DNA from: a virus
Length of the DNA: 64,000 bases
Virus record (IMG/VR): IMGVR_UViG_3300022752_000018
Span: 119,193 to 183,192 of that record
Direction: 5' to 3' (one strand)
The position numbers and the translations under genes were made by a program. The notes beneath the pieces were generated by a model. The model was not told the origin of the DNA. It was given only the letters and a program-made list of their open reading frames with translations, and searched no databases. Shown in pieces: positions 1 to 64,000 of this stretch (positions are counted from its first letter, which is position 1; each line of letters opens with the position of its first letter).

Positions 1-1
1 T

Positions 2-3000
2 ACAACTAGCACTACATTGGTTTTTAATATACCGACTAATTTTGTTTTAGATGATATATTGTATTTTAAAACTGACGGAGTTGTACAGTCATCTTCAGTT
101 CAAACATTTAATAAATTTAGTAAAGTTATTCAAACAAGTAATAATAATAGAACAATTAAAATACAGGGTAATTCATTACTTAATAATCTAAATAAAGGTA
201 ATATTAAAACAGGTTATATTACACGACAAAGATTTATTAATATAGATAACTTCATAGTTCCAGGTTATCTTAATAAAATTTCAGAAACAAAGAACTACGG
301 TGAATTAGTTTGGTTTACTGAAAACAATAAAAATACAATTTGGAAAAACCTACCAATTTATAATAAAATTGAAATAAAAGATTCTATTTTAACTAATCAA
401 TCAAGATTAGGCAAAGTCATAGTAACTACCCCCAGTGCTAATTTTATGGCAGTAACATCCAATAATAGAGTAACTTTTTATAAGAAAAATAACTCAACTT
501 GGATTAAAACACAATTTATTTTAGATTCTGATCATGCTGATTTTGGAAAATCTATAGCTGTTAGTGACGATGAAAGATTTATAGCTATAAGTTATACTGA
601 TCAATCAGTAGGCAAAGTCGCAATTTATAGGAACACAGATTTTGAATTTGATCTAGTTCAAACTCTAAGTGAGGATAATGATCCTTATTACGGTTATAAA
701 TTAAAATTTGCTATACGAGGACTAAATCAATATTCATTATTTGTAAGCACTACTAATGGTATTGGTATCAAAGATCAAACTTTCATTTATGATTACAATG
801 ATTATAGTGATTCAACTCTAATTTCAATTGAAAGAAAAGAAATAATTGACATTGAATTTACTTTAGATGGTGGTGATACAACTAATAATGTTACTGGAAA
901 TAATGATATTTCCAGTATTAATCCTATTTTTGAAAATGTTGTAGATGGCGGTAAGCCTACAGATAACACAGAATTTGTGTTCGATTATGATGTAAATTTT
1001 GATGGTTCAATACTAGTTATAGGCACAATGAATAAAGTCTATGTTTATGAAAGACGAGACTGTTATACTCTACATCAAATTATAGAAGTTCCTGAGGCAA
1101 ATGAAAGCTTTGGATATAGTGTTGCTCTATCAAGAAATGGAGAATTTTTAGCAGCATCCAGCATATTAGAAGATGGAATATATGAAAAACAAGGTAAAAT
1201 TAGGATATATCAATCTGCTTTAGCCTTGGATGAATCCACAACTCCCCCAATAAATTACACTTTACATCAAACTATTGATAATAGAAATGCTGAAGTTAAC
1301 GAACAATATGGGTATAAAATTAAATTTATTAACGATTCTAAAACATTAGTTACGTTTAGTAGGTACGGTGATGGATATTTTGACGCCATAATAGGAGAAG
1401 ATTCTACTAGAATGAATATAAATTCAGGCAGAGTAGATATCTATGATAGGTATAGAAATTATTTTGTGTTTTCAGAATCACTACCTGTAACTGATATTGA
1501 TGAAGACTATGGTGAAGGCTTTGATGCAGCACAAAATAGTATTATGGTTGGATCACCTAAAAATTTAAGTGGTAAAATAAATGTATATACAAAACCTAAT
1601 AATGTATACAGTTGGCAATTACTTTATGAAGAAAAGCCTAAAATATCAATAGAATCCTTTAAAAAGATATTTTTATATAATTCTAATACTAATACTTTAT
1701 TAGATTATGTAGATATCATTGATCCATTACAAGGTAAAATTGCAGGTGTAGCTGATCAAGAGATCAAATTTAAAACATATTATGATCCAGCAATTTACAA
1801 TTTTAAATCTAACGATTCTACTTTTAATGTTAATGTAAATGATGGTATACATTGGCTTGATAATCAAATTGGTTTGTTATGGTGGGATTTAAGACGAGCA
1901 AAATTTTTAGATTATAGTTTAGGTGATTTGGTATTTAGAAATTCAACTTGGAATACTTTATATCCCAAAGCTAGCATAGACATTTATGAATGGGTAGAAT
2001 CTAGAATACTTCCAGAACAATGGGATACATTATCTGGAACAGAGGAAGGCTTTAGTCGAGGAATATCGGGAAAAAGTCTTTATGGAAACAAAATTTATAG
2101 TCAAAAGAAAAGATTCGATACTATAAGTAAAACCTATAGAACATTATACTATTTTTGGGTTAAAAATAAATTAAACATCCCAGAAGGTATGAATCGTAAA
2201 TTAAATTCAGTAGACATAGAAAGTATAATTAAAGATCCAAAAAATTATGGTATTAAAAGTATTAATTTTTTAGATAATAATGCTTTTAATTTATCTAATA
2301 TAACTCAAATTTTACGTGATAAAGATGTTATTTTAAGTTTACAATATTGGACTTCGCCAGAAAAAGAAAAATTATTAATCCATAACGAATGGAAATTAAT
2401 AAGTGAAAATGAAAAAACAGGCTTACCAAGAGAAATAGAAAGAAAATGGATTGACAGTCTTGTAGGCAGAGATGAAAATGGTTACACCGTACCCGATATG
2501 AAACTTAGTATTAAGCAAAAGTACGGTATAGAAAATAAACCAAGACAATCAATGTTTATTAATAGAGTTGAAGCAGTTAAACAATTTGTAGAAAAATTTA
2601 ATCTTGAGATGAAGAATATACAAATTGATAATATAGACCTAACGGATTTTTACAGCAAGGATCCATTACCCAGTCTTATTACTGGTTTATATGACTACGA
2701 AGTTGATACATTTGATCAATTAAGATTTATAAATGGAGAAGCACACAAACAGGCATTTGTTTCACCAGTTATAGATCAAGGTAAAATCGTCGATGTGACC
2801 ATTATTAATGGTGGATTAGGATATAAAAATCCACCTAAAATAGAAATATTAGGGCGTGGCGTAGGGGCTAATATAGAAACTGTGCTTAATAATAATGGAA
2901 CCATTATAGCAACTAAAATTATTAATTTTGGAAAAGGTTATGATTCTTCTACTACAACTTTAAACATACGCCCTCTAGTAGCTCTAGTAAAAACTAATGA

Positions 3001-6000
3001 AGAAGATTATTGGGCTTTATATGATTATAATCACAAGAAAAAATTATGGATCATAGGAAAAACTCAAAAATATGATGTAACTAAATTTTGGGAGTTGGTA
3101 GATTGGTATGATATAGGATATAATCAGTTTACCAAAATTGATATATCTGTTAATGCCGTATATGAATTATTCACTAGGAAAGTTGATATAGGTCAAGTAG
3201 TTAAAGTAAAAAATGATGATACTGAATGGTTATTATTAGAAAAGTATAACGATGTAGTAGATGTAGATTATACTAAAAGTTTTAAAGTTGTAGGACGACA
3301 GCGTGGAAGTTTAAAATTAAGTTCAAAATTATATCAATTTGATGAAAATAGATTGGGGTTTGATGGATTTCTGTACGATGTAAATCAATATGACTTTAAC
3401 GGACCCATAGAATTTAGAATAATTTTAAGAAGTTTAATTGATAAAGTTCTTATAGATGACAAAAGAAAAATATTAATAAATTTATTTTTTACCAGTTTAC
3501 GTTATGTTTTAAGTGAACAATTATTTGTAGACTGGATGTTCAAGACCAGTTTTATTAAGGCACAGCATAATATAGGACAATTTCGTCAACGTTCTAATTA
3601 TAAAAATGATAGTTTAGGTGATTTTGAAAATTATATTAAAGAAGTTAAACCTTACAGATCTAAAATTAGAGAATTTACCAGCGTATTTTCAGATGTAGAA
3701 AATACACAAAGCCTAGTAACTGATTTTGATTTACCAGCTTATATAGAAAATTATACAATTAAAACTATTGAGACACAGTTTAAAAATGAAACTATCAGTG
3801 TTGATAACACTTCTTTAATTACTCAAAGTCCTTGGTCATTATGGAAGTCTAACTTAGGATTTTCAGTAACAGAAGTAGTGATAGTAGATGGTGGTTCTAA
3901 TTATGTTAATAGACCTATTATTACATTTGAAGGAAATTGTCTAGTACAAGCCAAAGCAAGAGCATTTGTAGTTAGAGGTTCAATAGTAAAAATTGAAATA
4001 TTAGATGAAGGTAAAGGATATTTTATACCACCTAAAATAGTTATAAACGGTAGTATAGGAGAAAATGGTACCCCTGCTAAAGCTGTTAGTGTTATAGGTA
4101 ATAGTCTAATACGATCCAATACAGTCACAGTAAAATTTGATAGATATTTAAAAGAAAAATTTGAAGACATAACACCCATAGAAATAGAAGATATTTTTTA
4201 TGGTGATGGCATTGCGACTACTTTTAGGCTAAGATATAAACCTAGTCCAGAATCTAACTCAATTATTGTAAGAATAAATGGTCTTGTACAAATTTTAGGA
4301 TCATATGAAATTTTTCCTAAAATAGATACTGAAAAAGGCTATAGAGAACATTATGCTGATTTAGTTTTAAATACTGTTCCACAACTATCAGATACAATAA
4401 TTGTAAATTATAAAAAAGATTTTGTTCATTTAAATGCTTTAGAAAGAATATACCATTATTATAGTCCAGATTATGGCATGGTTGGACGAGATTTTGCTCA
4501 ACTTATGACTGGTATAGACTATGGTGGAGTCAGCATTATAGGTACTGGATTTGAAAAACCTAACAGATGGGACGGATTATATTCTTGGTCTGAAAGACCT
4601 TGGGACGAAGATCCACCTACTGAAGATCAAATTTATGATACAATGATAGATGGTGGTAATTTAAACTCAAATAGTGTTTATAGAACAGCCAGTGGTCTAA
4701 GAGCTGAAGACATTATAATTGATGGAGATGGGTTTATAACCCCCATGTCTAGCCCAGCTCCAGAAGAAATGCTGCCTGGACATGTTACTGATTCGTTATC
4801 CATAATGATTTTTGAAAGATCTAGTACTACCAGCAGTGAAATAACCTCATTAAATTTCCTTTCTGATGGAGAAAATACTGACTTTCAGTTGATCAAGTAT
4901 CCAAATAGCAGACAAGGCATCATTGTAAAAATTAATCAAACTATATTAAAACCAGACATAGATTATACTTTTGACTATGATAAATTATTGGTTAAACTTA
5001 AAGAACCTTCTACTTTTGGATCAATAGTTAGTATTACTAGTTTAGGGTTTAGCGGTGAAAATCTATTAGATGTAAATTTTAAAATTATAAATGAAACAAC
5101 TAATACAATAGTTACTGATGTAGATTGGAGTGAAAATGTTAGTGCCTATACACTTGTTTCAGGTGAATTAGCTCAACACGAATTAATAAAAATAGACACA
5201 GTAGAAATTAGTAATAAAATAGGTATTAAATTTCCTTTTGATTTAGAAATAGATCAAGTCGTAAATTACAGTTTATTTTTGGAAAAAATAATTAATCAAA
5301 GCATAGTAACTAGAGAAATTATTATATCTAACGGTACTGATAAAAAATATACGTTGAACAATCCTGTAGGAAAGAAAGTTCCATTAGATCCTAATGTTAT
5401 TGTAAGGGCAGGTGACACTATTTACAACAGTGTTGATACATTTAAGTTTTTACTCATAGATAATGTATTAGAATATGATATCCCAGCCGGTAAAGCCGAT
5501 ATAGATATTTACAATGTTAATGATTATGATGTATATATTAATCAAGTCAAAGTTGAACTTGGCATTGCCTATAATTTTGATCTTTTACGTTCAAAACTAT
5601 TATTACAACCTTCTTACTATAAAGATAAAGCAGAAGTGCTAGTAGCGATTACAAAATATGCTGATTATTTTTTAAGGAAAGAATCAAATTTAGTTAAAAT
5701 TGAATTTAGAAATACACCGCCTGCTGATACTGAAATTGAAATTATAGCAATGTTTAACCATGATATTTTAGACATTGAAAGAAAGTATTATATTATTGAA
5801 CCCAAGTTAGAAAATTTTACTGATTCTATTTTCTATCTAAACCTTATTAAAATCAGTGCTGGAATTTTCAGATTTAATAGAGAAGTAATAGACACTACCT
5901 ATGTATGGTTAACTAAAAATAAAAAATTATTAACACCTAATATTGACTATATTTTATTAGAAGATAAGAAAAGTATTAGAATAAATGAACAGCCTAAAAC

Positions 6001-7171
6001 CACTGATGTATTTGGTGTTATTACCTTCAGTGGTAATGTGGTAAGAAACCCCGTATCATTCATGAAGTTTAAGGACATGCTTAATAGATTTTATTATAAA
6101 CGATTAAGTATCAATAGAACTACAAGATTAGAAAAAGTCTTAAACTATTATGATAAAGAATTGTATGTTGAGGATCCAGATAAGGTAAATCCTGCGCCAG
6201 GCGTTCTTTATATAGACGGTGAAAGGATTGAATATAATTTCAAAATTGGTAATAGATTAGGTCAATTAAGACGGGGCACATACGGTACAGGTGTACCTAC
6301 TGTTCATGGTAGATTGACTAAGGTTTATGATATAGGTGAATCTGAGACAATACCCTATCAAGATAGAAATCTTCAATATAGGATCATAGGAGACTGGGAA
6401 GCAGACGTAACCTATTTTAAAAATGATGTTGTATTTTACAATGGTATTAATTGGGTAATGTTAACTGGTAATAATTTAAAGTTATGGGATAATAAACTAG
6501 AATACACAAAAGGTAGGCAGATTATATATAATAATAAATTATATCTTTCTAAGAAAAATACTGATACAAATAAAAATATTAATAAAATTCCAGATCAAAA
6601 TATAGATTATTGGGATAAAATTAAAGATTTTTGTCCTTTATTTCCTAGTTTAGACAATCCTAATTGGGGTCAAACAAATGTGGGTTATTTGAATGATTCT
6701 AGTAGAACAATAGTTGTCCCATGGATTCCTAAATATAGGGCAAGTGCTACACCAGAAACTGTAGATGATATAAACAAAAGATATGTATTAGATACAGAAA
6801 TATTTGTAGGAAATAAAAGACTTCAAAAATATAAATTTTCTAAACATAATAAAGATATTCATCCTGAAAGTCCCGAAGGAGATGAATTTTTTGATCCAGA
6901 GTATACCACAGATGGAATAAATCATGGTACTGATGATAAAATTCTAGGATTAATATACTTAAAAGATCTACCACCTGAAAATTTACCCATAACTTTGGTT
7001 CATAGAAGATTAACTAGTTGGGAAGATCAAAACAAGTCACTATCCGAATCTGATAATGAAGTTGCTTATTTCTTGAAATTCCAAGTAGATCCTATTGGTG
7101 GTAGTGAGCCAACAGCAGATAGTGGATTGTATTCTAGTGATTCAGAAGATGTAAACATGGACGAGGAATAA
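2..7171 (+). CDS. Very large virion structural protein, baseplate/wedge type; 5' truncated by the window edge
   Basis: Reading frame is open from position 2. Beta-propeller-like repeats (FGKSIAVS, FGYSVALS) and repeated 'VTIINGGLGYKNPPKIEI' / 'VVIVDGGSNYVNRPIITF' motifs typical of large-myovirus structural proteins. It heads the structural operon. Confidence 0.75.
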   Translation, partial: TTSTTLVFNIPTNFVLDDILYFKTDGVVQSSSVQTFNKFSKVIQTSNNNRTIKIQGNSLLNNLNKGNIKTGYITRQRFINIDNFIVPGYLNKISETKNYGELVWFTENNKNTIWKNLPIYNKIEIKDSILTNQSRLGKVIVTTPSANFMAVTSNNRVTFYKKNNSTWIKTQFILDSDHADFGKSIAVSDDERFIAISYTDQSVGKVAIYRNTDFEFDLVQTLSEDNDPYYGYKLKFAIRGLNQYSLFVSTTNGIGIKDQTFIYDYNDYSDSTLISIERKEIIDIEFTLDGGDTTNNVTGNNDISSINPIFENVVDGGKPTDNTEFVFDYDVNFDGSILVIGTMNKVYVYERRDCYTLHQIIEVPEANESFGYSVALSRNGEFLAASSILEDGIYEKQGKIRIYQSALALDESTTPPINYTLHQTIDNRNAEVNEQYGYKIKFINDSKTLVTFSRYGDGYFDAIIGEDSTRMNINSGRVDIYDRYRNYFVFSESLPVTDIDEDYGEGFDAAQNSIMVGSPKNLSGKINVYTKPNNVYSWQLLYEEKPKISIESFKKIFLYNSNTNTLLDYVDIIDPLQGKIAGVADQEIKFKTYYDPAIYNFKSNDSTFNVNVNDGIHWLDNQIGLLWWDLRRAKFLDYSLGDLVFRNSTWNTLYPKASIDIYEWVESRILPEQWDTLSGTEEGFSRGISGKSLYGNKIYSQKKRFDTISKTYRTLYYFWVKNKLNIPEGMNRKLNSVDIESIIKDPKNYGIKSINFLDNNAFNLSNITQILRDKDVILSLQYWTSPEKEKLLIHNEWKLISENEKTGLPREIERKWIDSLVGRDENGYTVPDMKLSIKQKYGIENKPRQSMFINRVEAVKQFVEKFNLEMKNIQIDNIDLTDFYSKDPLPSLITGLYDYEVDTFDQLRFINGEAHKQAFVSPVIDQGKIVDVTIINGGLGYKNPPKIEILGRGVGANIETVLNNNGTIIATKIINFGKGYDSSTTTLNIRPLVALVKTNEEDYWALYDYNHKKKLWIIGKTQKYDVTKFWELVDWYDIGYNQFTKIDISVNAVYELFTRKVDIGQVVKVKNDDTEWLLLEKYNDVVDVDYTKSFKVVGRQRGSLKLSSKLYQFDENRLGFDGFLYDVNQYDFNGPIEFRIILRSLIDKVLIDDKRKILINLFFTSLRYVLSEQLFVDWMFKTSFIKAQHNIGQFRQRSNYKNDSLGDFENYIKEVKPYRSKIREFTSVFSDVENTQSLVTDFDLPAYIENYTIKTIETQFKNETISVDNTSLITQSPWSLWKSNLGFSVTEVVIVDGGSNYVNRPIITFEGNCLVQAKARAFVVRGSIVKIEILDEGKGYFIPPKIVINGSIGENGTPAKAVSVIGNSLIRSNTVTVKFDRYLKEKFEDITPIEIEDIFYGDGIATTFRLRYKPSPESNSIIVRINGLVQILGSYEIFPKIDTEKGYREHYADLVLNTVPQLSDTIIVNYKKDFVHLNALERIYHYYSPDYGMVGRDFAQLMTGIDYGGVSIIGTGFEKPNRWDGLYSWSERPWDEDPPTEDQIYDTMIDGGNLNSNSVYRTASGLRAEDIIIDGDGFITPMSSPAPEEMLPGHVTDSLSIMIFERSSTTSSEITSLNFLSDGENTDFQLIKYPNSRQGIIVKINQTILKPDIDYTFDYDKLLVKLKEPSTFGSIVSITSLGFSGENLLDVNFKIINETTNTIVTDVDWSENVSAYTLVSGELAQHELIKIDTVEISNKIGIKFPFDLEIDQVVNYSLFLEKIINQSIVTREIIISNGTDKKYTLNNPVGKKVPLDPNVIVRAGDTIYNSVDTFKFLLIDNVLEYDIPAGKADIDIYNVNDYDVYINQVKVELGIAYNFDLLRSKLLLQPSYYKDKAEVLVAITKYADYFLRKESNLVKIEFRNTPPADTEIEIIAMFNHDILDIERKYYIIEPKLENFTDSIFYLNLIKISAGIFRFNREVIDTTYVWLTKNKKLLTPNIDYILLEDKKSIRINEQPKTTDVFGVITFSGNVVRNPVSFMKFKDMLNRFYYKRLSINRTTRLEKVLNYYDKELYVEDPDKVNPAPGVLYIDGERIEYNFKIGNRLGQLRRGTYGTGVPTVHGRLTKVYDIGESETIPYQDRNLQYRIIGDWEADVTYFKNDVVFYNGINWVMLTGNNLKLWDNKLEYTKGRQIIYNNKLYLSKKNTDTNKNINKIPDQNIDYWDKIKDFCPLFPSLDNPNWGQTNVGYLNDSSRTIVVPWIPKYRASATPETVDDINKRYVLDTEIFVGNKRLQKYKFSKHNKDIHPESPEGDEFFDPEYTTDGINHGTDDKILGLIYLKDLPPENLPITLVHRRLTSWEDQNKSLSESDNEVAYFLKFQVDPIGGSEPTADSGLYSSDSEDVNMDEE

Positions 7172-7173
7172 AA

Positions 7174-9858
7174 ATGCCTAAACAACTTATAAACATTGGT
7201 CTAAAACCTAATGACGGTACTGGGGATACCATAAGAAAAGCCAGTATTAAAATTAATAGTAATTTTACAGAATTATATGATAGTCTGCAAAGTATTACTC
7301 TTACTCCTGGACCACAAGGTATACAGGGTCGCCAGGGCACACAAAGCTTCCAAGGCTTCCAAGGAAGACAAGGAACACAAGGACGTACGGGTCTTCAAGG
7401 TGATTCCGGTACCCAGGGATTCCAAGGATTCCCAGGAGATACAGGACCACAAGGCATTATAGGTTATGATGGATTGCCTGGACCAGAGGGCCCACAGGGT
7501 ATTCAAGGTATACAAGGCATGGCTGCTGATGCTGCTAATTTAGATTTAAGTGCTGTGAATTCTGATATAATTCCTGCACTAGATGTTACGTATAATTTAG
7601 GTTCACCTACTAATAAGTTTAAAGATTTGTATCTTAGTTCTAATACAATTTATTTAGGCGATAAAACAATAAGAATAGAAAATAATATTCTTGAGATAGG
7701 GGGAACAAAACTTAGTGATCAAACAGGTAATGTAGATGGGTTCGTTTATTCATATTGGTCATTTGATAATGTATTTGTTAGAACAATCACTAATAGTGAT
7801 GCAGATCAGTTGGTAAAACTAATAACTAAAGGCGATCAATTAAAATTAGATAGCAATCCTAATATTGTTATGGTTAGTAAATTAACTGTAATACAGCCAC
7901 CAATATCTGAAATATACATAGCAGATCCTTCATTTACAGATCATATGATTAGAGTTGATCTATTCAACTTTAATAATAATGATCAACCTATAACCTTTGA
8001 ATTAGTAAAACCATTAGGCGAATCTTCAATAAGCAATTTAACAGATCCAGATGGGTTATTACCTAATCTAACTCAGCAAGGTTGGCCTTACTATTCTGGA
8101 ACATTAGGAGTAAATTTCTTAGTAGGTAATCAAACAGTTAATATAGTACCTAGTTGGGATAGAACAATTGTAAATTTTGAATTCAATGAGAGTGGAGTAC
8201 TTAAATTACCTGCTGGTGGAGACATTCAGGATATTGATGGAAATAGTTTACTAAGTCCTAATACTACTGGTACACAGAGCGTACAAGGTATACAAGGTGG
8301 TCAGGGTGTACAAGGTGTACAAGGTGTACAAGGTGTACAAGGTGTACAAGGTGTACAAGGTGTACAAGGTGTACAAGGTGGTCGGGGTGTACAGGGCATA
8401 CAAGGATCAAATGGTGCTCAAGGCCCCCAAGGACAACAAGGGGAATTTGGATTACTTTGGCAAGGTGAATGGAATCCTAGTCTTTCTTATATAAGTGACA
8501 GGGACGTAGTATCATATGATGGATCAACATACATAAAGATCAGCGGAAATGGTAATTCCGGTAGTCTCCCGCCAGATGATAATATTCGATGGGCCTTAGT
8601 AGCTCAACAAGGTACAGATGGAATACAAGGTATACAGGGTGATCAGGGTATACAGGGTATACAGGGTATACAGGGTATACAAGGTATTACTGGTAAACAA
8701 GGTATACAGGGTATACAAGGTATACAGGGTATTCAGGGTATACAAGGTATTACTGGTAAACAAGGTATACAGGGTATACAGGGTATACAGGGTATCCAAG
8801 GAATACAAGGTGCTAATGCAGCTAGTATAAATTTGACTGCTATTACGTCAAATATTGTCCCAGCTACAGATATAATATATAATTTAGGTTCACCTACAAA
8901 TAGGTTTAAAGACTTATACTTGAGTTCAAGTACTTTATATTTGGGTCAAACAGGATTATCTGTTAGTGATGGTAATCTAGAACTTATTACTTTTGGTGGT
9001 GGTGGTGAAGGCAGTGGAGCTGCATCAAGTAGTTGGCTCGGCACAAATTATATTTACAATGGAGTTGATATTAATCATCCATTATACTTAAACATACAAC
9101 AGTTAAAAGCGGGTGACAGGCTTAAAAATAAAGCAACGGATTTTTTCACACCAACCGTTTATGTAACTTTAACTGTTTTAGGCCCTGCCATAGTTACTGC
9201 TGCTCAAGATTTTTGGTATAATAATGTATCTATAACTGATCCTAATGTTGCTAGTGTATCTTTTAGTATACCTGTAGATCAAGATTCCTCCACAGTAACT
9301 GGAGATATTGGCTATTATATGGATTTTATTAGACCAATATCAGGAGTCCCTAGTACTGGTTCTCAAGGTGTACAAGGTGTACAAGGTGTACAAGGTATAC
9401 AAGCATTAGATGGAGCGCAAGGAATACAAGGTGTACAAGGAATACAAGGTGCATCAGGTAGCGGCAGCACTAGTGTTCAATCTACTAGACAACAGATAAT
9501 AACAACTACTGGTGTACTCACAAATAATCAAATTACATTTGTTGACCTAAATGCTTACAAGGGATATTTTTTGTACAAAATACAGACAAGTCATTCGGCC
9601 TGGGTGAGACTATATGTTTCTATAGCTGAAAGATTATCTGATCAAAATAGAAATCAAACAGAAGATCCTGCTACAGGAATTGGTCTCATAACTGAAGTAA
9701 TCACTACAGGAAGTACCCCTGTAATCATAGCACCCGCAGTAATAGGATACAATGATGAAACTCCACCAACTTCTAATATACCTATAACTATCAAAAATTT
9801 AAGTGGATCAAATCAAGATATTACTATAACACTTACTCTTGTACAGGTGGAAGCATGA
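7174..9858 (+). CDS. Collagen-like fibre protein with a T4 gp9/gp10-like N-terminal anchor
   Basis: N-terminus '[30 protein letters not shown]' matches the gp9/gp10 motif. Several Gly-X-Y tracts (GIQ/GVQ) and an internally duplicated 'YNLGSPTN(K/R)FKDLYLSS' module. Confidence 0.85.
8305..8376 (+). repeat. Perfect 9-bp tandem repeat (GGTGTACAA)x8 encoding (GVQ)8
   Basis: Read directly from the sequence; related CAGGGTATA/CAAGGTATA arrays lie at about 8620-8810 and 9364-9450. Confidence 0.95.
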
Positions 9859-11498
9859 GCGATCTAAGAATTTACATAGTTACTCTATATAATCACGAAG
9901 ATTTAGAGGAGTTCTATTACGATATGGAAACTCCTGGAGGAAATTTATTCATACCAAATAGAGAAGTAGATGTTTCTGCTAGAAGACCTAACAGCAGAAA
10001 TACTAATTATTGGTTAACAGAGGAAGAAGCAAACCAACTTAAATTAGATCCAAGAGTGCTAAATGTAGTTCTAGAAGAACTTAATTTAAAAGGTAGACAC
10101 CCAACCTATACTCAAACTTCATCAAATTGGAATAAACAATTCGTTAATAATAGTGATCATGTAAATTGGGGATTACTAAGAGTATATGAAGGACAGCAGC
10201 GATCTAACTGGGGGGAAAATGGTACACTTAGTCAAAGTGGATCTATAACCATCAATGCAGAGGGAAGAAATATTGACGTTTTAATAGTTGATGGACACTG
10301 TAATCCAGACCACCCAGAATATGCCAAAAATGCTGATGGATCTGGAGGATCACGAGTAAATCAATATAACTGGTATCAACATACAAATACTATTACAGGT
10401 GGTTCTAATGGAACCTATGTCTATACACCATATACTGGTACAGCTGCAGAAGATGACAATAATCACGGTGCTCACGTAGCAGGCACTGTGGCAGGTAATA
10501 CACAAGGATGGGCTAGATCAGCTAATATCTATAATATTAGCCCATATGGTAGCAACCCAAATTCACTGGTTGTAAGTTTTCTTTATGATTATATAAAAGA
10601 ATTTCATATTAACAAACCCATAAATCCACTCACTGGTCGCAAAAATCCTACGATAATGAACTGTAGTTATGGAAGCTCAATTCAATATAATCAAGGAGTG
10701 GTAGGACCCATAACGAGAGCTATTTATAGGGGTGTAGATACAGGGACTATATCTGGTGGTTTAAGCACAGCACAACTCAATGCCAACGGAATTTATGACA
10801 GAACTAACAGTACTCAACCTAGAGTACCATATTGGTCAGACGCAGATAATGTTGATATTCAAGATTTAATTAATCTAGGAGTTATAATTGTGGCTTCAGC
10901 AGGGAATGATTATTTCTACACCTGTAATGAGGGCAGTGAAGATTATGATAATAGGTTTATAGCTACTTATTATGGAACTTCTTATTTTTGGTATTATCAT
11001 AGAGGCAGTAGCCCAGCAGCCAGCACTAATGTTATCAGCGTAGGAGCTATGGGCAATACAATAAATGAAACTAAAGCAGCGTTCAGTAATAATGGACCAG
11101 GGGTAGATATTTACGCACCAGGTAGGGCAATTATGAGTTCACTGAACTCATCATCAACTTCGGATCCTAGAAACTCCACATATAAAATTGGCAAATATCA
11201 AGGAACCAGTATGGCAAGCCCACAAGTTTGTGGTGTTTTGGCCTGTATATTGGAAATTTACCCTAATATGAATCAAAGTCAAGCTAGGAAATATCTATTT
11301 GATACAGCCAAATACAATCAGATGACAGATACCGGTGGTAGTTTTACAGATCAAACCAGTTTAAACGGTTCTACTAATAGAACTTTAAATTTTAAACAGG
11401 AGAGACCAAGTATAGGAAAAACTTGGCCTAAACTTAATTTACTAGGACGTCCTACTAGCGGATTATTATATCCTAGATCAAGGGTTAAAAGGTTATAA
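9855..11498 (+). CDS. Subtilisin-like serine protease (peptidase S8) with an N-terminal prodomain-like region
   Basis: Catalytic triad motifs DVLIVDGH (Asp), HGAHVAGTVAG (His), GTSMASPQVCG (Ser); oxyanion Asn in ASAGND. Confidence 0.92.
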   Translation: MSDLRIYIVTLYNHEDLEEFYYDMETPGGNLFIPNREVDVSARRPNSRNTNYWLTEEEANQLKLDPRVLNVVLEELNLKGRHPTYTQTSSNWNKQFVNNSDHVNWGLLRVYEGQQRSNWGENGTLSQSGSITINAEGRNIDVLIVDGHCNPDHPEYAKNADGSGGSRVNQYNWYQHTNTITGGSNGTYVYTPYTGTAAEDDNNHGAHVAGTVAGNTQGWARSANIYNISPYGSNPNSLVVSFLYDYIKEFHINKPINPLTGRKNPTIMNCSYGSSIQYNQGVVGPITRAIYRGVDTGTISGGLSTAQLNANGIYDRTNSTQPRVPYWSDADNVDIQDLINLGVIIVASAGNDYFYTCNEGSEDYDNRFIATYYGTSYFWYYHRGSSPAASTNVISVGAMGNTINETKAAFSNNGPGVDIYAPGRAIMSSLNSSSTSDPRNSTYKIGKYQGTSMASPQVCGVLACILEIYPNMNQSQARKYLFDTAKYNQMTDTGGSFTDQTSLNGSTNRTLNFKQERPSIGKTWPKLNLLGRPTSGLLYPRSRVKRL

Positions 11499-11514
11499 TA
11501 GTATTTAAAATACA

Positions 11515-11522
11515 TATAAATA
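11515..11522 (+). promoter_or_regulatory. T4-like late promoter (TATAAATA)
   Basis: Exact T4 late consensus in the short intergenic gap before the ORF at 11541. Confidence 0.65.
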
Positions 11523-11540
11523 TTTGGATAGAGAAATCAT

Positions 11541-12149
11541 ATGCAAACAAAAGATTTTGGCGGAATTCACATTGAAGGGCACATTAAAATTTGGGACCCT
11601 GAGCATGACGAAGTTTTCATAAACAAAAGAAATGCCATTCATTATGAAAATATGAGTGTGGCGTTGGCCAATGCTGTGGCCAACTCAGGAAGTGGAATAA
11701 TCAGTGAAATGGCCTTTGGAAACGGCGGAACTGCTGTTGATCCTACAGGAATTATAACATACCTTACGCCAAATACCACAGGTATAAATGCTAGTTTATA
11801 TAACGAAACATATATTAAGGTTATAGATGATACTAGCAGTGCTAATATTAATCCATTACGTAATTATATAGAAACAAGACATGTCACCGGTACTAATTAC
11901 ACTGATGTTTTCATAACTTGTCTTCTTGATTACGGTGAACCAACTGGTCAGGATGCTTTTGACAATACTAGCGATACTAAAAGTTTATATACTTTCGACG
12001 AGTTAGGTCTAGTTACTAGAAACGAGTCTAATCAAAAAAAACTTTTAACACATGTGATATTTCACCCGGTACAAAAAAGTTTAAACAGGCTTATACAAAT
12101 AGACTACACTGTTAGAATACAAAGTTTAACAGGGTTGATGGGGGCATAA
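11541..12149 (+). CDS. Conserved phage virion structural protein
   Basis: Beta-rich 202-aa ORF in the structural operon, with 'EMAFGNGGT' and 'FDELGL...LLTHVIFHPVQKSLNRLIQIDYTVRI' motifs; preceded by a late promoter. Confidence 0.6.
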   Translation: MQTKDFGGIHIEGHIKIWDPEHDEVFINKRNAIHYENMSVALANAVANSGSGIISEMAFGNGGTAVDPTGIITYLTPNTTGINASLYNETYIKVIDDTSSANINPLRNYIETRHVTGTNYTDVFITCLLDYGEPTGQDAFDNTSDTKSLYTFDELGLVTRNESNQKKLLTHVIFHPVQKSLNRLIQIDYTVRIQSLTGLMGA

Positions 12150-12152
12150 TAT

Positions 12153-14084
12153 ATGACAATAATATTAAACAAAACAGACCCATCAAATCAATCCATTACC
12201 CTATTGGATGGTCAAACTAATCAGACTACACCTTTAACTTTTTTAGGAAAAAATTACTCTCAAGGATATAGTAAGATTATAGGAGAAAATTTTTTACATT
12301 TATTAGAAAATTTTTCTTTTAATAATCCACCTGAAAATCCTGTACAAGGTCAATTATGGTTTAATAATAATGTGGATGTCGAAATAGATTCATTGGCCAA
12401 TACATCTAGAGATAGCTATGGTATTAAAGTATTTGACGGGCAGAATTGGTTACCAATAGGTATTGTAAAAAAGTTTGCTCAACCACCCACTATAGGTGGT
12501 AGTACAAATTTAAATACTGGTGACTTATTTGTTGATACAGAAAGACAACAATTGTATATTAGTAATGGTAGCGATGGTTGGACTCTAGTTGGACCTTCTT
12601 TTAATGCTGCTGAAAAAACAGGCATGGAAATAGAATATATTGTAGATTCTGATTCATCTATAGATAGGCCTATTTTGTCCATATTTGTAAAAACTAAAAG
12701 AATAGTGGTAATTAGTGATTATGAATTTGTACCTAAATCTTTATTAACTGGTTTTAGGATAATAAAACAAGGAATTAACTTATCAACTGAAATTTTACAT
12801 CCTATTAATCAAACAAAATTTTGGGGAGTTGCTGAAAAAGCAGAATCCTTAATTAGCGGAGATGAAATTGTTCTAGCTAGAAATTTCCTAAGAAGTGATC
12901 AAAGTAGCACTACTAATTTTAGTTTTCAGGTTAGAAATAATAATGGAATAAGCATAGGTAATGATCTCAGTTTGATATTAGGAGCAGATACGTCCGGGTC
13001 ATTCATTTATAATAAATTGGATGGAGCCAGTATTGATCTTAGACTTAGAAAAGATAATCAAATTAAAAATATTCTAAGATGTACAATTACCCCAAATAAT
13101 ATTTCCGCAGTAGGTATTAACAATCTAGTCCCAGAAGAAACTTTAGATGTTATAGGAAATATAAAGACTAATCAGAGATTTATAACCAGCAGCACACAAG
13201 CTAATAGTATTAGTACACAAGGTGGAATTAGTGTTTTAGGCAATGCAACAATTGGTCAAAATTTAACAGTAACTGGGACTACAATTTTATCCAATATTGA
13301 ACCCAATGCAGATGATACAAAAAATTTAGGTTCTGAAAATAAAAGATGGAATACAATTTATGCTGGTAAGATTGGAACCAACACTAGAAGAGTTGTAGTT
13401 AATGGAACACTTAATGGCGATGTAAATGGTAATATATCAGGTTATTCAACAGGATTTAGCGCACCCATTACAATTACTCTTACAGGTGATGTAACTGGTA
13501 CAGTGTCTATACAAAAGGATAACGAATCCAAAAATTTAGTTACTACCTTAAAGTCAGATTTCATTAGTCAGAAACCAGAAACATCAGTTTTTCAACCTAA
13601 TGACCTGTTACTAATTGAACGTAATCAAGGTCTATTAAAGATAAAAAGATCAAGTCTTGTTAATCAATTACCTTTAGTACCAGTGGGTACAATTATTTTA
13701 TGGGCAGGTGATGCAAATAGAATACCAAAAGGATATTTAATTTGTGATGGCGCAGAAGTAGAACAATATAAGTACCAAACTTTATATTCAGTTATTGGCT
13801 ATACATATAAAAATCAAGTAAATTTAACTGGCACGGGATCAGGTTTCTTGACTTTTGCTTTACCTGATTTAAGACCAAGCTTACCAAGTTATAAGCCTAA
13901 TCAAGTGACATTAAACTTAAATTATACCATAATAGAATTAGGCAATACTGATTGGATATCTATGGGATTGAGTTTTAGTCCGGCAGTTAACACAACCTTT
14001 AATGTTCAATCTCTTGGAGAAGGCACAGGCAAATTGATCTTGACAAACGGTCCAAAATATTTAATTTATACTGGAAATGTCTAA
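12153..14084 (+). CDS. Tail fibre/baseplate protein with a C-terminal phage tail-collar domain
   Basis: Tail-collar motif 'VPVGTIILWAGDANRIPKGYLICDGAEV...YQTLYSVIGYTY...FALPDLR'; N-terminal domain shared with the next two ORFs. Confidence 0.8.
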   Translation: MTIILNKTDPSNQSITLLDGQTNQTTPLTFLGKNYSQGYSKIIGENFLHLLENFSFNNPPENPVQGQLWFNNNVDVEIDSLANTSRDSYGIKVFDGQNWLPIGIVKKFAQPPTIGGSTNLNTGDLFVDTERQQLYISNGSDGWTLVGPSFNAAEKTGMEIEYIVDSDSSIDRPILSIFVKTKRIVVISDYEFVPKSLLTGFRIIKQGINLSTEILHPINQTKFWGVAEKAESLISGDEIVLARNFLRSDQSSTTNFSFQVRNNNGISIGNDLSLILGADTSGSFIYNKLDGASIDLRLRKDNQIKNILRCTITPNNISAVGINNLVPEETLDVIGNIKTNQRFITSSTQANSISTQGGISVLGNATIGQNLTVTGTTILSNIEPNADDTKNLGSENKRWNTIYAGKIGTNTRRVVVNGTLNGDVNGNISGYSTGFSAPITITLTGDVTGTVSIQKDNESKNLVTTLKSDFISQKPETSVFQPNDLLLIERNQGLLKIKRSSLVNQLPLVPVGTIILWAGDANRIPKGYLICDGAEVEQYKYQTLYSVIGYTYKNQVNLTGTGSGFLTFALPDLRPSLPSYKPNQVTLNLNYTIIELGNTDWISMGLSFSPAVNTTFNVQSLGEGTGKLILTNGPKYLIYTGNV

Positions 14085-17000
14085 TGGCCTATACTGTAAT
14101 TAAAACTGATGGAACTGTATTAACTGATGTACTAGATAACAGTATAGATAGGATTACTACTGATCTAACCCTAGTAGGTAAAAATACACCTAATTATGGT
14201 GAATTTATAAATGAAAATTTTATTAAATTACTAGAAAACTTTAGCAGTGCTCAACCACCTAGGGCTCCTTTAAGAGGTCAAATTTGGTATGATACTAGTG
14301 AAAATAAACTAAAATTATTTGATGGTATCAAATTTATAGAATTTTGGCGACCTATAGTTAGTGCTACTTTACCCAATCTAAATGTTGGTGATATTTGGAT
14401 TGATAATAATAAACGACAATTATATTTTAACGATGGACAAGGCAATGTACTTGCTGGGCCATTATACACAGCTCAACAAGGGAATACTGGGCATCAGGTC
14501 AGCACTTTAGAAGATATTAATGGTGTAACACACGTTATTATCAAATTTAAAATTGGAAATACTCTAATGGGAGTATTTTCTAAAACTGCCTTCACTCCAA
14601 ATTATACGTTAGGTGAAGGCAGGCTATTAGAATCTGAAGGCTATTCAGGACCAGTAATTATAGGGTTTAATCCTCTATCAACTAATTTTAAATTCAATGT
14701 AACTGTAAAGAATGCTGAAAATCTTGTAACACAATTTGGTACACCTATTAACGTAGATCAGTTTGTTAAAACCACAGGTAATAATAATATAAACGGAAGG
14801 TTGGATATCACAGGTAATAGTGATATTGACACTGAATTTTCTCGTCCATTAATATTAGGTAGTTCAGGCAATCTAACAATAGAAATTAAAAATGTATTAC
14901 AAAGCTCAACAGAAATTCCACCGGTAAAAATTAAGAATCAAGTTACAAATCAAGATCTTGCCTTGATAGTAAAAAATTCTGATGATTTTCAAAATGCAAT
15001 TTACATTAATGCTACAGATTCAAGAGTAGGCATTTACAATGATGATCCCCTAACTACCTTAGATATTGAAGGTGATGTTAATTTTAGAAATAATCTTGTA
15101 ACGAATAAAGAAAGTATAGATATTTTTAACACCACTGCTAAAACAATTAATTTAGCTAGACAAGCCAATAATATTAGCATAGCCAGTACCTCGGGCGAAA
15201 CTGTAATAAACAATAAAATTGTAGCTAAAAAGGGTATTTTAATTGAAACTGGTAACCTAGATACTAGTTTAACTACCTTTAATTTAGTTAATACCGCAGT
15301 TCAAACTTTAAATTTGGCTAGAGCTGCTAGGACAATCAATATCGGAGCAGGCCCAGATGGTTCAGGAGTTGTAAATTTTAGTAATAATGTCAACATACCA
15401 GGAATTTTAAGTATCACTGGTGAATTAACAGTTGATCAATTAAATTTTAGGAATAATCAAATCAGAGCAGTTAATAATGATTTAGAATTATTTGCCGGTA
15501 GTGATAATGATATCACTCTACAAAATAAAACTATTGGATATGAAGATTTATTATTATCCAAAAGATTAATGTTTGATGGGTTAGGAATAATAGGAGTACC
15601 ATCTGGATTTACTAGAGAATTTCAGTTATTAAACAATATTGTAAGTGATATAGCATTTGGTGGTGATGCTACCACAATTTCTATAGGTTCAACTATTGGT
15701 ACTACTAATGTAAAACATAACCTACAGGTTTTTGGTGACATTAGTATAGGTGGAGCAGATAGTTCACCTGCTATTATTGAAAGTAATGGGCCATTAGCAC
15801 ATCTTTATAATGTAGTAGCAAAAGAAATTTTTATTGGTGGTCAAGCTAAAGAAATTAATTTATTTTATGAACCACAGTTACTAGGAAATCCTAGTCCTTC
15901 ATTAGGAAAATCTCTAAACATATATGCCGCTGATACTTATCTAGAAGGCGATTTGACCTTATTAGGTGGCGATATAAAAGTCCCTCCAGGGGTAACTATA
16001 ACCAGTTTATTCAACAATTATGCTTCAAGAGTAACTATAGGTGGTGATGCAAATCTAATAGAATTGGGTGGATCTGGTACAACGGTCCGTGTAGGTAATA
16101 ATTTAAAAGTAGGTAGTGTAGCTGGTGAAATTGAATTCACCAGTATAGTGTCTAGTGGAAATATTACTAGAGGACAGATAAATGTAGGTGCTACTACAGC
16201 ATTTTTTGACTTCTTGCCTCAAAACATTTTAAATTTAGAAATAGCAGCCAGTGCCGATAAAATTTACATTGGGCGAGGAACTGTAGCCGAAAATGAAGTT
16301 GGCCAATGGCAACCAAGTGTAAACACCGGATCACTAAAAACAAACCCTCCTTATATAGGATCAAGTCAATTACCTATTGTAATAATGAAAGAAAATCTAT
16401 TAGTAAGAAATAGATTATTAATACCAGAAGTTGATAAAAGTGGTGTTGGCGGTGCTGGTGTACTGTACAAGAACACTTATCAAGAATTAGAGGCTAGTCA
16501 AAGTATAAGGATAACGGGTAATGCTTTATCTGTAGCAGGTGATATATTTGTAGGTAATATTATTATAGGAACGGATTTAAATGGAACTGTAAGAATTCCT
16601 AGATTACAGACTAATGTATTTGTATTAACTGATGAAATCATTAGCACAGAATCAAGTATTGACATACTGAAAACTACAGTAGATCAAATTACTATAGGTG
16701 GTAAGGCCAACGGCAAAATAATATTAGGTGGATCAACTACCAGTGTAGAAATACCAGGATTTGTAAAAAGAACTTGGAAAACTGTTACTACCACTAGGAC
16801 TGCTATTGCAGGGGATTTTCTATTAATAGATACTAGTTCATTCAATGTAACAGTAACTTTACCCGCAGTTGCTGAGTTGGGCGATACTATTCATTTCGCA
16901 GATAAAAATGGTATTAGTAGTAGTAGAAAACTTGTAATTGATAGAAATGATCATAAAATTAATGGATTAGAATCTAATTTAGAAATAACTACTGCTAATA

Positions 17001-17353
17001 AAATATTTTCTTTAGTTTATACTGGGGTAGATAGAGGATGGTGTTGGGACGAAGATAATTGGAAAGTGATTAATAGTACTTATACTGCTACTAATAAAGA
17101 CAAGCTTTTAATTAATAATTCATCCGCTTTAGTATCCAATGTTACAGTAAATTTACCAACTAATCCACAAATTGGTCATACTATTAGATTTATGGATCAA
17201 AATGGGTTAACAGTAGCTAAACCGTTAATTATTCAAAGAAACGGGGCTTTAATCAATGGTTCTAATACAGATCTTACTATAAACACTGCTGGGCGAGCAT
17301 TTGCTCTAGTATATACAGGTGCTACTAGGGGGTGGTGCTATGAAAACAATTAA
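14084..17353 (+). CDS. Tail fibre/baseplate protein, paralog of 12153
   Basis: Shared N-terminus 'LVGKNTPNYGEFINENFIKLLENFS...PLRGQIWYDT'; two tandem C-terminal '...IDTSSFNVTVTLP...GDTIHFAD...LVIDRN..KING...SLVYTG..RGWC' modules. Confidence 0.75.
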   Translation: MAYTVIKTDGTVLTDVLDNSIDRITTDLTLVGKNTPNYGEFINENFIKLLENFSSAQPPRAPLRGQIWYDTSENKLKLFDGIKFIEFWRPIVSATLPNLNVGDIWIDNNKRQLYFNDGQGNVLAGPLYTAQQGNTGHQVSTLEDINGVTHVIIKFKIGNTLMGVFSKTAFTPNYTLGEGRLLESEGYSGPVIIGFNPLSTNFKFNVTVKNAENLVTQFGTPINVDQFVKTTGNNNINGRLDITGNSDIDTEFSRPLILGSSGNLTIEIKNVLQSSTEIPPVKIKNQVTNQDLALIVKNSDDFQNAIYINATDSRVGIYNDDPLTTLDIEGDVNFRNNLVTNKESIDIFNTTAKTINLARQANNISIASTSGETVINNKIVAKKGILIETGNLDTSLTTFNLVNTAVQTLNLARAARTINIGAGPDGSGVVNFSNNVNIPGILSITGELTVDQLNFRNNQIRAVNNDLELFAGSDNDITLQNKTIGYEDLLLSKRLMFDGLGIIGVPSGFTREFQLLNNIVSDIAFGGDATTISIGSTIGTTNVKHNLQVFGDISIGGADSSPAIIESNGPLAHLYNVVAKEIFIGGQAKEINLFYEPQLLGNPSPSLGKSLNIYAADTYLEGDLTLLGGDIKVPPGVTITSLFNNYASRVTIGGDANLIELGGSGTTVRVGNNLKVGSVAGEIEFTSIVSSGNITRGQINVGATTAFFDFLPQNILNLEIAASADKIYIGRGTVAENEVGQWQPSVNTGSLKTNPPYIGSSQLPIVIMKENLLVRNRLLIPEVDKSGVGGAGVLYKNTYQELEASQSIRITGNALSVAGDIFVGNIIIGTDLNGTVRIPRLQTNVFVLTDEIISTESSIDILKTTVDQITIGGKANGKIILGGSTTSVEIPGFVKRTWKTVTTTRTAIAGDFLLIDTSSFNVTVTLPAVAELGDTIHFADKNGISSSRKLVIDRNDHKINGLESNLEITTANKIFSLVYTGVDRGWCWDEDNWKVINSTYTATNKDKLLINNSSALVSNVTVNLPTNPQIGHTIRFMDQNGLTVAKPLIIQRNGALINGSNTDLTINTAGRAFALVYTGATRGWCYENN

Positions 17354-17357
17354 TCGA

Positions 17358-17363
17358 TAAATA
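17358..17363 (+). promoter_or_regulatory. Late promoter core (gaTAAATA)
   Basis: In the 28-bp gap before the ORF at 17382, followed by the RBS-like GAAGGGG. Confidence 0.55.
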
Positions 17364-17381
17364 TAACGAAGGGGATCAAAT

Positions 17382-19253
17382 ATGCCATACAATATTAATA
17401 GATATAACGGGACACTAGCGACAGTGGTTGAGGATGGTACTGTCGATAATACCTTAGATATCAAACTTATTGGCAGAAATTATGCTGGTTACGGCGAAGT
17501 ACAAAATGAAAACATGGTTCATATGTTGGAAAATTTTGCCAGTCCTAGTGAACCCCCTAGAAGAATAACAGGCCAAGTATGGTATGATAGTGGAAATAAG
17601 AAATTAAAATTTTTTGACGGTACTAAATTTAAAACCAATAGTACTGCTGAAATCAGCATAACACAACCTAGTGGATTATCACAGGGAGACTTTTGGTTTA
17701 ATTCAGAGACTAATCAATTATATGTTTGGACAGGCAGTTCATTTATTTTAGTAGGTCCTCAGGCTGTTGAGAACGCAGGCACAACAGAATTAAAAAGTGT
17801 AAGTGTAGAGGATATTACAGGAACAACATACGCTATAGTTAGAGCCATTGTCAACAGTAAAACAATCTATATTATTAGCGCAAATGAATTTATCTTACCA
17901 GATAATACTATTTTAGGATTTAAGCTGATTAAACAGGGAATAACCTTAATTGATACTATGGCTGTATCCAGTTCTGATCCGTTATACGGTATAACAACTA
18001 CTCAACATAGATTTTGGGGAACTTCAAGTAGTAGTTTAGGATTGGTCACAGACAGTGGTAAAGTAGTGACTGCTGATCAATTAGTTAGCAGTGAAGATCC
18101 ACAATTTTCTGGATTAGTGGGCTATAGTGATCAAGGTTTTACATTAGGTAATCAAGACTCATTACAAGTCTATATTGATACTGAAGGTAATGCCTGTATC
18201 AGATCAATAAAATTAAACGGATTAATAAATTTTTATACACGGATAGCAACTAATGATGATAATAACGACAGGGCTCCAATGAAATTACAGGGTAATAATA
18301 TTTTACCTGGAGTTCCTCAAATTAGTAACTTAGGAGTATCAGATCAAAAATTTGCCAACGTGTATGCTGTCAATGTTTATGCAGCTCTTAAAGGGACAGC
18401 TGATAAAGCAGACGCTTTAAATGTAGGTGGCACATATGTAACTGCCGCACTAGGAGCCGCCGCAAATACTATAGTAGCCAGAGACAATCAGGCATCAATT
18501 ACGGCTCAAAAATTTAAGGGAACGGCTACCCTAGCTGAAGCTGTATACGGTGGAGTAGCAGGAGATATTGTTTATCAAACTGGACCAAATACAACAGGAT
18601 TTTTAAATCAAGGACAAGAAAATACAGTTTTATCTATTAATAATGATGGTAATTATAATTGGCTACCAATAGCTGACATTGCCAGTTCTGGACAAGCTGA
18701 TACAGTTTATATTACTAACGAAATATTAGAAGCTGATGAGCCCATTAAATATCCTACATTTGTGGAATCAAGTGGAGGGTATCATTCAATCAAAATTGAT
18801 ACTACAGGCCTAACATATAATGTAGAAACTAAAACATTAACAACAACGTTTTTTGATGGTGAAGCGACCAGTGCCTCTTATGCTGACTTGGCTGAAAAAT
18901 ATTTGGCTGATGCTGTATATGATATTGGAACGGTTATGGTAGTAGGTGGTACTAAAGAAGTTACACAGAGTAAATATGGAGATAGAGCTATTGGAGTAGT
19001 AAGTGGTAGCCCAGCATATCTAATGAATAAGGATTTGGCCAACGGCACTGTAATAGCATTGAAAGGAAGAGTTCCTGTTAAAATAGTAGGTAAGGTACAA
19101 AAAGGAGACAAAATTATTGCAACTAATAATGGTTGTGCTATGGCTGGTAAGTCAATGACAAAAATTTATTTAGACAGTGTTAACTTTTTTGCAATAGCTT
19201 TGGAATCCAGTGATGATCCTGAAATTAAATTAATAGAATGTGTTATTCTATAA
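17382..19253 (+). CDS. Tail fibre protein with a C-terminal chaperone/autocleavage-like (peptidase G2-type) domain
   Basis: Shared N-terminal domain; C-terminal 'ATSASYADLAEKY...GTVMVVGG...AIGVVS...IALKGRVPVKIVGKVQKGD'. Confidence 0.7.
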   Translation: MPYNINRYNGTLATVVEDGTVDNTLDIKLIGRNYAGYGEVQNENMVHMLENFASPSEPPRRITGQVWYDSGNKKLKFFDGTKFKTNSTAEISITQPSGLSQGDFWFNSETNQLYVWTGSSFILVGPQAVENAGTTELKSVSVEDITGTTYAIVRAIVNSKTIYIISANEFILPDNTILGFKLIKQGITLIDTMAVSSSDPLYGITTTQHRFWGTSSSSLGLVTDSGKVVTADQLVSSEDPQFSGLVGYSDQGFTLGNQDSLQVYIDTEGNACIRSIKLNGLINFYTRIATNDDNNDRAPMKLQGNNILPGVPQISNLGVSDQKFANVYAVNVYAALKGTADKADALNVGGTYVTAALGAAANTIVARDNQASITAQKFKGTATLAEAVYGGVAGDIVYQTGPNTTGFLNQGQENTVLSINNDGNYNWLPIADIASSGQADTVYITNEILEADEPIKYPTFVESSGGYHSIKIDTTGLTYNVETKTLTTTFFDGEATSASYADLAEKYLADAVYDIGTVMVVGGTKEVTQSKYGDRAIGVVSGSPAYLMNKDLANGTVIALKGRVPVKIVGKVQKGDKIIATNNGCAMAGKSMTKIYLDSVNFFAIALESSDDPEIKLIECVIL

Positions 19254-19265
19254 GGTAATATTTTT

Positions 19266-22200
19266 ATGTCAACTTCAACATCAATTCAAGCAAGTCAATT
19301 TAATGCTATACAAACTAGAGTAGCTAAGCTATTAGGTACTGGGACCGGAGATTTTGGCTATGGACAAACATTAATAAGCAGTCAAATATTACCAGGTCAG
19401 AAAATTACTGCTCAACCGTTGGTTAATATAAAAATTGACTTAGATAAAATTGCATTCCATCAGACTAATTTAGCAAGTGCTGCTCCTTCTGTACAGTTAG
19501 GACAATCAATTGCTGCCACAGACTGGACTAAGTATACCAATGAATTAGATTTATTAGAAGCAAATAGATTACAAATCAGTGAAACATCTGCTCAATCAAC
19601 TTGGACTGCTGACTATTCCACATTAGGGTTTTCTAATTGGAATAGTGTTAGAGCACACACTGTAACATTTGACTTTGGTAGTATTAATAATGCCAGATAT
19701 TTTTTTAATACTGGCGGAGAAATAAGGATAGTTCCCAGACATACAGGATTCACTAATGCTAGCTCAAAAGGAGGAGCATGGGCAGCTTTATTCAATAGAT
19801 TGGGCACAAAAGGGGTAAGATTACGTGCTAATGTTACTACCTGTCAAGATGGAACAGCGGAATCTAAAGGATACTATCAGCTTACTACTACGCCACTACA
19901 AATTTTTTCAATTGTAGATACTGGTCCATATGCTGGAAATGATTTTGTTGTTCTAGCCAGCGTGTCAAATCCTCTAAGAAGTCTTATTATAACATGTAGA
20001 TTTACAGACGACACTTTAGTCCCAGCTACAGATGAAGCTGTTGATGGTACTACAACAAGCAGTCTTGGTATACTAAGAGCAACTGGTAGCAGTGTCGGAA
20101 TTCTTACTAATCCTGTTGCTCAAACAAATTTAAATGTCCCTGGAAGTCCGCTCAGTGTAACAGCAACAATTACAGGTGGAACAACGGCTACAATTAACTA
20201 TCTACCGCCATCTAGTGATGGAGGTATTTCAATTTCCAGTTACACTGCTGTGAGTACACCCGATAATGTAACAGCAACCGTTAATAGGGAAGGTGGAGGT
20301 CAAATTTTTGTAACAGGGTTACGACCAGTAACAACCTATACTTTTGTTGTATTTGCTACAAATACTGTAGGTTCTGGACCAAATAGCTCACCTACGGCAT
20401 CAGTAACTACAACTACAGATGTACCTAGTAAACCATTATCTGTAACAGCGGTAAGCACCAGCTCAACTACGGCTACAATAACATATAGTGAGCCCAGCAG
20501 TAATGGTGGAACAACTATTATAAGTTATACAGCAATTAGCTCACCAGGTAATATTCAAGCAACAGTTACTAGATCTGGCGGGGGCACAATTAACGTAACA
20601 GGTTTATCCGTAGCAACAGCATACACTTTTAGAGTATATGCTACTAACTCAAGAGGTAATAGCGCACTTAGTGATCCTTCAGAACTGATAACTACATCTA
20701 GTGCTGAACCTATTATAGGATCTCCTTACGGTGGTGGGTATTTTGCGGGAGCAGTTAGTACTCCTGGAAACGATTTAGCAGACTATTTCCTCATTGTTTC
20801 ACCTGCATCTTTAGGTCAATCTTCTACTGGTTTACAATGGTCTAACACATCAACAGTTACATCATCTACAAGTGTAATTGATGGGCGTGCTAATTCTAAT
20901 TCTTTACCTTCAACACCACAAGCACCAGGTATTGGGCTACCTGCTGTAGTTTCTGGATCTTTAGGTACACAAATTGATATATCCTATACTGCACCTATAA
21001 ATAATGGTGGTAGCGCAATAACTAGTTACACTGCTATAAGCACACCTGATAATATTACCTCTACAGTAGGTCGTGCAGGAAGCGGCAATATTAGGGTCTC
21101 AAATTTAAGTCCTAATAAAACATACTCTTTTAAAGTTTATGCTACTAATGCTGTGGGTAATAGTCCATTAAGTATATCTACAGTAGAACTTCAAACACCA
21201 ATATTACCAAATAATACCTCTATACCATCAATAACAGGCACTGTTCTTTTAGGAAGTACATTAACTGTGGATATAGGAACTTGGACTGGAACACCTACAA
21301 TTACTTACTCATATCAATGGCAAAGAGGCACAGTTTCAATTACTGGGTCTACAAGTCAAACCTATACCATTGTTATAGCAGATGTAGGTAGCATATTAAG
21401 ATGTGTAATAACAGCATCTAATGCTGCGGGAACTAAGAGTGTAAACAGCGCATATACTATAGCAGTACCAGCTATAGCTCCTACAAACTCCAGCCTTCCA
21501 ACTATCAGTGGTACTGTTCAGGTTGGTCAAACTCTTACAGTATCTAATGGAGTTTGGTCTGGATCTACACCAATTACTTATGAATATCAATGGCAACGTG
21601 GAACTACAAATATTACTGGATCTACAAGCACTTCCTATACTATTGTTCTAACAGACGTAGGAAATAGGTTTAGGGTGAGAGTTCTTGCTCGAAATAGTGC
21701 AGGAGAAAATTTCGTGTTCACAGCTAGTACTGCCTTAGTCCCATCAGTAGCCCCAACTAATACTAGCTTACCAGTAATTACTGGAGATATTGCTGTAGGA
21801 TTAAGAATCAATGCCACAACTGGTGTTTGGACAGGGTCACCTACAATACAATACACTTATCAATGGCTGCGTAATTCTACTCCTATATCAGGATCAACCA
21901 CTAATGGTTATACAATTTTAGCGTCTGATGTAGGAAGTGTATTATCTGTAGAAGTTAAAGCAAGTAATAATGCAGGATTCGATATAGCAAGATCATTACC
22001 CACGGCAACTATACAATCTGCTAGTGCTCCAACAATAAGTGTATTACCTGCTATTACCGGTAATGCTGCTGTAGATCAAATTCTAAATGTTAGCAATGGT
22101 ACTTGGAGTGGAACACAACCCATCAATTATGCTTATCAGTGGTTGAGAGGCACTATATCAATAGTAGGTGCCACTTCAAATAATTATACAGTGACCATAG

Positions 22201-23951
22201 CAGACACTTTGAATACTATTGCTTGTAAAGTAACTGCATCTAATGTATCAGGTAGTCTTGCTGTAACATCAGCAAGCACAGGGCAAGTGCCAGCCGTATT
22301 GGCTACAAACGTTATTTTGCCGGTAATTACAGGCACTGTTGAAATAGGTAAAACTATTCAATCAAGTACAGGCACTTGGACTGGAACACCTACAATAACC
22401 TACTCATATCAATGGCAACGTGGTACAACTAATATTTCTGGGGCTAACACTAGTTCATATACAATACAATTAGCAGATAGTAATAGTCAATTAAGATGCC
22501 AGGTTATTGCGTCAAATCCAGCAGGGTTATCTCAAGCTGCTAATAGTCTAAGCACTATAACAGTTCCTCTACCTAGTGTACCAGTAAATTCAATTCCACC
22601 AAGTATAAGTGGTACTGTTAGTGTAGGCAATACTCTTACTACAAGTAATGGAACTTGGACTGGTACGGGTCCTTTCACTTACACATATCAATGGCAAAGT
22701 GGCAATGTGGATTTAGCTGGCAAAATAACCAATACTTACATAGTTGACTTGAGTGATGTAGGAAAAACTATTCGTGTAGTAGTAACTGCTACTAACGCAT
22801 CAGGAAACAGATCAAGTGCATCATTACCAACTGTTGTAGTACCACCAACTGCTCCTATTCTTGTTAGCAAACCTGTAGTTACAGGTATAGTTCAAATTGG
22901 TGAAACATTGACAACAACGGATGGATCATGGATTGGTAGTCCAACTATTACATACACCTATCAATGGTTGAGGGGTAATTCAGCTAACGCAATAAGTGGA
23001 GCAACTTCTTCTACATACAAGATCGTGACTCAAGACGCTAATAATCAATTATATGTTAGAGTAACTGCACGAAATAGCGTAGGATCCAGATCAGACACAT
23101 CACTTGGAACCAGTGTAGTACCATTAGCCACAGCACCAGTAAATGTAGTCGCTCCAACTATTACAGGCACAGTAGCTATAGGTGAAACACTGACAATTAA
23201 TTTAGGGACTTGGACTGGAACACCTACAATAAACTACACGTATCAGTGGCAACGTGGTTCAACCAATATTACAAATGCTACAGCAACTACCTATGTAATT
23301 GCAGGTGAGGATACTGGCTCTACTATACGCTGTAGGGTATCTGCTTCTAATAGTGCAGGTAATTCACAACCAGCGTTTACTCTTTCCACCCCACCAATAG
23401 CAGCAGCAGCTCCTACAAATAGAGTGTTACCTGTAATTACAGGTACTTTAGCTATAGGGCAGAATTTAACTGTGAATCCAGGAACTTGGATAGGTACAAC
23501 TCCTATAACTTACACTTATCAGTGGGAGCAAAATACAACTCCTATAGCGGGTGCTACTAACAATGTATATGTAATTAGATTAGCTGATAATAATAATAGT
23601 TTACGATGTGGAGTTACCGCATCTAACAGTGTAGGAAATCTTAAAGTATATTCTGAACCTACTAATGTAATATCTGCGGTAGCTCCTGCTAATACAGCAG
23701 AACCAACAATTTTAGGTATTCCTGCAGTGGGGCAAACATTATCAGTCAATGTTGGATCTTGGACTGGTACACAACCTATCACTTACCAATATCAATGGAA
23801 AAGAGGAACTTCAAATATCAATAATGCTATAGGCAGCACTTATACTGTAGTAAATGCTGATTTTGGTGAAGTTTTAAGCTGTAGAGTAATTGCTACAAAT
23901 GTTGTAGGATCAGCAGAAAGAACCTCTGCACCAACGGGAGTAGTTGGGTAA
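19266..23951 (+). CDS. Large virion fibre protein: structural N-domain, 3 FN3 domains, N-terminal half of DUF1566, 10 Ig-like repeats
   Basis: FN3 motifs ('YTFVVFATNTVGSGPNS'); ten ~95-aa repeats with 'GxWxGxxxIxYxYQWxRG...LRCxxTAxNxxG'; 'IGSPYGGGYFAG...YFLIVSP' segment at 20709-20912. Confidence 0.85.
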   Translation: MSTSTSIQASQFNAIQTRVAKLLGTGTGDFGYGQTLISSQILPGQKITAQPLVNIKIDLDKIAFHQTNLASAAPSVQLGQSIAATDWTKYTNELDLLEANRLQISETSAQSTWTADYSTLGFSNWNSVRAHTVTFDFGSINNARYFFNTGGEIRIVPRHTGFTNASSKGGAWAALFNRLGTKGVRLRANVTTCQDGTAESKGYYQLTTTPLQIFSIVDTGPYAGNDFVVLASVSNPLRSLIITCRFTDDTLVPATDEAVDGTTTSSLGILRATGSSVGILTNPVAQTNLNVPGSPLSVTATITGGTTATINYLPPSSDGGISISSYTAVSTPDNVTATVNREGGGQIFVTGLRPVTTYTFVVFATNTVGSGPNSSPTASVTTTTDVPSKPLSVTAVSTSSTTATITYSEPSSNGGTTIISYTAISSPGNIQATVTRSGGGTINVTGLSVATAYTFRVYATNSRGNSALSDPSELITTSSAEPIIGSPYGGGYFAGAVSTPGNDLADYFLIVSPASLGQSSTGLQWSNTSTVTSSTSVIDGRANSNSLPSTPQAPGIGLPAVVSGSLGTQIDISYTAPINNGGSAITSYTAISTPDNITSTVGRAGSGNIRVSNLSPNKTYSFKVYATNAVGNSPLSISTVELQTPILPNNTSIPSITGTVLLGSTLTVDIGTWTGTPTITYSYQWQRGTVSITGSTSQTYTIVIADVGSILRCVITASNAAGTKSVNSAYTIAVPAIAPTNSSLPTISGTVQVGQTLTVSNGVWSGSTPITYEYQWQRGTTNITGSTSTSYTIVLTDVGNRFRVRVLARNSAGENFVFTASTALVPSVAPTNTSLPVITGDIAVGLRINATTGVWTGSPTIQYTYQWLRNSTPISGSTTNGYTILASDVGSVLSVEVKASNNAGFDIARSLPTATIQSASAPTISVLPAITGNAAVDQILNVSNGTWSGTQPINYAYQWLRGTISIVGATSNNYTVTIADTLNTIACKVTASNVSGSLAVTSASTGQVPAVLATNVILPVITGTVEIGKTIQSSTGTWTGTPTITYSYQWQRGTTNISGANTSSYTIQLADSNSQLRCQVIASNPAGLSQAANSLSTITVPLPSVPVNSIPPSISGTVSVGNTLTTSNGTWTGTGPFTYTYQWQSGNVDLAGKITNTYIVDLSDVGKTIRVVVTATNASGNRSSASLPTVVVPPTAPILVSKPVVTGIVQIGETLTTTDGSWIGSPTITYTYQWLRGNSANAISGATSSTYKIVTQDANNQLYVRVTARNSVGSRSDTSLGTSVVPLATAPVNVVAPTITGTVAIGETLTINLGTWTGTPTINYTYQWQRGSTNITNATATTYVIAGEDTGSTIRCRVSASNSAGNSQPAFTLSTPPIAAAAPTNRVLPVITGTLAIGQNLTVNPGTWIGTTPITYTYQWEQNTTPIAGATNNVYVIRLADNNNSLRCGVTASNSVGNLKVYSEPTNVISAVAPANTAEPTILGIPAVGQTLSVNVGSWTGTQPITYQYQWKRGTSNINNAIGSTYTVVNADFGEVLSCRVIATNVVGSAERTSAPTGVVG

Positions 23952-23998
23952 AGATAACTTAAAACTTATGCCATAATGGTTAAAAAGGTTAAAAATGA

Positions 23999-24004
23999 TA
24001 AATA
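23999..24004 (+). promoter_or_regulatory. Late promoter core (gaTAAATA) for the 3732-aa gene
   Basis: In the 80-bp intergenic gap; RBS-like AAGGTAG precedes the ATG at 24032. Confidence 0.55.
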
Positions 24005-24031
24005 TCTTAGTTAACCAAAGGTAGAAAATCT

Positions 24032-27000
24032 ATGCCAGTTCCAAGTCAACCAACGATAGGCTTAGCCCAAGCAGTGGGAGCAACGAGCGCTTCCGTTAAT
24101 TTTACAGCACCAGCAGATACAGGCGGCTTAACAATTTTAAGCTATACCGCAACAGCAACACCTCTAACAACAGGTACAAATGTAACAGCTACCCTAAGCC
24201 AATCCGGTAGTGGAACAATTTTTATAACAGGGCTTACTCCGTCTACAGGTTATACTTTTACCATATATGCTACTAATGCTGATGGAAACTCTTTAAATAG
24301 TTCTAGCAGTAATAGTACAACTACTCTACCATCATTAGTTTTCCCAGCGGCTGAATTTTGTAATAATCTTGTAATAGGACCAAATGATGATTGGTACTTA
24401 CCTAGTAAAAATGAATTAGAAATAGCATATTATAACCTAAAACCTACTACTAGCAGTAACCAAACCTCATCAGGTATTGATCCTAATGCTGTGCCACCAA
24501 GATCAACAAATTATACAACATCTTTACCAGCTAGAACTAATAGTGCTACCTTTCAGTCTAGCGGCGCTGAAGCATTCAATTCTAATGCAGGTACATACTA
24601 TTGGACTAGTACTGAAACTGCTCCAGGAACAGCAATTGCTCAAACTTTTAACACTGGTGACCAATCGGCAAATAATAAAGTAAACACTGCTTTGGTTAGA
24701 GCTGTAAGAAGAGCACTTATCCCGGCAGGATTTACAGTGGCATCAGCTCCTACTTTAGGCACAGTTACATTATCAGGAAATACAGCTACTATTCCTTATA
24801 ATCCACCTTCTAGTAATGGTAATTGTGTAATAAGTGGTTATGAAGCAGTTTCTACAGTAAATTCCGCACTGAAAGGATCCTCAACAGGTCCAGCTGCTGG
24901 AAGCATTAGTATCAGTGGTCTAACATTAGGTGTAGCACACACATTCACTGTTAGGGCTAGAAATTTAATTGGTATAGGAGCAGCCAGCACACCTAGTAAC
25001 AGTGTAGTGCTTACCGCACCTGTGAACATAGGAACACCAACAGTATCAGGCACTGTTCAGATAGGACAATCAATCAGTGTAAGTAATGGTTCATGGTCGG
25101 GTACCCCAGTAATAACATTTACCTATCAATGGCAAAGAGGTTCAACTACTTCTTCTTTCACTGATATAACCAGTAATGGAATTGGCTCCACATATACTTT
25201 AGTCAATGCTGATTTTAATAACTTTTTACGCTGTAAAGTCACTGCCACAAATAGTGGTGGTGCCAGTTCTGAGTTCACAGCAGCAACTGATAAAGTTACA
25301 GCCTTACCACCATCTAATACTGGTCTTCCAATTATAAATGGTACAGCTATTTTTGGTAATACCCTTAATGTGACCAACGGAACTTGGGATGGCATACCAG
25401 CACCAGCATTTAGTTATCAATGGCAGCGAGGCGCAAATGTAAGTTCATTTGCTAATATCAGTGGTGCAACAAATTCATCTTATACTGTTGTAATGGATGA
25501 TACCTTAAACATATTACGCTGTATTGTCACAGCCACAAACGCTGGTGGTGCTGTACCACAAGCAACTAGTCAAATACCAAATACAGGCGTAATTCCAGCG
25601 GTACCTCCTGCTAACACTGCGGCACCTACTATCAGTGGTACAGTGTTCATTGGACAAACTCTCACTGTAAATGAAGGAACATGGACTGGTACAGCAACAA
25701 TTACTTACAGCTATCAATGGCAAAAGGGCACAACAGACTTATCAGGTGCTACAAATAAAACATATGTAATACAATTCTCTGATTATAATAATACATTACG
25801 TTGTATTGTAACTGCCAAAAATCCTGCAAATAATACCACAGGAGTAGCCGCCAACACAGTCAATACAATACTAGTACCACCAGCACCACCAGTTAATACA
25901 GTTGTACCATTAATCACTGGTACCGTAGCAGTAACAAATACACTAAGCTGTAGTCCAGGAACTTGGACTGGTACAGAAACAATCACATATTCGTATCAAT
26001 GGCAAAGAGGAACCAGTGATATATCTGGAGCCACTAATTCTAGTTATCAAGTTACGTTGACTGACGTTGGATCTACTTTGAGATGCGTAGTGACGGCAAG
26101 AAATCCAGCCACTTCAATAGGAGTAGCTAAAGAGAGCGCCAATACAATAGTAGTTCCTCCAATGGTTCCAAGAAATGATGCGGTACCAACTATCACTGTA
26201 TCTAATAATGGACTGTACGGTGCTGGGTTGTATGGAAGTACACTAACTGCTAGCACAGGTACATGGTTTGGTACATTACCTATAACCTACACTTATCAAT
26301 GGCAACGTGGTACAACTGATATTGTAGGTGCTACAAATTCTAATTATGTTATTCAAATAGATGATACCCTTAACACAGTAAGATGTGTGGTTAAGGCCAC
26401 CAATATAGCAGGAAATACATCATCTACATCAGCTAATTTCCCCGCAACAGGTACAATACCTTCCTTCGCCCCAATTAATTCAGTAACACCTACAATCACT
26501 GGCACTCCGGCAAATGGCAATGTGTTAACAGTGAATTCGGGTACATGGATCGGAACAGCACCAATTACTTACGAATATCAATGGCAAAGAGGAACAACTG
26601 ATATTCCTGGTGAAACTAATATAAATTATACAGTTGTGATTCCTGACACTTTGAACACACTACGTTGTAGAGTTACAGCTAAGAATGTGGCCAGTATAAA
26701 TGGTGTACAAGGATTCAGTGCTAATGTTCCAACTACTGGTGTTATTGCTGCTGTGGGCCCAAGTAATGTTGTAAGACCAAGTATATCAGGAGCAATTGAA
26801 ATCAATGGTGTATTGACAGCAGATCCAGGAACTTGGACTGGTACTGTTACTATTTTATATACCTATCAATGGAGAAAAGGAGCCCCAGGTGGTACATTAT
26901 TGCCAATAACAGGTGCTACAAATCCAACTTATACAATACAATTAGCTGATAAATTCAATGTAATTGATGTTGTGGTAACTGCAAGTAATCCTGGTGGATC

Positions 27001-30000
27001 AGCTTCAAGAGAAAGTTTATCTACCACAACTATACCAGATGCCTTCCCACCACAGAACGTTACGTTACCAGTAATTACAGGTACTGTAGCCTTTGGTGGA
27101 TCTGTGAGTGTTAGCAATGGAACTTGGTCTGGAACTACTCCTTTTACTTATTCATACCAATGGCAACGCGGAACAACTGATATTACAGGTGCTACAAATT
27201 CTAATTATGTTATCCAAGTAGATGATACCCTTAATACCATAAGATGTATAGTACGGGCTAGGAATGCTGGGTCCAGTACTGGAGTTACCGCTACTAGCCT
27301 TTCTGTACCGGGAACAGGTACAATTGCTGCTATAGCTCCTTTTAATACAGTTCCGCCTACGATCAGTGGAACAACAGCAATTTTAAGTACTTTAGAAGCC
27401 ATGCCAAATACTTGGGTTGGTAGTGGTACAATAACTTATAGCTATCAATGGTTTAAAGCACCTAGTGGTGGAGCATTGAGTCCAATTTCAGGAGCAACAA
27501 ATAAAACCTATCAAGTGGTAGCTGCTGATTATAATTCGAGTCTAGCGGTTACAGTGACAGCTAAAAACGTAGCTAATCCTACTACAGGCGTATCTGCCCA
27601 AACTATTCAAACAGTATTAGTACCACCATACAAGACAGTTTTTGATAGTCCTGGGCCTCAAATTACAGGTACAGTTGCCATAGGTCAAACACTAACTGTT
27701 GATTTAGGCACTTACTTAGGTGTTCCCACACCAACAATAACATATCAATGGCAACGTGGCACAAACAATATTTCAGGAGCAACTGGTTCATCATATACTG
27801 TAACTTCTGCTGATTATGCCCTTCAATTAAGATGTGTAGTTACTGCTAATAATGCTGGTGGAACAACCGTTGTTAATACTAACCAAACTGTACCAGTTCC
27901 ACCACAAGCTCCTACAGTATCAGCTATACCTACAATATCTGGAACAGTAGCCATATATCAACAGTTGACGTGCCTTCCAGGCACTTGGGTAGGGACCCCA
28001 ACCCCAACATATACCTATCAGTGGGCAGTTGGTGGAGTAAACCAAGGTACGGCAAGTACCTACACAGTAGATTTTAATGATTTTGATAAAACTATAACTT
28101 GTACAGTTACAGCCTCAAACTTAGCCGGTAGTGCTAGTTCAACAACAGCAGCGACCATTAAGGTACCAGGACTAACTCCAAGTCTTACGGCAGCTCCTAC
28201 TCTTACTGGGACAAACCAAGTATTTGAAACTTTAAATACAACTAGCGGAACATGGTTTGGTACCGCTACCATAGGCTACGCATATCAATGGCAAAGAAAC
28301 GGTGTAAATATAAACACTTTACCAAGTCCTAAAACTACACAAGGTACTTCAAATAGTTATACTCTTACAGCAGCTGATTATCAAGCAACAATTAGAGTGA
28401 TCATATATGCGTTCAATACAGGGGGTGAAACTAGCACTACTGTTACATTTAGTGGTCAGGTTTTAGGAAAAGCACCAATTATTACTGCTATTCCTACAAT
28501 ATCAGGTACAGTAGCCCCTGCTTCAACAATCACAGCATCAACTGGAACTTGGACTGCAGTTCCTGCTATAACATCTTACAGTTATCAGTGGAGAGCAGAT
28601 GGAGTCAATATTAGCGGTGCAACTTCTGCATCCTACACAGTTGCTCTAGCTGATATAGGTAAAAAATTATCATGTCTTGTAACAGCTACCAATTCAGTGG
28701 GAAGCATCGGTGAAAAAACAGCTGATACTATTACAGTTCCTAATGCCACTGCTCCATCCAATACCGCTGGACCAACTATTAGCGGATCATTTGTTTTAAA
28801 TGGAACTGTGACGGCTACGACAGGAAGTTGGAACGGCACACCACCTATTACTTATACCATACAATGGTATAGATCTCCTGCTGATGGATCAGGAGTCCTT
28901 GGCACTGGTAGTAACTACATCATAACTATGGCAGATACAAATCAAAAGATTTATGCTAGAGTAATAGCCAATAATCCTGGTGGAACTCAACAAGCTGATT
29001 CTAGTTTGAGTGGTACCATTCCTGCTGTTGCACCAACTAATACAGTGGCGCCAACCATAAGTGGAACAGCGGCTTATAATAATACCCTGTCAGTAACTAC
29101 TGGTACTTGGACTGGATCAACAGGAATCAATTACACTTATCAATGGCGTGTAGGTACAACAAATATCGCAGGAGCCACTGGTAGTTCATATACTTTAAAT
29201 TATGATCAAACTAATACCACAGTAAATGTACAAGTTACAGCTACAAATGCTGGTGGTTCTAACACAGCAACTACAACAAATTATCCAAGTAGTGGAGTGA
29301 TTCCTGCTATAGCACCAATAAACAGTGCCCCACCTACTTACGAAATTAGTCCAGATGCTACAACTTATACTGATTTTTCAGGTAGTTCTACAATAAGAGT
29401 AGGTGATGTAGTTAGAGTTAAATCACCTGGAACTTGGGTAGGGTCCCCAACGATAACCTTTAGCTATACTTGGGGAAATAGTGATGGCACAGCTATAAGT
29501 AGTCCATTTCCTAATGCCCTAATAGTACCTGATACAAGTTATGGAAAAACATTAGTAGGTAAGGTTACAGGTACAAATCCAGGAGGAAGCACTGTATATA
29601 GCACTACCCTAGTTACAGTAGTTAACCAACTTATCCGAGTTACAACTAATCCTGACATGCGTAAGTTGGTAAATAGTATTGAATATTTTATTACAAGTTT
29701 AAATGTAGGTGATGTAGTTCGTATTACATCTGGTGACAGGGCAGGTTTCCCAACACCAACAATATCTATGAAAATACAGGCTTTATTTAGTGGTGTATGG
29801 ACTGATATAGCCACTAATTTAAATAATGGTGCTTATTACACTATACCCTCTAATGCCTACAATACACAAGTTAGAGTCAGTGTTACAGCAACAAATGCTT
29901 TTGAAACTGTAACGAGAGAATTTAATCCTGGTGTTACCGTAGGTCCTCAAAACCTAGCAGTTGTTGTGGCCCCGAGTATAACATTGACCAGCGGAGCTTT

Positions 30001-33000
30001 AAGGCCTGGCGGAGTTTTATCATGGAATGCAGGTACTTATTCAGGAACACCGCAACCCAACACTTTCTCAGTAATACTTCAAAGATTAATCTCTGGTGTT
30101 AGTTCAGATATAGCGACCTATACAACTAGTACAGGTACTTATACTATAGTGAATGCTGATTATAATAGTACACTGAGAATAAAAGCAACGGTGGGTAACG
30201 GTGGTGTTACCCCAAGTATCACCAATGATAGCCAATATACTAATAATATTGGACCTTTACCAATAGGAAATACTGCTCTACCAACTATAACCACTGGTAC
30301 TGCCACAACAGTTGCAGGTGATCAAAAATATTCAACTACTTATAACGTATCACTTGGATCATGGACAGGTTGGCCAGCTTTGAGCTATACTTTATCTTTA
30401 TATAGAGGAACAACTTTAATAACTAGTTCAACTGGGACTAGTTTATCATATCAATTAACAGCTAGTGATTATCAACAAACTCATTATGCCACAGTTAAAG
30501 CTACAAACGCTGCCGATAGCACAGGGGTAACTGCTACTTCAGCTACCACTAGTGCATTTAACACAACAGTTAGTTATACAGGCAGCAATCCTTCGATTAC
30601 AGCCAGTGGGTTTGATCCTAGTTCAATCTTAAGAGATGGACAGGTAATAAGAGTTGACCAACCTCTGTATACCAAAATACCCGCACCCACAGTAACATAT
30701 CAATGGCGTAGAGGTACAACAAATATATCAGGAGCCACAGGAAGCTCATATACAGTAACAGCCAGTGACATAGGATCTGCAATAAATTGTGTAGTTACTT
30801 ATTCAGGTACACCTACAGAAACACGTACTACAGGTAACACAGCCACTGTTCAACCTGCGCTAGTTGCCCCTAGTTGGACATCAACCCCTGATACGCCCAC
30901 TGGCCTTACGGTTCAAAATACTATTACACTACCTACATATACAGCTAGTGGTAACCCAACACCTACAATAACAACTACATGGCAAAGAGCAGAAGCGGCT
31001 ACACCAACTAGTTTTAGTAATGTATCAGGTTCTAGTGTAACTTTGGTGACAGCAGATTATGGAAGATACTATAGAATCAGTGCTACAGCCTCCAATAGTC
31101 AAGGCTCTATATCTTACACGTCAACTTCACGCCAAATCGGAGCTAAACTAGCTCAACCAGATGCCTTCACTATGAGCTCAGACATAGCAGTGCCTGATAT
31201 AAATAGTTCCACAGCCAGCTTAACATTATCATATTCTGCTAACGCTGCTAAACTGAATGATCCAACTCCTGCCACATATACTGAAACTACGACTGTTAGT
31301 TTACATAACTATGATGATAATAACGCACAAGGACTTGGTTCATTAGTACAATCATGGTCACCGTCGATTCGTTCAAATATCACTAGTATGACCCCTAATA
31401 CTTGGAGTTTAATAGTTAGTCCTGCTCATTACGGTAAAGTTTTAAAGTTCGTTACCTCATGGACAACTGGCTACGGCGTTGTAGGTGGTAGTGGTACAAC
31501 AACTTTAGTAACAAATAGAATTGTTCATGGCCCTGCTCCTACAGCAACAATGGGTTGGTCTACTCCAATTATAATAAGAGTTGGTGACCCAGCTCCAGTA
31601 TGGTATGCTGTAATCTCATATTATCCACCACAATACGGTGCTGTTGAAACTAAGTTTTTTGAAAGTAAAACAATTGCTGCGACCACTTGGACTGTAAGAA
31701 ATAATACCAACACTTTAGCAATTACAGATGCGGATATAGGATTGCAACTTAGAGGTAGGATAACATTAACATTGCCTGCAATGACCTATAAGGCTATGAA
31801 TTATTCAACTGGGCAGGTAAGTTCAACCACTAGCACTGCACCCGCATGGAATGTAGAAGGTATAACTCAGACTGTTTCTGTGTTTGATAAGGCTATTTCA
31901 ACTGCAGGATTTACAAAACCTACAATCTCAGGGAATTACCTTGCAGGTAGTGTTCATACAATCAATGCAGGAACAATTCCCAGTTATTGGCATACGATGA
32001 CACTATTTTTAGATATGTCTAATGGGACGACTATTACTGTAGGTAGCGCAAATAGTGGCGGACAATCTAGTATTACAATGAATTGGACTGCTGTTGCAGG
32101 CACTATAAGTACTATAAGAGCTGTTTGGTATAACAAGGGTGGAGAAGGATGGGCCAACAGTAATAATATAAATCAAGTTATCATCACAGCCACAGCACCA
32201 GGTGCACCAGGGGTATCTATATATATAGATATGAATTGGCCTGGTGCAGAGGGACGACCAACCTTCGTAGGAACAATCACAGCACCTTCAAGTAACGGTG
32301 GCGCCGCAATTACTTCGTATAAATGTGACCTATATAAGAATTCAGGAACATATGTTTCTACCCAATCGACTACTGGCCTTTCTTTTGCAAACGCTGGGCC
32401 TTTTGACAGAGTAACTCCATATTATTTTATCGTATATGCCATAAATATCGCGGGTACAGGCCCAGGCACAACAAGTAATACAGTCACAACTCCTGCCACA
32501 ATGCCAAGTCTACCCACAAATGTCACAGTGTCGTCGATTACAGATTCTTCTTGTACAGTTAGTTGGACAGCCAGCAGTGACACTGGAGGAAAACCTGTAA
32601 CATATAACGCAACAATTAAATTAGCATCAAATGGTCAAAATGTAGTCGGAAACGATACAACGGGAACATCAATAAGTCTATCAGGACTAAGTAGAACCAC
32701 ACAATATTATGCTATAGTTTTTCCTCGTAATGAAAATAATTTAAATTACCTGATTGGTGCTACATCGGCAAACTTTACCACTGCTGCCATAGTACCAAGA
32801 GCACCAGTAGTAACAGTGTCAGGAGCCACAGCAAGTTCTTATGTAGCATCATGGACATTAGCTGATACTGGTGGAAGTGCTATTACAGGATATAACATAC
32901 AAAATAGATCTGGTGGTGTTAATGTAGGAGGAAGTTTAACTGTAGCTGCTAATATTACAAGTGTAACAATATCCGGTCTCGGTGCTAACACAACCTATAC

Positions 33001-35230
33001 AGCTAGAGTATACGCTATAAATGCTATAGGTAATGGAGTAATAGGTGAGTCATCAGGTATAACTACAACAGGAACTGCACCGGCACAGATAACAAGTTTC
33101 ACTGCGGACCGTTCTACAGTTATTCCTACTAGTGGTGTTTTAGTATGGACAGCTCCTTCAAATGGTGGATCAGCTATAACTAAATATAGAATCAATATCA
33201 GCCCAGCAAATACAGCAGGTCAAACTTTTGTAGAAGTGGCTGATTCATCAGCCACGGTAACTTATTCACTAATGTCCCTAACGGCTGGAACTACTTATAC
33301 AGTAAGTGTAGCGGCGGTGAATGCTATTGGAACTGGTACAGCTAGTGCCAATAAAACATTCAAACCTGGATTGGCGCCGGCAACAAATAGTTTGGTAATT
33401 ACACCGATATTTGGTCACACAAATAATGTTAAGATTACTAGATTAAGTTGGACAAATATAATAGCTGGGTATCCAGCTACTAGCCATACTTTAAACGGAC
33501 CAGGATTTTCTACAAATCAAAACTATACTGGTGCTGCAACCACGGTAGACAGTGCTGCTCTTACTATAGCAAATGGATCCAGTATAACTTACAGTGTAAC
33601 GTCCAATAGTGATGTTCCCAATACTTTACTATCGACATTTCAAGTATCTACCATTTACACATTACCACCAGAAGCACCAACAGCATTAAGTGTATCTGTG
33701 AGTAATACTGTAGGCACAGCAACTTTAAGTTGGACAGCACCAGCTAATAATGGATCACCACTTACAGGCTACGATGTTGAGATATTAAACGCATCCAATG
33801 TAGTTCTTGGTTCCTTTAGTGCTGCTCTAGCTGCTAATGCTACAAGTCATACATTCGTATTAGGTTGGCAAAGTGCTGCCACAGTTTATAATCCACGTAT
33901 AAGAGCAAAAAATAGCTCACCAGGACTAAGATCAGATGTTAATGTAGCTGGCCTTGGACCTTGGGCTTCAACATCTTATACTGCAACAACTATACCAGGT
34001 GCTCCAGGAGCAGTTACAGCCACCGCGACTAGCTCAACAACTGTTAGCGTCACATGGTCAGCAGCTTCTAATAACGGTGGAAGTGCTATTACAGGATATA
34101 GAGTATATTGGGACGTTCTCTATAGGTCTTCTTTCCTGACCAGCGCCACTACAACTTCCTATACAGTCACTGGACTTAGTCCTGGGTCAGAAAATTTAAC
34201 TTTTGGCGTTGAGGCTGTAAACAGACATGGCGGCGGTACTATTACCAGTAGCGGATTTGTAAATATGCCATTAGAAAGAAAATCAGTTACAATCAACATT
34301 AGCACAAGTCAAAACAATTATGTTTTAGATACATCGAAAGTGACAGGATATATAACCGGTAAAACAGATGTGACAGTAAATATAGGGCTTGTTAATATAG
34401 GCTCTAGCTCTACAGGAGAACCAGCTTTTAAAGTTACAGGCTTCAATAACGGGGATACTATTGTTATTAATAATGGTGGAAGCATCGGTGGCGCAGGTGG
34501 TGCAGGGGGGACAGGCGGCGGCGTTACAATGTATTTGCCATATAGTTGGCTAGGTGGTGGCGACGCTCAATATACTTTTACAGCAGGTGGTAATGGCGAA
34601 AATGGTGGAATAGGTATGGCAGTGTACAACACATCGTCTGGTGTCACTTGGAGACCTGTAATAAATAACTCCGGATATATAATGGGTGGCGGCGCTGGCG
34701 GTGGTGGCGGTGCTGGCGTGGGAACGGGTCCAATAGGCCTCAAAGCACCTACTTATTATTCCGCTTTTGGTGGCGGAGGTGGCGGAGGTGGTCGTGGAGG
34801 CCAAGGTTTAGCTACAGGTAATGTAGGTGTGGGTGGTGGTGGTGCGGGTGGTGCGGGTGGTACTGCCAGCTGGTATGGTAGGTCTTCGACATATTCAGGT
34901 GCCTACACAGGACCAGCAGGTACAGCTGGGAGTACTTCCCCCCCAACAGACGTTGGGGGAGCAGGTGGTATCAGCGCCAATCCAAATCCACCAGATAATG
35001 TTAATGGCTATAACAACAGTGGTGGAGCTGGCAGCGGATTTCATTATCTAAACCAATACGCTACTCCTGCTTACCCTGGTAAAGCTTTCAAAGGTACTCC
35101 TATAATTGGGACTGGCAGTATTAGCATAGGTACCGCTGGTCTTGCTGGCACTAATGGTGCATATATTACAGGAAAAGTGACTGTAGCAACTAACACTGGT
35201 TTCCTATTGGGTGTGGATGGAAGAATATAA
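24032..35230 (+). CDS. Giant adhesin/fibre protein (3732 aa): FN3, C-terminal half of DUF1566, FN3, ~21 Ig-like repeats, ~7 FN3, Gly-rich gp38-like tip
   Basis: 'PAAEFCNNL...DWYLPSKNELE...YWTSTE...VRAVRR' near the N-terminus; Ig-like repeats that degenerate toward the C-terminus; terminal 'INNGGSIGGAGGAGG...INNSGYIMGGGAGGGGG' polyglycine segments. Confidence 0.85.
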   Translation: MPVPSQPTIGLAQAVGATSASVNFTAPADTGGLTILSYTATATPLTTGTNVTATLSQSGSGTIFITGLTPSTGYTFTIYATNADGNSLNSSSSNSTTTLPSLVFPAAEFCNNLVIGPNDDWYLPSKNELEIAYYNLKPTTSSNQTSSGIDPNAVPPRSTNYTTSLPARTNSATFQSSGAEAFNSNAGTYYWTSTETAPGTAIAQTFNTGDQSANNKVNTALVRAVRRALIPAGFTVASAPTLGTVTLSGNTATIPYNPPSSNGNCVISGYEAVSTVNSALKGSSTGPAAGSISISGLTLGVAHTFTVRARNLIGIGAASTPSNSVVLTAPVNIGTPTVSGTVQIGQSISVSNGSWSGTPVITFTYQWQRGSTTSSFTDITSNGIGSTYTLVNADFNNFLRCKVTATNSGGASSEFTAATDKVTALPPSNTGLPIINGTAIFGNTLNVTNGTWDGIPAPAFSYQWQRGANVSSFANISGATNSSYTVVMDDTLNILRCIVTATNAGGAVPQATSQIPNTGVIPAVPPANTAAPTISGTVFIGQTLTVNEGTWTGTATITYSYQWQKGTTDLSGATNKTYVIQFSDYNNTLRCIVTAKNPANNTTGVAANTVNTILVPPAPPVNTVVPLITGTVAVTNTLSCSPGTWTGTETITYSYQWQRGTSDISGATNSSYQVTLTDVGSTLRCVVTARNPATSIGVAKESANTIVVPPMVPRNDAVPTITVSNNGLYGAGLYGSTLTASTGTWFGTLPITYTYQWQRGTTDIVGATNSNYVIQIDDTLNTVRCVVKATNIAGNTSSTSANFPATGTIPSFAPINSVTPTITGTPANGNVLTVNSGTWIGTAPITYEYQWQRGTTDIPGETNINYTVVIPDTLNTLRCRVTAKNVASINGVQGFSANVPTTGVIAAVGPSNVVRPSISGAIEINGVLTADPGTWTGTVTILYTYQWRKGAPGGTLLPITGATNPTYTIQLADKFNVIDVVVTASNPGGSASRESLSTTTIPDAFPPQNVTLPVITGTVAFGGSVSVSNGTWSGTTPFTYSYQWQRGTTDITGATNSNYVIQVDDTLNTIRCIVRARNAGSSTGVTATSLSVPGTGTIAAIAPFNTVPPTISGTTAILSTLEAMPNTWVGSGTITYSYQWFKAPSGGALSPISGATNKTYQVVAADYNSSLAVTVTAKNVANPTTGVSAQTIQTVLVPPYKTVFDSPGPQITGTVAIGQTLTVDLGTYLGVPTPTITYQWQRGTNNISGATGSSYTVTSADYALQLRCVVTANNAGGTTVVNTNQTVPVPPQAPTVSAIPTISGTVAIYQQLTCLPGTWVGTPTPTYTYQWAVGGVNQGTASTYTVDFNDFDKTITCTVTASNLAGSASSTTAATIKVPGLTPSLTAAPTLTGTNQVFETLNTTSGTWFGTATIGYAYQWQRNGVNINTLPSPKTTQGTSNSYTLTAADYQATIRVIIYAFNTGGETSTTVTFSGQVLGKAPIITAIPTISGTVAPASTITASTGTWTAVPAITSYSYQWRADGVNISGATSASYTVALADIGKKLSCLVTATNSVGSIGEKTADTITVPNATAPSNTAGPTISGSFVLNGTVTATTGSWNGTPPITYTIQWYRSPADGSGVLGTGSNYIITMADTNQKIYARVIANNPGGTQQADSSLSGTIPAVAPTNTVAPTISGTAAYNNTLSVTTGTWTGSTGINYTYQWRVGTTNIAGATGSSYTLNYDQTNTTVNVQVTATNAGGSNTATTTNYPSSGVIPAIAPINSAPPTYEISPDATTYTDFSGSSTIRVGDVVRVKSPGTWVGSPTITFSYTWGNSDGTAISSPFPNALIVPDTSYGKTLVGKVTGTNPGGSTVYSTTLVTVVNQLIRVTTNPDMRKLVNSIEYFITSLNVGDVVRITSGDRAGFPTPTISMKIQALFSGVWTDIATNLNNGAYYTIPSNAYNTQVRVSVTATNAFETVTREFNPGVTVGPQNLAVVVAPSITLTSGALRPGGVLSWNAGTYSGTPQPNTFSVILQRLISGVSSDIATYTTSTGTYTIVNADYNSTLRIKATVGNGGVTPSITNDSQYTNNIGPLPIGNTALPTITTGTATTVAGDQKYSTTYNVSLGSWTGWPALSYTLSLYRGTTLITSSTGTSLSYQLTASDYQQTHYATVKATNAADSTGVTATSATTSAFNTTVSYTGSNPSITASGFDPSSILRDGQVIRVDQPLYTKIPAPTVTYQWRRGTTNISGATGSSYTVTASDIGSAINCVVTYSGTPTETRTTGNTATVQPALVAPSWTSTPDTPTGLTVQNTITLPTYTASGNPTPTITTTWQRAEAATPTSFSNVSGSSVTLVTADYGRYYRISATASNSQGSISYTSTSRQIGAKLAQPDAFTMSSDIAVPDINSSTASLTLSYSANAAKLNDPTPATYTETTTVSLHNYDDNNAQGLGSLVQSWSPSIRSNITSMTPNTWSLIVSPAHYGKVLKFVTSWTTGYGVVGGSGTTTLVTNRIVHGPAPTATMGWSTPIIIRVGDPAPVWYAVISYYPPQYGAVETKFFESKTIAATTWTVRNNTNTLAITDADIGLQLRGRITLTLPAMTYKAMNYSTGQVSSTTSTAPAWNVEGITQTVSVFDKAISTAGFTKPTISGNYLAGSVHTINAGTIPSYWHTMTLFLDMSNGTTITVGSANSGGQSSITMNWTAVAGTISTIRAVWYNKGGEGWANSNNINQVIITATAPGAPGVSIYIDMNWPGAEGRPTFVGTITAPSSNGGAAITSYKCDLYKNSGTYVSTQSTTGLSFANAGPFDRVTPYYFIVYAINIAGTGPGTTSNTVTTPATMPSLPTNVTVSSITDSSCTVSWTASSDTGGKPVTYNATIKLASNGQNVVGNDTTGTSISLSGLSRTTQYYAIVFPRNENNLNYLIGATSANFTTAAIVPRAPVVTVSGATASSYVASWTLADTGGSAITGYNIQNRSGGVNVGGSLTVAANITSVTISGLGANTTYTARVYAINAIGNGVIGESSGITTTGTAPAQITSFTADRSTVIPTSGVLVWTAPSNGGSAITKYRINISPANTAGQTFVEVADSSATVTYSLMSLTAGTTYTVSVAAVNAIGTGTASANKTFKPGLAPATNSLVITPIFGHTNNVKITRLSWTNIIAGYPATSHTLNGPGFSTNQNYTGAATTVDSAALTIANGSSITYSVTSNSDVPNTLLSTFQVSTIYTLPPEAPTALSVSVSNTVGTATLSWTAPANNGSPLTGYDVEILNASNVVLGSFSAALAANATSHTFVLGWQSAATVYNPRIRAKNSSPGLRSDVNVAGLGPWASTSYTATTIPGAPGAVTATATSSTTVSVTWSAASNNGGSAITGYRVYWDVLYRSSFLTSATTTSYTVTGLSPGSENLTFGVEAVNRHGGGTITSSGFVNMPLERKSVTINISTSQNNYVLDTSKVTGYITGKTDVTVNIGLVNIGSSSTGEPAFKVTGFNNGDTIVINNGGSIGGAGGAGGTGGGVTMYLPYSWLGGGDAQYTFTAGGNGENGGIGMAVYNTSSGVTWRPVINNSGYIMGGGAGGGGGAGVGTGPIGLKAPTYYSAFGGGGGGGGRGGQGLATGNVGVGGGGAGGAGGTASWYGRSSTYSGAYTGPAGTAGSTSPPTDVGGAGGISANPNPPDNVNGYNNSGGAGSGFHYLNQYATPAYPGKAFKGTPIIGTGSISIGTAGLAGTNGAYITGKVTVATNTGFLLGVDGRI

Positions 35231-35317
35231 CAGATTATAAATAATTTAAGGTATTTGATTATAAACTTTTACAGGAAATTATTCAAAAAGTAAATTTTTA
35301 TAATTGGAATAGCGACA

Positions 35318-35323
35318 TAAATA
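35318..35323 (+). promoter_or_regulatory. Late promoter core (caTAAATA); a second TATAAATA at 35236-35243
   Basis: Upstream of RBS AAAGGA and the ATG at 35339. Confidence 0.55.
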
Positions 35324-35338
35324 TGAAAAGGAATTATT

Positions 35339-35647
35339 ATGACATATAAGTTTAAATATACAATTTTATCTATTAGTGAGAATGAAAAAACTTTCGAAGT
35401 TCAATACGAGAGTGAGGGACTTAAAACTTATCGTATGAGTTTAATGTGTCCTTATGAAGGACAGTCACTTGAAGAACTAATTAAGCTAAGTGCTCCTCTA
35501 ACTTTATGGCAAATGGAAAATACACCTGTAATACTACCAGAAATCGGTCTTAGCGGTGAGTTTGACCCATCGGTAATTTCTGAACAAACAAATTCTAGTC
35601 AAAGTTTTGATGATGGGTCCATTGATATTCCTGTACAAGAGGTATAA
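35339..35647 (+). CDS. Hypothetical protein (fibre-associated position)
   Basis: 102-aa ORF with RBS directly after the giant fibre gene. Confidence 0.6.
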   Translation: MTYKFKYTILSISENEKTFEVQYESEGLKTYRMSLMCPYEGQSLEELIKLSAPLTLWQMENTPVILPEIGLSGEFDPSVISEQTNSSQSFDDGSIDIPVQEV

Positions 35648-35649
35648 TT

Positions 35650-36132
35650 ATGAGCATAGATTATAAAATATTTAAGATGTTTGATTACTTAATTTTACGT
35701 GGAACTATTCAAAAAGGAAATTTTTATAACTGGAACAGCGCACAAAATGGAGACTGCACATTTTATGTAGTGGGTGGTAAAGTAGATTTAACAGATGAAA
35801 TTACTAAAGATAGTACTATATCATTGAAAGCAGGAGATTTCCATCCTGCATATAGTTGGACAGGTTTATTCACAGGCGATGTAATTGAAGACTTTGAAGT
35901 ATGGAGTTGGCACCCTATTCATAATAATGATATTGTTATTGCACCTTTTGATGTGATTACAATGTCTGAACATGATACTCACACAATATTATTGGGTACT
36001 AACATATTTATTTGCAAAGGTATTGTATCTATAGGTGGACAAGATTTTGTAGGTCCTACTAAAGTTTCATTTAAAAGTGGTGATAAGGTAATCACAGCCA
36101 AAGAGAATTCTTATATTTTAAAATTTAAATGA
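35650..36132 (+). CDS. Hypothetical beta-rich protein, possibly cupin-like
   Basis: 160-aa ORF with RBS GAGG, tightly coupled to its neighbours. Confidence 0.55.
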   Translation: MSIDYKIFKMFDYLILRGTIQKGNFYNWNSAQNGDCTFYVVGGKVDLTDEITKDSTISLKAGDFHPAYSWTGLFTGDVIEDFEVWSWHPIHNNDIVIAPFDVITMSEHDTHTILLGTNIFICKGIVSIGGQDFVGPTKVSFKSGDKVITAKENSYILKFK

Positions 36133-36698
36133 AACATGCTAAAAAAATTTTATTACCGTTTGACATTCAAGAATTAATAGGTGATATAGATTCTATTGAT
36201 GATAGATACACTGATTCTTTTGGTAAATTTAAAACTGAATATAAAATAAAGCGTAGATTTGTTCCTAAAAAAATTCAGTTGAAAATTCTGAAATCATTGC
36301 CTTATGACCTACAAAAGGATTACCTTACATCCACAATTTCTGAAATTGGGTTGTTAGCTCCCCATGTACATATAACCGATAATTCTGTCATAAACTTCTA
36401 CATTAAAACCAATAAAGAAATAACTTATTTTTGGGATGGAGAAATAGTTCCAGATGATTATAACTCAATAGTACGTGATAACGGTAATGGTTATTGGACT
36501 TTGGCTACAGATAAATTAACCATTTGTGAATCATTTACTGCTGATCCTGGAGAAATTTGGATATTAAATACTCAACAGCCTCATTCAGTGACTTTTGAAA
36601 ATTTTGACTTTTTAAGTGTTTTAGATACAAGATTAGTTATTCAAATGTTTTTTAAAACTCCATTTTTAAAAATTTCTTCTTATTTTAATCAAGGATAA
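36129..36698 (+). CDS. Putative cupin/Fe(II)-dioxygenase-like protein
   Basis: 'APHVH' ... 'WILNTQQPHSV' metal-ligand pattern. Confidence 0.45.
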   Translation: MKHAKKILLPFDIQELIGDIDSIDDRYTDSFGKFKTEYKIKRRFVPKKIQLKILKSLPYDLQKDYLTSTISEIGLLAPHVHITDNSVINFYIKTNKEITYFWDGEIVPDDYNSIVRDNGNGYWTLATDKLTICESFTADPGEIWILNTQQPHSVTFENFDFLSVLDTRLVIQMFFKTPFLKISSYFNQG

Positions 36699-36709
36699 AG
36701 AAGTAAATA

Positions 36710-37390
36710 ATGATACCAATTTTTATAGGTTATGATCCACGTGAAGCTATTGTATTTCATGTTTGTTCAAATAGTATAATACGTCATGCTAGTCAACCTG
36801 TTAGCATTAACCCTTTAGCCCTTAATTTATTTAAGGACTATGAAGAAACTCATAAAGATGGTAGTAATGCCTTTATCTATAGTAGATTTTTAGTTCCTTA
36901 CCTATCAGAATTTAAAGGTCATGCTATCTATATGGATGGAGATATGATTGTAAAAGATGATATCGTAGAATTATGGAATCAAAGAGAAATAGGCTACGAT
37001 ATTCAAGTAGTCAAGCACGACTATAAAACTAAGATGCCTATAAAATACCTAGGCAGCAGAAATGAAGATTATCCTAGGAAAAACTGGAGTAGTGTAATAA
37101 TTTGGAATTGTTTTACAGCAGCAAATAGAATATTAACACCTGAATATGTTATGAAATCTACAGGAAGTCATCTTCATAGATTTGAATGGCTCAATGATGA
37201 TATGATAGGTGAATTACCTAAAGAATGGAATTGGTTACCAGACGAATTAGGTCCAAATCTTCAAGCAAAACTTTTACACTATACATTAGGAGCTCCTTGC
37301 TTTAAGGAATTCGCTAAAACAGAAATGGCAGATGATTGGACCGCTGAACACACTTTAGCTTTACATTGTCAACAAAAAGATCAACAATAA
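36710..37390 (+). CDS. GT-A fold glycosyltransferase (GT8-like)
   Basis: 'IFIGYDPRE', 'FIYSRFLVP', DxD in 'YMDGDM', 'YPRKNWSSVIIWNC', 'WNWL', 'LLHYTLGAP'; TAAATA at 36704-36709. Confidence 0.8.
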   Translation: MIPIFIGYDPREAIVFHVCSNSIIRHASQPVSINPLALNLFKDYEETHKDGSNAFIYSRFLVPYLSEFKGHAIYMDGDMIVKDDIVELWNQREIGYDIQVVKHDYKTKMPIKYLGSRNEDYPRKNWSSVIIWNCFTAANRILTPEYVMKSTGSHLHRFEWLNDDMIGELPKEWNWLPDELGPNLQAKLLHYTLGAPCFKEFAKTEMADDWTAEHTLALHCQQKDQQ

Positions 37391-37459
37391 ATAGTTCATA
37401 AACTAATTAATTACAAAATAAAACGCCAAATTATTATGAATTTTTGGTGAAAATATAAC

Positions 37460-38287
37460 ATGAAAAAAATTACAGTAAAAAATATAACATTTAGCAATAA
37501 TTTACCTATAAAAGTCATTGCAGGCCCCTGTCAAATAGAAAGTAAGGAGCATGCCTATCAAATAGCCGCAGAATTACTGCTTATTTGTCGAAATTTAGGT
37601 ATGGACTTGGTTTTTAAGAGTAGTTTTGATAAAGCTAACAGATCAAGCATAAATGGACAACGTGGTGTTGGTCCAAATATGGGTTTAGACATATTAAGCT
37701 ATATAAAATCTAAATTAGGTATACCTGTTCTCACAGATATCCATGAAAAAGAGCAGGCCAAGTTGGCATTGGCCAATGATATTGACATTATTCAGATTCC
37801 TGCCTTTCTTTGTCGTCAAACTGACCTATTATTGGCAGCAGGTGAGACTGGATTGGCCATTAACGTAAAGAAAGGTCAGTTCTTAGCACCACATGACATG
37901 AAAAATGTGGCAGAGAAGATAGCCAGCACTGGAAATGAACGTATTATGTTATGTGAGAGAGGATATACCCATGGATATAATAATTTGGTGGTGGACATGC
38001 GTAGTTTGCCTATTATGGCTGGGACTGAATACCCTGTTATATTTGATTGTACGCACAGCGTACAACAACCTGGAGGATTGGGTGCCTCTACTGGCGGGGA
38101 TCGCAGGATGGTCCCATATCTCGCCCGAGCAGCAGTAGCTACAGGTTGCTTATCTGCCGTATTCATCGAATGTCATGACGATCCAGACCATGCCCCCAGC
38201 GATGGCCCTAACATGATTAAGATGGAGGACATGCCCTACCTACTAAAAAGCTTAAAAGAAATAGACTATTTGGTCAAAAACAAATGA
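37460..38287 (+). CDS. kdsA: 3-deoxy-D-manno-octulosonate 8-phosphate (KDO8P) synthase, metal-dependent type
   Basis: 'IAGPCQIES', 'KSSFDKANRSS', 'QIPAFLCRQTDLL', 'NVKKGQFLAP', 'LCERG', 'DCTHSVQQPGG', 'APSDGPN'; Cys at the metal-ligand position. Confidence 0.95.
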   Translation: MKKITVKNITFSNNLPIKVIAGPCQIESKEHAYQIAAELLLICRNLGMDLVFKSSFDKANRSSINGQRGVGPNMGLDILSYIKSKLGIPVLTDIHEKEQAKLALANDIDIIQIPAFLCRQTDLLLAAGETGLAINVKKGQFLAPHDMKNVAEKIASTGNERIMLCERGYTHGYNNLVVDMRSLPIMAGTEYPVIFDCTHSVQQPGGLGASTGGDRRMVPYLARAAVATGCLSAVFIECHDDPDHAPSDGPNMIKMEDMPYLLKSLKEIDYLVKNK

Positions 38288-39198
38288 GAGTAGGTATTTT
38301 CTACTCCAGTATATCAAATATACACAAGGCTCTACACAAACAACACCTAATGGACAATTTTAAGCAGGGTGTAGTACTTTCAGGTGATGAAGCTATTGAT
38401 TTTAAAAGTAGAACACAAGTTATACAAGGCTTAGATGCTGGCTTTGTATTAGGTTATACATTGGAAAACAATTATCGAAAAAAAATCATAGATACTTTAA
38501 AAATAATCAAGGCCAAGATCATATTTGTGGACAGTAACATATTCAGCTATGGTGATAATTATCATCAATACCATAGATACAGTGTAAACAGCATCTATCC
38601 CACTGATGGGGAATATTTTTTAGGTGAAAACTTTAGTCCTGACAAGTTAAACAGGATTCTAACCTACCATAGAATACGAATCAAGCCTTGGAGATCAACA
38701 GGTAACCATATTTTACTATTAGGACAGAGAACCATGTCATGGAACATGCTTAATCGTAATGGTTTAGAGTGGATCATAGGTCAAGTGACTAGAATCAAAC
38801 AACATACTGATAGAAAAATAGTCATTAGGCTGCATCCAGGTGATAAAACTTATGACTTAGAGAATAGAAGAAGATTATCCAGCATATTTTTTGGATCTAA
38901 TGTAGTTGTCAGCAACAATCCTCATATCACACAGGATTTAACTGATGCTTGGTGTAGTGTTGGATATAATAGTACGTCTAATTGTGTCAGTGCTATTGAA
39001 GGTGTTCCTGTTTTTTTAGACGATCCCCTTAATAGTTGGGCTAGAGACGTATCATTTAGCAAGTTACACCTGATTGAAGATCCGCCTATGCCTGATCGAG
39101 AGAAATGGTTAGAAAAAATTGCTAATATACATTGGAATAATGATGAAATTATGACCGGAGTGTATTGGCGTCGTCTAAAATCATTTTATAAAATTTGA
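38284..39198 (+). CDS. Putative glycosyltransferase, capsule-biosynthesis-like (GT-B)
   Basis: 'HILLLGQR', 'IVIRLHPGD', 'VGYNSTSNCVSAIEGVPVF' resemble KpsC/KpsS-like proteins; paralog of 40007. Confidence 0.6.
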   Translation: MRVGIFYSSISNIHKALHKQHLMDNFKQGVVLSGDEAIDFKSRTQVIQGLDAGFVLGYTLENNYRKKIIDTLKIIKAKIIFVDSNIFSYGDNYHQYHRYSVNSIYPTDGEYFLGENFSPDKLNRILTYHRIRIKPWRSTGNHILLLGQRTMSWNMLNRNGLEWIIGQVTRIKQHTDRKIVIRLHPGDKTYDLENRRRLSSIFFGSNVVVSNNPHITQDLTDAWCSVGYNSTSNCVSAIEGVPVFLDDPLNSWARDVSFSKLHLIEDPPMPDREKWLEKIANIHWNNDEIMTGVYWRRLKSFYKI

Positions 39199-39989
39199 TA
39201 TTTTTTTATCTCATCTAAATAAATTTTAGTAAACTTTCTCGGGCCCTTGGCACACCATATATAACTATTTTTATTCATTTCAAAATCAACAAACTGCTTA
39301 TTCAATGGGGTTTTCTTAAATTTTTGAATTACAATATCCAAAGTTTCTTGATCTAGAAACCAATAAAATGTATCCTTGTCAAATTCTTCATTAATCAACT
39401 TGGAATGCTGTTTAATCAATTCTAAACTACCTTCAGTACCGGTATAAAAAATGGTACTGGCAAGATGTTGGATATAAGGAACATGTTTCTTGTGAGTTTT
39501 TTCAAATATGTGTATGTCAAAATTATTTTTAGGAAGCGCAAATTGTTTTCTTACTAAACTATCAGTATCTAGCATGATAACATAAGTTGGTTTAGACAAA
39601 ATTTGGTCTAATCTTATAAATCTAGCACAGGCGTAATAAGTTCTTACTAATTCAGTGCGTATTTTTTCTACATCTTCTCCGAGCTTGATCATTTTACTAC
39701 GTCTTCTACTGTATTCTGATTCAATAGTGTCAAATTTATAAAAATCATATGCTTTTGAAATTAGATCTTCATTGAAAAATTCATATGTAACACTAATTCC
39801 TATTTTTTTACATAAGCCTAAAGTTTCCTCACTGGGATTATAAACATGACAGTGTATAGGATAAGAAAAATTAGCTCTTATACTACTGATCAAAGGTTTA
39901 CCATAAATATTAAAGTACTTTTCGTCTGAAGCAATATAAAAAACAGTGTGGGTTGATTCAAACTGACCATGTAACTCAGGAATTTTCAT
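39186..39989 (-). CDS. Putative nucleotide-diphospho-sugar transferase
   Basis: DxD motif 'MLDTDSLVR', 'YACARFIRL', 'WFLDQETLD'; likely start MKIPEL at 39989, with minus-strand TAAATA at 39997-40002. Confidence 0.6.
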   Translation of the reverse strand: MKIPELHGQFESTHTVFYIASDEKYFNIYGKPLISSIRANFSYPIHCHVYNPSEETLGLCKKIGISVTYEFFNEDLISKAYDFYKFDTIESEYSRRRSKMIKLGEDVEKIRTELVRTYYACARFIRLDQILSKPTYVIMLDTDSLVRKQFALPKNNFDIHIFEKTHKKHVPYIQHLASTIFYTGTEGSLELIKQHSKLINEEFDKDTFYWFLDQETLDIVIQKFKKTPLNKQFVDFEMNKNSYIWCAKGPRKFTKIYLDEIKKYQIL

Positions 39990-40006
39990 AGTAAGGTATT
40001 TAGTAC

Positions 40007-40858
40007 GTGCGTATAGCCTATTTTCCAAAACAAACTGCTCACCAAAGTGAACCTATATGGCAAGCTTTCCTAAACAGTTGTAAATATTTTGGTATATATC
40101 CAGTTGAAAATAGTTATGATGCGGATTGTGCTGTAATTTGGAGTGTTTTATGGCGTGGCCGTTTGCTTTCAAACAAAAAAGTTTATGAAATTTATAGAAG
40201 TTCAAACAAACCTGTGTTTATTTTAGAAGTCGGCAGTTTACATAGAGGATCTACTTGGAAGGTCAGCGTTAACAATATCACCAAAGATGGAATCTATGCT
40301 AACGAAGAAGATTTTATACCTAATAGATTTAAAAAATTAAATTTAAGTTTAACAGAGTATAAATCAAACCCAAATAGGCCCATACTGATAACAGGTCAAC
40401 ATGATCAAAGCTTACAATGGACCTATAATGGATCATGTATTGATTACATTTATGAAAAAATACAAGAAATAAGAACAATAAGCGACGTTCCTATAATTAT
40501 TAGACCACATCCTAGAAACAAAATATTAAAAAATTTTGGAATTAATACAGAAATACAAATACCAATTATAATACCTAACACTTACGATCAATATGACTTG
40601 GATTTTAATTATCGAGCTGTGATTAATTTTAATAGCGGTGTTGGTATACAGGCTGCTTTACATGGAGTTCCTATAGTATGTGATCAAAGTAGCTTGGCCA
40701 GTGAAGTCAGTGTAGAACTCAAAGACCTACATTCGATACCCAACATAGATAGGCATCATTGGTTTGAAAAAGTTCTACATTCTGAATGGACACTTGATGA
40801 AATAGATCAAGGCATTCCATTGGCCAGGCTATTGAACAAACTAAATTTGACAAAGTGA
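40007..40858 (+). CDS. Putative glycosyltransferase, capsule-biosynthesis-like (GT-B)
   Basis: 'ILITGQHDQSLQW', 'IIIRPHPR', 'INFNSGVGIQAALHGVPIV'; GTG start. Confidence 0.6.
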   Translation: MRIAYFPKQTAHQSEPIWQAFLNSCKYFGIYPVENSYDADCAVIWSVLWRGRLLSNKKVYEIYRSSNKPVFILEVGSLHRGSTWKVSVNNITKDGIYANEEDFIPNRFKKLNLSLTEYKSNPNRPILITGQHDQSLQWTYNGSCIDYIYEKIQEIRTISDVPIIIRPHPRNKILKNFGINTEIQIPIIIPNTYDQYDLDFNYRAVINFNSGVGIQAALHGVPIVCDQSSLASEVSVELKDLHSIPNIDRHHWFEKVLHSEWTLDEIDQGIPLARLLNKLNLTK

Positions 40859-40875
40859 TTCTAATTTTATATAAT
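40847..40875 (+). promoter_or_regulatory. Sigma70-type promoter TTGACA-N17-TATAAT
   Basis: Perfect consensus directly upstream of 40881, at the head of the replication cluster. Confidence 0.85.
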
Positions 40876-40880
40876 ATGTT

Positions 40881-42053
40881 ATGATGAACATTGATGACAT
40901 AGTTTTAGAGTTACAAAAAATAGGTTGGAATAATCTTAATCCATTAATACCTTTGAAAGATTTAAAAATACTAAAAAGTATAGCCAGTTGTATTGTTTCC
41001 CCTGCTTATATAACTGAAGCACAGGCTAACTTGGTAGTTAAAATCCTTAGAGAAAATTTAGAATATATTGATAATCAAAAATTAGACATTTCAACTTGCT
41101 TAAAAAATATAAAATGGTCCAATACTTTTCGAGTCATAAAAAAAGAAAGGAATGTTGAGATCATAACTAACGAAAATTCTGAAATTTACATAAAAATTGC
41201 ATCTACTTGGGATAGGCAAATAAACAAGATCCTTTTTTCTTTGGAAAAGATATTAAATTCAGAAAAACATTTAAAAAATATTTTTCCACTAAACGAAAAA
41301 AGCATCATTGAAATTTATCGAATTTTAAAACCTTTAAATTTTAACTTTTCTGCCGAATTTCTTGAATTTTTAGATAAAGTACAATCAATTGATTTAGAAA
41401 AAACTAAAAATCAATTTGTATTCGAAAACTTTTATCAATCTAAAAAAGACAAATTAAATCAATTTGATATCTTTGAAAATAGTTTAATCCAACTAGATAG
41501 GAAAATACGATATCAATATGTGTATGATAGTGATTTTGACGAAAATACTAAAAAAACATTAGAATATAAAATCGCCAATAGAAGCGATACCAGAGTATAT
41601 GTATCAAACTATACTAGCAGTTTTGATAATTTAGTAAACGCCTTACGAAACTTAAAACGAGATAAAATTTTGTTAGTCTTTGATATGAATAAAATAGATG
41701 AATGTCTATACTATCTTGATAAGGTTAAAAATTACACAAACCAGAATGAATTGAACAGTTATACTGGTATATATTTTAGATTTGATAATAAAGACAAGGG
41801 CAGTGAGTTCAATAAAATAATTAGTGATAATATGCTCAATGCTCTATTAAGTAAGAGTTCTAAACTAGTAGGTGTGAGTACTAGCAAACTACCTAAATTT
41901 TTACCCAAGTCTGATTGGTATCCAGACGCAGTCATTAGTTTCACAACCAGTCTAAGAAATAATAAAACTGATGTGTATTGTAATGATTGTGATTGTATAG
42001 TATACTACACTAACACAAAGCCATTAATATCAAATGTACATGAAATCCTGTAA
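40881..42053 (+). CDS. Hypothetical protein upstream of the helicase
   Basis: 390-aa ORF with a strong promoter, overlapping the UvsW start. Confidence 0.65.
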   Translation: MMNIDDIVLELQKIGWNNLNPLIPLKDLKILKSIASCIVSPAYITEAQANLVVKILRENLEYIDNQKLDISTCLKNIKWSNTFRVIKKERNVEIITNENSEIYIKIASTWDRQINKILFSLEKILNSEKHLKNIFPLNEKSIIEIYRILKPLNFNFSAEFLEFLDKVQSIDLEKTKNQFVFENFYQSKKDKLNQFDIFENSLIQLDRKIRYQYVYDSDFDENTKKTLEYKIANRSDTRVYVSNYTSSFDNLVNALRNLKRDKILLVFDMNKIDECLYYLDKVKNYTNQNELNSYTGIYFRFDNKDKGSEFNKIISDNMLNALLSKSSKLVGVSTSKLPKFLPKSDWYPDAVISFTTSLRNNKTDVYCNDCDCIVYYTNTKPLISNVHEIL

Positions 42054-43506
42054 ATTAGTCATAAAAGATGAAGTAAACATAAAATTCGAAGGACTTCCAC
42101 TAGAGGCACGTCGTAAGTTGGCCAACACCTTCAAATATGTATTACCCTACGCACGTTTCCAACCTGCTTACAAGTTAGGGCGTTGGGATGGCACAACTAG
42201 CCTATTTGGGATTGGTGGATCTGGGTATTTAACACACATAGAGAAGATCCTAGATGTGCTTAATTCTATGGATATTGAAGTAACTGATATTGAAGATCAT
42301 AGATCCAATAAGCAAGTCTCTTTTACACCAGTTACTGAAACGTATTGGGCTGATCAAGGTAAGGTTTGGCCCAAAGGACACCAACAGGAAGGGCAACCTA
42401 TATTATTACGTGACTATCAAGTGGAAGCAATCAACACTTTTTTACAGCATCATCAAAGTCTACAAGAAATAGCTACTGGTGCTGGTAAGACTATCACTAC
42501 TGCTACACTAAGCCAACTATGTGAACCATATGGTAGAACTATAACCATAGTACCAAACAAAAGTTTAGTTGAACAAACTGAAGAGGACTTTCGTAATGTA
42601 GGTTTAGATGTTGGAGTATATTATGGAGATCGAAAAGAGCTGAACTGTACTCATACTATATGTACTTGGCAGAGTTTAAACATATTGGATAAAAAAAGTA
42701 AAAATGGAGAAACAGATCAACTGACACTGGCTGAATTTTTAGATGGCGTTAGTGCTGTAATAGTTGATGAAGTTCATATGGCCAAGGCTGAAATACTTAA
42801 GAATTTATTGACACGCAACCTAAATAATGCCTGTATACGATGGGGATTGACTGGAACCGTTCCTAAAGAACCTTATGAACATGAACAGATTTTCGCCAGT
42901 ATAGGACCATTAGTGGGAGGTATCAAAGCCAGTGAACTACAGGATAAAGGTGTATTAAGCAATTGTCATGTAAACATTGTACAACTCATTGACCTACCTG
43001 AATTTAAAAGTTACGCGGAAGAATTAAAATATCTTGTTACAGATGAAAATAGAATGATCTATGTGAGTAAGTTTATAAAAAATGTAGCAGACAAAGGCAA
43101 TACTTTAGTTTTAGTAAATAGAATTGACACAGGCAAATTTATAGTAAACGAATTAGAAGGCAGCGTATTCATTTCAGGCAATGTAAAAACCAAAGATAGG
43201 AAAGAAGAGTATGACGAAGTGGCAACGAGTCAGAATAAAATCATTGTCGCCACCTACGGTGTGGCAGCAGTTGGCATCAATATTCCTCGCATTTTTAATT
43301 TGGTTCTTATTGAACCTGGCAAGTCCTTTGTACGTGTTATACAATCGATTGGTCGGGGAATCCGTCGAGCGGAGGATAAGGACTTTGTTGAAATCTGGGA
43401 TGTGACCAGTACCTGTAAGTTTAGTAAGCGACATCTTACAGAACGTAAAAAATACTATAAGGAAGCTCAATATCCTTTTACCGTGGAAAAGATAGATTGG
43501 CAATAA
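42034..43506 (+). CDS. uvsW: SF2 DNA helicase, T4 UvsW-like
   Basis: 'LRDYQ', 'ATGAGKT', 'VIVDEVH', 'GLTGT', 'VIQSIGRGIR'. Confidence 0.9.
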   Translation: MYMKSCKLVIKDEVNIKFEGLPLEARRKLANTFKYVLPYARFQPAYKLGRWDGTTSLFGIGGSGYLTHIEKILDVLNSMDIEVTDIEDHRSNKQVSFTPVTETYWADQGKVWPKGHQQEGQPILLRDYQVEAINTFLQHHQSLQEIATGAGKTITTATLSQLCEPYGRTITIVPNKSLVEQTEEDFRNVGLDVGVYYGDRKELNCTHTICTWQSLNILDKKSKNGETDQLTLAEFLDGVSAVIVDEVHMAKAEILKNLLTRNLNNACIRWGLTGTVPKEPYEHEQIFASIGPLVGGIKASELQDKGVLSNCHVNIVQLIDLPEFKSYAEELKYLVTDENRMIYVSKFIKNVADKGNTLVLVNRIDTGKFIVNELEGSVFISGNVKTKDRKEEYDEVATSQNKIIVATYGVAAVGINIPRIFNLVLIEPGKSFVRVIQSIGRGIRRAEDKDFVEIWDVTSTCKFSKRHLTERKKYYKEAQYPFTVEKIDWQ

Positions 43507-43508
43507 CT

Positions 43509-44015
43509 ATGCAAATATTAACATTAGAAAACAAATTATTCCCCTTAAGCAATCTACCCAATCAAGTAGATGAAAATACAAGATTCGCTGTGTTGGACAA
43601 CAGCGATCCAAAAAATCCAGATTTTTTCTTTGTACCCTTAATCTTTTTAGAAAGTTTTAATAGTCCAGCTATAGTACTAAAAATTGGTGATAACGAAATT
43701 AGTATGCCCATAGATTGGAGCATAGCAGTAGGTGATGCCACCAGTAATGTGGATGCGGAAATATTACCTTTGACCAGTTTGAATGATAGAGGTTTTGATG
43801 CTGTTATATTCAACCCTTTGAGTAGTTTTAAAATTGAATATAGACCTATTGAAATTGTAAATTTTTACAACGATGTTAAATGGTATTTTCCTAAAATGCG
43901 TAATAATCATTTATTGGTGACCCCGTTAGAATATGAAGAAAAACCAGAATGTGCTTTTTTTATTAAAGAAGTTAGTAGACAAAATGAACTCATTGACATC
44001 AGCAGTATTTTATGA
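43509..44015 (+). CDS. Conserved phage hypothetical protein
   Basis: Coupled to uvsW; no recognisable catalytic motif. Confidence 0.6.
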   Translation: MQILTLENKLFPLSNLPNQVDENTRFAVLDNSDPKNPDFFFVPLIFLESFNSPAIVLKIGDNEISMPIDWSIAVGDATSNVDAEILPLTSLNDRGFDAVIFNPLSSFKIEYRPIEIVNFYNDVKWYFPKMRNNHLLVTPLEYEEKPECAFFIKEVSRQNELIDISSIL

Positions 44016-44251
44016 ATTCGAACAAAACATATATCTATGAAAGTCCAGATGGAGGACACACTGTTTATAGAAGAAACTTAAGAGAAAATATTAGGGAACT
44101 AATCAGTGAAGATGAGTACGCCAAAAATCGTAAATTATTACAGGAGTGGAATAAAATCTGGGAAGTAAAAGATTCCAACCCTACTTTACAACATGCTGTG
44201 GAACGTGTTATAATGATCTATAAATTAAGTGAACAACATGGCAAAACTTGA
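44012..44251 (+). CDS. Small hypothetical protein
   Basis: 79 aa, 'YIYESPDGGHTVYRR'; start and stop overlap the neighbours. Confidence 0.6.
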   Translation: MNSNKTYIYESPDGGHTVYRRNLRENIRELISEDEYAKNRKLLQEWNKIWEVKDSNPTLQHAVERVIMIYKLSEQHGKT

Positions 44252-44696
44252 ACTAAAAGACATTCTTAGTGCGTTGGATCAAAATGGAAAAGATATTTGG
44301 GATCTGCTTGATGATGAACAAAAAAAGGCTATCCCTTTTTTTGTTCTAAACAGATTTATGAGCAGTGTAAAGACTAATAGTAGAGAAGTACAAGAACACT
44401 ATGTACTAGCCACTAATGAATATTACAATAAACATTATTTTTCTCTATATCAACATCCTAAGTTACTTTGGTTACTACTTTGTAGTTGTTCTTATGATAA
44501 CGATAAGACTTATTTCCATGAATACATACGTTTAGAAAAAGATAAGAATGTTAAATTGAAAATACTTGAAAAACTATATCCTAAGAAAAAAATAGATGAT
44601 TTGGAAACATTGAGCCATTTGAATAGTCTAAAAGAAATAATGGAGCTGGCCAAAGATCATGGCTGGAATGATAAAGAAATTCAAGAATATCTCTAA
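44238..44696 (+). CDS. Possible clamp-loader small subunit (gp62-like)
   Basis: 'PFFVLNRFMS...ATNEYYNKH...QHPKLLW' loosely resembles T4-like gp62; replication context. Confidence 0.4.
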   Translation: MAKLELKDILSALDQNGKDIWDLLDDEQKKAIPFFVLNRFMSSVKTNSREVQEHYVLATNEYYNKHYFSLYQHPKLLWLLLCSCSYDNDKTYFHEYIRLEKDKNVKLKILEKLYPKKKIDDLETLSHLNSLKEIMELAKDHGWNDKEIQEYL

Positions 44697-45376
44697 TGGA
44701 ATCATCTTTTATTTGTAATCATTGTCAGGCTAAATTTACTCGTGAAAAAACGCTATTTGTACACATCTGCGAACAAAAGCGTAGATTTTTAGCTAAAAAC
44801 GACAGACATGTTCAAATGGCTTTTTTGGCTTTTGATAGATTTTTCAAACTAAATCAAAAATCCTCATCACAAAAAACTTATGAAGAATTTAGTCAAAGTC
44901 CTTACTACACTGCTTTTGTAAAGTTTGGAAGTTTTTTACACAATGTAAATCCATTATATCCTGAAAAATTCATTGATTATATAGTTACTAGCGGTGTAAA
45001 ATTAGATCATTGGTGTAGGGAAAGTTTGTATTATGATTATGTAATTCATTTGATAAAAAATGAAAGTGTTGAAACAGCCCTGCAGCGTAGTATATCTACA
45101 ATGATGGATTGGGCTGATTCACACAATAGCATATGGAATCATTATCTTCATTATGTTAGTAGTAATAGGGTGACTTTTGATATTAAAGATGGCAAAATAA
45201 GCCCATGGATATTATTAAATAGTACTAGTGGTAAAACACTGCTAAACCAACTAACTGACGAACAATTATCCAGCATTGGTCCTATAATTGATTTGCCTTT
45301 TTGGACAAACAAATTTCGATCTAACAAAGATGATTTAGATCTCGCTTTTCAAGTTATAAAGGAAGGAAATTTATGA
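44696..45376 (+). CDS. Hypothetical protein with an N-terminal zinc-finger-like motif
   Basis: 'CNHCQAKF...LFVHIC'. Confidence 0.6.
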   Translation: MESSFICNHCQAKFTREKTLFVHICEQKRRFLAKNDRHVQMAFLAFDRFFKLNQKSSSQKTYEEFSQSPYYTAFVKFGSFLHNVNPLYPEKFIDYIVTSGVKLDHWCRESLYYDYVIHLIKNESVETALQRSISTMMDWADSHNSIWNHYLHYVSSNRVTFDIKDGKISPWILLNSTSGKTLLNQLTDEQLSSIGPIIDLPFWTNKFRSNKDDLDLAFQVIKEGNL

Positions 45377-45546
45377 GCATACCCAAAGAAGTAGAATTAG
45401 GTATCGAAGTGGGCTTGGTGGAAGAAGAAACAGCAATCTACGTAAAATTTACAGGATTTGAAAATCTAGACGATGCAGAAGAATATGCGGATTATTTGGC
45501 TGAAAATTTACCCTTACTCTTATTCAACAGTGAGACTAAACACTAA
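45373..45546 (+). CDS. Small acidic hypothetical protein (57 aa; not in the ORF track)
   Basis: MSIPKEVELGIEVG...LLFNSETKH; RBS GGAAGGA; fills the gap exactly, with a TAATG overlap to the next gene. Confidence 0.7.
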   Translation: MSIPKEVELGIEVGLVEEETAIYVKFTGFENLDDAEEYADYLAENLPLLLFNSETKH

Positions 45547-46112
45547 TGCCTGATATTGATATTGATTTTATAGATAGAGAACAGATTCTCAAAGAAGTTA
45601 AGCATGTCAAAGCTAGACGAGGAGATACTCAACATAATACTGGAATTTATATACAGAACATACCTCACGATCCTGTGACCAATATTTCTTCCCTTGATTA
45701 TAACGAAGCCGAAACTAAAGGCTATTTTAAAATTGATTTTTTAAATGTAGGAATATACAAGGGAGTTAAGAATGAAGCACATTTACAACAACTTATGGAG
45801 ATTGAACCAATATGGGAACTATTACTACAAGACGAGTTTACGGATCTACTATTTCATTTAAAAGGGCATGGTACTATTCTGAAGAAGACCCAGCCGACTT
45901 CCGTGGAACAATTAGCTGCTGTCCTAGCTATGATCCGCCCGGCCAAAAGACACCTGATTGGAAAAACTTGGACAGAGATTATGATGGACATCTGGACGAA
46001 ACCAGAGAATAACGAATTTTATTTTAAAAAGCCACATGCTATAGCCTATGCTATGGCTGTGGTAGTACAAATGAACTTGATTTGCGAGAGCATTAGTTAT
46101 GATTATGGTTAG
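45546..46112 (+). CDS. Miniature DnaE (Pol III alpha, family C) palm-like protein
   Basis: 'MPDIDIDF', 'HNTGIYI', 'KIDFLNV' and 'FKKPHAIAYA' are colinear with the DnaE motifs PDFDVDF, HAGGVV, KFDFLGL and FNKSHSAAYA. Confidence 0.75.
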   Translation: MPDIDIDFIDREQILKEVKHVKARRGDTQHNTGIYIQNIPHDPVTNISSLDYNEAETKGYFKIDFLNVGIYKGVKNEAHLQQLMEIEPIWELLLQDEFTDLLFHLKGHGTILKKTQPTSVEQLAAVLAMIRPAKRHLIGKTWTEIMMDIWTKPENNEFYFKKPHAIAYAMAVVVQMNLICESISYDYG

Positions 46113-46483
46113 ACTTTTCTAACCAATTCTACACTTTTACGTTTGGCTCTTTTAAGACTAAGATTTAAAATATTGAGTGTGGGACCCAGCAAAACTCTTA
46201 CACCTTTTGTACTAAAAGTCTTAATACAATACTTAAATGGATCCATTTCTACTTTTAGGAATATGCTGATAGGTATTAGTCTATTACTTTCCCACCACCA
46301 AGTCTCACCTAATAATAAGAATTGATTTTTTTCTTCTGACGTTTTGATAGTATCTATATCATAAAAAGTTGTAACAAATTGATCTTGATTGATTATGATA
46401 CCTACATACTCCTTATCACCGTAATTGATTACACTGATAAAAGGAAGTAGTTCTTTAGTAGTATCCTTTAATTTTTTAGTCAT
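46109..46483 (-). CDS. Conserved phage hypothetical protein
   Basis: Likely start MTKKLKD at 46483; 'WWWESNRLIPISIFL'. Confidence 0.6.
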   Translation of the reverse strand: MTKKLKDTTKELLPFISVINYGDKEYVGIIINQDQFVTTFYDIDTIKTSEEKNQFLLLGETWWWESNRLIPISIFLKVEMDPFKYCIKTFSTKGVRVLLGPTLNILNLSLKRAKRKSVELVRKV

Positions 46484-46503
46484 AAATAGTATTGAGAGCC
46501 AAG

Positions 46504-47334
46504 ATGCAAAAAGTCCAAGTTTATTTATATCCAAATCGCATAACAGTACTTAGTCATTTGGATACCAATCTAGCTAATACGGAGTATAGAATTGTGTACC
46601 AACGAACTGTAAAATTATACAAAGGCATAGATAATATCATTGAACTAGAAATTAAAAACAATGATCAAAAACGTATTGAAATTGGTATAGGATCTTTAAA
46701 ACTGACCCTAATGGATAAAAATTACAATACAATTAATATTTATACCGCTGATAGTTTAGAAGATAGTACCCAAGTAGGCCTAGCTAGAGTAACTATACCT
46801 AAAGAGGACTTGAATAACCTTGATCCACAATTTTTAAAATTTACAGTGACCAAGGTTAATGCTATATTTGAAGAATCTTTAACCTATACTAATTCTAATT
46901 TTGATGCCTACGGAACAATGGAACTTAAACAAGGTGCTCGCCCAGTTGATTATTCGGAAGTAATAAAATACGATAGGTGGACTACAGAAACTAACTATCA
47001 AGGTAGTCGATGGGAAGAAAGGAAAGTTTATCATATTAGTGAAGCCATTCCTCTTAGTCAAAATAGGGCTGTTTTGAAAGATATTGTTAGTATGGCTTTA
47101 TATATTAAAGATTTTATTGGTGAAATTTATGTCGAAGGCACTGATAATGAAGTAATTGGCAATGAAGCATTTAAAGATCCAAAGATTCTACACAGTTATG
47201 TTTATATGGGTCCTGATCTGATGAATTCGGTTATAATGATTCCTTCAGTCAATATTACCGGTTGTACTTACATGCGAGTGAAATATCTTTGTAAAAGCTC
47301 AGGATCAGTTGACTATGTAGAAATAAATGTGTAG
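46504..47334 (+). CDS. Hypothetical beta-rich protein, possibly structural
   Basis: TAAATA at 46483-46488 precedes the ATG at 46504. Confidence 0.55.
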   Translation: MQKVQVYLYPNRITVLSHLDTNLANTEYRIVYQRTVKLYKGIDNIIELEIKNNDQKRIEIGIGSLKLTLMDKNYNTINIYTADSLEDSTQVGLARVTIPKEDLNNLDPQFLKFTVTKVNAIFEESLTYTNSNFDAYGTMELKQGARPVDYSEVIKYDRWTTETNYQGSRWEERKVYHISEAIPLSQNRAVLKDIVSMALYIKDFIGEIYVEGTDNEVIGNEAFKDPKILHSYVYMGPDLMNSVIMIPSVNITGCTYMRVKYLCKSSGSVDYVEINV

Positions 47335-47337
47335 TAT
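47309..47337 (+). promoter_or_regulatory. Sigma70-type promoter TTGACT-N17-TAGTAT
   Basis: Directly upstream of the primase ATG. Confidence 0.65.
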
Positions 47338-47342
47338 AAAGG

Positions 47343-48302
47343 ATGTCCTTAATTTCTGATACTATACTAAGTTATTTGCCTGGAAAACGCAAACAGACAC
47401 CAAGCGGTTGGATTAGCTTTAATGCTGTATGCTGCAGTGATCAACGACTTAGAGGTGGACTTATACAGAGTGGTACATCTATTAGCTATCATTGTTTTAA
47501 CTGTGGGTTTAAGGCTAGTTGGCAACCTGGACGCACTATTAGTTTAAAACTAAAAAAATTATTTGAATATCTCAATGTACCCAGTGATTTAATATCTAAA
47601 ATTACCATTGAAGCCCTAAGAAATAGAGATATTGAACACTATGAAATTATATCTAATATACCTAAATTTGAAACCAGACCTTTACCAGACAACGCTAGAC
47701 CGATTGTAGACTTGATTGATAACCCACCAAATGAACTGATTGTTATACTTGAATATATTCTAAGTAGAGGATTGGATTTGGATGACTATAACTTTTATTG
47801 GACTGATTCTAGTGGGTTAGGAAATAGATTAATTATTCCCTATTATTATAAGGGTAATATTGTAGGATATACGGCAAGAAGTTGTAATCAAGCCAAACCT
47901 AAATACATAGCTAGCCAACAACCAGGATATGTTTTTAACTTGGACGCTCAAAATGACCATAGAAAATTTGTCATAGTCTGTGAAGGTCAAATAGATGCTA
48001 TATCTATTGACGGGGTCAGTGTTAATGGATCAGAAATTAATCAGGCACAACACTTATTGATAAATCAATTACAACGTGAAGTAATTGTAGTACCTGATAG
48101 AGACCAAGCCAGTAAAAAACTTATAAGTTCGGCATTGTCCTATAATTATTCCTTAAGCTTCCCGTCTTGGGATGATGATGTCAAAGACATAAATGATGCT
48201 AGAAAAAAATATGGTAAACTACAAACTTTGACTATGATTTTGGATGCTGTTTGTACTAGTGAAGTTAAAATTAAATTAAAAGAAAAAGAATGGATAAAAT
48301 AA
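47343..48302 (+). CDS. DNA primase (T4 gp61-like)
   Basis: Zinc-binding 'CC...YHCFNCG'; TOPRIM motifs 'VCEGQIDA' and 'PDRD'. Confidence 0.85.
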   Translation: MSLISDTILSYLPGKRKQTPSGWISFNAVCCSDQRLRGGLIQSGTSISYHCFNCGFKASWQPGRTISLKLKKLFEYLNVPSDLISKITIEALRNRDIEHYEIISNIPKFETRPLPDNARPIVDLIDNPPNELIVILEYILSRGLDLDDYNFYWTDSSGLGNRLIIPYYYKGNIVGYTARSCNQAKPKYIASQQPGYVFNLDAQNDHRKFVIVCEGQIDAISIDGVSVNGSEINQAQHLLINQLQREVIVVPDRDQASKKLISSALSYNYSLSFPSWDDDVKDINDARKKYGKLQTLTMILDAVCTSEVKIKLKEKEWIK

Positions 48303-48324
48303 TAGATAGTATTAAGGATTTACT

Positions 48325-49332
48325 ATGAATTCTATTGGTAACTTAACAACAACTAAGGATCTAGGATTGGATACTCATTCAATGAACGAACTGTTAGAAA
48401 GACTTAATGGTTATACTAGAATATACGAAAAATTAAATAAAAAAATAGTAGCAGAAGAACTACTACATGTGGACGTAATGTTCTATAGGAATATGTATCC
48501 AGATTTGATTCCTTATGATTATGAAGCAACTGTACAGCATTATATATACTACGGCTCTATAGAAGGTAGACACGGAAGCCCATATAGCACCAGAGATAAT
48601 TTTGCTCAGTATGTTGCTAGTTATATAAATGCTGATATATTAGAGATTGGACCATTCACTAGGCCTTTACTTAAAGGTCCAAATATAAAATACGCAGATG
48701 TATATGACACAGAAACTCTTAGAAAAAGGGCAGCTAACTTTAATCTAGCCGTCGAAGATGTATGTGACGTTCATTATGTTATACCAGAAATGACGTTGAC
48801 TACTATACCAGATAAATTTGATATAGTAGTAACTAGTCATAATATTGAACATCAACCCAACCTAATTAAACATTTAAATGAAGTATATGATCTACTTAAA
48901 CCTAATGGAAAATTTTGTCTTATAGTTCCAGATCATAGATATTGCTTTGATGCTAACATGCCATTGACTAATATAGGTGATGTACTAGACGCATTTTACA
49001 GTGATAGAAAATTACATACACTTAAAAATTTAGTTCAACACTACTGCTTGGCTGTACACAATGATGGTAAAGAACATTGGCAATATCAGAATAGTGGGGA
49101 ACGTAGTTTATATCAACCAACCGATGTAATTAAGGTAATGAAAACTTTGATTAATTATGCCAATGCCGATAAGGAGTTTTATTTGGACGCACATGCTTGG
49201 TACTTTACTCCTTGGAATTTTAGCGATATCATGAACTGTTTGATTAAATTGGATTTGATACAATTTAAAAATGTTATATGTAACGGTACAGTAGAGAATC
49301 ATCAAGAATTTACTTGTATATTGGAGAAATAA
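48325..49332 (+). CDS. Class I SAM-dependent methyltransferase with an N-terminal 'FY..MYPDL...HY..YG..EGR' module
   Basis: 'ILEIGP', 'FDIVVTSHNIEH', 'LLKPNGKFCLIVPD'. Confidence 0.75.
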   Translation: MNSIGNLTTTKDLGLDTHSMNELLERLNGYTRIYEKLNKKIVAEELLHVDVMFYRNMYPDLIPYDYEATVQHYIYYGSIEGRHGSPYSTRDNFAQYVASYINADILEIGPFTRPLLKGPNIKYADVYDTETLRKRAANFNLAVEDVCDVHYVIPEMTLTTIPDKFDIVVTSHNIEHQPNLIKHLNEVYDLLKPNGKFCLIVPDHRYCFDANMPLTNIGDVLDAFYSDRKLHTLKNLVQHYCLAVHNDGKEHWQYQNSGERSLYQPTDVIKVMKTLINYANADKEFYLDAHAWYFTPWNFSDIMNCLIKLDLIQFKNVICNGTVENHQEFTCILEK

Positions 49333-50747
49333 TGACGAGACAAAACTCAGACTATGGCTATGATATTCAAAAGATTTACTTGGAACTGATGTTGAGTGAT
49401 GCCGAAACATTTATAAGATGCCAGAGCATATTTGATCATGAACTATTCGATCGTAAATTACAAAACACTGCAAAATTTATAAACGACTATGTAGTAGAAC
49501 ACAATGTTCTTCCCACATATGATATTGTGAACGCAGCAACTAATAGCAGTCTGTACAAACCCCAAGAAGAAATACGTGAGGAACATTACGATTGGCTACT
49601 ACAAGACTTTGAAACTTTTATCAAACATAAAGGACTAGAACGTGCTATATTATCCAGTGCCGATCTGTTGGAAAAGGGAGAGTATGGCCCGGTTGAAGAT
49701 CTAATTAAGAAGGCTGTTCAAATTGGTCTACAAAAAGATATGGGAACAGATTATTATGAAGATCCAAGAAGTAGATTAATGCGTATTAAAGATAAAAACG
49801 GACAGATCAGCACAGGTTGGGCCAGCTTGGATAATAAACTATTTGGTGGATTTAATCGAGGCGAACTTAATATATTTGCCGGTGGTAGTGGCGCAGGTAA
49901 AAGCTTGTTTTTAGCTAATTTAGGATTGAACTGGAGCTTGGCTGGATTGAACGTATTGTATGTTACACTGGAACTTAGTGAAGAATTGGTCAGTATGCGT
50001 ATTGATAGCATGGTAACAGATGTGTCTACTAAAGATATTTTTAAACAGATTGACGATGTAGAAATGAAAGTCAGAGTGATTGGCAAAAAGAGTGGACGGT
50101 TTCAAATTAAATATATGCCCAGCGGTAAGACAGCTAACGATCTACGCAGTTTTATGAAGGAGTATGAGGTAAAGACTGGTAAAAAGATTGACATATTGTT
50201 GGTTGATTATTTAGACTTGTTGATGCCTATAAGTCGCAAAATTAGTGCGGAGAATTTGTTTATTAAAGACAAATTTGTTTCAGAAGAGCTAAGAAATCTA
50301 GCTGTGGAAAAGAATGTAGTCTTGGTCACTGCCGCACAGCTGAATCGTGGCGCTGTAGATGAAATTAGTTTTGATCATAGTCATATCAGTGGTGGCCTTA
50401 GTAAGATACAGACTGCCGATAATGTATTTGCTATCTTTACCAGTAGGAATATGCGTGAAAAGGGCAGATATCAAATTCAATTGATGAAAACTCGTAGCAG
50501 TAGCGGCGTAGGACAAAGTATTGATTTAGAATTTAATATTGATACACTACGAATCACTAACTTGGATGATATTGAATCCACACAAAGCTATAAACCAAAT
50601 ACTTCAGTATTGGAGAATATTAAACAAAGATCTTCGGCACAAAAAGATGATCCCACACAGGGAATCAGTGTTAAGAACTCACAGGTAAAAGTAGAAGGAA
50701 CTAAACTACGTCAACTACTGAACAGTTTGAACACAGATGAGATCTAG
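49332..50747 (+). CDS. Replicative DnaB-like helicase (T4 gp41-like)
   Basis: Walker A 'GGSGAGKS', 'YVTLELSE', 'LVDYLD', 'TAAQLNR', 'MKTR'. Confidence 0.92.
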   Translation: MTRQNSDYGYDIQKIYLELMLSDAETFIRCQSIFDHELFDRKLQNTAKFINDYVVEHNVLPTYDIVNAATNSSLYKPQEEIREEHYDWLLQDFETFIKHKGLERAILSSADLLEKGEYGPVEDLIKKAVQIGLQKDMGTDYYEDPRSRLMRIKDKNGQISTGWASLDNKLFGGFNRGELNIFAGGSGAGKSLFLANLGLNWSLAGLNVLYVTLELSEELVSMRIDSMVTDVSTKDIFKQIDDVEMKVRVIGKKSGRFQIKYMPSGKTANDLRSFMKEYEVKTGKKIDILLVDYLDLLMPISRKISAENLFIKDKFVSEELRNLAVEKNVVLVTAAQLNRGAVDEISFDHSHISGGLSKIQTADNVFAIFTSRNMREKGRYQIQLMKTRSSSGVGQSIDLEFNIDTLRITNLDDIESTQSYKPNTSVLENIKQRSSAQKDDPTQGISVKNSQVKVEGTKLRQLLNSLNTDEI

Positions 50748-50785
50748 CAACACTTAATAATTTTGATTTCGTCCTTAAATACATT

Positions 50786-51070
50786 ATGGGTGAAATCAAT
50801 CTTATTACACAACTATTAGAAATTGGTAGTCCTATTGCTGCTGCTATCATAGCCTTTTATTTTGTATATCTCACTATAAAGTTTATTCTAGCTGGTGTTA
50901 CTAATAGTGTTAATGGTATGGCTAAAATTATTAGAGGCTTGGATAGTAGGATCTTTACTATGGCTAACCAATTAATCTTGATTGATATTAAGGTAAGCAC
51001 TGCTCTAGGGCTTAATCCTGATTATGATCGTATTAGTAGATCAGAATTGAAAGATCGAAGAAAAGACTAA
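50786..51070 (+). CDS. Small single-TM coiled-coil protein (YvrJ-like/holin-like)
   Basis: Hydrophobic helix 'PIAAAIIAFYFVYLTI'; TAAATA at 50776-50781. Confidence 0.65.
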   Translation: MGEINLITQLLEIGSPIAAAIIAFYFVYLTIKFILAGVTNSVNGMAKIIRGLDSRIFTMANQLILIDIKVSTALGLNPDYDRISRSELKDRRKD

Positions 51071-51396
51071 TGAACCCTAATGACATCATAATTTTTATAA
51101 ACAAATATGGATTCCCTGTAGTATTTTCAGGTTGCCTAGGCGCACTGATTTGGTATATTTGGAATTGGGTGACTAAGGAGATTAAACCAGTCATAGGTCA
51201 GGCTAATGATACATTATTAGAACTTATTGATCGAGTAAGACTATTGGATAACGACTTAATTAGATTAAATCAAAAAGTGGAGACTGTGATGGAATTGAGA
51301 GGTGAACGTATTGAAAAGGAAACTGATAAGTTTGAAGATCTAATTAATAATGAGCCACCAAATAAAACTGAAAACAGGGACAAACAAAAGAAGTAG
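51070..51396 (+). CDS. Small single-TM coiled-coil protein, paralog of 50786
   Basis: 'GFPVVFSGCLGALIWYIW' followed by 'LIDRVRLLDNDLIRLNQKV'. Confidence 0.65.
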   Translation: MNPNDIIIFINKYGFPVVFSGCLGALIWYIWNWVTKEIKPVIGQANDTLLELIDRVRLLDNDLIRLNQKVETVMELRGERIEKETDKFEDLINNEPPNKTENRDKQKK

Positions 51397-51555
51397 TCCT
51401 ACTATTTGTCTTTGTGTCATTTCTTCATCGAATATTTCAATTTCTCGTGAATTAAGAGTTTGTCTTACATCCTTGGGTATTGTACTAAATCCTGTAATAA
51501 ACAATATTAATCCATAAACTAAAAATACAAAATATATGGCAGCTATAATTGTCAT
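51340..51555 (-). CDS. Small membrane protein
   Basis: Two hydrophobic segments; start overlaps the cyclase stop. Confidence 0.45.
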   Translation of the reverse strand: MTIIAAIYFVFLVYGLILFITGFSTIPKDVRQTLNSREIEIFDEEMTQRQIVGLLLLFVPVFSFIWWLIIN

Positions 51556-52778
51556 CTCATTCTATTTTCATCAATAAACTTAATTTCATCAACTAGAGCA
51601 TCGGCGTCAGTCTTAAAATTATTAAACTCAGCTTTACTTATTGTTTTATTAAGATCTTCAAGTAATTTTTGTGCTGATGTGTCGTGCTCGGCTCTGGCTG
51701 CGTACAACCAACGAAATGCGTTTTTCTTGTCTGATATTTGGAGATAATATTTACCTAGACTAATCATTGCTGGTACTCTACGCTTCATGGCACTTTCTCT
51801 TAGATCACCTATAACATGCTCTATTTCGCTATCACTACTATTGGGATCACTGAATACCATTATGGCTAACCTATAACTGGCTTGTTCATTGACCTTGGCT
51901 GCTTGGCGTAGAAACTGTATGGCTAGGCTACGACTGTCGGACTCTACAAGGTCTGCTATTTTGATAGCTAGGTCGCTGTTAATTTTAGTACAGAACTCTC
52001 TGAATACAGCATGTACATAAGGTTTGAATTCAATAGGCACTAGGTTCTTTTGTAACATATTGATTAATTCATCAAGTGCTTGAATATCCTGTTTACTTAC
52101 TCGCCACATGAGTACACGAGTAGCAGGACCATACTTATTGTCATGCTTAAAAGTCATGGCATCATTTAATGTGCGATTACGAGCTGCTTGATCATTTAGT
52201 ACAGCAGCAATCATTTCGGCATGACTCTTAGTCGTAGTGGAAGTCTTCCTAACAGTTTTATTCAACCCTGGATTGGGACTGCTGCCCTCAATCTCCACAC
52301 TCCATATTTCCATAGGTTCAACATTTTTGAATTCTTGTATGCCCCTACTGATAAATTTATGATCTTTGATCTTACTGTTTACTAGCCTATATACAGCATC
52401 GGTCATAGTGACTCCACCAAGGTCAGCTAGACTTTCGCAACGTGCGGCTAGGTTAACGGCATCACCCATTAGGTTAGTGCCGTAGATCCACACTTCACCC
52501 ACATGCATGCCCACACGCCATCGCATGCCATTGTTTAATTTACTTAGCCTAGATTGCATCTCTATGCCAAAACGTACAGCATCAACAGCACTGGCGAACT
52601 CAATGAGCACACTGTCGCCCCCGGTGTTGAACAATCTACCTTTACTACTATCTATTAAAGGATCAATTATGGCACGGCAGGCATCTAACTTGGCCAAGGT
52701 CCCTGCTTCATCCCGCTGCATTAGGCTACTGTACCCAATGACATCACTACATATGATCGTTGCTAATTTAGTATCCAT
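51552..52778 (-). CDS. Class III nucleotidyl (adenylate/guanylate-type) cyclase with a C-terminal Sel1/TPR-like helical region
   Basis: 'CSDVIGYS', 'FNTGGDSVLIEF', 'RVGMHVGEV', 'GDAVNLAARCES'; C-terminal 'AMISLGKYYL...NAFRWLYAA'; TATAAATA on the minus strand at 52784-52791. Confidence 0.88.
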   Translation of the reverse strand: MDTKLATIICSDVIGYSSLMQRDEAGTLAKLDACRAIIDPLIDSSKGRLFNTGGDSVLIEFASAVDAVRFGIEMQSRLSKLNNGMRWRVGMHVGEVWIYGTNLMGDAVNLAARCESLADLGGVTMTDAVYRLVNSKIKDHKFISRGIQEFKNVEPMEIWSVEIEGSSPNPGLNKTVRKTSTTTKSHAEMIAAVLNDQAARNRTLNDAMTFKHDNKYGPATRVLMWRVSKQDIQALDELINMLQKNLVPIEFKPYVHAVFREFCTKINSDLAIKIADLVESDSRSLAIQFLRQAAKVNEQASYRLAIMVFSDPNSSDSEIEHVIGDLRESAMKRRVPAMISLGKYYLQISDKKNAFRWLYAARAEHDTSAQKLLEDLNKTISKAEFNNFKTDADALVDEIKFIDENRMR

Positions 52779-52783
52779 ACTAC

Positions 52784-52791
52784 TATTTATA
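52784..52791 (-). promoter_or_regulatory. T4-like late promoter (TATAAATA) for the cyclase gene
   Basis: Exact consensus 5 bp upstream of the ATG. Confidence 0.6.
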
Positions 52792-52798
52792 GTACGAA

Positions 52799-53026
52799 TT
52801 ACTTAATTTGACTCCTCAACCTAGCTACTTCATTGTGTAGCTCTTTATGACGAGCATGTAACCTACGTAACTCTTGTTGTAGAACAGCTATTTGACGTTG
52901 TAATAATCGAACTACATCATAATCTTGTGGACTTTGCTTGACATTATTACCACCTAAAGTAAGAGGACTATTATTACTGGCTATGCTTGTTTCTATATTG
53001 TATTGATCTTGAATCATATTCTGCAT
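52799..53026 (-). CDS. Small coiled-coil protein
   Basis: Heptad pattern 'LQRQIAVLQQELRRLHARHKELHNEVARLR'; likely ATG at 53026 after a GGGGGG RBS. Confidence 0.5.
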   Translation of the reverse strand: MQNMIQDQYNIETSIASNNSPLTLGGNNVKQSPQDYDVVRLLQRQIAVLQQELRRLHARHKELHNEVARLRSQIK

Positions 53027-53087
53027 TTTTGCCCCCCTTTTACTGTTTTTATTACTTATCAATTAAATACATATTATAGGATCTAGT

Positions 53088-53519
53088 TTGAAAGGACTTG
53101 AACAAGCCTTTGACCAACTCTTTGATGATACACTGAATAGACAAGGATGGTTGGTGCCAAAAAGCCTAAAAAGAGCTATGGTGTCTATTTTGGTGGAAAA
53201 ATTAGACAAAAATCCATGGCAACCAGAACCCAGCTATGCCCAACTGTATCTTACAGCACGTAGACCAGAAACTTTAAAATGGTTAGGAGATACTTGTTGG
53301 TTTACAAGAGCCATATTCCCCCAATTAGGTACACGCAGAGGTATTAGCGCTAGTTACTATACAGACTTGGGTCAAGGCTGTTATAGTCGATTATTAAACT
53401 ATATAGGCCCAGATAATAATCTTGAATTGATGATTCGTCATTTTGACTTTCTTGCTGAAGTGGCTTGGACTGTGGTACATAGCCAAGGACAATTTCGAAA
53501 AATGTGGAGCGAGGATTGA
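53088..53519 (+). CDS. Hypothetical protein, resembling a proteobacterial helical family
   Basis: 'LGDTCWFTRAIFP...RRGISASYYTDLGQGCY'; TAAATA at 53064-53069. Confidence 0.55.
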   Translation: MKGLEQAFDQLFDDTLNRQGWLVPKSLKRAMVSILVEKLDKNPWQPEPSYAQLYLTARRPETLKWLGDTCWFTRAIFPQLGTRRGISASYYTDLGQGCYSRLLNYIGPDNNLELMIRHFDFLAEVAWTVVHSQGQFRKMWSED

Positions 53520-53551
53520 TATCTATTAAATAGTATTTTAATTAAAATGCT

Positions 53552-54433
53552 ATGTTAAAAGATCAAGCTCTAAAATTTTTTACAGAACTACAAACAGATA
53601 TTATCAATGGACTATCCACTATTGAGGATGACCCTTTTATTTCTGACAGTTGGACTAGACTAGAAGGTGGCGGCGGTACTAGTAGACTGGTAGAACTTGG
53701 CACTGTATTCGAACGTGGCGGCTGTAACTATAGCCATGTATTTGGAAAAAAACTACCACCCAGCGCCAGCGAACATAGACCTGAACTGGCAGGACAAAGC
53801 TGGGAGGCAGCAGGCGTTAGTTTGGTCCTGCATCCTAATAACCCCTACGTGCCCACAGCACATTTGAATGTGCGTATGTTTATTACAGAGTCAGGACAGG
53901 GATGGTTCGGTGGTGGCATGGATCTTACCCCATATTACTACTTTGAAGAAGACGCTGTACATTGGCATCAAACTTGTAAAAACGCTCTAGATCTTATTAA
54001 TACTGAACTATATCCCAAATATAAACAATGGTGCGATAACTACTTCGATCTTAAACATAGAAACGAATCAAGAGGCATTGGCGGCATATTCTTCGACGAT
54101 CTCAGCCAACCCTCAATGGAACAGGCGTTTGACATAGTTAAGGCCACTGGTCAGGCATTCTTAAAGGCCTACACACCCATAGTAATCTTGCGTAGAGATA
54201 TGCCCTACTCAGAACGAGAACGTGATTGGCAACTATATCGAAGAGGTAGATACGTAGAGTTTAATTTGGTCTACGACAGAGGCACTCTATTTGGTCTACA
54301 GAGCAATGGACGCACTGAAAGTATACTGATGAGTATGCCACCTCTAGTACGTTGGCAGTATGACTATCATCCTCCCCATGGTAGTAGGGAAGATGAACTA
54401 CTTAAGAACTTGATCCCAAAATCATACGTTTGA
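53552..54433 (+). CDS. hemF: Oxygen-dependent coproporphyrinogen III oxidase
   Basis: 'GGGTSR', '[11 protein letters not shown]', '[21 protein letters not shown]', '[10 protein letters not shown]', '[10 protein letters not shown]', '[20 protein letters not shown]', 'ESILMSMPP'. Confidence 0.96.
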
Positions 54434-54434
54434 T

Positions 54435-54456
54435 GCCGAAGGCTCCCGCGAAGCGG
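54435..54456. terminator. Two GAA-loop mini-hairpins between convergent genes
   Basis: GCC-GAA-GGC (54435-54443) and CCGC-GAA-GCGG (54446-54456); no U-tract. Confidence 0.35.
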
Positions 54457-54496
54457 TAGAAACGGTAGGCCAAATTTTAAAACCATTACAATAAGA

Positions 54497-55150
54497 TTAC
54501 AACTTATTAACCAATAATCTTACGAAATCTGCTAACAAAGCATGATGAGTATAATGGTGCCAATAACGCCGCATATAGCGATCCATATACCAAAAACTGT
54601 CACTCTCAGGATGAGGCCCTATTAGGCCAATCCTACCCTCAATTAGTGCCGCACAATCACCATTAGTATAACTGGCTATGCTACTAGAAGGCTTGGCCCC
54701 TAATAGACTACACCCATCATAGAAAAACATGGTTTCATTATGACCCATCCAAGTAACATCAACTACTGTGCTATAACTACGATGTACACTGGCCCCTGGT
54801 CGCCGAATATACTGAACTGGATTGATATCACTGGCTAGATCAAAATATAAAGGACCGGCCCAGTAGGCTCCCATACAGATGCCTAGATAATGACCCCCTT
54901 GCAGAACATACTGCTGTACTTGATCTAGATAGGGCTCACAGATACGATGCCACGTGTCCGAATCACCTAAGCCCCCTGGCACGGCCAGTAACTGATACTT
55001 GCTTAACTTCTTTAATACTAGATCCGTGTTCTTTATACAGTCTACATTGGATATACCATATAAAGATGACAATACCTTTACAACACCGTGAGCACTTTGT
55101 AGACTACACTCAGGATGGTTAAGTAATACCGCGGCTTTGAGCTTGGCCAT
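54497..55150 (-). CDS. Class I glutamine-amidotransferase-like protein (BPL_N family-like)
   Basis: 'VPGG', nucleophile elbow 'YLGICMGAY', 'GPHPE'; minus-strand TAAATA at 55158-55163. Confidence 0.75.
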   Translation of the reverse strand: MAKLKAAVLLNHPECSLQSAHGVVKVLSSLYGISNVDCIKNTDLVLKKLSKYQLLAVPGGLGDSDTWHRICEPYLDQVQQYVLQGGHYLGICMGAYWAGPLYFDLASDINPVQYIRRPGASVHRSYSTVVDVTWMGHNETMFFYDGCSLLGAKPSSSIASYTNGDCAALIEGRIGLIGPHPESDSFWYMDRYMRRYWHHYTHHALLADFVRLLVNKL

Positions 55151-55372
55151 AATACTATATTTACACTAGAATTATGGAGTTTTGATTACATAGACTTTAC
55201 TTATCCCAACGGGCTAAATCTTAATCTTTGACCTCTTGCTTACTGCCCAAACTCCAACTGGCTAGAAATCCTAGAAATATGATAAATCCTATGACCTCAA
55301 CCCATACATCTAAACCAATCTCACTATAATCTATCATAATACAGATCCTTTCAAGAATTATTTAGCAGAATC

Positions 55373-55403
55373 CGAACCGGGGTCTACAATAAAAAAAATC
55401 CTG
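55373..55403 (+). repeat. Imperfect ~30-bp direct repeat, copy 1
   Basis: CGAACCGGGGTCTACAATAAAAAAAATCCTG. Confidence 0.7.
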
Positions 55404-55448
55404 ATATGCCAATAACGTTAGTCATGAATAAAAGTTAATAAATAATTG

Positions 55449-56288
55449 ATGCGAATTCATGAAATATTATCAGAAATAGGACAACCCACAAGTTTCAAAA
55501 CCGCACCGGTTTTACAGTCGCCCATGCGGCCGATGTCAGCTCAAGACAGAGCAATGTGGGTCGCACGAGGACAAAAACTGACTCAGCGACTCAAGAACAT
55601 ATATGCGGTATTAATTAACTCGATGGCTCAGGAAGATCAAAAAATGATACAGGGCGTGCCTGTTAGTGCTCCAATGGATGTGGATGTATTGGCCTATGCT
55701 CATACTAATATTACCGATCTAGCAAAAAAAGGTATAGAATTTGATATAGGCACATTTTGGAATATGACCGATAGCTGTCTAGCTTATGTACTGGGTCACG
55801 AAATTGGACACGTTCTACAGGAACGCTCAGGTGGTGTTACAAGTTATAAGAATAGATCTAGACCAGGTATTACGGATAAACAAAAGAGAGAGCTGAACCG
55901 AAAAATGGAATTGGATGCAGATGCCTACGGTGCTGTATTGGCCTACAAATGCGGCTATAACGCTAATGAAGCTAGAGCTTTTCTTAGTCGTGCTGAATTA
56001 CAAGAGCCTGAGGATCCTCAGGCAGATTATCCTAGTTGGAATACAAGACAAGCTGGTATAACTAAAGCAGTAAAGAACTACTCAGACCAAAGGCGTAGCG
56101 AAATAGAACCAGAAATGGACATGCATTTTCAACAAAGTTTACAGCGTCGTGGACCGTCACCAGAAGCTAAAGAAGATATACAACATGCTCTACACGGTAT
56201 ATCACAACTTAATGCTGTATTGGCAGCAATGCCAGAACTAGCTCAACCAGGTCCTATGCCTCCGGCTAGTAGTTTAAACTGGGCTTGA
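55449..56288 (+). CDS. Zinc metalloprotease, M48-like
   Basis: 'VLGHEIGHV' (HExxH) and 'MELDADAYG'; TAAATA at 55439-55444. Confidence 0.75.
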   Translation: MRIHEILSEIGQPTSFKTAPVLQSPMRPMSAQDRAMWVARGQKLTQRLKNIYAVLINSMAQEDQKMIQGVPVSAPMDVDVLAYAHTNITDLAKKGIEFDIGTFWNMTDSCLAYVLGHEIGHVLQERSGGVTSYKNRSRPGITDKQKRELNRKMELDADAYGAVLAYKCGYNANEARAFLSRAELQEPEDPQADYPSWNTRQAGITKAVKNYSDQRRSEIEPEMDMHFQQSLQRRGPSPEAKEDIQHALHGISQLNAVLAAMPELAQPGPMPPASSLNWA

Positions 56289-56350
56289 TTTATGTACATG
56301 GTCAGCTTGGCGACTACGAATGTGCAACAACACAGATTCGGCCGGGATGG

Positions 56351-56380
56351 CGAACCGGGTCTACAGCTAAAAAAATTCTG
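56351..56380 (+). repeat. Imperfect ~30-bp direct repeat, copy 2
   Basis: CGAACCGGGTCTACAGCTAAAAAAATTCTG. Confidence 0.7.
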
Positions 56381-56545
56381 CGCTAAGAAATTTTAATATG
56401 AAGTACTTAAACTTTTCAGGGGGTTTTTCTGCCACCATGGGTTCTGTAGCAGCAGCGCTATAAAATATATAATTTATTTTTATAAAGCCACCACCATAAC
56501 ATTTATAATATTATAAAATAATAACCCTCCATAGTAGTAAACTAT

Positions 56546-56574
56546 TTGACAAGCTCAAAGACTTGTGCTACTAT
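56546..56574 (+). promoter_or_regulatory. Sigma70-type promoter TTGACA-N17-TACTAT
   Basis: Upstream of RBS GGAG and the ATG at 56600. Confidence 0.75.
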
Positions 56575-56599
56575 ATGTTTTTTACTACACGACGGAGCC

Positions 56600-56872
56600 A
56601 TGCTTATGTGCCATTGCTACACTGTTGACTACACTGAGTCGTTCAATGAACAACTCAAACACAACGAGGACTGGGAGCTTGAGGAGCAGTTCATAGAGCA
56701 GTTTGAGCGGGACTATGCTACTAGCCTAGAGGGTACCCGTAGCCGTAATGTAGGCGGGGTGGTGTTATACTATAAGGCACGTCGGGAAGTAGCCTTCTTT
56801 GACTATGAGAACATGGTGGGTAGTGTATACGCCCTAGGGGGTAAGCGAGCCAGTGCAGTATGCGACTGCTAG
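56600..56872 (+). CDS. Small acidic hypothetical protein (90 aa)
   Basis: Start reassigned to the ATG after GGAGCC; own promoter and terminator. Confidence 0.7.
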   Translation: MLMCHCYTVDYTESFNEQLKHNEDWELEEQFIEQFERDYATSLEGTRSRNVGGVVLYYKARREVAFFDYENMVGSVYALGGKRASAVCDC

Positions 56873-56891
56873 CCCTAGAGCTCGATCAACG

Positions 56892-56914
56892 AGGACGCAC
56901 TGCGTCCTTTTTTT
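56892..56914 (+). terminator. Rho-independent terminator
   Basis: AGGACGC-ACT-GCGTCCT followed by a T-run. Confidence 0.85.
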
Positions 56915-56931
56915 ATGACTATTTTCCGGCC

Positions 56932-56966
56932 AAAAAAAAGTCCTGATGGCATACTCACATCAGGAC
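56932..56966 (-). terminator. Rho-independent terminator
   Basis: 9-bp stem GTCCTGATG/CATCAGGAC followed by 8 T on the minus strand. Confidence 0.85.
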
Positions 56967-56977
56967 CTAAAGGGAGA

Positions 56978-57310
56978 CTAGTCTAGTCTGCTGCCTGCGT
57001 ATACACGCTCAAGGCCTAACTGTTCCTTCAGTACATGAGCAAAGGCTTCAGCGCCATCTTCCAATATGCCCACGCTCTGTACGCCTAGTCGGCTGGGGTT
57101 CCAGTACTGTAGGCTACGCTGGTAGCCGTTGCGAGTAAAGCCTGAGGCCAACAGTGCTCGACCCAGTCGACTGTTAGCCCTAACGCCGTAGACGTCTACC
57201 CAAGCAAAGCCACAAGCGTCCCTATCACCACGTTGCTCTAAGCTCTTACGTGCCTGGCTGTTAGCGGCCTTCAATGCTTGCTCTACAGCCTGTTGTACCT
57301 GTTGTTCCAT
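56978..57310 (-). CDS. Conserved phage hypothetical protein
   Basis: 'DACGFAWVDV...AEAFAHVL...YAGSRLD'; RBS AGGAG and own promoter. Confidence 0.8.
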   Translation of the reverse strand: MEQQVQQAVEQALKAANSQARKSLEQRGDRDACGFAWVDVYGVRANSRLGRALLASGFTRNGYQRSLQYWNPSRLGVQSVGILEDGAEAFAHVLKEQLGLERVYAGSRLD

Positions 57311-57343
57311 TTCGTTGCTCCTGTGTAATCTTTAAGTGTTCGT

Positions 57344-57372
57344 AGTATACGCGGGTTCTAAAAGCCTGTCAA
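57344..57372 (-). promoter_or_regulatory. Early promoter TTGACA-N17-TATACT
   Basis: Spacer GGCTTTTAGAACCCGCG. Confidence 0.9.
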
Positions 57373-57373
57373 C

Positions 57374-57616
57374 CTATGTGGTTATTGAGTCAATGACTAC
57401 AGTCTCTACTGGTACAGTGACTATATCGAAGTCAGCGTGGTCCAAGGTACCCCAGAGGCTGACATGTAGTTGTTCTGCGGCCCGTTGTGCTTCTAGTGCC
57501 TGTAGCCGGGAAGTGTAGAAGCCTAAGGTACCATCGTAGTCTGGGTCCAAGAGGCTGCTGGCCAGTGTGGGTTGGCCCAAGTTCTGTAGAATGTAGATCA
57601 GGATAGTGTCAAACAA
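57374..57616 (-). CDS. Small hypothetical protein
   Basis: TTG start after AAAGGA; own promoter. Confidence 0.65.
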   Translation of the reverse strand: MFDTILIYILQNLGQPTLASSLLDPDYDGTLGFYTSRLQALEAQRAAEQLHVSLWGTLDHADFDIVTVPVETVVIDSITT

Positions 57617-57646
57617 GTGTGTTCCTTTCTGTGTCTGTATGTTCGT

Positions 57647-57675
57647 ATTGTATGCTCGTTCTAAAGACCTGTCAA
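57647..57675 (-). promoter_or_regulatory. Early promoter TTGACA-N17-TACAAT
   Basis: Spacer GGTCTTTAGAACGAGCA. Confidence 0.9.
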
Positions 57676-57690
57676 CCTGTGTGGGTATTT

Positions 57691-57767
57691 TGGCCTGACT
57701 GGAGGGATTCGAACCCCCGACCGACGGATTAGAAATCCGTTGCTCTATCCTGCTGAGCTACAGTCAG
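57691..57767 (-). tRNA. tRNA-Arg(UCU)
   Basis: Acceptor CTGACTG/CAGTCAG, anticodon arm ACGGA-TTTCTAA-TCCGT, T-loop GGTTCGAATCC, encoded CCA. Confidence 0.95.
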
Positions 57768-57768
57768 T

Positions 57769-57855
57769 TGGTGCCCGTAGCCGGAGTCGAACCAGCACGC
57801 CGTTGCCAGCGAGGGATTTTAAGTCCCTTGTGTCTACCTATTTCACCATACGGGC
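57769..57855 (-). tRNA. tRNA-Leu(UAA)
   Basis: Acceptor GCCCGTA/TACGGGC, anticodon arm AGGGA-CTTAAAA-TCCCT, long variable arm, GTTCGACTC, encoded CCA. Confidence 0.95.
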
Positions 57856-57861
57856 CTGATC

Positions 57862-58188
57862 TTATTTAGCAGGTTCCAGGCTGGCTATGCCCAGTTCCTG
57901 CATGCCTTGTTCTGTGAATCTCACTGGAAAGCCTACAATCCTGCTGACATCTTGTTCAAAGCCCCTGTCAGTGTAGACTTCCCAGGGACCACTGTGTGAG
58001 ACAAGGACTTCTGTTACAATCCTGTCTGCTAGGGCAAGATGCCTGATCGTTATAGCATCTACATTGAACTTCATACCCTTGCTCTCCATCCACAGGCTAG
58101 TGCCATCGCAGGTAGCAGTGTCTGAGACTGGAAAACAGTGCTCTACACTGCCCTCCGCAAAATGTGTCATAGTCATATAGTTTAGCAT
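57862..58188 (-). CDS. Conserved phage hypothetical protein
   Basis: 'VYTDRGFE...FTEQGMQ' motif. Confidence 0.65.
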   Translation of the reverse strand: MLNYMTMTHFAEGSVEHCFPVSDTATCDGTSLWMESKGMKFNVDAITIRHLALADRIVTEVLVSHSGPWEVYTDRGFEQDVSRIVGFPVRFTEQGMQELGIASLEPAK

Positions 58189-58198
58189 GTTATAATCC

Positions 58199-58486
58199 TT
58201 AGCCTAATAGTGCCTTCACACGCACATACTCTCCACCGCCAACTCGCAATTGCACGTCGCAGTCACAAGAGGTACGTTTCACCTTGTTCTTGTAGCCTGC
58301 TAAAAAAAGCATAGTCTCAAGTTCTTTAGCCAACTTGTCTGCTTCTGCTCGGCTATAAAGCCTAAACGCCACATGTCGCAAGCTGTGGTCCTGCTTGCAC
58401 TTGTCTGTAAAAGAGCCAGCATAGCCAAAACTCTTCGTGTAAATGAAACGTGCGAACAGACGCACAATTTTAGTCGTTGCCAACAT
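58199..58486 (-). CDS. Small basic hypothetical protein
   Basis: RBS AAAGGA and own promoter. Confidence 0.7.
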   Translation of the reverse strand: MLATTKIVRLFARFIYTKSFGYAGSFTDKCKQDHSLRHVAFRLYSRAEADKLAKELETMLFLAGYKNKVKRTSCDCDVQLRVGGGEYVRVKALLG

Positions 58487-58514
58487 CTCAGTTCCTTTTG
58501 TTTACTATACAGGC

Positions 58515-58543
58515 ATTATACAGGGGTTCTAAAGACCTGTCAA
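58515..58543 (-). promoter_or_regulatory. Early promoter TTGACA-N17-TATAAT
   Basis: Spacer GGTCTTTAGAACCCCTG. Confidence 0.92.
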
Positions 58544-58552
58544 CCTGTAGGG

Positions 58553-58726
58553 TTATTCTAAGTCCAGTGTATGCTCTTCTATAGCAGTCTCTAGTTCAGT
58601 GTCCATCTCCTCAGCCAAGTTAGCCAATGCAGCCTTAGCCAATTCTAATGTACTATAAACTCCAACGTTATAAAAAGCAAGTTCATCATCGCCAATGCCC
58701 TGGGCCGTTGCTACAAATAATTTCAT
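58553..58726 (-). CDS. Small acidic hypothetical protein (57 aa; not in the ORF track)
   Basis: MKLFVATAQGIGDDELAFYNVGVYSTLELAKAALANLAEEMDTELETAIEEHTLDLE; own promoter; stop codon lies inside the next promoter's upstream motif. Confidence 0.75.
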   Translation of the reverse strand: MKLFVATAQGIGDDELAFYNVGVYSTLELAKAALANLAEEMDTELETAIEEHTLDLE

Positions 58727-58756
58727 CTATGTTCCGTTTTTTGTTTAAGTCTTTGT

Positions 58757-58785
58757 ATTATACATGAGGTCTAAAGACCTGTCAA
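58757..58785 (-). promoter_or_regulatory. Early promoter TTGACA-N17-TATAAT
   Basis: Spacer GGTCTTTAGACCTCATG. Confidence 0.92.
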
Positions 58786-58826
58786 GCTGTGTGGGTATTT
58801 GTTGCGAACGTACAACAGTCTAGACA

Positions 58827-58874
58827 CCGTTATACTACCTATGACAAGTTCTAGGCCTCCGTTATACTACCTAT
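58827..58874 (+). repeat. 16-bp perfect direct repeat CCGTTATACTACCTAT x2
   Basis: Copies at 58827-58842 and 58859-58874 in non-coding DNA. Confidence 0.85.
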
Positions 58875-59085
58875 AACGTTATATTTCTACAACCTATACC
58901 CAGGAAGCCAGTATGGTTCTGCTTGACAGGGCCTGTTATTGGTATTATAAACACCATATTCTAGCACACTCTTCCATCTCTTTTTTAGGCACCAGACCGG
59001 AGCGACCGGGGCTTGAAATGCTTGGCGATATCCCGATTCGAATCAGGGATGGACAGAACGCCGCAGTGTTGAATGTGCTAGAATA

Positions 59086-59154
<69 letters not shown>

Positions 59155-59164
<10 letters not shown>

Positions 59165-59355
59165 CTTGTACCGCACTCAAAGACCAATTCACTATCCCCC
59201 GACTCTGTTTCACGGTTGACTTCAGCATGAACATGGCCTTCTCTTAGAGCCTGTTGCGCCATCTGTCTCGCTTCTTTGAGACTCTTTGTAGCATAATACA
59301 GGCTTTGATGACCACCTTCATCGGTGGCCATGACTTCATACAATTCCCAACTCAT
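59155..59355 (-). CDS. Small hypothetical protein
   Basis: 66 aa, TAATG-coupled to the upstream gene; the 3' end runs a few bases into the tRNA. Confidence 0.65.
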
Positions 59356-59762
59356 TAGAACGGAGCATCCTCCATGTCTTTAACTTCATCATACGTGCTC
59401 TTCGCCGTGCTCTTCGCACTCTTCTTCTCTGCTGGTGCCTTAGTGGCAGTAGGAGTTGACTCAGGCTTCACAGCCTTAGGTGCCCGTACTGTTGGTGCCT
59501 TAGCAGTATTTGCATCAATGAATTCAGCTAGAGTGGCCTGTGCTATGACATCAGCAAACTCTGCCATGTCTCGTAGTGCAAGAGCAGCTTCCATCTTGGT
59601 CATGGGACGATCCAACTCTGCTAGACGAACATCCTCATGTCCACCCTTCATAAGTACTTTGACACGCATGACGTCATTTGCGAATCGAATCTTATACTCT
59701 CCACCATGACTGGCGGGAAGCTTGCTGATACCTGCTACAGTGAATAATTGTTCAGTTGCCAT
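59355..59762 (-). CDS. Small protein with an Ala/Lys/Pro-rich linker and an SSB-like acidic C-terminal tail
   Basis: Ends '...YDEVKDMEDAPF'; own promoter. Confidence 0.75.
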   Translation of the reverse strand: MATEQLFTVAGISKLPASHGGEYKIRFANDVMRVKVLMKGGHEDVRLAELDRPMTKMEAALALRDMAEFADVIAQATLAEFIDANTAKAPTVRAPKAVKPESTPTATKAPAEKKSAKSTAKSTYDEVKDMEDAPF

Positions 59763-59822
59763 CTTATTTGCCTTTCGTATTTAACTCTGTTAGTATTAAT
59801 GCTAATCTTTTAGCATAGTCAT

Positions 59823-59851
59823 ATTGTACTATCGATCTCTAATCTTGTCAA
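59823..59851 (-). promoter_or_regulatory. Early promoter TTGACA-N17-TACAAT
   Basis: Drives 59762, 59355 and the tRNA(CAU). Confidence 0.85.
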
Positions 59852-59996
59852 GCCGTCGTTTATTGAATTTGGCTAATTGTTTTACCGTTAAACGTTGCCC
59901 ATTCACAACAGCCGCACTCGTGGGCATGTATATGTGTTCGTACGTATGTGTACACACACGCACAGCTAGACCATTACTGATCTGAGCCGCAGTCCA

Positions 59997-60030
59997 AGCC
60001 AAGGCCTTACTCATCATCGAGATCCTCATC
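59997..60030 (+). repeat. 34-bp perfect direct repeat, copy 1
   Basis: AGCCAAGGCCTTACTCATCATCGAGATCCTCATC; identical copy at 60372-60405. Confidence 0.95.
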
Positions 60031-60216
60031 TTCGTCCTCGCGGTCAAGCCAGGTAATTAGGTCATTCTTGCGAGCAAAGTCTGCTACTTCACTCTCACTC
60101 AAATAGCCCAACAAGTCCCTGATTAAGGTGTCCTTGTCGATCATGTCGTCCTCTACAAGGCTTAAGAGTTCGCAAGTGTATCTACGGCTGCGGTATGAAT
60201 CTTGTCTAGTCCACAT
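60007..60216 (-). CDS. Small acidic protein, paralog of 60382
   Basis: 'LSLVEDD...DEDEDLDDE'; RBS AAGGAG. Confidence 0.8.
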   Translation of the reverse strand: MWTRQDSYRSRRYTCELLSLVEDDMIDKDTLIRDLLGYLSESEVADFARKNDLITWLDREDEDEDLDDE

Positions 60217-60248
60217 AGTATCGCTCCTTAGTGTTTCAGTGTATTCAC

Positions 60249-60277
60249 ATTATAGCAAATATCAATAACCCAGTCAA
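60249..60277 (-). promoter_or_regulatory. Early promoter TTGACT-N17-TATAAT
   Basis: Spacer GGGTTATTGATATTTGC. Confidence 0.85.
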
Positions 60278-60302
60278 GTGAAAGGGCTTAGGCCCTCCCA
60301 CC

Positions 60303-60389
60303 TCAGTCCATACGACTGTTCATGTAGGCCTTAACGCCCAGGTGCTCTGTAAGGAACTTTGCCGCAGCCTCAGCCAAGGCCTTACTCAT
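60303..60389 (-). pseudogene. 28-aa ORF or gene remnant resembling the C-terminus of 56978..57310
   Basis: MSKALAEAAAKFLTEHLGVKAYMNSRMD versus GAEAFAHVLKEQLGLERVYAGSRLD. Confidence 0.55.
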
Positions 60390-60405
60390 CATCGAGATCC
60401 TCATC
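60372..60405 (+). repeat. 34-bp perfect direct repeat, copy 2
   Basis: Identical to 59997-60030. Confidence 0.95.
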
Positions 60406-60576
60406 ATAGGCAAAACGTGGGCTCAGTTCGTTGGCATCTAACATGTCACGTACCTCATCCGTGTTCAGCCAGTTCAGTGCCGCATGAAGCATCTGCATGG
60501 GATCTACCAAGCCATCTTCTACAAGACTTAAGGCAAAGTCTCTGGGATCTCTCTTAAACAGTTCCTTGTCCATCAT
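60382..60576 (-). CDS. Small acidic protein, paralog of 60007
   Basis: 'LSLVEDG...YDEDLDDE'; RBS AAAGGAG. Confidence 0.8.
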   Translation of the reverse strand: MMDKELFKRDPRDFALSLVEDGLVDPMQMLHAALNWLNTDEVRDMLDANELSPRFAYDEDLDDE

Positions 60577-60604
60577 CAGCTCCTTTGTTTAACAGCATAA
60601 CCAT

Positions 60605-60633
60605 ATTATACTACCAATCAATACCCTAGTCAA
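60605..60633 (-). promoter_or_regulatory. Early promoter TTGACT-N17-TATAAT
   Basis: Spacer AGGGTATTGATTGGTAG, nearly identical to 60831-60859. Confidence 0.88.
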
Positions 60634-60641
60634 CCGTAGGG

Positions 60642-60797
60642 TTATACATTAAAGTTCTTCTCCGTTATCCTGACGATGTATACTGTGGGATCGTTTACGA
60701 ACCCCCAGTCCTTCTTTGCATGGAGACGAGCTTCTCGAAGAGTCCTAAAGGTGGCCTTCCACCTGGTTTGCTTGCTACGAACTTGGTATTTGACCAC
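60642..60797 (-). CDS. Small basic hypothetical protein (51 aa)
   Basis: GTG start after AAGGAG; the longer ORF-track start overlaps the promoter. Confidence 0.65.
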   Translation of the reverse strand: MVKYQVRSKQTRWKATFRTLREARLHAKKDWGFVNDPTVYIVRITEKNFNV

Positions 60798-60830
60798 AGT
60801 CTGCTTCTCCTTGTTGTTCACTATAACCAT

Positions 60831-60859
60831 ATTATACTACCAATCAATACCCCTGTCAA
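60831..60859 (-). promoter_or_regulatory. Early promoter TTGACA-N17-TATAAT
   Basis: Spacer GGGGTATTGATTGGTAG. Confidence 0.9.
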
Positions 60860-61137
60860 TCGCAGGGTCTTTTGACCTGTTCTACGAAGAATCCACTCTG
60901 CTCAGTGGCCCTACGCTCTATGAGAGCTTGCTCTTGCCGGCGAGTGGCTTCTACCATGTCTGCAATCAACTGCTTCTGCTTTCTTGCGGGAAGATGCTGC
61001 ATATAGTATACTAGAACACTCTGTAGGTAGCCAGCCTCATAAGCATGACTGTGATGATATCTTTGGTGTGCGGCCTCACTGAACTTCTTTAGTACAATGT
61101 TCAGCGAGTCCTGATTTGGCGTAGTCCACATTCCCAT
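60856..61137 (-). CDS. Small hypothetical protein
   Basis: RBS AAAGGAG and own promoter. Confidence 0.75.
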   Translation of the reverse strand: MGMWTTPNQDSLNIVLKKFSEAAHQRYHHSHAYEAGYLQSVLVYYMQHLPARKQKQLIADMVEATRRQEQALIERRATEQSGFFVEQVKRPCD

Positions 61138-61167
61138 TTCGTTGCTCCTTTGTGTTTCAGTTTCATA

Positions 61168-61196
61168 AGTATACGTTCATTCCAAAAACCTGTCAA
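61168..61196 (-). promoter_or_regulatory. Early promoter TTGACA-N17-TATACT
   Basis: Spacer GGTTTTTGGAATGAACG. Confidence 0.9.
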
Positions 61197-61310
61197 CTTG
61201 TCGGGTCATTCCCTTGTGTTGTACATATACCACAAGGTGTTGCTAGTCAACAACGGCCGCACTCGCCTCCCCTAGCCCTCAGACATAGGGTCCTTAGGCT
61301 CCTAAACGGT

Positions 61311-61350
61311 GTAGAAAAGTGTGAAAAAGTGTGAAAAAGTGTGACAAAAT
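61311..61350 (+). repeat. 10-bp tandem repeat (GTGAAAAAGT-like) in a non-coding gap
   Basis: gtagaaaagt gtgaaaaagt gtgaaaaagt gtgacaaaat; a related gtagaaaagtgt lies near 61398. Confidence 0.75.
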
Positions 61351-61509
61351 CAGCGTTATACTTCATAAGACTGTCGGTGCTCCATGCGGCTAGTGTAGTA
61401 GAAAAGTGTTAAGGGAGGTCTCGGGCCACTATGCTCAAATGGTTACTCTGTGTAGTCCAATCGTTCTCCCTAAGTTCTAAAACGTTCTAAAAGTCAGTAC
61501 AGTATAGTC

Positions 61510-61569
61510 AAAAAAATCCCCCGGGAGCCTAGCGGGGGATTAAAAAACCTGGGAGCGAATCAGGTTTTT
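61510..61569 (-). terminator. Two tandem rho-independent terminators
   Basis: Stems AAAACCTG/CAGGTTTT and AATCCCCCG/CGGGGGATT, each followed by a T-run on the minus strand. Confidence 0.85.
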
Positions 61570-61578
61570 AGGGGACCA

Positions 61579-62442
61579 TCACGTTCTTTTCATACAAGTC
61601 AATTGTGCTACTTTCTTCCAGTTGGGCATAGAGGCCTTCAGTGCCGCCACCTTAATGACCATTCGTAAGCTCAGTTCACGCATCATATGCTTGTTCGTGT
61701 CAATAAAGTCAATGACTTCTTCTTTCTCATAGTCTGCGAACTCGAAGCCATTAGTCTCAAAGAGGTTATGATCCTGTGTAACTTGACGGATTCGTAGCAG
61801 TTTCTCACGGTCAGTGTCAATGGTAAGATCCAAGTAGTGACAACGACTCTCCAGTGCTTCTAAGTGATCTCTAAGCTTCTTGCTCTTTACGTTCTCAAAC
61901 TTAATGTTGGTGATGAAGATAGCGCCACCTTTGAATTCGAACTTATTGGGTACACCTTCGCTGTGCAGACTACGACTATCCGTGTTCCAGTGTATAGTAC
62001 GTTTCGCAGAGCTGTCCAGTGCCGCTTTCAGTATGTTAAGGCTCAAGTCGTCTAAGAGTACACTATCGCAGTCGTCGAACACTAGTATGTTCTTCTTCGC
62101 AGAGAACTCGTAGAGTTTCTTGTACAGTCCAATGGCACTCATTGCGCCTTTGACCACTTCGTACTTCTTCAGTTTTTCGTTTTGTGCTACGTCTGCGAAC
62201 ACGTCGTGTCTGCTCAGTACCTTTTCAACTCCGTAGGATTTTCCCACACCCGGGGGACCACTCACAATCATAGCTCGTACGTCGCCCTTCTTCACCGCAC
62301 GAGTCATGTCATCTAAGATCATAAAACGTTCACGCAGTCGTTCGATGATTTCTTCGTCAGTCTCGCGGGGTTTTGCTGGGGTTTTTTCAGTCATTTCAAT
62401 AGTATTAGGGGTCAATTTCATCGCATCAATCATCTTAGGCAT
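61579..62442 (-). CDS. AAA+ family P-loop ATPase
   Basis: Walker A 'GPPGVGKS', Walker B 'LVFDDCD', 'FITN', 'ALESR'. Confidence 0.85.
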   Translation of the reverse strand: MPKMIDAMKLTPNTIEMTEKTPAKPRETDEEIIERLRERFMILDDMTRAVKKGDVRAMIVSGPPGVGKSYGVEKVLSRHDVFADVAQNEKLKKYEVVKGAMSAIGLYKKLYEFSAKKNILVFDDCDSVLLDDLSLNILKAALDSSAKRTIHWNTDSRSLHSEGVPNKFEFKGGAIFITNIKFENVKSKKLRDHLEALESRCHYLDLTIDTDREKLLRIRQVTQDHNLFETNGFEFADYEKEEVIDFIDTNKHMMRELSLRMVIKVAALKASMPNWKKVAQLTCMKRT

Positions 62443-62469
62443 AGTTTCGCTCCTTTGCGTTAAGTCTTA

Positions 62470-62498
62470 ATATTACACGGATTCGGCGGTGTTGTCAA
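62470..62498 (-). promoter_or_regulatory. Early promoter TTGACA-N17-TAATAT
   Basis: Upstream of RBS AAAGGAG and the ATPase start. Confidence 0.75.
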
Positions 62499-62637
62499 GT
62501 AGTTCAACAAGGGTTTTCGCACCGTATTTACTATCTGCTTCAATCTCCGCATCCAGATAGTTGGTTGCGTCTAGTTCTGTGGGCATCCAGCCATCCTTAA
62601 GATAGTAGAATGTGTCCTTATATTTCACCACTTCCAT
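62473..62637 (-). CDS. Small acidic hypothetical protein (54 aa; not in the ORF track)
   Basis: MEVVKYKDTFYYLKDGWMPTELDATNYLDAEIEADSKYGAKTLVELLDNTAESV; TAATG overlap with the upstream gene. Confidence 0.65.
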   Translation of the reverse strand: MEVVKYKDTFYYLKDGWMPTELDATNYLDAEIEADSKYGAKTLVELLDNTAESV

Positions 62638-63017
62638 TATGCCACTTCCCGGCAGTAGTCAGCGAACTCAGCGTGGGTACCTTTGAACACAAGGTCTCGC
62701 TTGTAGTTAAAGATAATAACGTCCTTCTCGTAGACATGATACTCAAAGTCTTGTCCATCGTCTCTGTTGAGTATGGGGGCATGGAGGTAAAAGTTGCCTA
62801 CTTCAGTTTTGAAGTGAGCAACCATTTGAGCAGCCAAACAGCCCATGCCGTTAGCCAACTTTGCTCGCTTTTCACCAAAACCGTTGACGATCTCGTACCC
62901 GTCTAAGAACTCAGCAAGTTCTGCTCCGTGCCCAGTGGGATAGCCATCGTATTGACGATAAAGGCATACTACGGGGTGCTTGCCCTCATAGACATAAGTT
63001 AGTGATCTCGTTCCCAT
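62637..63017 (-). CDS. Conserved phage hypothetical protein ('YxxxDGYP' family)
   Basis: 'MGTRSLT...LYRQYDGYPTGHG'; RBS AAGGAG. Confidence 0.8.
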   Translation of the reverse strand: MGTRSLTYVYEGKHPVVCLYRQYDGYPTGHGAELAEFLDGYEIVNGFGEKRAKLANGMGCLAAQMVAHFKTEVGNFYLHAPILNRDDGQDFEYHVYEKDVIIFNYKRDLVFKGTHAEFADYCREVA

Positions 63018-63045
63018 TTCATGCTCCTTGTGTTTCAGTCTCTAT

Positions 63046-63074
63046 AGTATAGCATGGCTCAAGAGGCCTGTCAA
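63046..63074 (-). promoter_or_regulatory. Early promoter TTGACA-N17-TATACT
   Basis: Spacer GGCCTCTTGAGCCATGC. Confidence 0.9.
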
Positions 63075-63083
63075 CCTCTAGGG

Positions 63084-63290
63084 TTATTGGAATCGTTGTA
63101 AAATAACACGGGCCTCGTCTACCGCCATGTATTCATCCAGGGCCGTAGCAGTCAGCAGTTCGTAGACAGTACGAGCGTCCCGTCCATAAAGTTCTAGCAC
63201 GGCTTCTACGTCACGCTGGGTATCACACTGGTTCCACATGAATTCTGCTATAATCTTTTGGTTCTTTGTTAGTCCTTCAATCTTAACCAT
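63084..63290 (-). CDS. Small hypothetical protein
   Basis: RBS AAGGAG; stop codon lies inside the next promoter motif. Confidence 0.75.
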   Translation of the reverse strand: MVKIEGLTKNQKIIAEFMWNQCDTQRDVEAVLELYGRDARTVYELLTATALDEYMAVDEARVILQRFQ

Positions 63291-63370
63291 TAGATAACTC
63301 CTTGTTGTATGAGTATGGCCGTGGCCAGTCCAATGAGTATGATGCCAATGAATACAGTTCTGTCTGTCAT
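63290..63370 (-). CDS. 26-aa hydrophobic peptide (single TM)
   Basis: MTDRTVFIGIILIGLATAILIQQGVI; ATGA and TAATG overlaps at its two ends. Confidence 0.55.
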   Translation of the reverse strand: MTDRTVFIGIILIGLATAILIQQGVI

Positions 63371-63558
63371 TTCAGCCCCGCTATTTCAAACCATTCCGTG
63401 TAGCTGAGGTAGAAGTCTGTACGTGGGTCGTAGTATTTTCCTTCCCGTGGGTCGTAGTAGAGTACCCGCCCGTTGAAGTTGAAAGGTCCTTCCAAACCCC
63501 GGCGCGGCTCATAGCCCTTAAGAAGATCTTCTGTCTTACCCAATACCTTGTAGCCCAT
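63367..63558 (-). CDS. Conserved small phage protein
   Basis: 'GLEGPFNFNGRVLYYDPREGKYYDPRTDFYL'; RBS AAGGAG. Confidence 0.8.
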   Translation of the reverse strand: MGYKVLGKTEDLLKGYEPRRGLEGPFNFNGRVLYYDPREGKYYDPRTDFYLSYTEWFEIAGLK

Positions 63559-63587
63559 CCTGCACTCCTTGTTGTCATCATAGTCGT

Positions 63588-63616
63588 ATTATATGTTCGT
63601 TCAAAAGACCTGTCAA
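63588..63616 (-). promoter_or_regulatory. Early promoter TTGACA-N17-TATAAT
   Basis: Spacer GGTCTTTTGAACGAACA. Confidence 0.92.
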
Positions 63617-63642
63617 CCTATAGGGGTATTGTTGTTTTCTTG

Positions 63643-63852
63643 CTACAGCCAACTTCCAGGGAGAACGTAGGGTTTACGCTGACCCCGTACCCTAACATCA
63701 ATCTGTCTCACTGCTCGTTTCAGTCTCCGAGCCAAGTAGCGAGCACGACCCAGGCTAGGGGTGGCTACGAAGTCACTCCATCCACCGTCGGAGAAGGTAC
63801 GGGGCTTGTTCAATGCTACATAATATAGGGTTTTGGGTCTAATCATCTTCAT
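63643..63852 (-). CDS. Small basic hypothetical protein
   Basis: ATGA overlap with the upstream partial ORF. Confidence 0.6.
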   Translation of the reverse strand: MKMIRPKTLYYVALNKPRTFSDGGWSDFVATPSLGRARYLARRLKRAVRQIDVRVRGQRKPYVLPGSWL

Positions 63853-64000
63853 TGGAACTCCAATAGGTCTGCTACTTCATTTGAGTATAGATAGCTCAGT
63901 GTCTTCCATACACTATCTATAATGTCGTTGAATTCTCTGAATTGGGTATAGAGGTTTTTGAAGTAGAACTCGTCACCTCTGGCCTCTGCATACAGTTCTG
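63849..64000 (-). CDS. Partial ORF entering from the window edge
   Basis: ...ELYAEARGDEFYFKNLYTQFREFNDIIDSVWKTLSYLYSNEVADLLEFQ*. Confidence 0.55.
   Translation of the reverse strand, partial: ELYAEARGDEFYFKNLYTQFREFNDIIDSVWKTLSYLYSNEVADLLEFQ

Follow-up and report, generated by a model that had tools for sequence, protein, structure and literature searches.

Small phage and metagenome proteins of about 200–225 aa, such as P0148, P0013 and P0016, AUM59635.1 of Pseudomonas phage PMBT3 and gene 0072 of phage Medea1, carry an intact DUF1566 (Pfam Lcl_C, PF07603) domain, which is continuous and usually C-terminal. The best structural match of a model of P0148 is the C-terminal domain of Lcl, a bacterial collagen-like adhesin of Legionella pneumophila (PDB 8Q4E; Foldseek E 9.4e-5; Z 13.2, rmsd 3.2 Å, 126 of 131 residues aligned), and a profile of the phage family also matches the Lcl sequence (E 3.4e-7). 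In Lcl the domain is unbroken; it has a C-type-lectin-like fold without Ca/carbohydrate motifs, binds glycosaminoglycans and trimerises (PMC11162425).

The window analysed here, 64,000 nucleotides of a 183-kb viral record (IMG/VR IMGVR_UViG_3300022752_000018), carries a domain of this family in a different state. As the first-pass annotation had proposed, a single DUF1566 domain is divided between two adjacent giant genes of a tail-fibre module, henceforth gene 1 and gene 2. Both reading frames are open, with no frameshift or stop, and the peptides and coordinates given for the two break points (TTACCTTCA at 20904–20912 and CTACCATCA at 24326–24334) proved exact. The intact proteins are 45–60% identical to the C-half and about 45–55% identical to the N-half, and share with the split domain the motifs GGGYFAG, LIVxP, the W strand, DGxxN, PAAxFC, DWYLP, NELE, YYNLKP, YWSSTE and VRAVRR. 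In P0166, P0172, P0159 and L071 the domain is fused after an FN3 or Ig-like repeat, as it is here. Unlike the intact proteins, the split domain is broken after DGxxNSxxL, lies in the middle of giant proteins and runs on into FN3 after VRAVRR.

Gene 1 encodes, in order, an N-terminal domain, FN3a, FN3b, the DUF1566 N-half (three beta strands and one helix, with last residues ...DGRANSNSLPS), FN3c and 10 Ig-like repeats; domains were called with Pfam fn3 and IG_AIR9 and the number of Ig repeats with jackhmmer. In gene 2 the order is FN3A, the DUF1566 C-half, FN3B, 21 Ig-like repeats, more FN3 and a Gly-rich C-terminal region, the last without a sequence match in the PDB. Its first residues are an FN3 linker motif (MPVPSQP), FN3A shares 42–47% identity with those FN3 domains that gene 1 encodes, and no other non-repeat module is found near the N-terminus beyond FN3A and the C-half; the structural N-terminal domain of gene 1 is indeed missing from gene 2, as originally described. 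That domain has no family match in Pfam or PHROG. Other viral and metagenome contigs encode homologues of about 25–37% identity, mostly as stand-alone proteins of some 300 aa, and the AlphaFold model of the domain (pLDDT 85.9) has no PDB match and resembles three uncharacterised phage proteins in BFVD (TM ~0.8). We regard it as a candidate attachment module, outside known folds and families, with a presumed role in the virion.

Table. Features of the split-domain locus, in window coordinates.
Feature	Coordinates	Strand	Product or extent	Remarks
Gene 1	19266..23951	+	1561 aa	ORF list, translation
N-terminal domain of gene 1	19266..20135	+	aa 1-290	presumed attachment module
N-half of split DUF1566/Lcl_C-like domain	20697..20912	+	gene 1 aa 478-549	own family profile
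FN3c and 10 Ig-like repeats	20913..23948	+		gene 1 share of the ~3.4-kb stretch between the halves
Intergenic region	23952..24031	+	80 nt, AT-rich	sequence
Late-promoter-like motif ATAAATAT	23998-24005	+		within intergenic region
Shine-Dalgarno-like AAAGGTAG	~8 nt upstream of gene 2 ATG			
Gene 2	24032..35230	+	3732 aa	ORF list, translation, jackhmmer repeats
FN3A	24032..24325	+	gene 2 aa 1-98	Pfam fn3, residues 7-92
C-half of split domain	24326..24715	+	gene 2 aa 99-228	LPSLVFPAAEFC...VRAVRRA; Pfam Lcl_C, own profile

Profile searches gave complementary, non-overlapping matches on the two proteins. PF07603, which had been suggested as a check on each gene, matched only one of them: the gene 2 piece is a partial match (aa 105–226, profile positions 26–117 of 117, 36–40 bits), and the N-half alone has no Pfam match. 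Against a gathering cut-off of 34.9 bits, the score was 39.6 for the C-half alone, 36.2 for gene 2 aa 1–289 and 35.3 in a genome-wide scan, and it fell below the cut-off (31.1) when the domain was placed in a 1000-aa slice. Neither polypeptide by itself covers the whole Pfam model. The intact relatives cover positions 7/11–117, starting from the Trp strand, which in this locus is encoded in gene 1. We also used our own family profile, built from 18 intact relatives of ~200 aa that had all been found with the C-half only. It matched gene 1 at aa 478–547 (positions 15–84, 58.5 bits, E 3.5e-20) and gene 2 at aa ~99–228 (positions 91–214, 172–180 bits), and the 183-kb record contains no further match to the family. 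An in-silico join of the two pieces, made in a script and searched with a local HMM only, gave the one full-length match that had been anticipated (positions 20–213, 247–249 bits).

Both parts of the family sequence (GGGYFAG...DGxxN and PAAxFC...VRAVRR) are thus present at family-typical scores, on two proteins: compared with 134 intact members cut at the same site, the N-half falls at the 40th and the C-half at the 95th percentile. Used as a query against 5.8 billion sequences, the N-half found intact DUF1566 proteins with E values down to 1e-13, and also 210 cluster representatives at E ≤ 1e-3. Joining the pieces over the LPS tripeptide reproduces the spacing of phage DUF1566 proteins, as claimed, with a DG-to-PAA distance equal to that of short-loop members (P0016, P0025, P0148). 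The tripeptide is present at both breaks in the window, but it is not strictly kept: in the related contig L023 described below, the gene 2 junction reads TPS. Since [LVT]PS is the usual FN3 linker motif, the LPS repeat may be microhomology and not a hallmark of the split. The record is about 52% complete, so another partner half could lie elsewhere in the genome.

To place the break we used P0148, an intact relative, whose AlphaFold model has a pLDDT of 89.8; the break maps to loop 85–90 of this model, between helices 78–84 and 91–97. The Lcl domain aligns with model residues 12–211 and ordinary C-type-lectin-like domains over about 25–211. As these alignments span both halves, the halves are, judged from the model of P0148, parts of one C-type-lectin-like fold and not two domains. 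The length of the break-site loop varies among family members, and Lcl lacks the helix-loop-helix in which this loop lies. The same loop is where the chain ends in another member, P0210, a complete gene of 222 aa that follows a tail-fibre-like gene (L034 1765–2433). Its order is leader, C-half (profile 86–216), a 9-aa linker, N-half (profile 16–85) and stop. By its sequence P0210 is a natural circular permutant, with the new chain ends at the loop where the domain is split here (profile 85/86). The permutant demonstrates that the backbone need not be continuous at this loop and that nine residues can bridge the native N and C termini. Unlike the split pair, it has both halves on one polypeptide, with their order swapped. 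DUF1566 is also a known target class of diversity-generating retroelements (DGRs), and we considered this reading of the locus; it gained no support, since no template-like repeat was found in the 183-kb record, in which the C-half DNA (24326–24730) has no second copy (best other match 29 nt, E 0.03).

The same arrangement was found in L023, an independent contig from another sample: both genes are present, the domain is broken at the same place, and the promoter-like motif between the genes is conserved. Gene order is shared (1089 aa, 619 aa, 1561 aa, then at least 3217 aa). The gene 1 ortholog, also of 1561 aa, has 76.8% identity across its full length and 79% within aa 385–645; that of gene 2 is at least 3217 aa long and ends at the contig end. 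Between the window and L023, the N-half has a dN/dS of 0.119 and the C-half one of 0.103, with dS saturated at ~1.4. These ratios are no higher than those of the flanking FN3 and Ig domains, and a single indel of 1 aa is present. The differences sit in family-variable columns (permutation p = 0.027 for the N-half, < 5e-5 for the C-half), and 8 of 9 near-invariant family residues are retained in the N-half and 36 of 39 in the C-half. In this one pair of genomes, comparison of the sequences shows both halves to be under purifying selection of a family-specific kind. The first-pass annotation had named intact relatives with relaxed halves as the outcome that would contradict it; what we see is a split relative and constrained halves, which also leads us to reject the recent breakage of one gene by insertion or duplication that it had offered as an alternative.

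An old insertion is the likely origin of the split. The ancestor would have been a single fibre gene encoding an N-terminal domain, FN3, FN3, DUF1566, FN3, Ig repeats and a tip, and an insertion of ~3.4 kb would have hit the surface loop between two DUF1566 helices, bringing in FN3c and 10 Ig repeats, followed by a stop codon, then a promoter with a ribosome-binding site, and finally an ATG and FN3A. This history is a reconstruction, because an unsplit close relative was absent from the viral and metagenome contigs: a query with gene 1 aa 1–549 gave only N-terminal-domain homologues of ~25–37% identity, none of them with DUF1566. Gene 2 aa 1–240 retrieved only intact family members from other viral contigs. 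Among isolate phages, positions 19266–25000 had no match by megablast and the N-half none by tblastn, and the C-half matched eight Pseudomonas phage records only, all of them intact small proteins. A recent duplication gained no support as the source: FN3 domains are pairwise 34–58% identical, GC and GC3 of 20913..23948 equal those of the flanks, and the Ig repeats of genes 1 and 2 interleave on a tree that has long branches and is poorly resolved. The intact proteins closest to the N-half overlap with those closest to the C-half, P0013 being among the top matches of both, but the scores show no correlation (Spearman 0.12). From these comparisons it is plausible that the halves share an origin.

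We hold it somewhat probable, from sequence and models, that after such an old insertion into a permissive loop the halves reassemble in trans as a putative joint holding the 3732-aa fibre. The two pieces would fold together, rebuilding the DUF1566 domain as a non-covalent four-way joint that ties the distal fibre (gene 2) to the 1561-aa gene 1 protein; we infer that gene 1 would be the anchor of gene 2, as it carries the only candidate attachment module. This proposal is strengthened by the position of the break in a loop and by the circular permutant at the same site. Possible, but a little short of probable, is that the split C-type-lectin-like domain assembles itself into a non-covalent four-way joint and so makes a branched giant fibre. 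Its through path would run from the anchor domain over FN3, joint, FN3 and 21 Ig repeats to an adhesin tip, and two side arms would leave the split loop, one of them the 10-Ig tail of the gene 1 protein and the other FN3A from gene 2.

The locus was assembled from a metagenome and is rich in repeats, but an assembly artefact across the Ig/FN3 repeats, a danger already pointed out for this locus, is effectively refuted: the break points are in unique sequence, a third assembly fragment (P0029, a 4,980-bp contig) has the identical N-half-to-FN3 junction, and misassembly is excluded because a second independent assembly, from another sample and with ~23% protein divergence, has the same architecture. 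Very improbable, too, is a single polypeptide produced by read-through, ribosome hopping or splicing of the spacer, in which ~1100 aa would be a loop insertion in cis. Such a product would fit the start of gene 2, which coincides exactly with an inter-FN3 linker motif, like a piece of a longer frame, and the high conservation of the 3' half of the spacer (39 of the final 40 nt are identical to L023, and 67 of 80 over the whole spacer). However, the spacer contains in-frame stops, it is 80 nt long in the window and 76 nt in L023, and for GGG, the final sense codon of gene 1, there is no matching landing codon ahead of the gene 2 ATG. Relative to gene 1, the frame of gene 2 is shifted by 2 in the window and by 1 in L023, and therefore genes 1 and 2 are separate cistrons. 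Spacer conservation is explained by the Shine-Dalgarno-like sequence and by the late-promoter-like motif, which recurs 23–35 nt ahead of the gene starts at 11541, 17382, 24032 and 35339, in keeping with the initial description of gene 2 as having its own late promoter and RBS. A scan for sigma-70 and terminator consensus sequences gave sites no more numerous than in shuffled sequence.

A different outcome of an old insertion or fission, unlikely in our judgement yet to be taken seriously, is that the halves never meet, the C-half alone serving as a glycan-binding or oligomerising module of the fibre and the N-half as a small beta-sheet spacer between FN3 domains or in a new role. Against reassembly, the C-half holds ~78% of the Pfam model and by itself scores above the Pfam threshold; it might fold without the N-half because of this large share and because in Lcl the strands N-terminal to the DUF1566 region are, on paper, removable with the trimer contacts kept (PMC11162425). 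P0305 and P0277 apparently consist of an N-terminal domain piece followed by unrelated sequence, and dN/dS is similar in the flanking FN3/Ig domains, so purifying selection by itself is no proof of a shared fold. On the other side, P0305 comes from an 820-bp contig, and solved C-type-lectin-like domains, Lcl included, span both halves, so that a lone C-half would be without the N-terminal strands. The N-half, moreover, still carries the near-invariant residues of the family, among them GGGYFAG, DGxxN and the core Trp strand. Where it differs from L023, the changes stay clear of columns that the family conserves, and against the family profile it scores like a typical intact member.

Should the halves reassemble, the virus would join two giant structural proteins through one small cross-chain domain, a new kind of fibre joint, and a large insertion with a stop codon and a promoter would be tolerable inside a domain, the fold closing around the break. 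The pair might then offer a ready-made orthogonal split domain for protein engineering, a natural counterpart of engineered split-protein tags. Even without the halves meeting, the locus represents a clean, selection-tested and persistent gene fission within a domain.

We know of no description of a C-type-lectin-like domain cut at about one third to two thirds and used as a fibre joint. Systems that complete a fold or provide an adapter include donor-strand complementation in chaperone-usher pili, split inteins and the anchor-branch receptor-binding proteins of Klebsiella phages. These use a single Ig-fold strand, an intein or dedicated adapter domains, whereas association of the split pair is putative. 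The proposed joint would resemble them in that a piece from another chain completes a fold and thereby links two proteins, and in that a proximal fibre protein carries a distal one.

Two neighbouring giant genes, head-to-tail and separated by an 80-nt AT-rich spacer, each carry one piece of a DUF1566/Lcl_C domain, referred to here as the N-half (gene 1) and the C-half (gene 2). Both lie in the final 64 kb of the source record (183 kb, ~52% complete) that makes up the window, and since the upstream genes have matches to PHROG tail-fibre, tail-collar-fibre and virion-structural families, the pair can be assigned to a fibre module.

Location and layout of the two fibre genes and of associated features (window coordinates unless a locus is named)
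Feature	Location	Strand	Description
Gene 1	19266-23951	+	1561-aa ORF; N-terminal domain (290 aa), FN3a, FN3b, 72-aa segment, FN3c, 10 Ig-like repeats
Gene 2	24032-35230	+	3732-aa ORF; FN3A, 130-aa segment, FN3B, 21 Ig-like repeats, more FN3 domains, Gly-rich end
ATAAATAT copies upstream of structural-gene starts	11516, 17357, 23998, 35317	+	
Preceding fibre genes	12153-19253		643, 1089 and 623 aa, consecutive
Gene 1 N-terminal domain	19266-20135		
Gene 1, last Ig repeat	23667-23948		aa 1467-1561
Gene 2, first Ig repeat	25007-25300		aa 326-423
Gene 2, Gly-rich C-terminus	34199-35227		~340 aa
L023 spacer after gene 1	L023:10064-10139		
P0210	L034:1765-2433		complete 222-aa gene; phage DUF1566 domain, naturally circularly permuted
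P0028	L024:6273-11192		1639 aa, FN3-rich

The peptides and coordinates quoted for the two pieces in the first-pass annotation were exact on re-checking. A partial Pfam match on each ORF, which it had named as support, was seen for gene 2, where Lcl_C (PF07603) matches aa 105-226 and covers only profile positions 26-117 of 117, but not for gene 1, whose segment had no Lcl_C match in the Pfam search. In intact relatives the Pfam match begins at a Trp strand (profile positions 7-11), and since this strand sits here in gene 1, the break lies inside the Pfam-defined domain. The C-half as query retrieved 19 intact proteins (199-226 aa, 45-60% identical to it), the N-terminal parts of which are plainly similar to the gene 1 segment. 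With a family profile made from 18 of these and including no gene 1 information, the complementary matches on the two ORFs and the full-length match on their fusion that had been named as support were found: gene 1 aa 478-547 correspond to profile positions 15-84 (58.5 bits, E 3.5e-20), gene 2 aa ~99-228 to positions 91-214 (172-180 bits), and the in-silico join, scored in script only, reaches 247-249 bits over positions 20-213. The entire record holds no family-profile matches other than these two halves. Against a database of 5.8 billion sequences, the N-half found intact DUF1566 proteins at E values down to 1e-13; it also retrieved 210 cluster representatives at E ≤ 1e-3.

The AlphaFold model of P0148, an intact relative (mean pLDDT 89.8), has the C-terminal domain of Legionella Lcl as its best solved match (8Q4E, Foldseek E 9.4e-5); a second alignment to this structure gave Z 13.2 and an rmsd of 3.2 Å for 126/131 residues (model residues 12-211), and the alignments of ordinary C-type-lectin-like domains run from about 25 to 211. 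The N-half comprises three strands and helix 78-84 of the model and the C-half helix 91-97 onward, both being parts of its single fold, and the window's break falls in the loop between these helices (85-90), which is of variable length within the family.

Protein P0033 (1561 aa, 79% identical over the searched region) led to L023, a contig of a related phage from a different sample, which has the same gene order, the N-half only in its gene 1, and FN3 followed by the C-half in its gene 2. Its intergenic spacer matches that of the window at 67/80 positions, and at 39/40 of the last 40 nt. Since both phages carry the split, it is, judging from these sequences, older than their divergence. Their dS is saturated (~1.1-1.5), with dN/dS values of 0.119 (N-half) and 0.103 (C-half), in both cases no higher than in the adjoining FN3 and Ig modules; the only indel in the halves is of a single residue. 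Amino-acid differences concentrate on family-variable columns (N-half, permutation p = 0.027; C-half, p < 5e-5), the halves retain 8/9 and 36/39, respectively, of the family's near-invariant residues, and by profile score the halves stand at the 40th and 95th percentiles of 134 intact family domains cut at the same site. There is no sign of decay in either half. Recent damage as the cause of the split is ruled out by its occurrence in L023, the low dN/dS and the kept family residues.

Nearly all of 149 representatives found with the N-half have the intact domain, often in tandem or preceded by a module of the FN3, Ig or Calx-beta type. One gene, P0210, from a contig present in 2 samples, encodes a family leader, the C-half (profile 86-216), a nine-residue Pro/Ser linker (SPAPPSPPT), the N-half (profile 16-85) and a stop; its neighbours are a tail-fibre-like gene, whose stop it overlaps, and, after it, a gene for a small membrane protein. 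By its sequence, P0210 is a natural circular permutant with its new chain ends exactly at the window's split site. Being permuted there, it shows that chain continuity at the break loop is dispensable, and the length of its linker that the native N and C termini are near enough for a nine-residue bridge. In P0305 (191 aa; NCBI GCA_041447075.1, an 820-bp contig), the N-half ends ...DGAANTAAM, with the boundary as in the window, and heptad-like coiled-coil sequence takes the place of the C-half; this is possibly another protein with the N-half only, or else a short chimeric contig. P0028 has two DUF1566-like domains (aa 564-727 and 1466-1638), and the family profile matches each of these in two separate stretches; since its gene adjoins one with a Por_Secre_tail (T9SS) signal, the FN3 plus DUF1566 module appears to be used in a bacterial surface protein as well.

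Gene 2 had been credited with its own late promoter and RBS, and a promoter-like ATAAATAT and a Shine-Dalgarno-like sequence are indeed present, both kept in L023. ATAAATAT is similar to the T4 late promoter TATAAATA. It precedes four plus-strand structural-block starts (11541, 17382, 24032 and 35339) by 23-35 nt and has only two other plus-strand copies within the window; as it precedes gene 2 like other structural starts, gene 2 has its own late-promoter-like element. Gene 1 has no ATAAATAT upstream and starts 12 nt after the preceding gene, and is therefore probably co-transcribed from 17357. A perfect 9-bp inverted repeat in the L023 spacer (TTATGCCAT...ATGGCATAA) could be a terminator hairpin; the one in the window's spacer is weaker.

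We lean, with some reserve, towards the halves reassembling in trans into one lectin-like domain, which would link the distal fibre of 3732 aa with the 1561-aa protein. This is favoured because a half cut from a single-fold domain would be expected to lose the family's core residues and site-by-site constraints unless still in its native environment, and because the N-terminal region of gene 2 has no non-repeat module apart from the C-half. The geometry would be a four-way junction, FN3b and FN3B exiting at the pole of the native termini and FN3c and FN3A at the split loop. The main rival, in which the halves stay apart, the C-half functions by itself and the N-half is now a spacer, seems to us doubtful. 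Cis fusion of both genes into one product is very improbable: the frame offset and the spacer length both differ between the window (2; 80 nt) and L023 (1; 76 nt), which makes a conserved read-through unlikely. Misassembly is scarcely credible and can be set aside, since L023, assembled from another sample, repeats the arrangement and P0029, on a third assembly fragment, has an N-half to FN3 junction identical to the window's.

As for the origin of the split, deleting the stretch from FN3c to FN3A on paper leaves an N-terminal domain, FN3, FN3, intact DUF1566, FN3, Ig repeats and tip, and comparable FN3-DUF1566 modules exist elsewhere (L071, P0166, P0172). The simplest history would be an insertion of ~3.4 kb into the loop, containing FN3c, 10 Ig repeats, a stop, a promoter region, a start and FN3A; alternatively, an in-frame insertion came first and fission later. 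The LPS tripeptide pointed out at both break points in the first-pass annotation is present (7/9 nt identical), but L023 has TPS and the motif resembles the ordinary FN3 linker [LVT]PS; a possible microhomology is the better reading of it, rather than a signature. The event is old, with 34-58% identity between FN3 domains, deep divergence among the Ig repeats and a uniform base composition. The searches for relatives found no unsplit close one. In a repeat tree, gene 1's final Ig repeat and gene 2's first are sisters (support 94/89, not decisive), which would fit former neighbours.

The three preceding fibre genes have in common a short N-terminal module that genes 1 and 2 lack, probably a shared attachment peptide (phrog_14394 in all three; phrog_15511 in those of 1089 and 623 aa; first ~50-85 aa). 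The N-terminal domain of gene 1 is one of a family of phage proteins (L005-L022, L035-L069), ~300 aa long and mostly stand-alone, with invariant motifs GYGQ and ARYFFN and no match in Pfam, PHROG or PDB; in L016 a member is fused to a 1616-aa protein. We infer a role for this domain as a candidate attachment module. The Gly-rich C-terminus of gene 2, with runs such as GGAGGAGGTGG, had no match in Pfam or in a PDB sequence search.

Neither gene fission within a domain nor complementation of a fold between chains is new as a principle. We know of no prior description of a conserved, selection-maintained C-type-lectin-like domain split over two fibre genes in phages and matched by a natural circular permutant; in full-text literature searches, DUF1566 in phages was linked only to diversity-generating retroelements. 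The Lcl domain is described as a trimerising, glycosaminoglycan-binding, lectin-like module with its conserved DUF1566 residues mostly in the core (PMC11162425). It differs from the phage domain in lacking the helix-loop-helix that carries the break loop.
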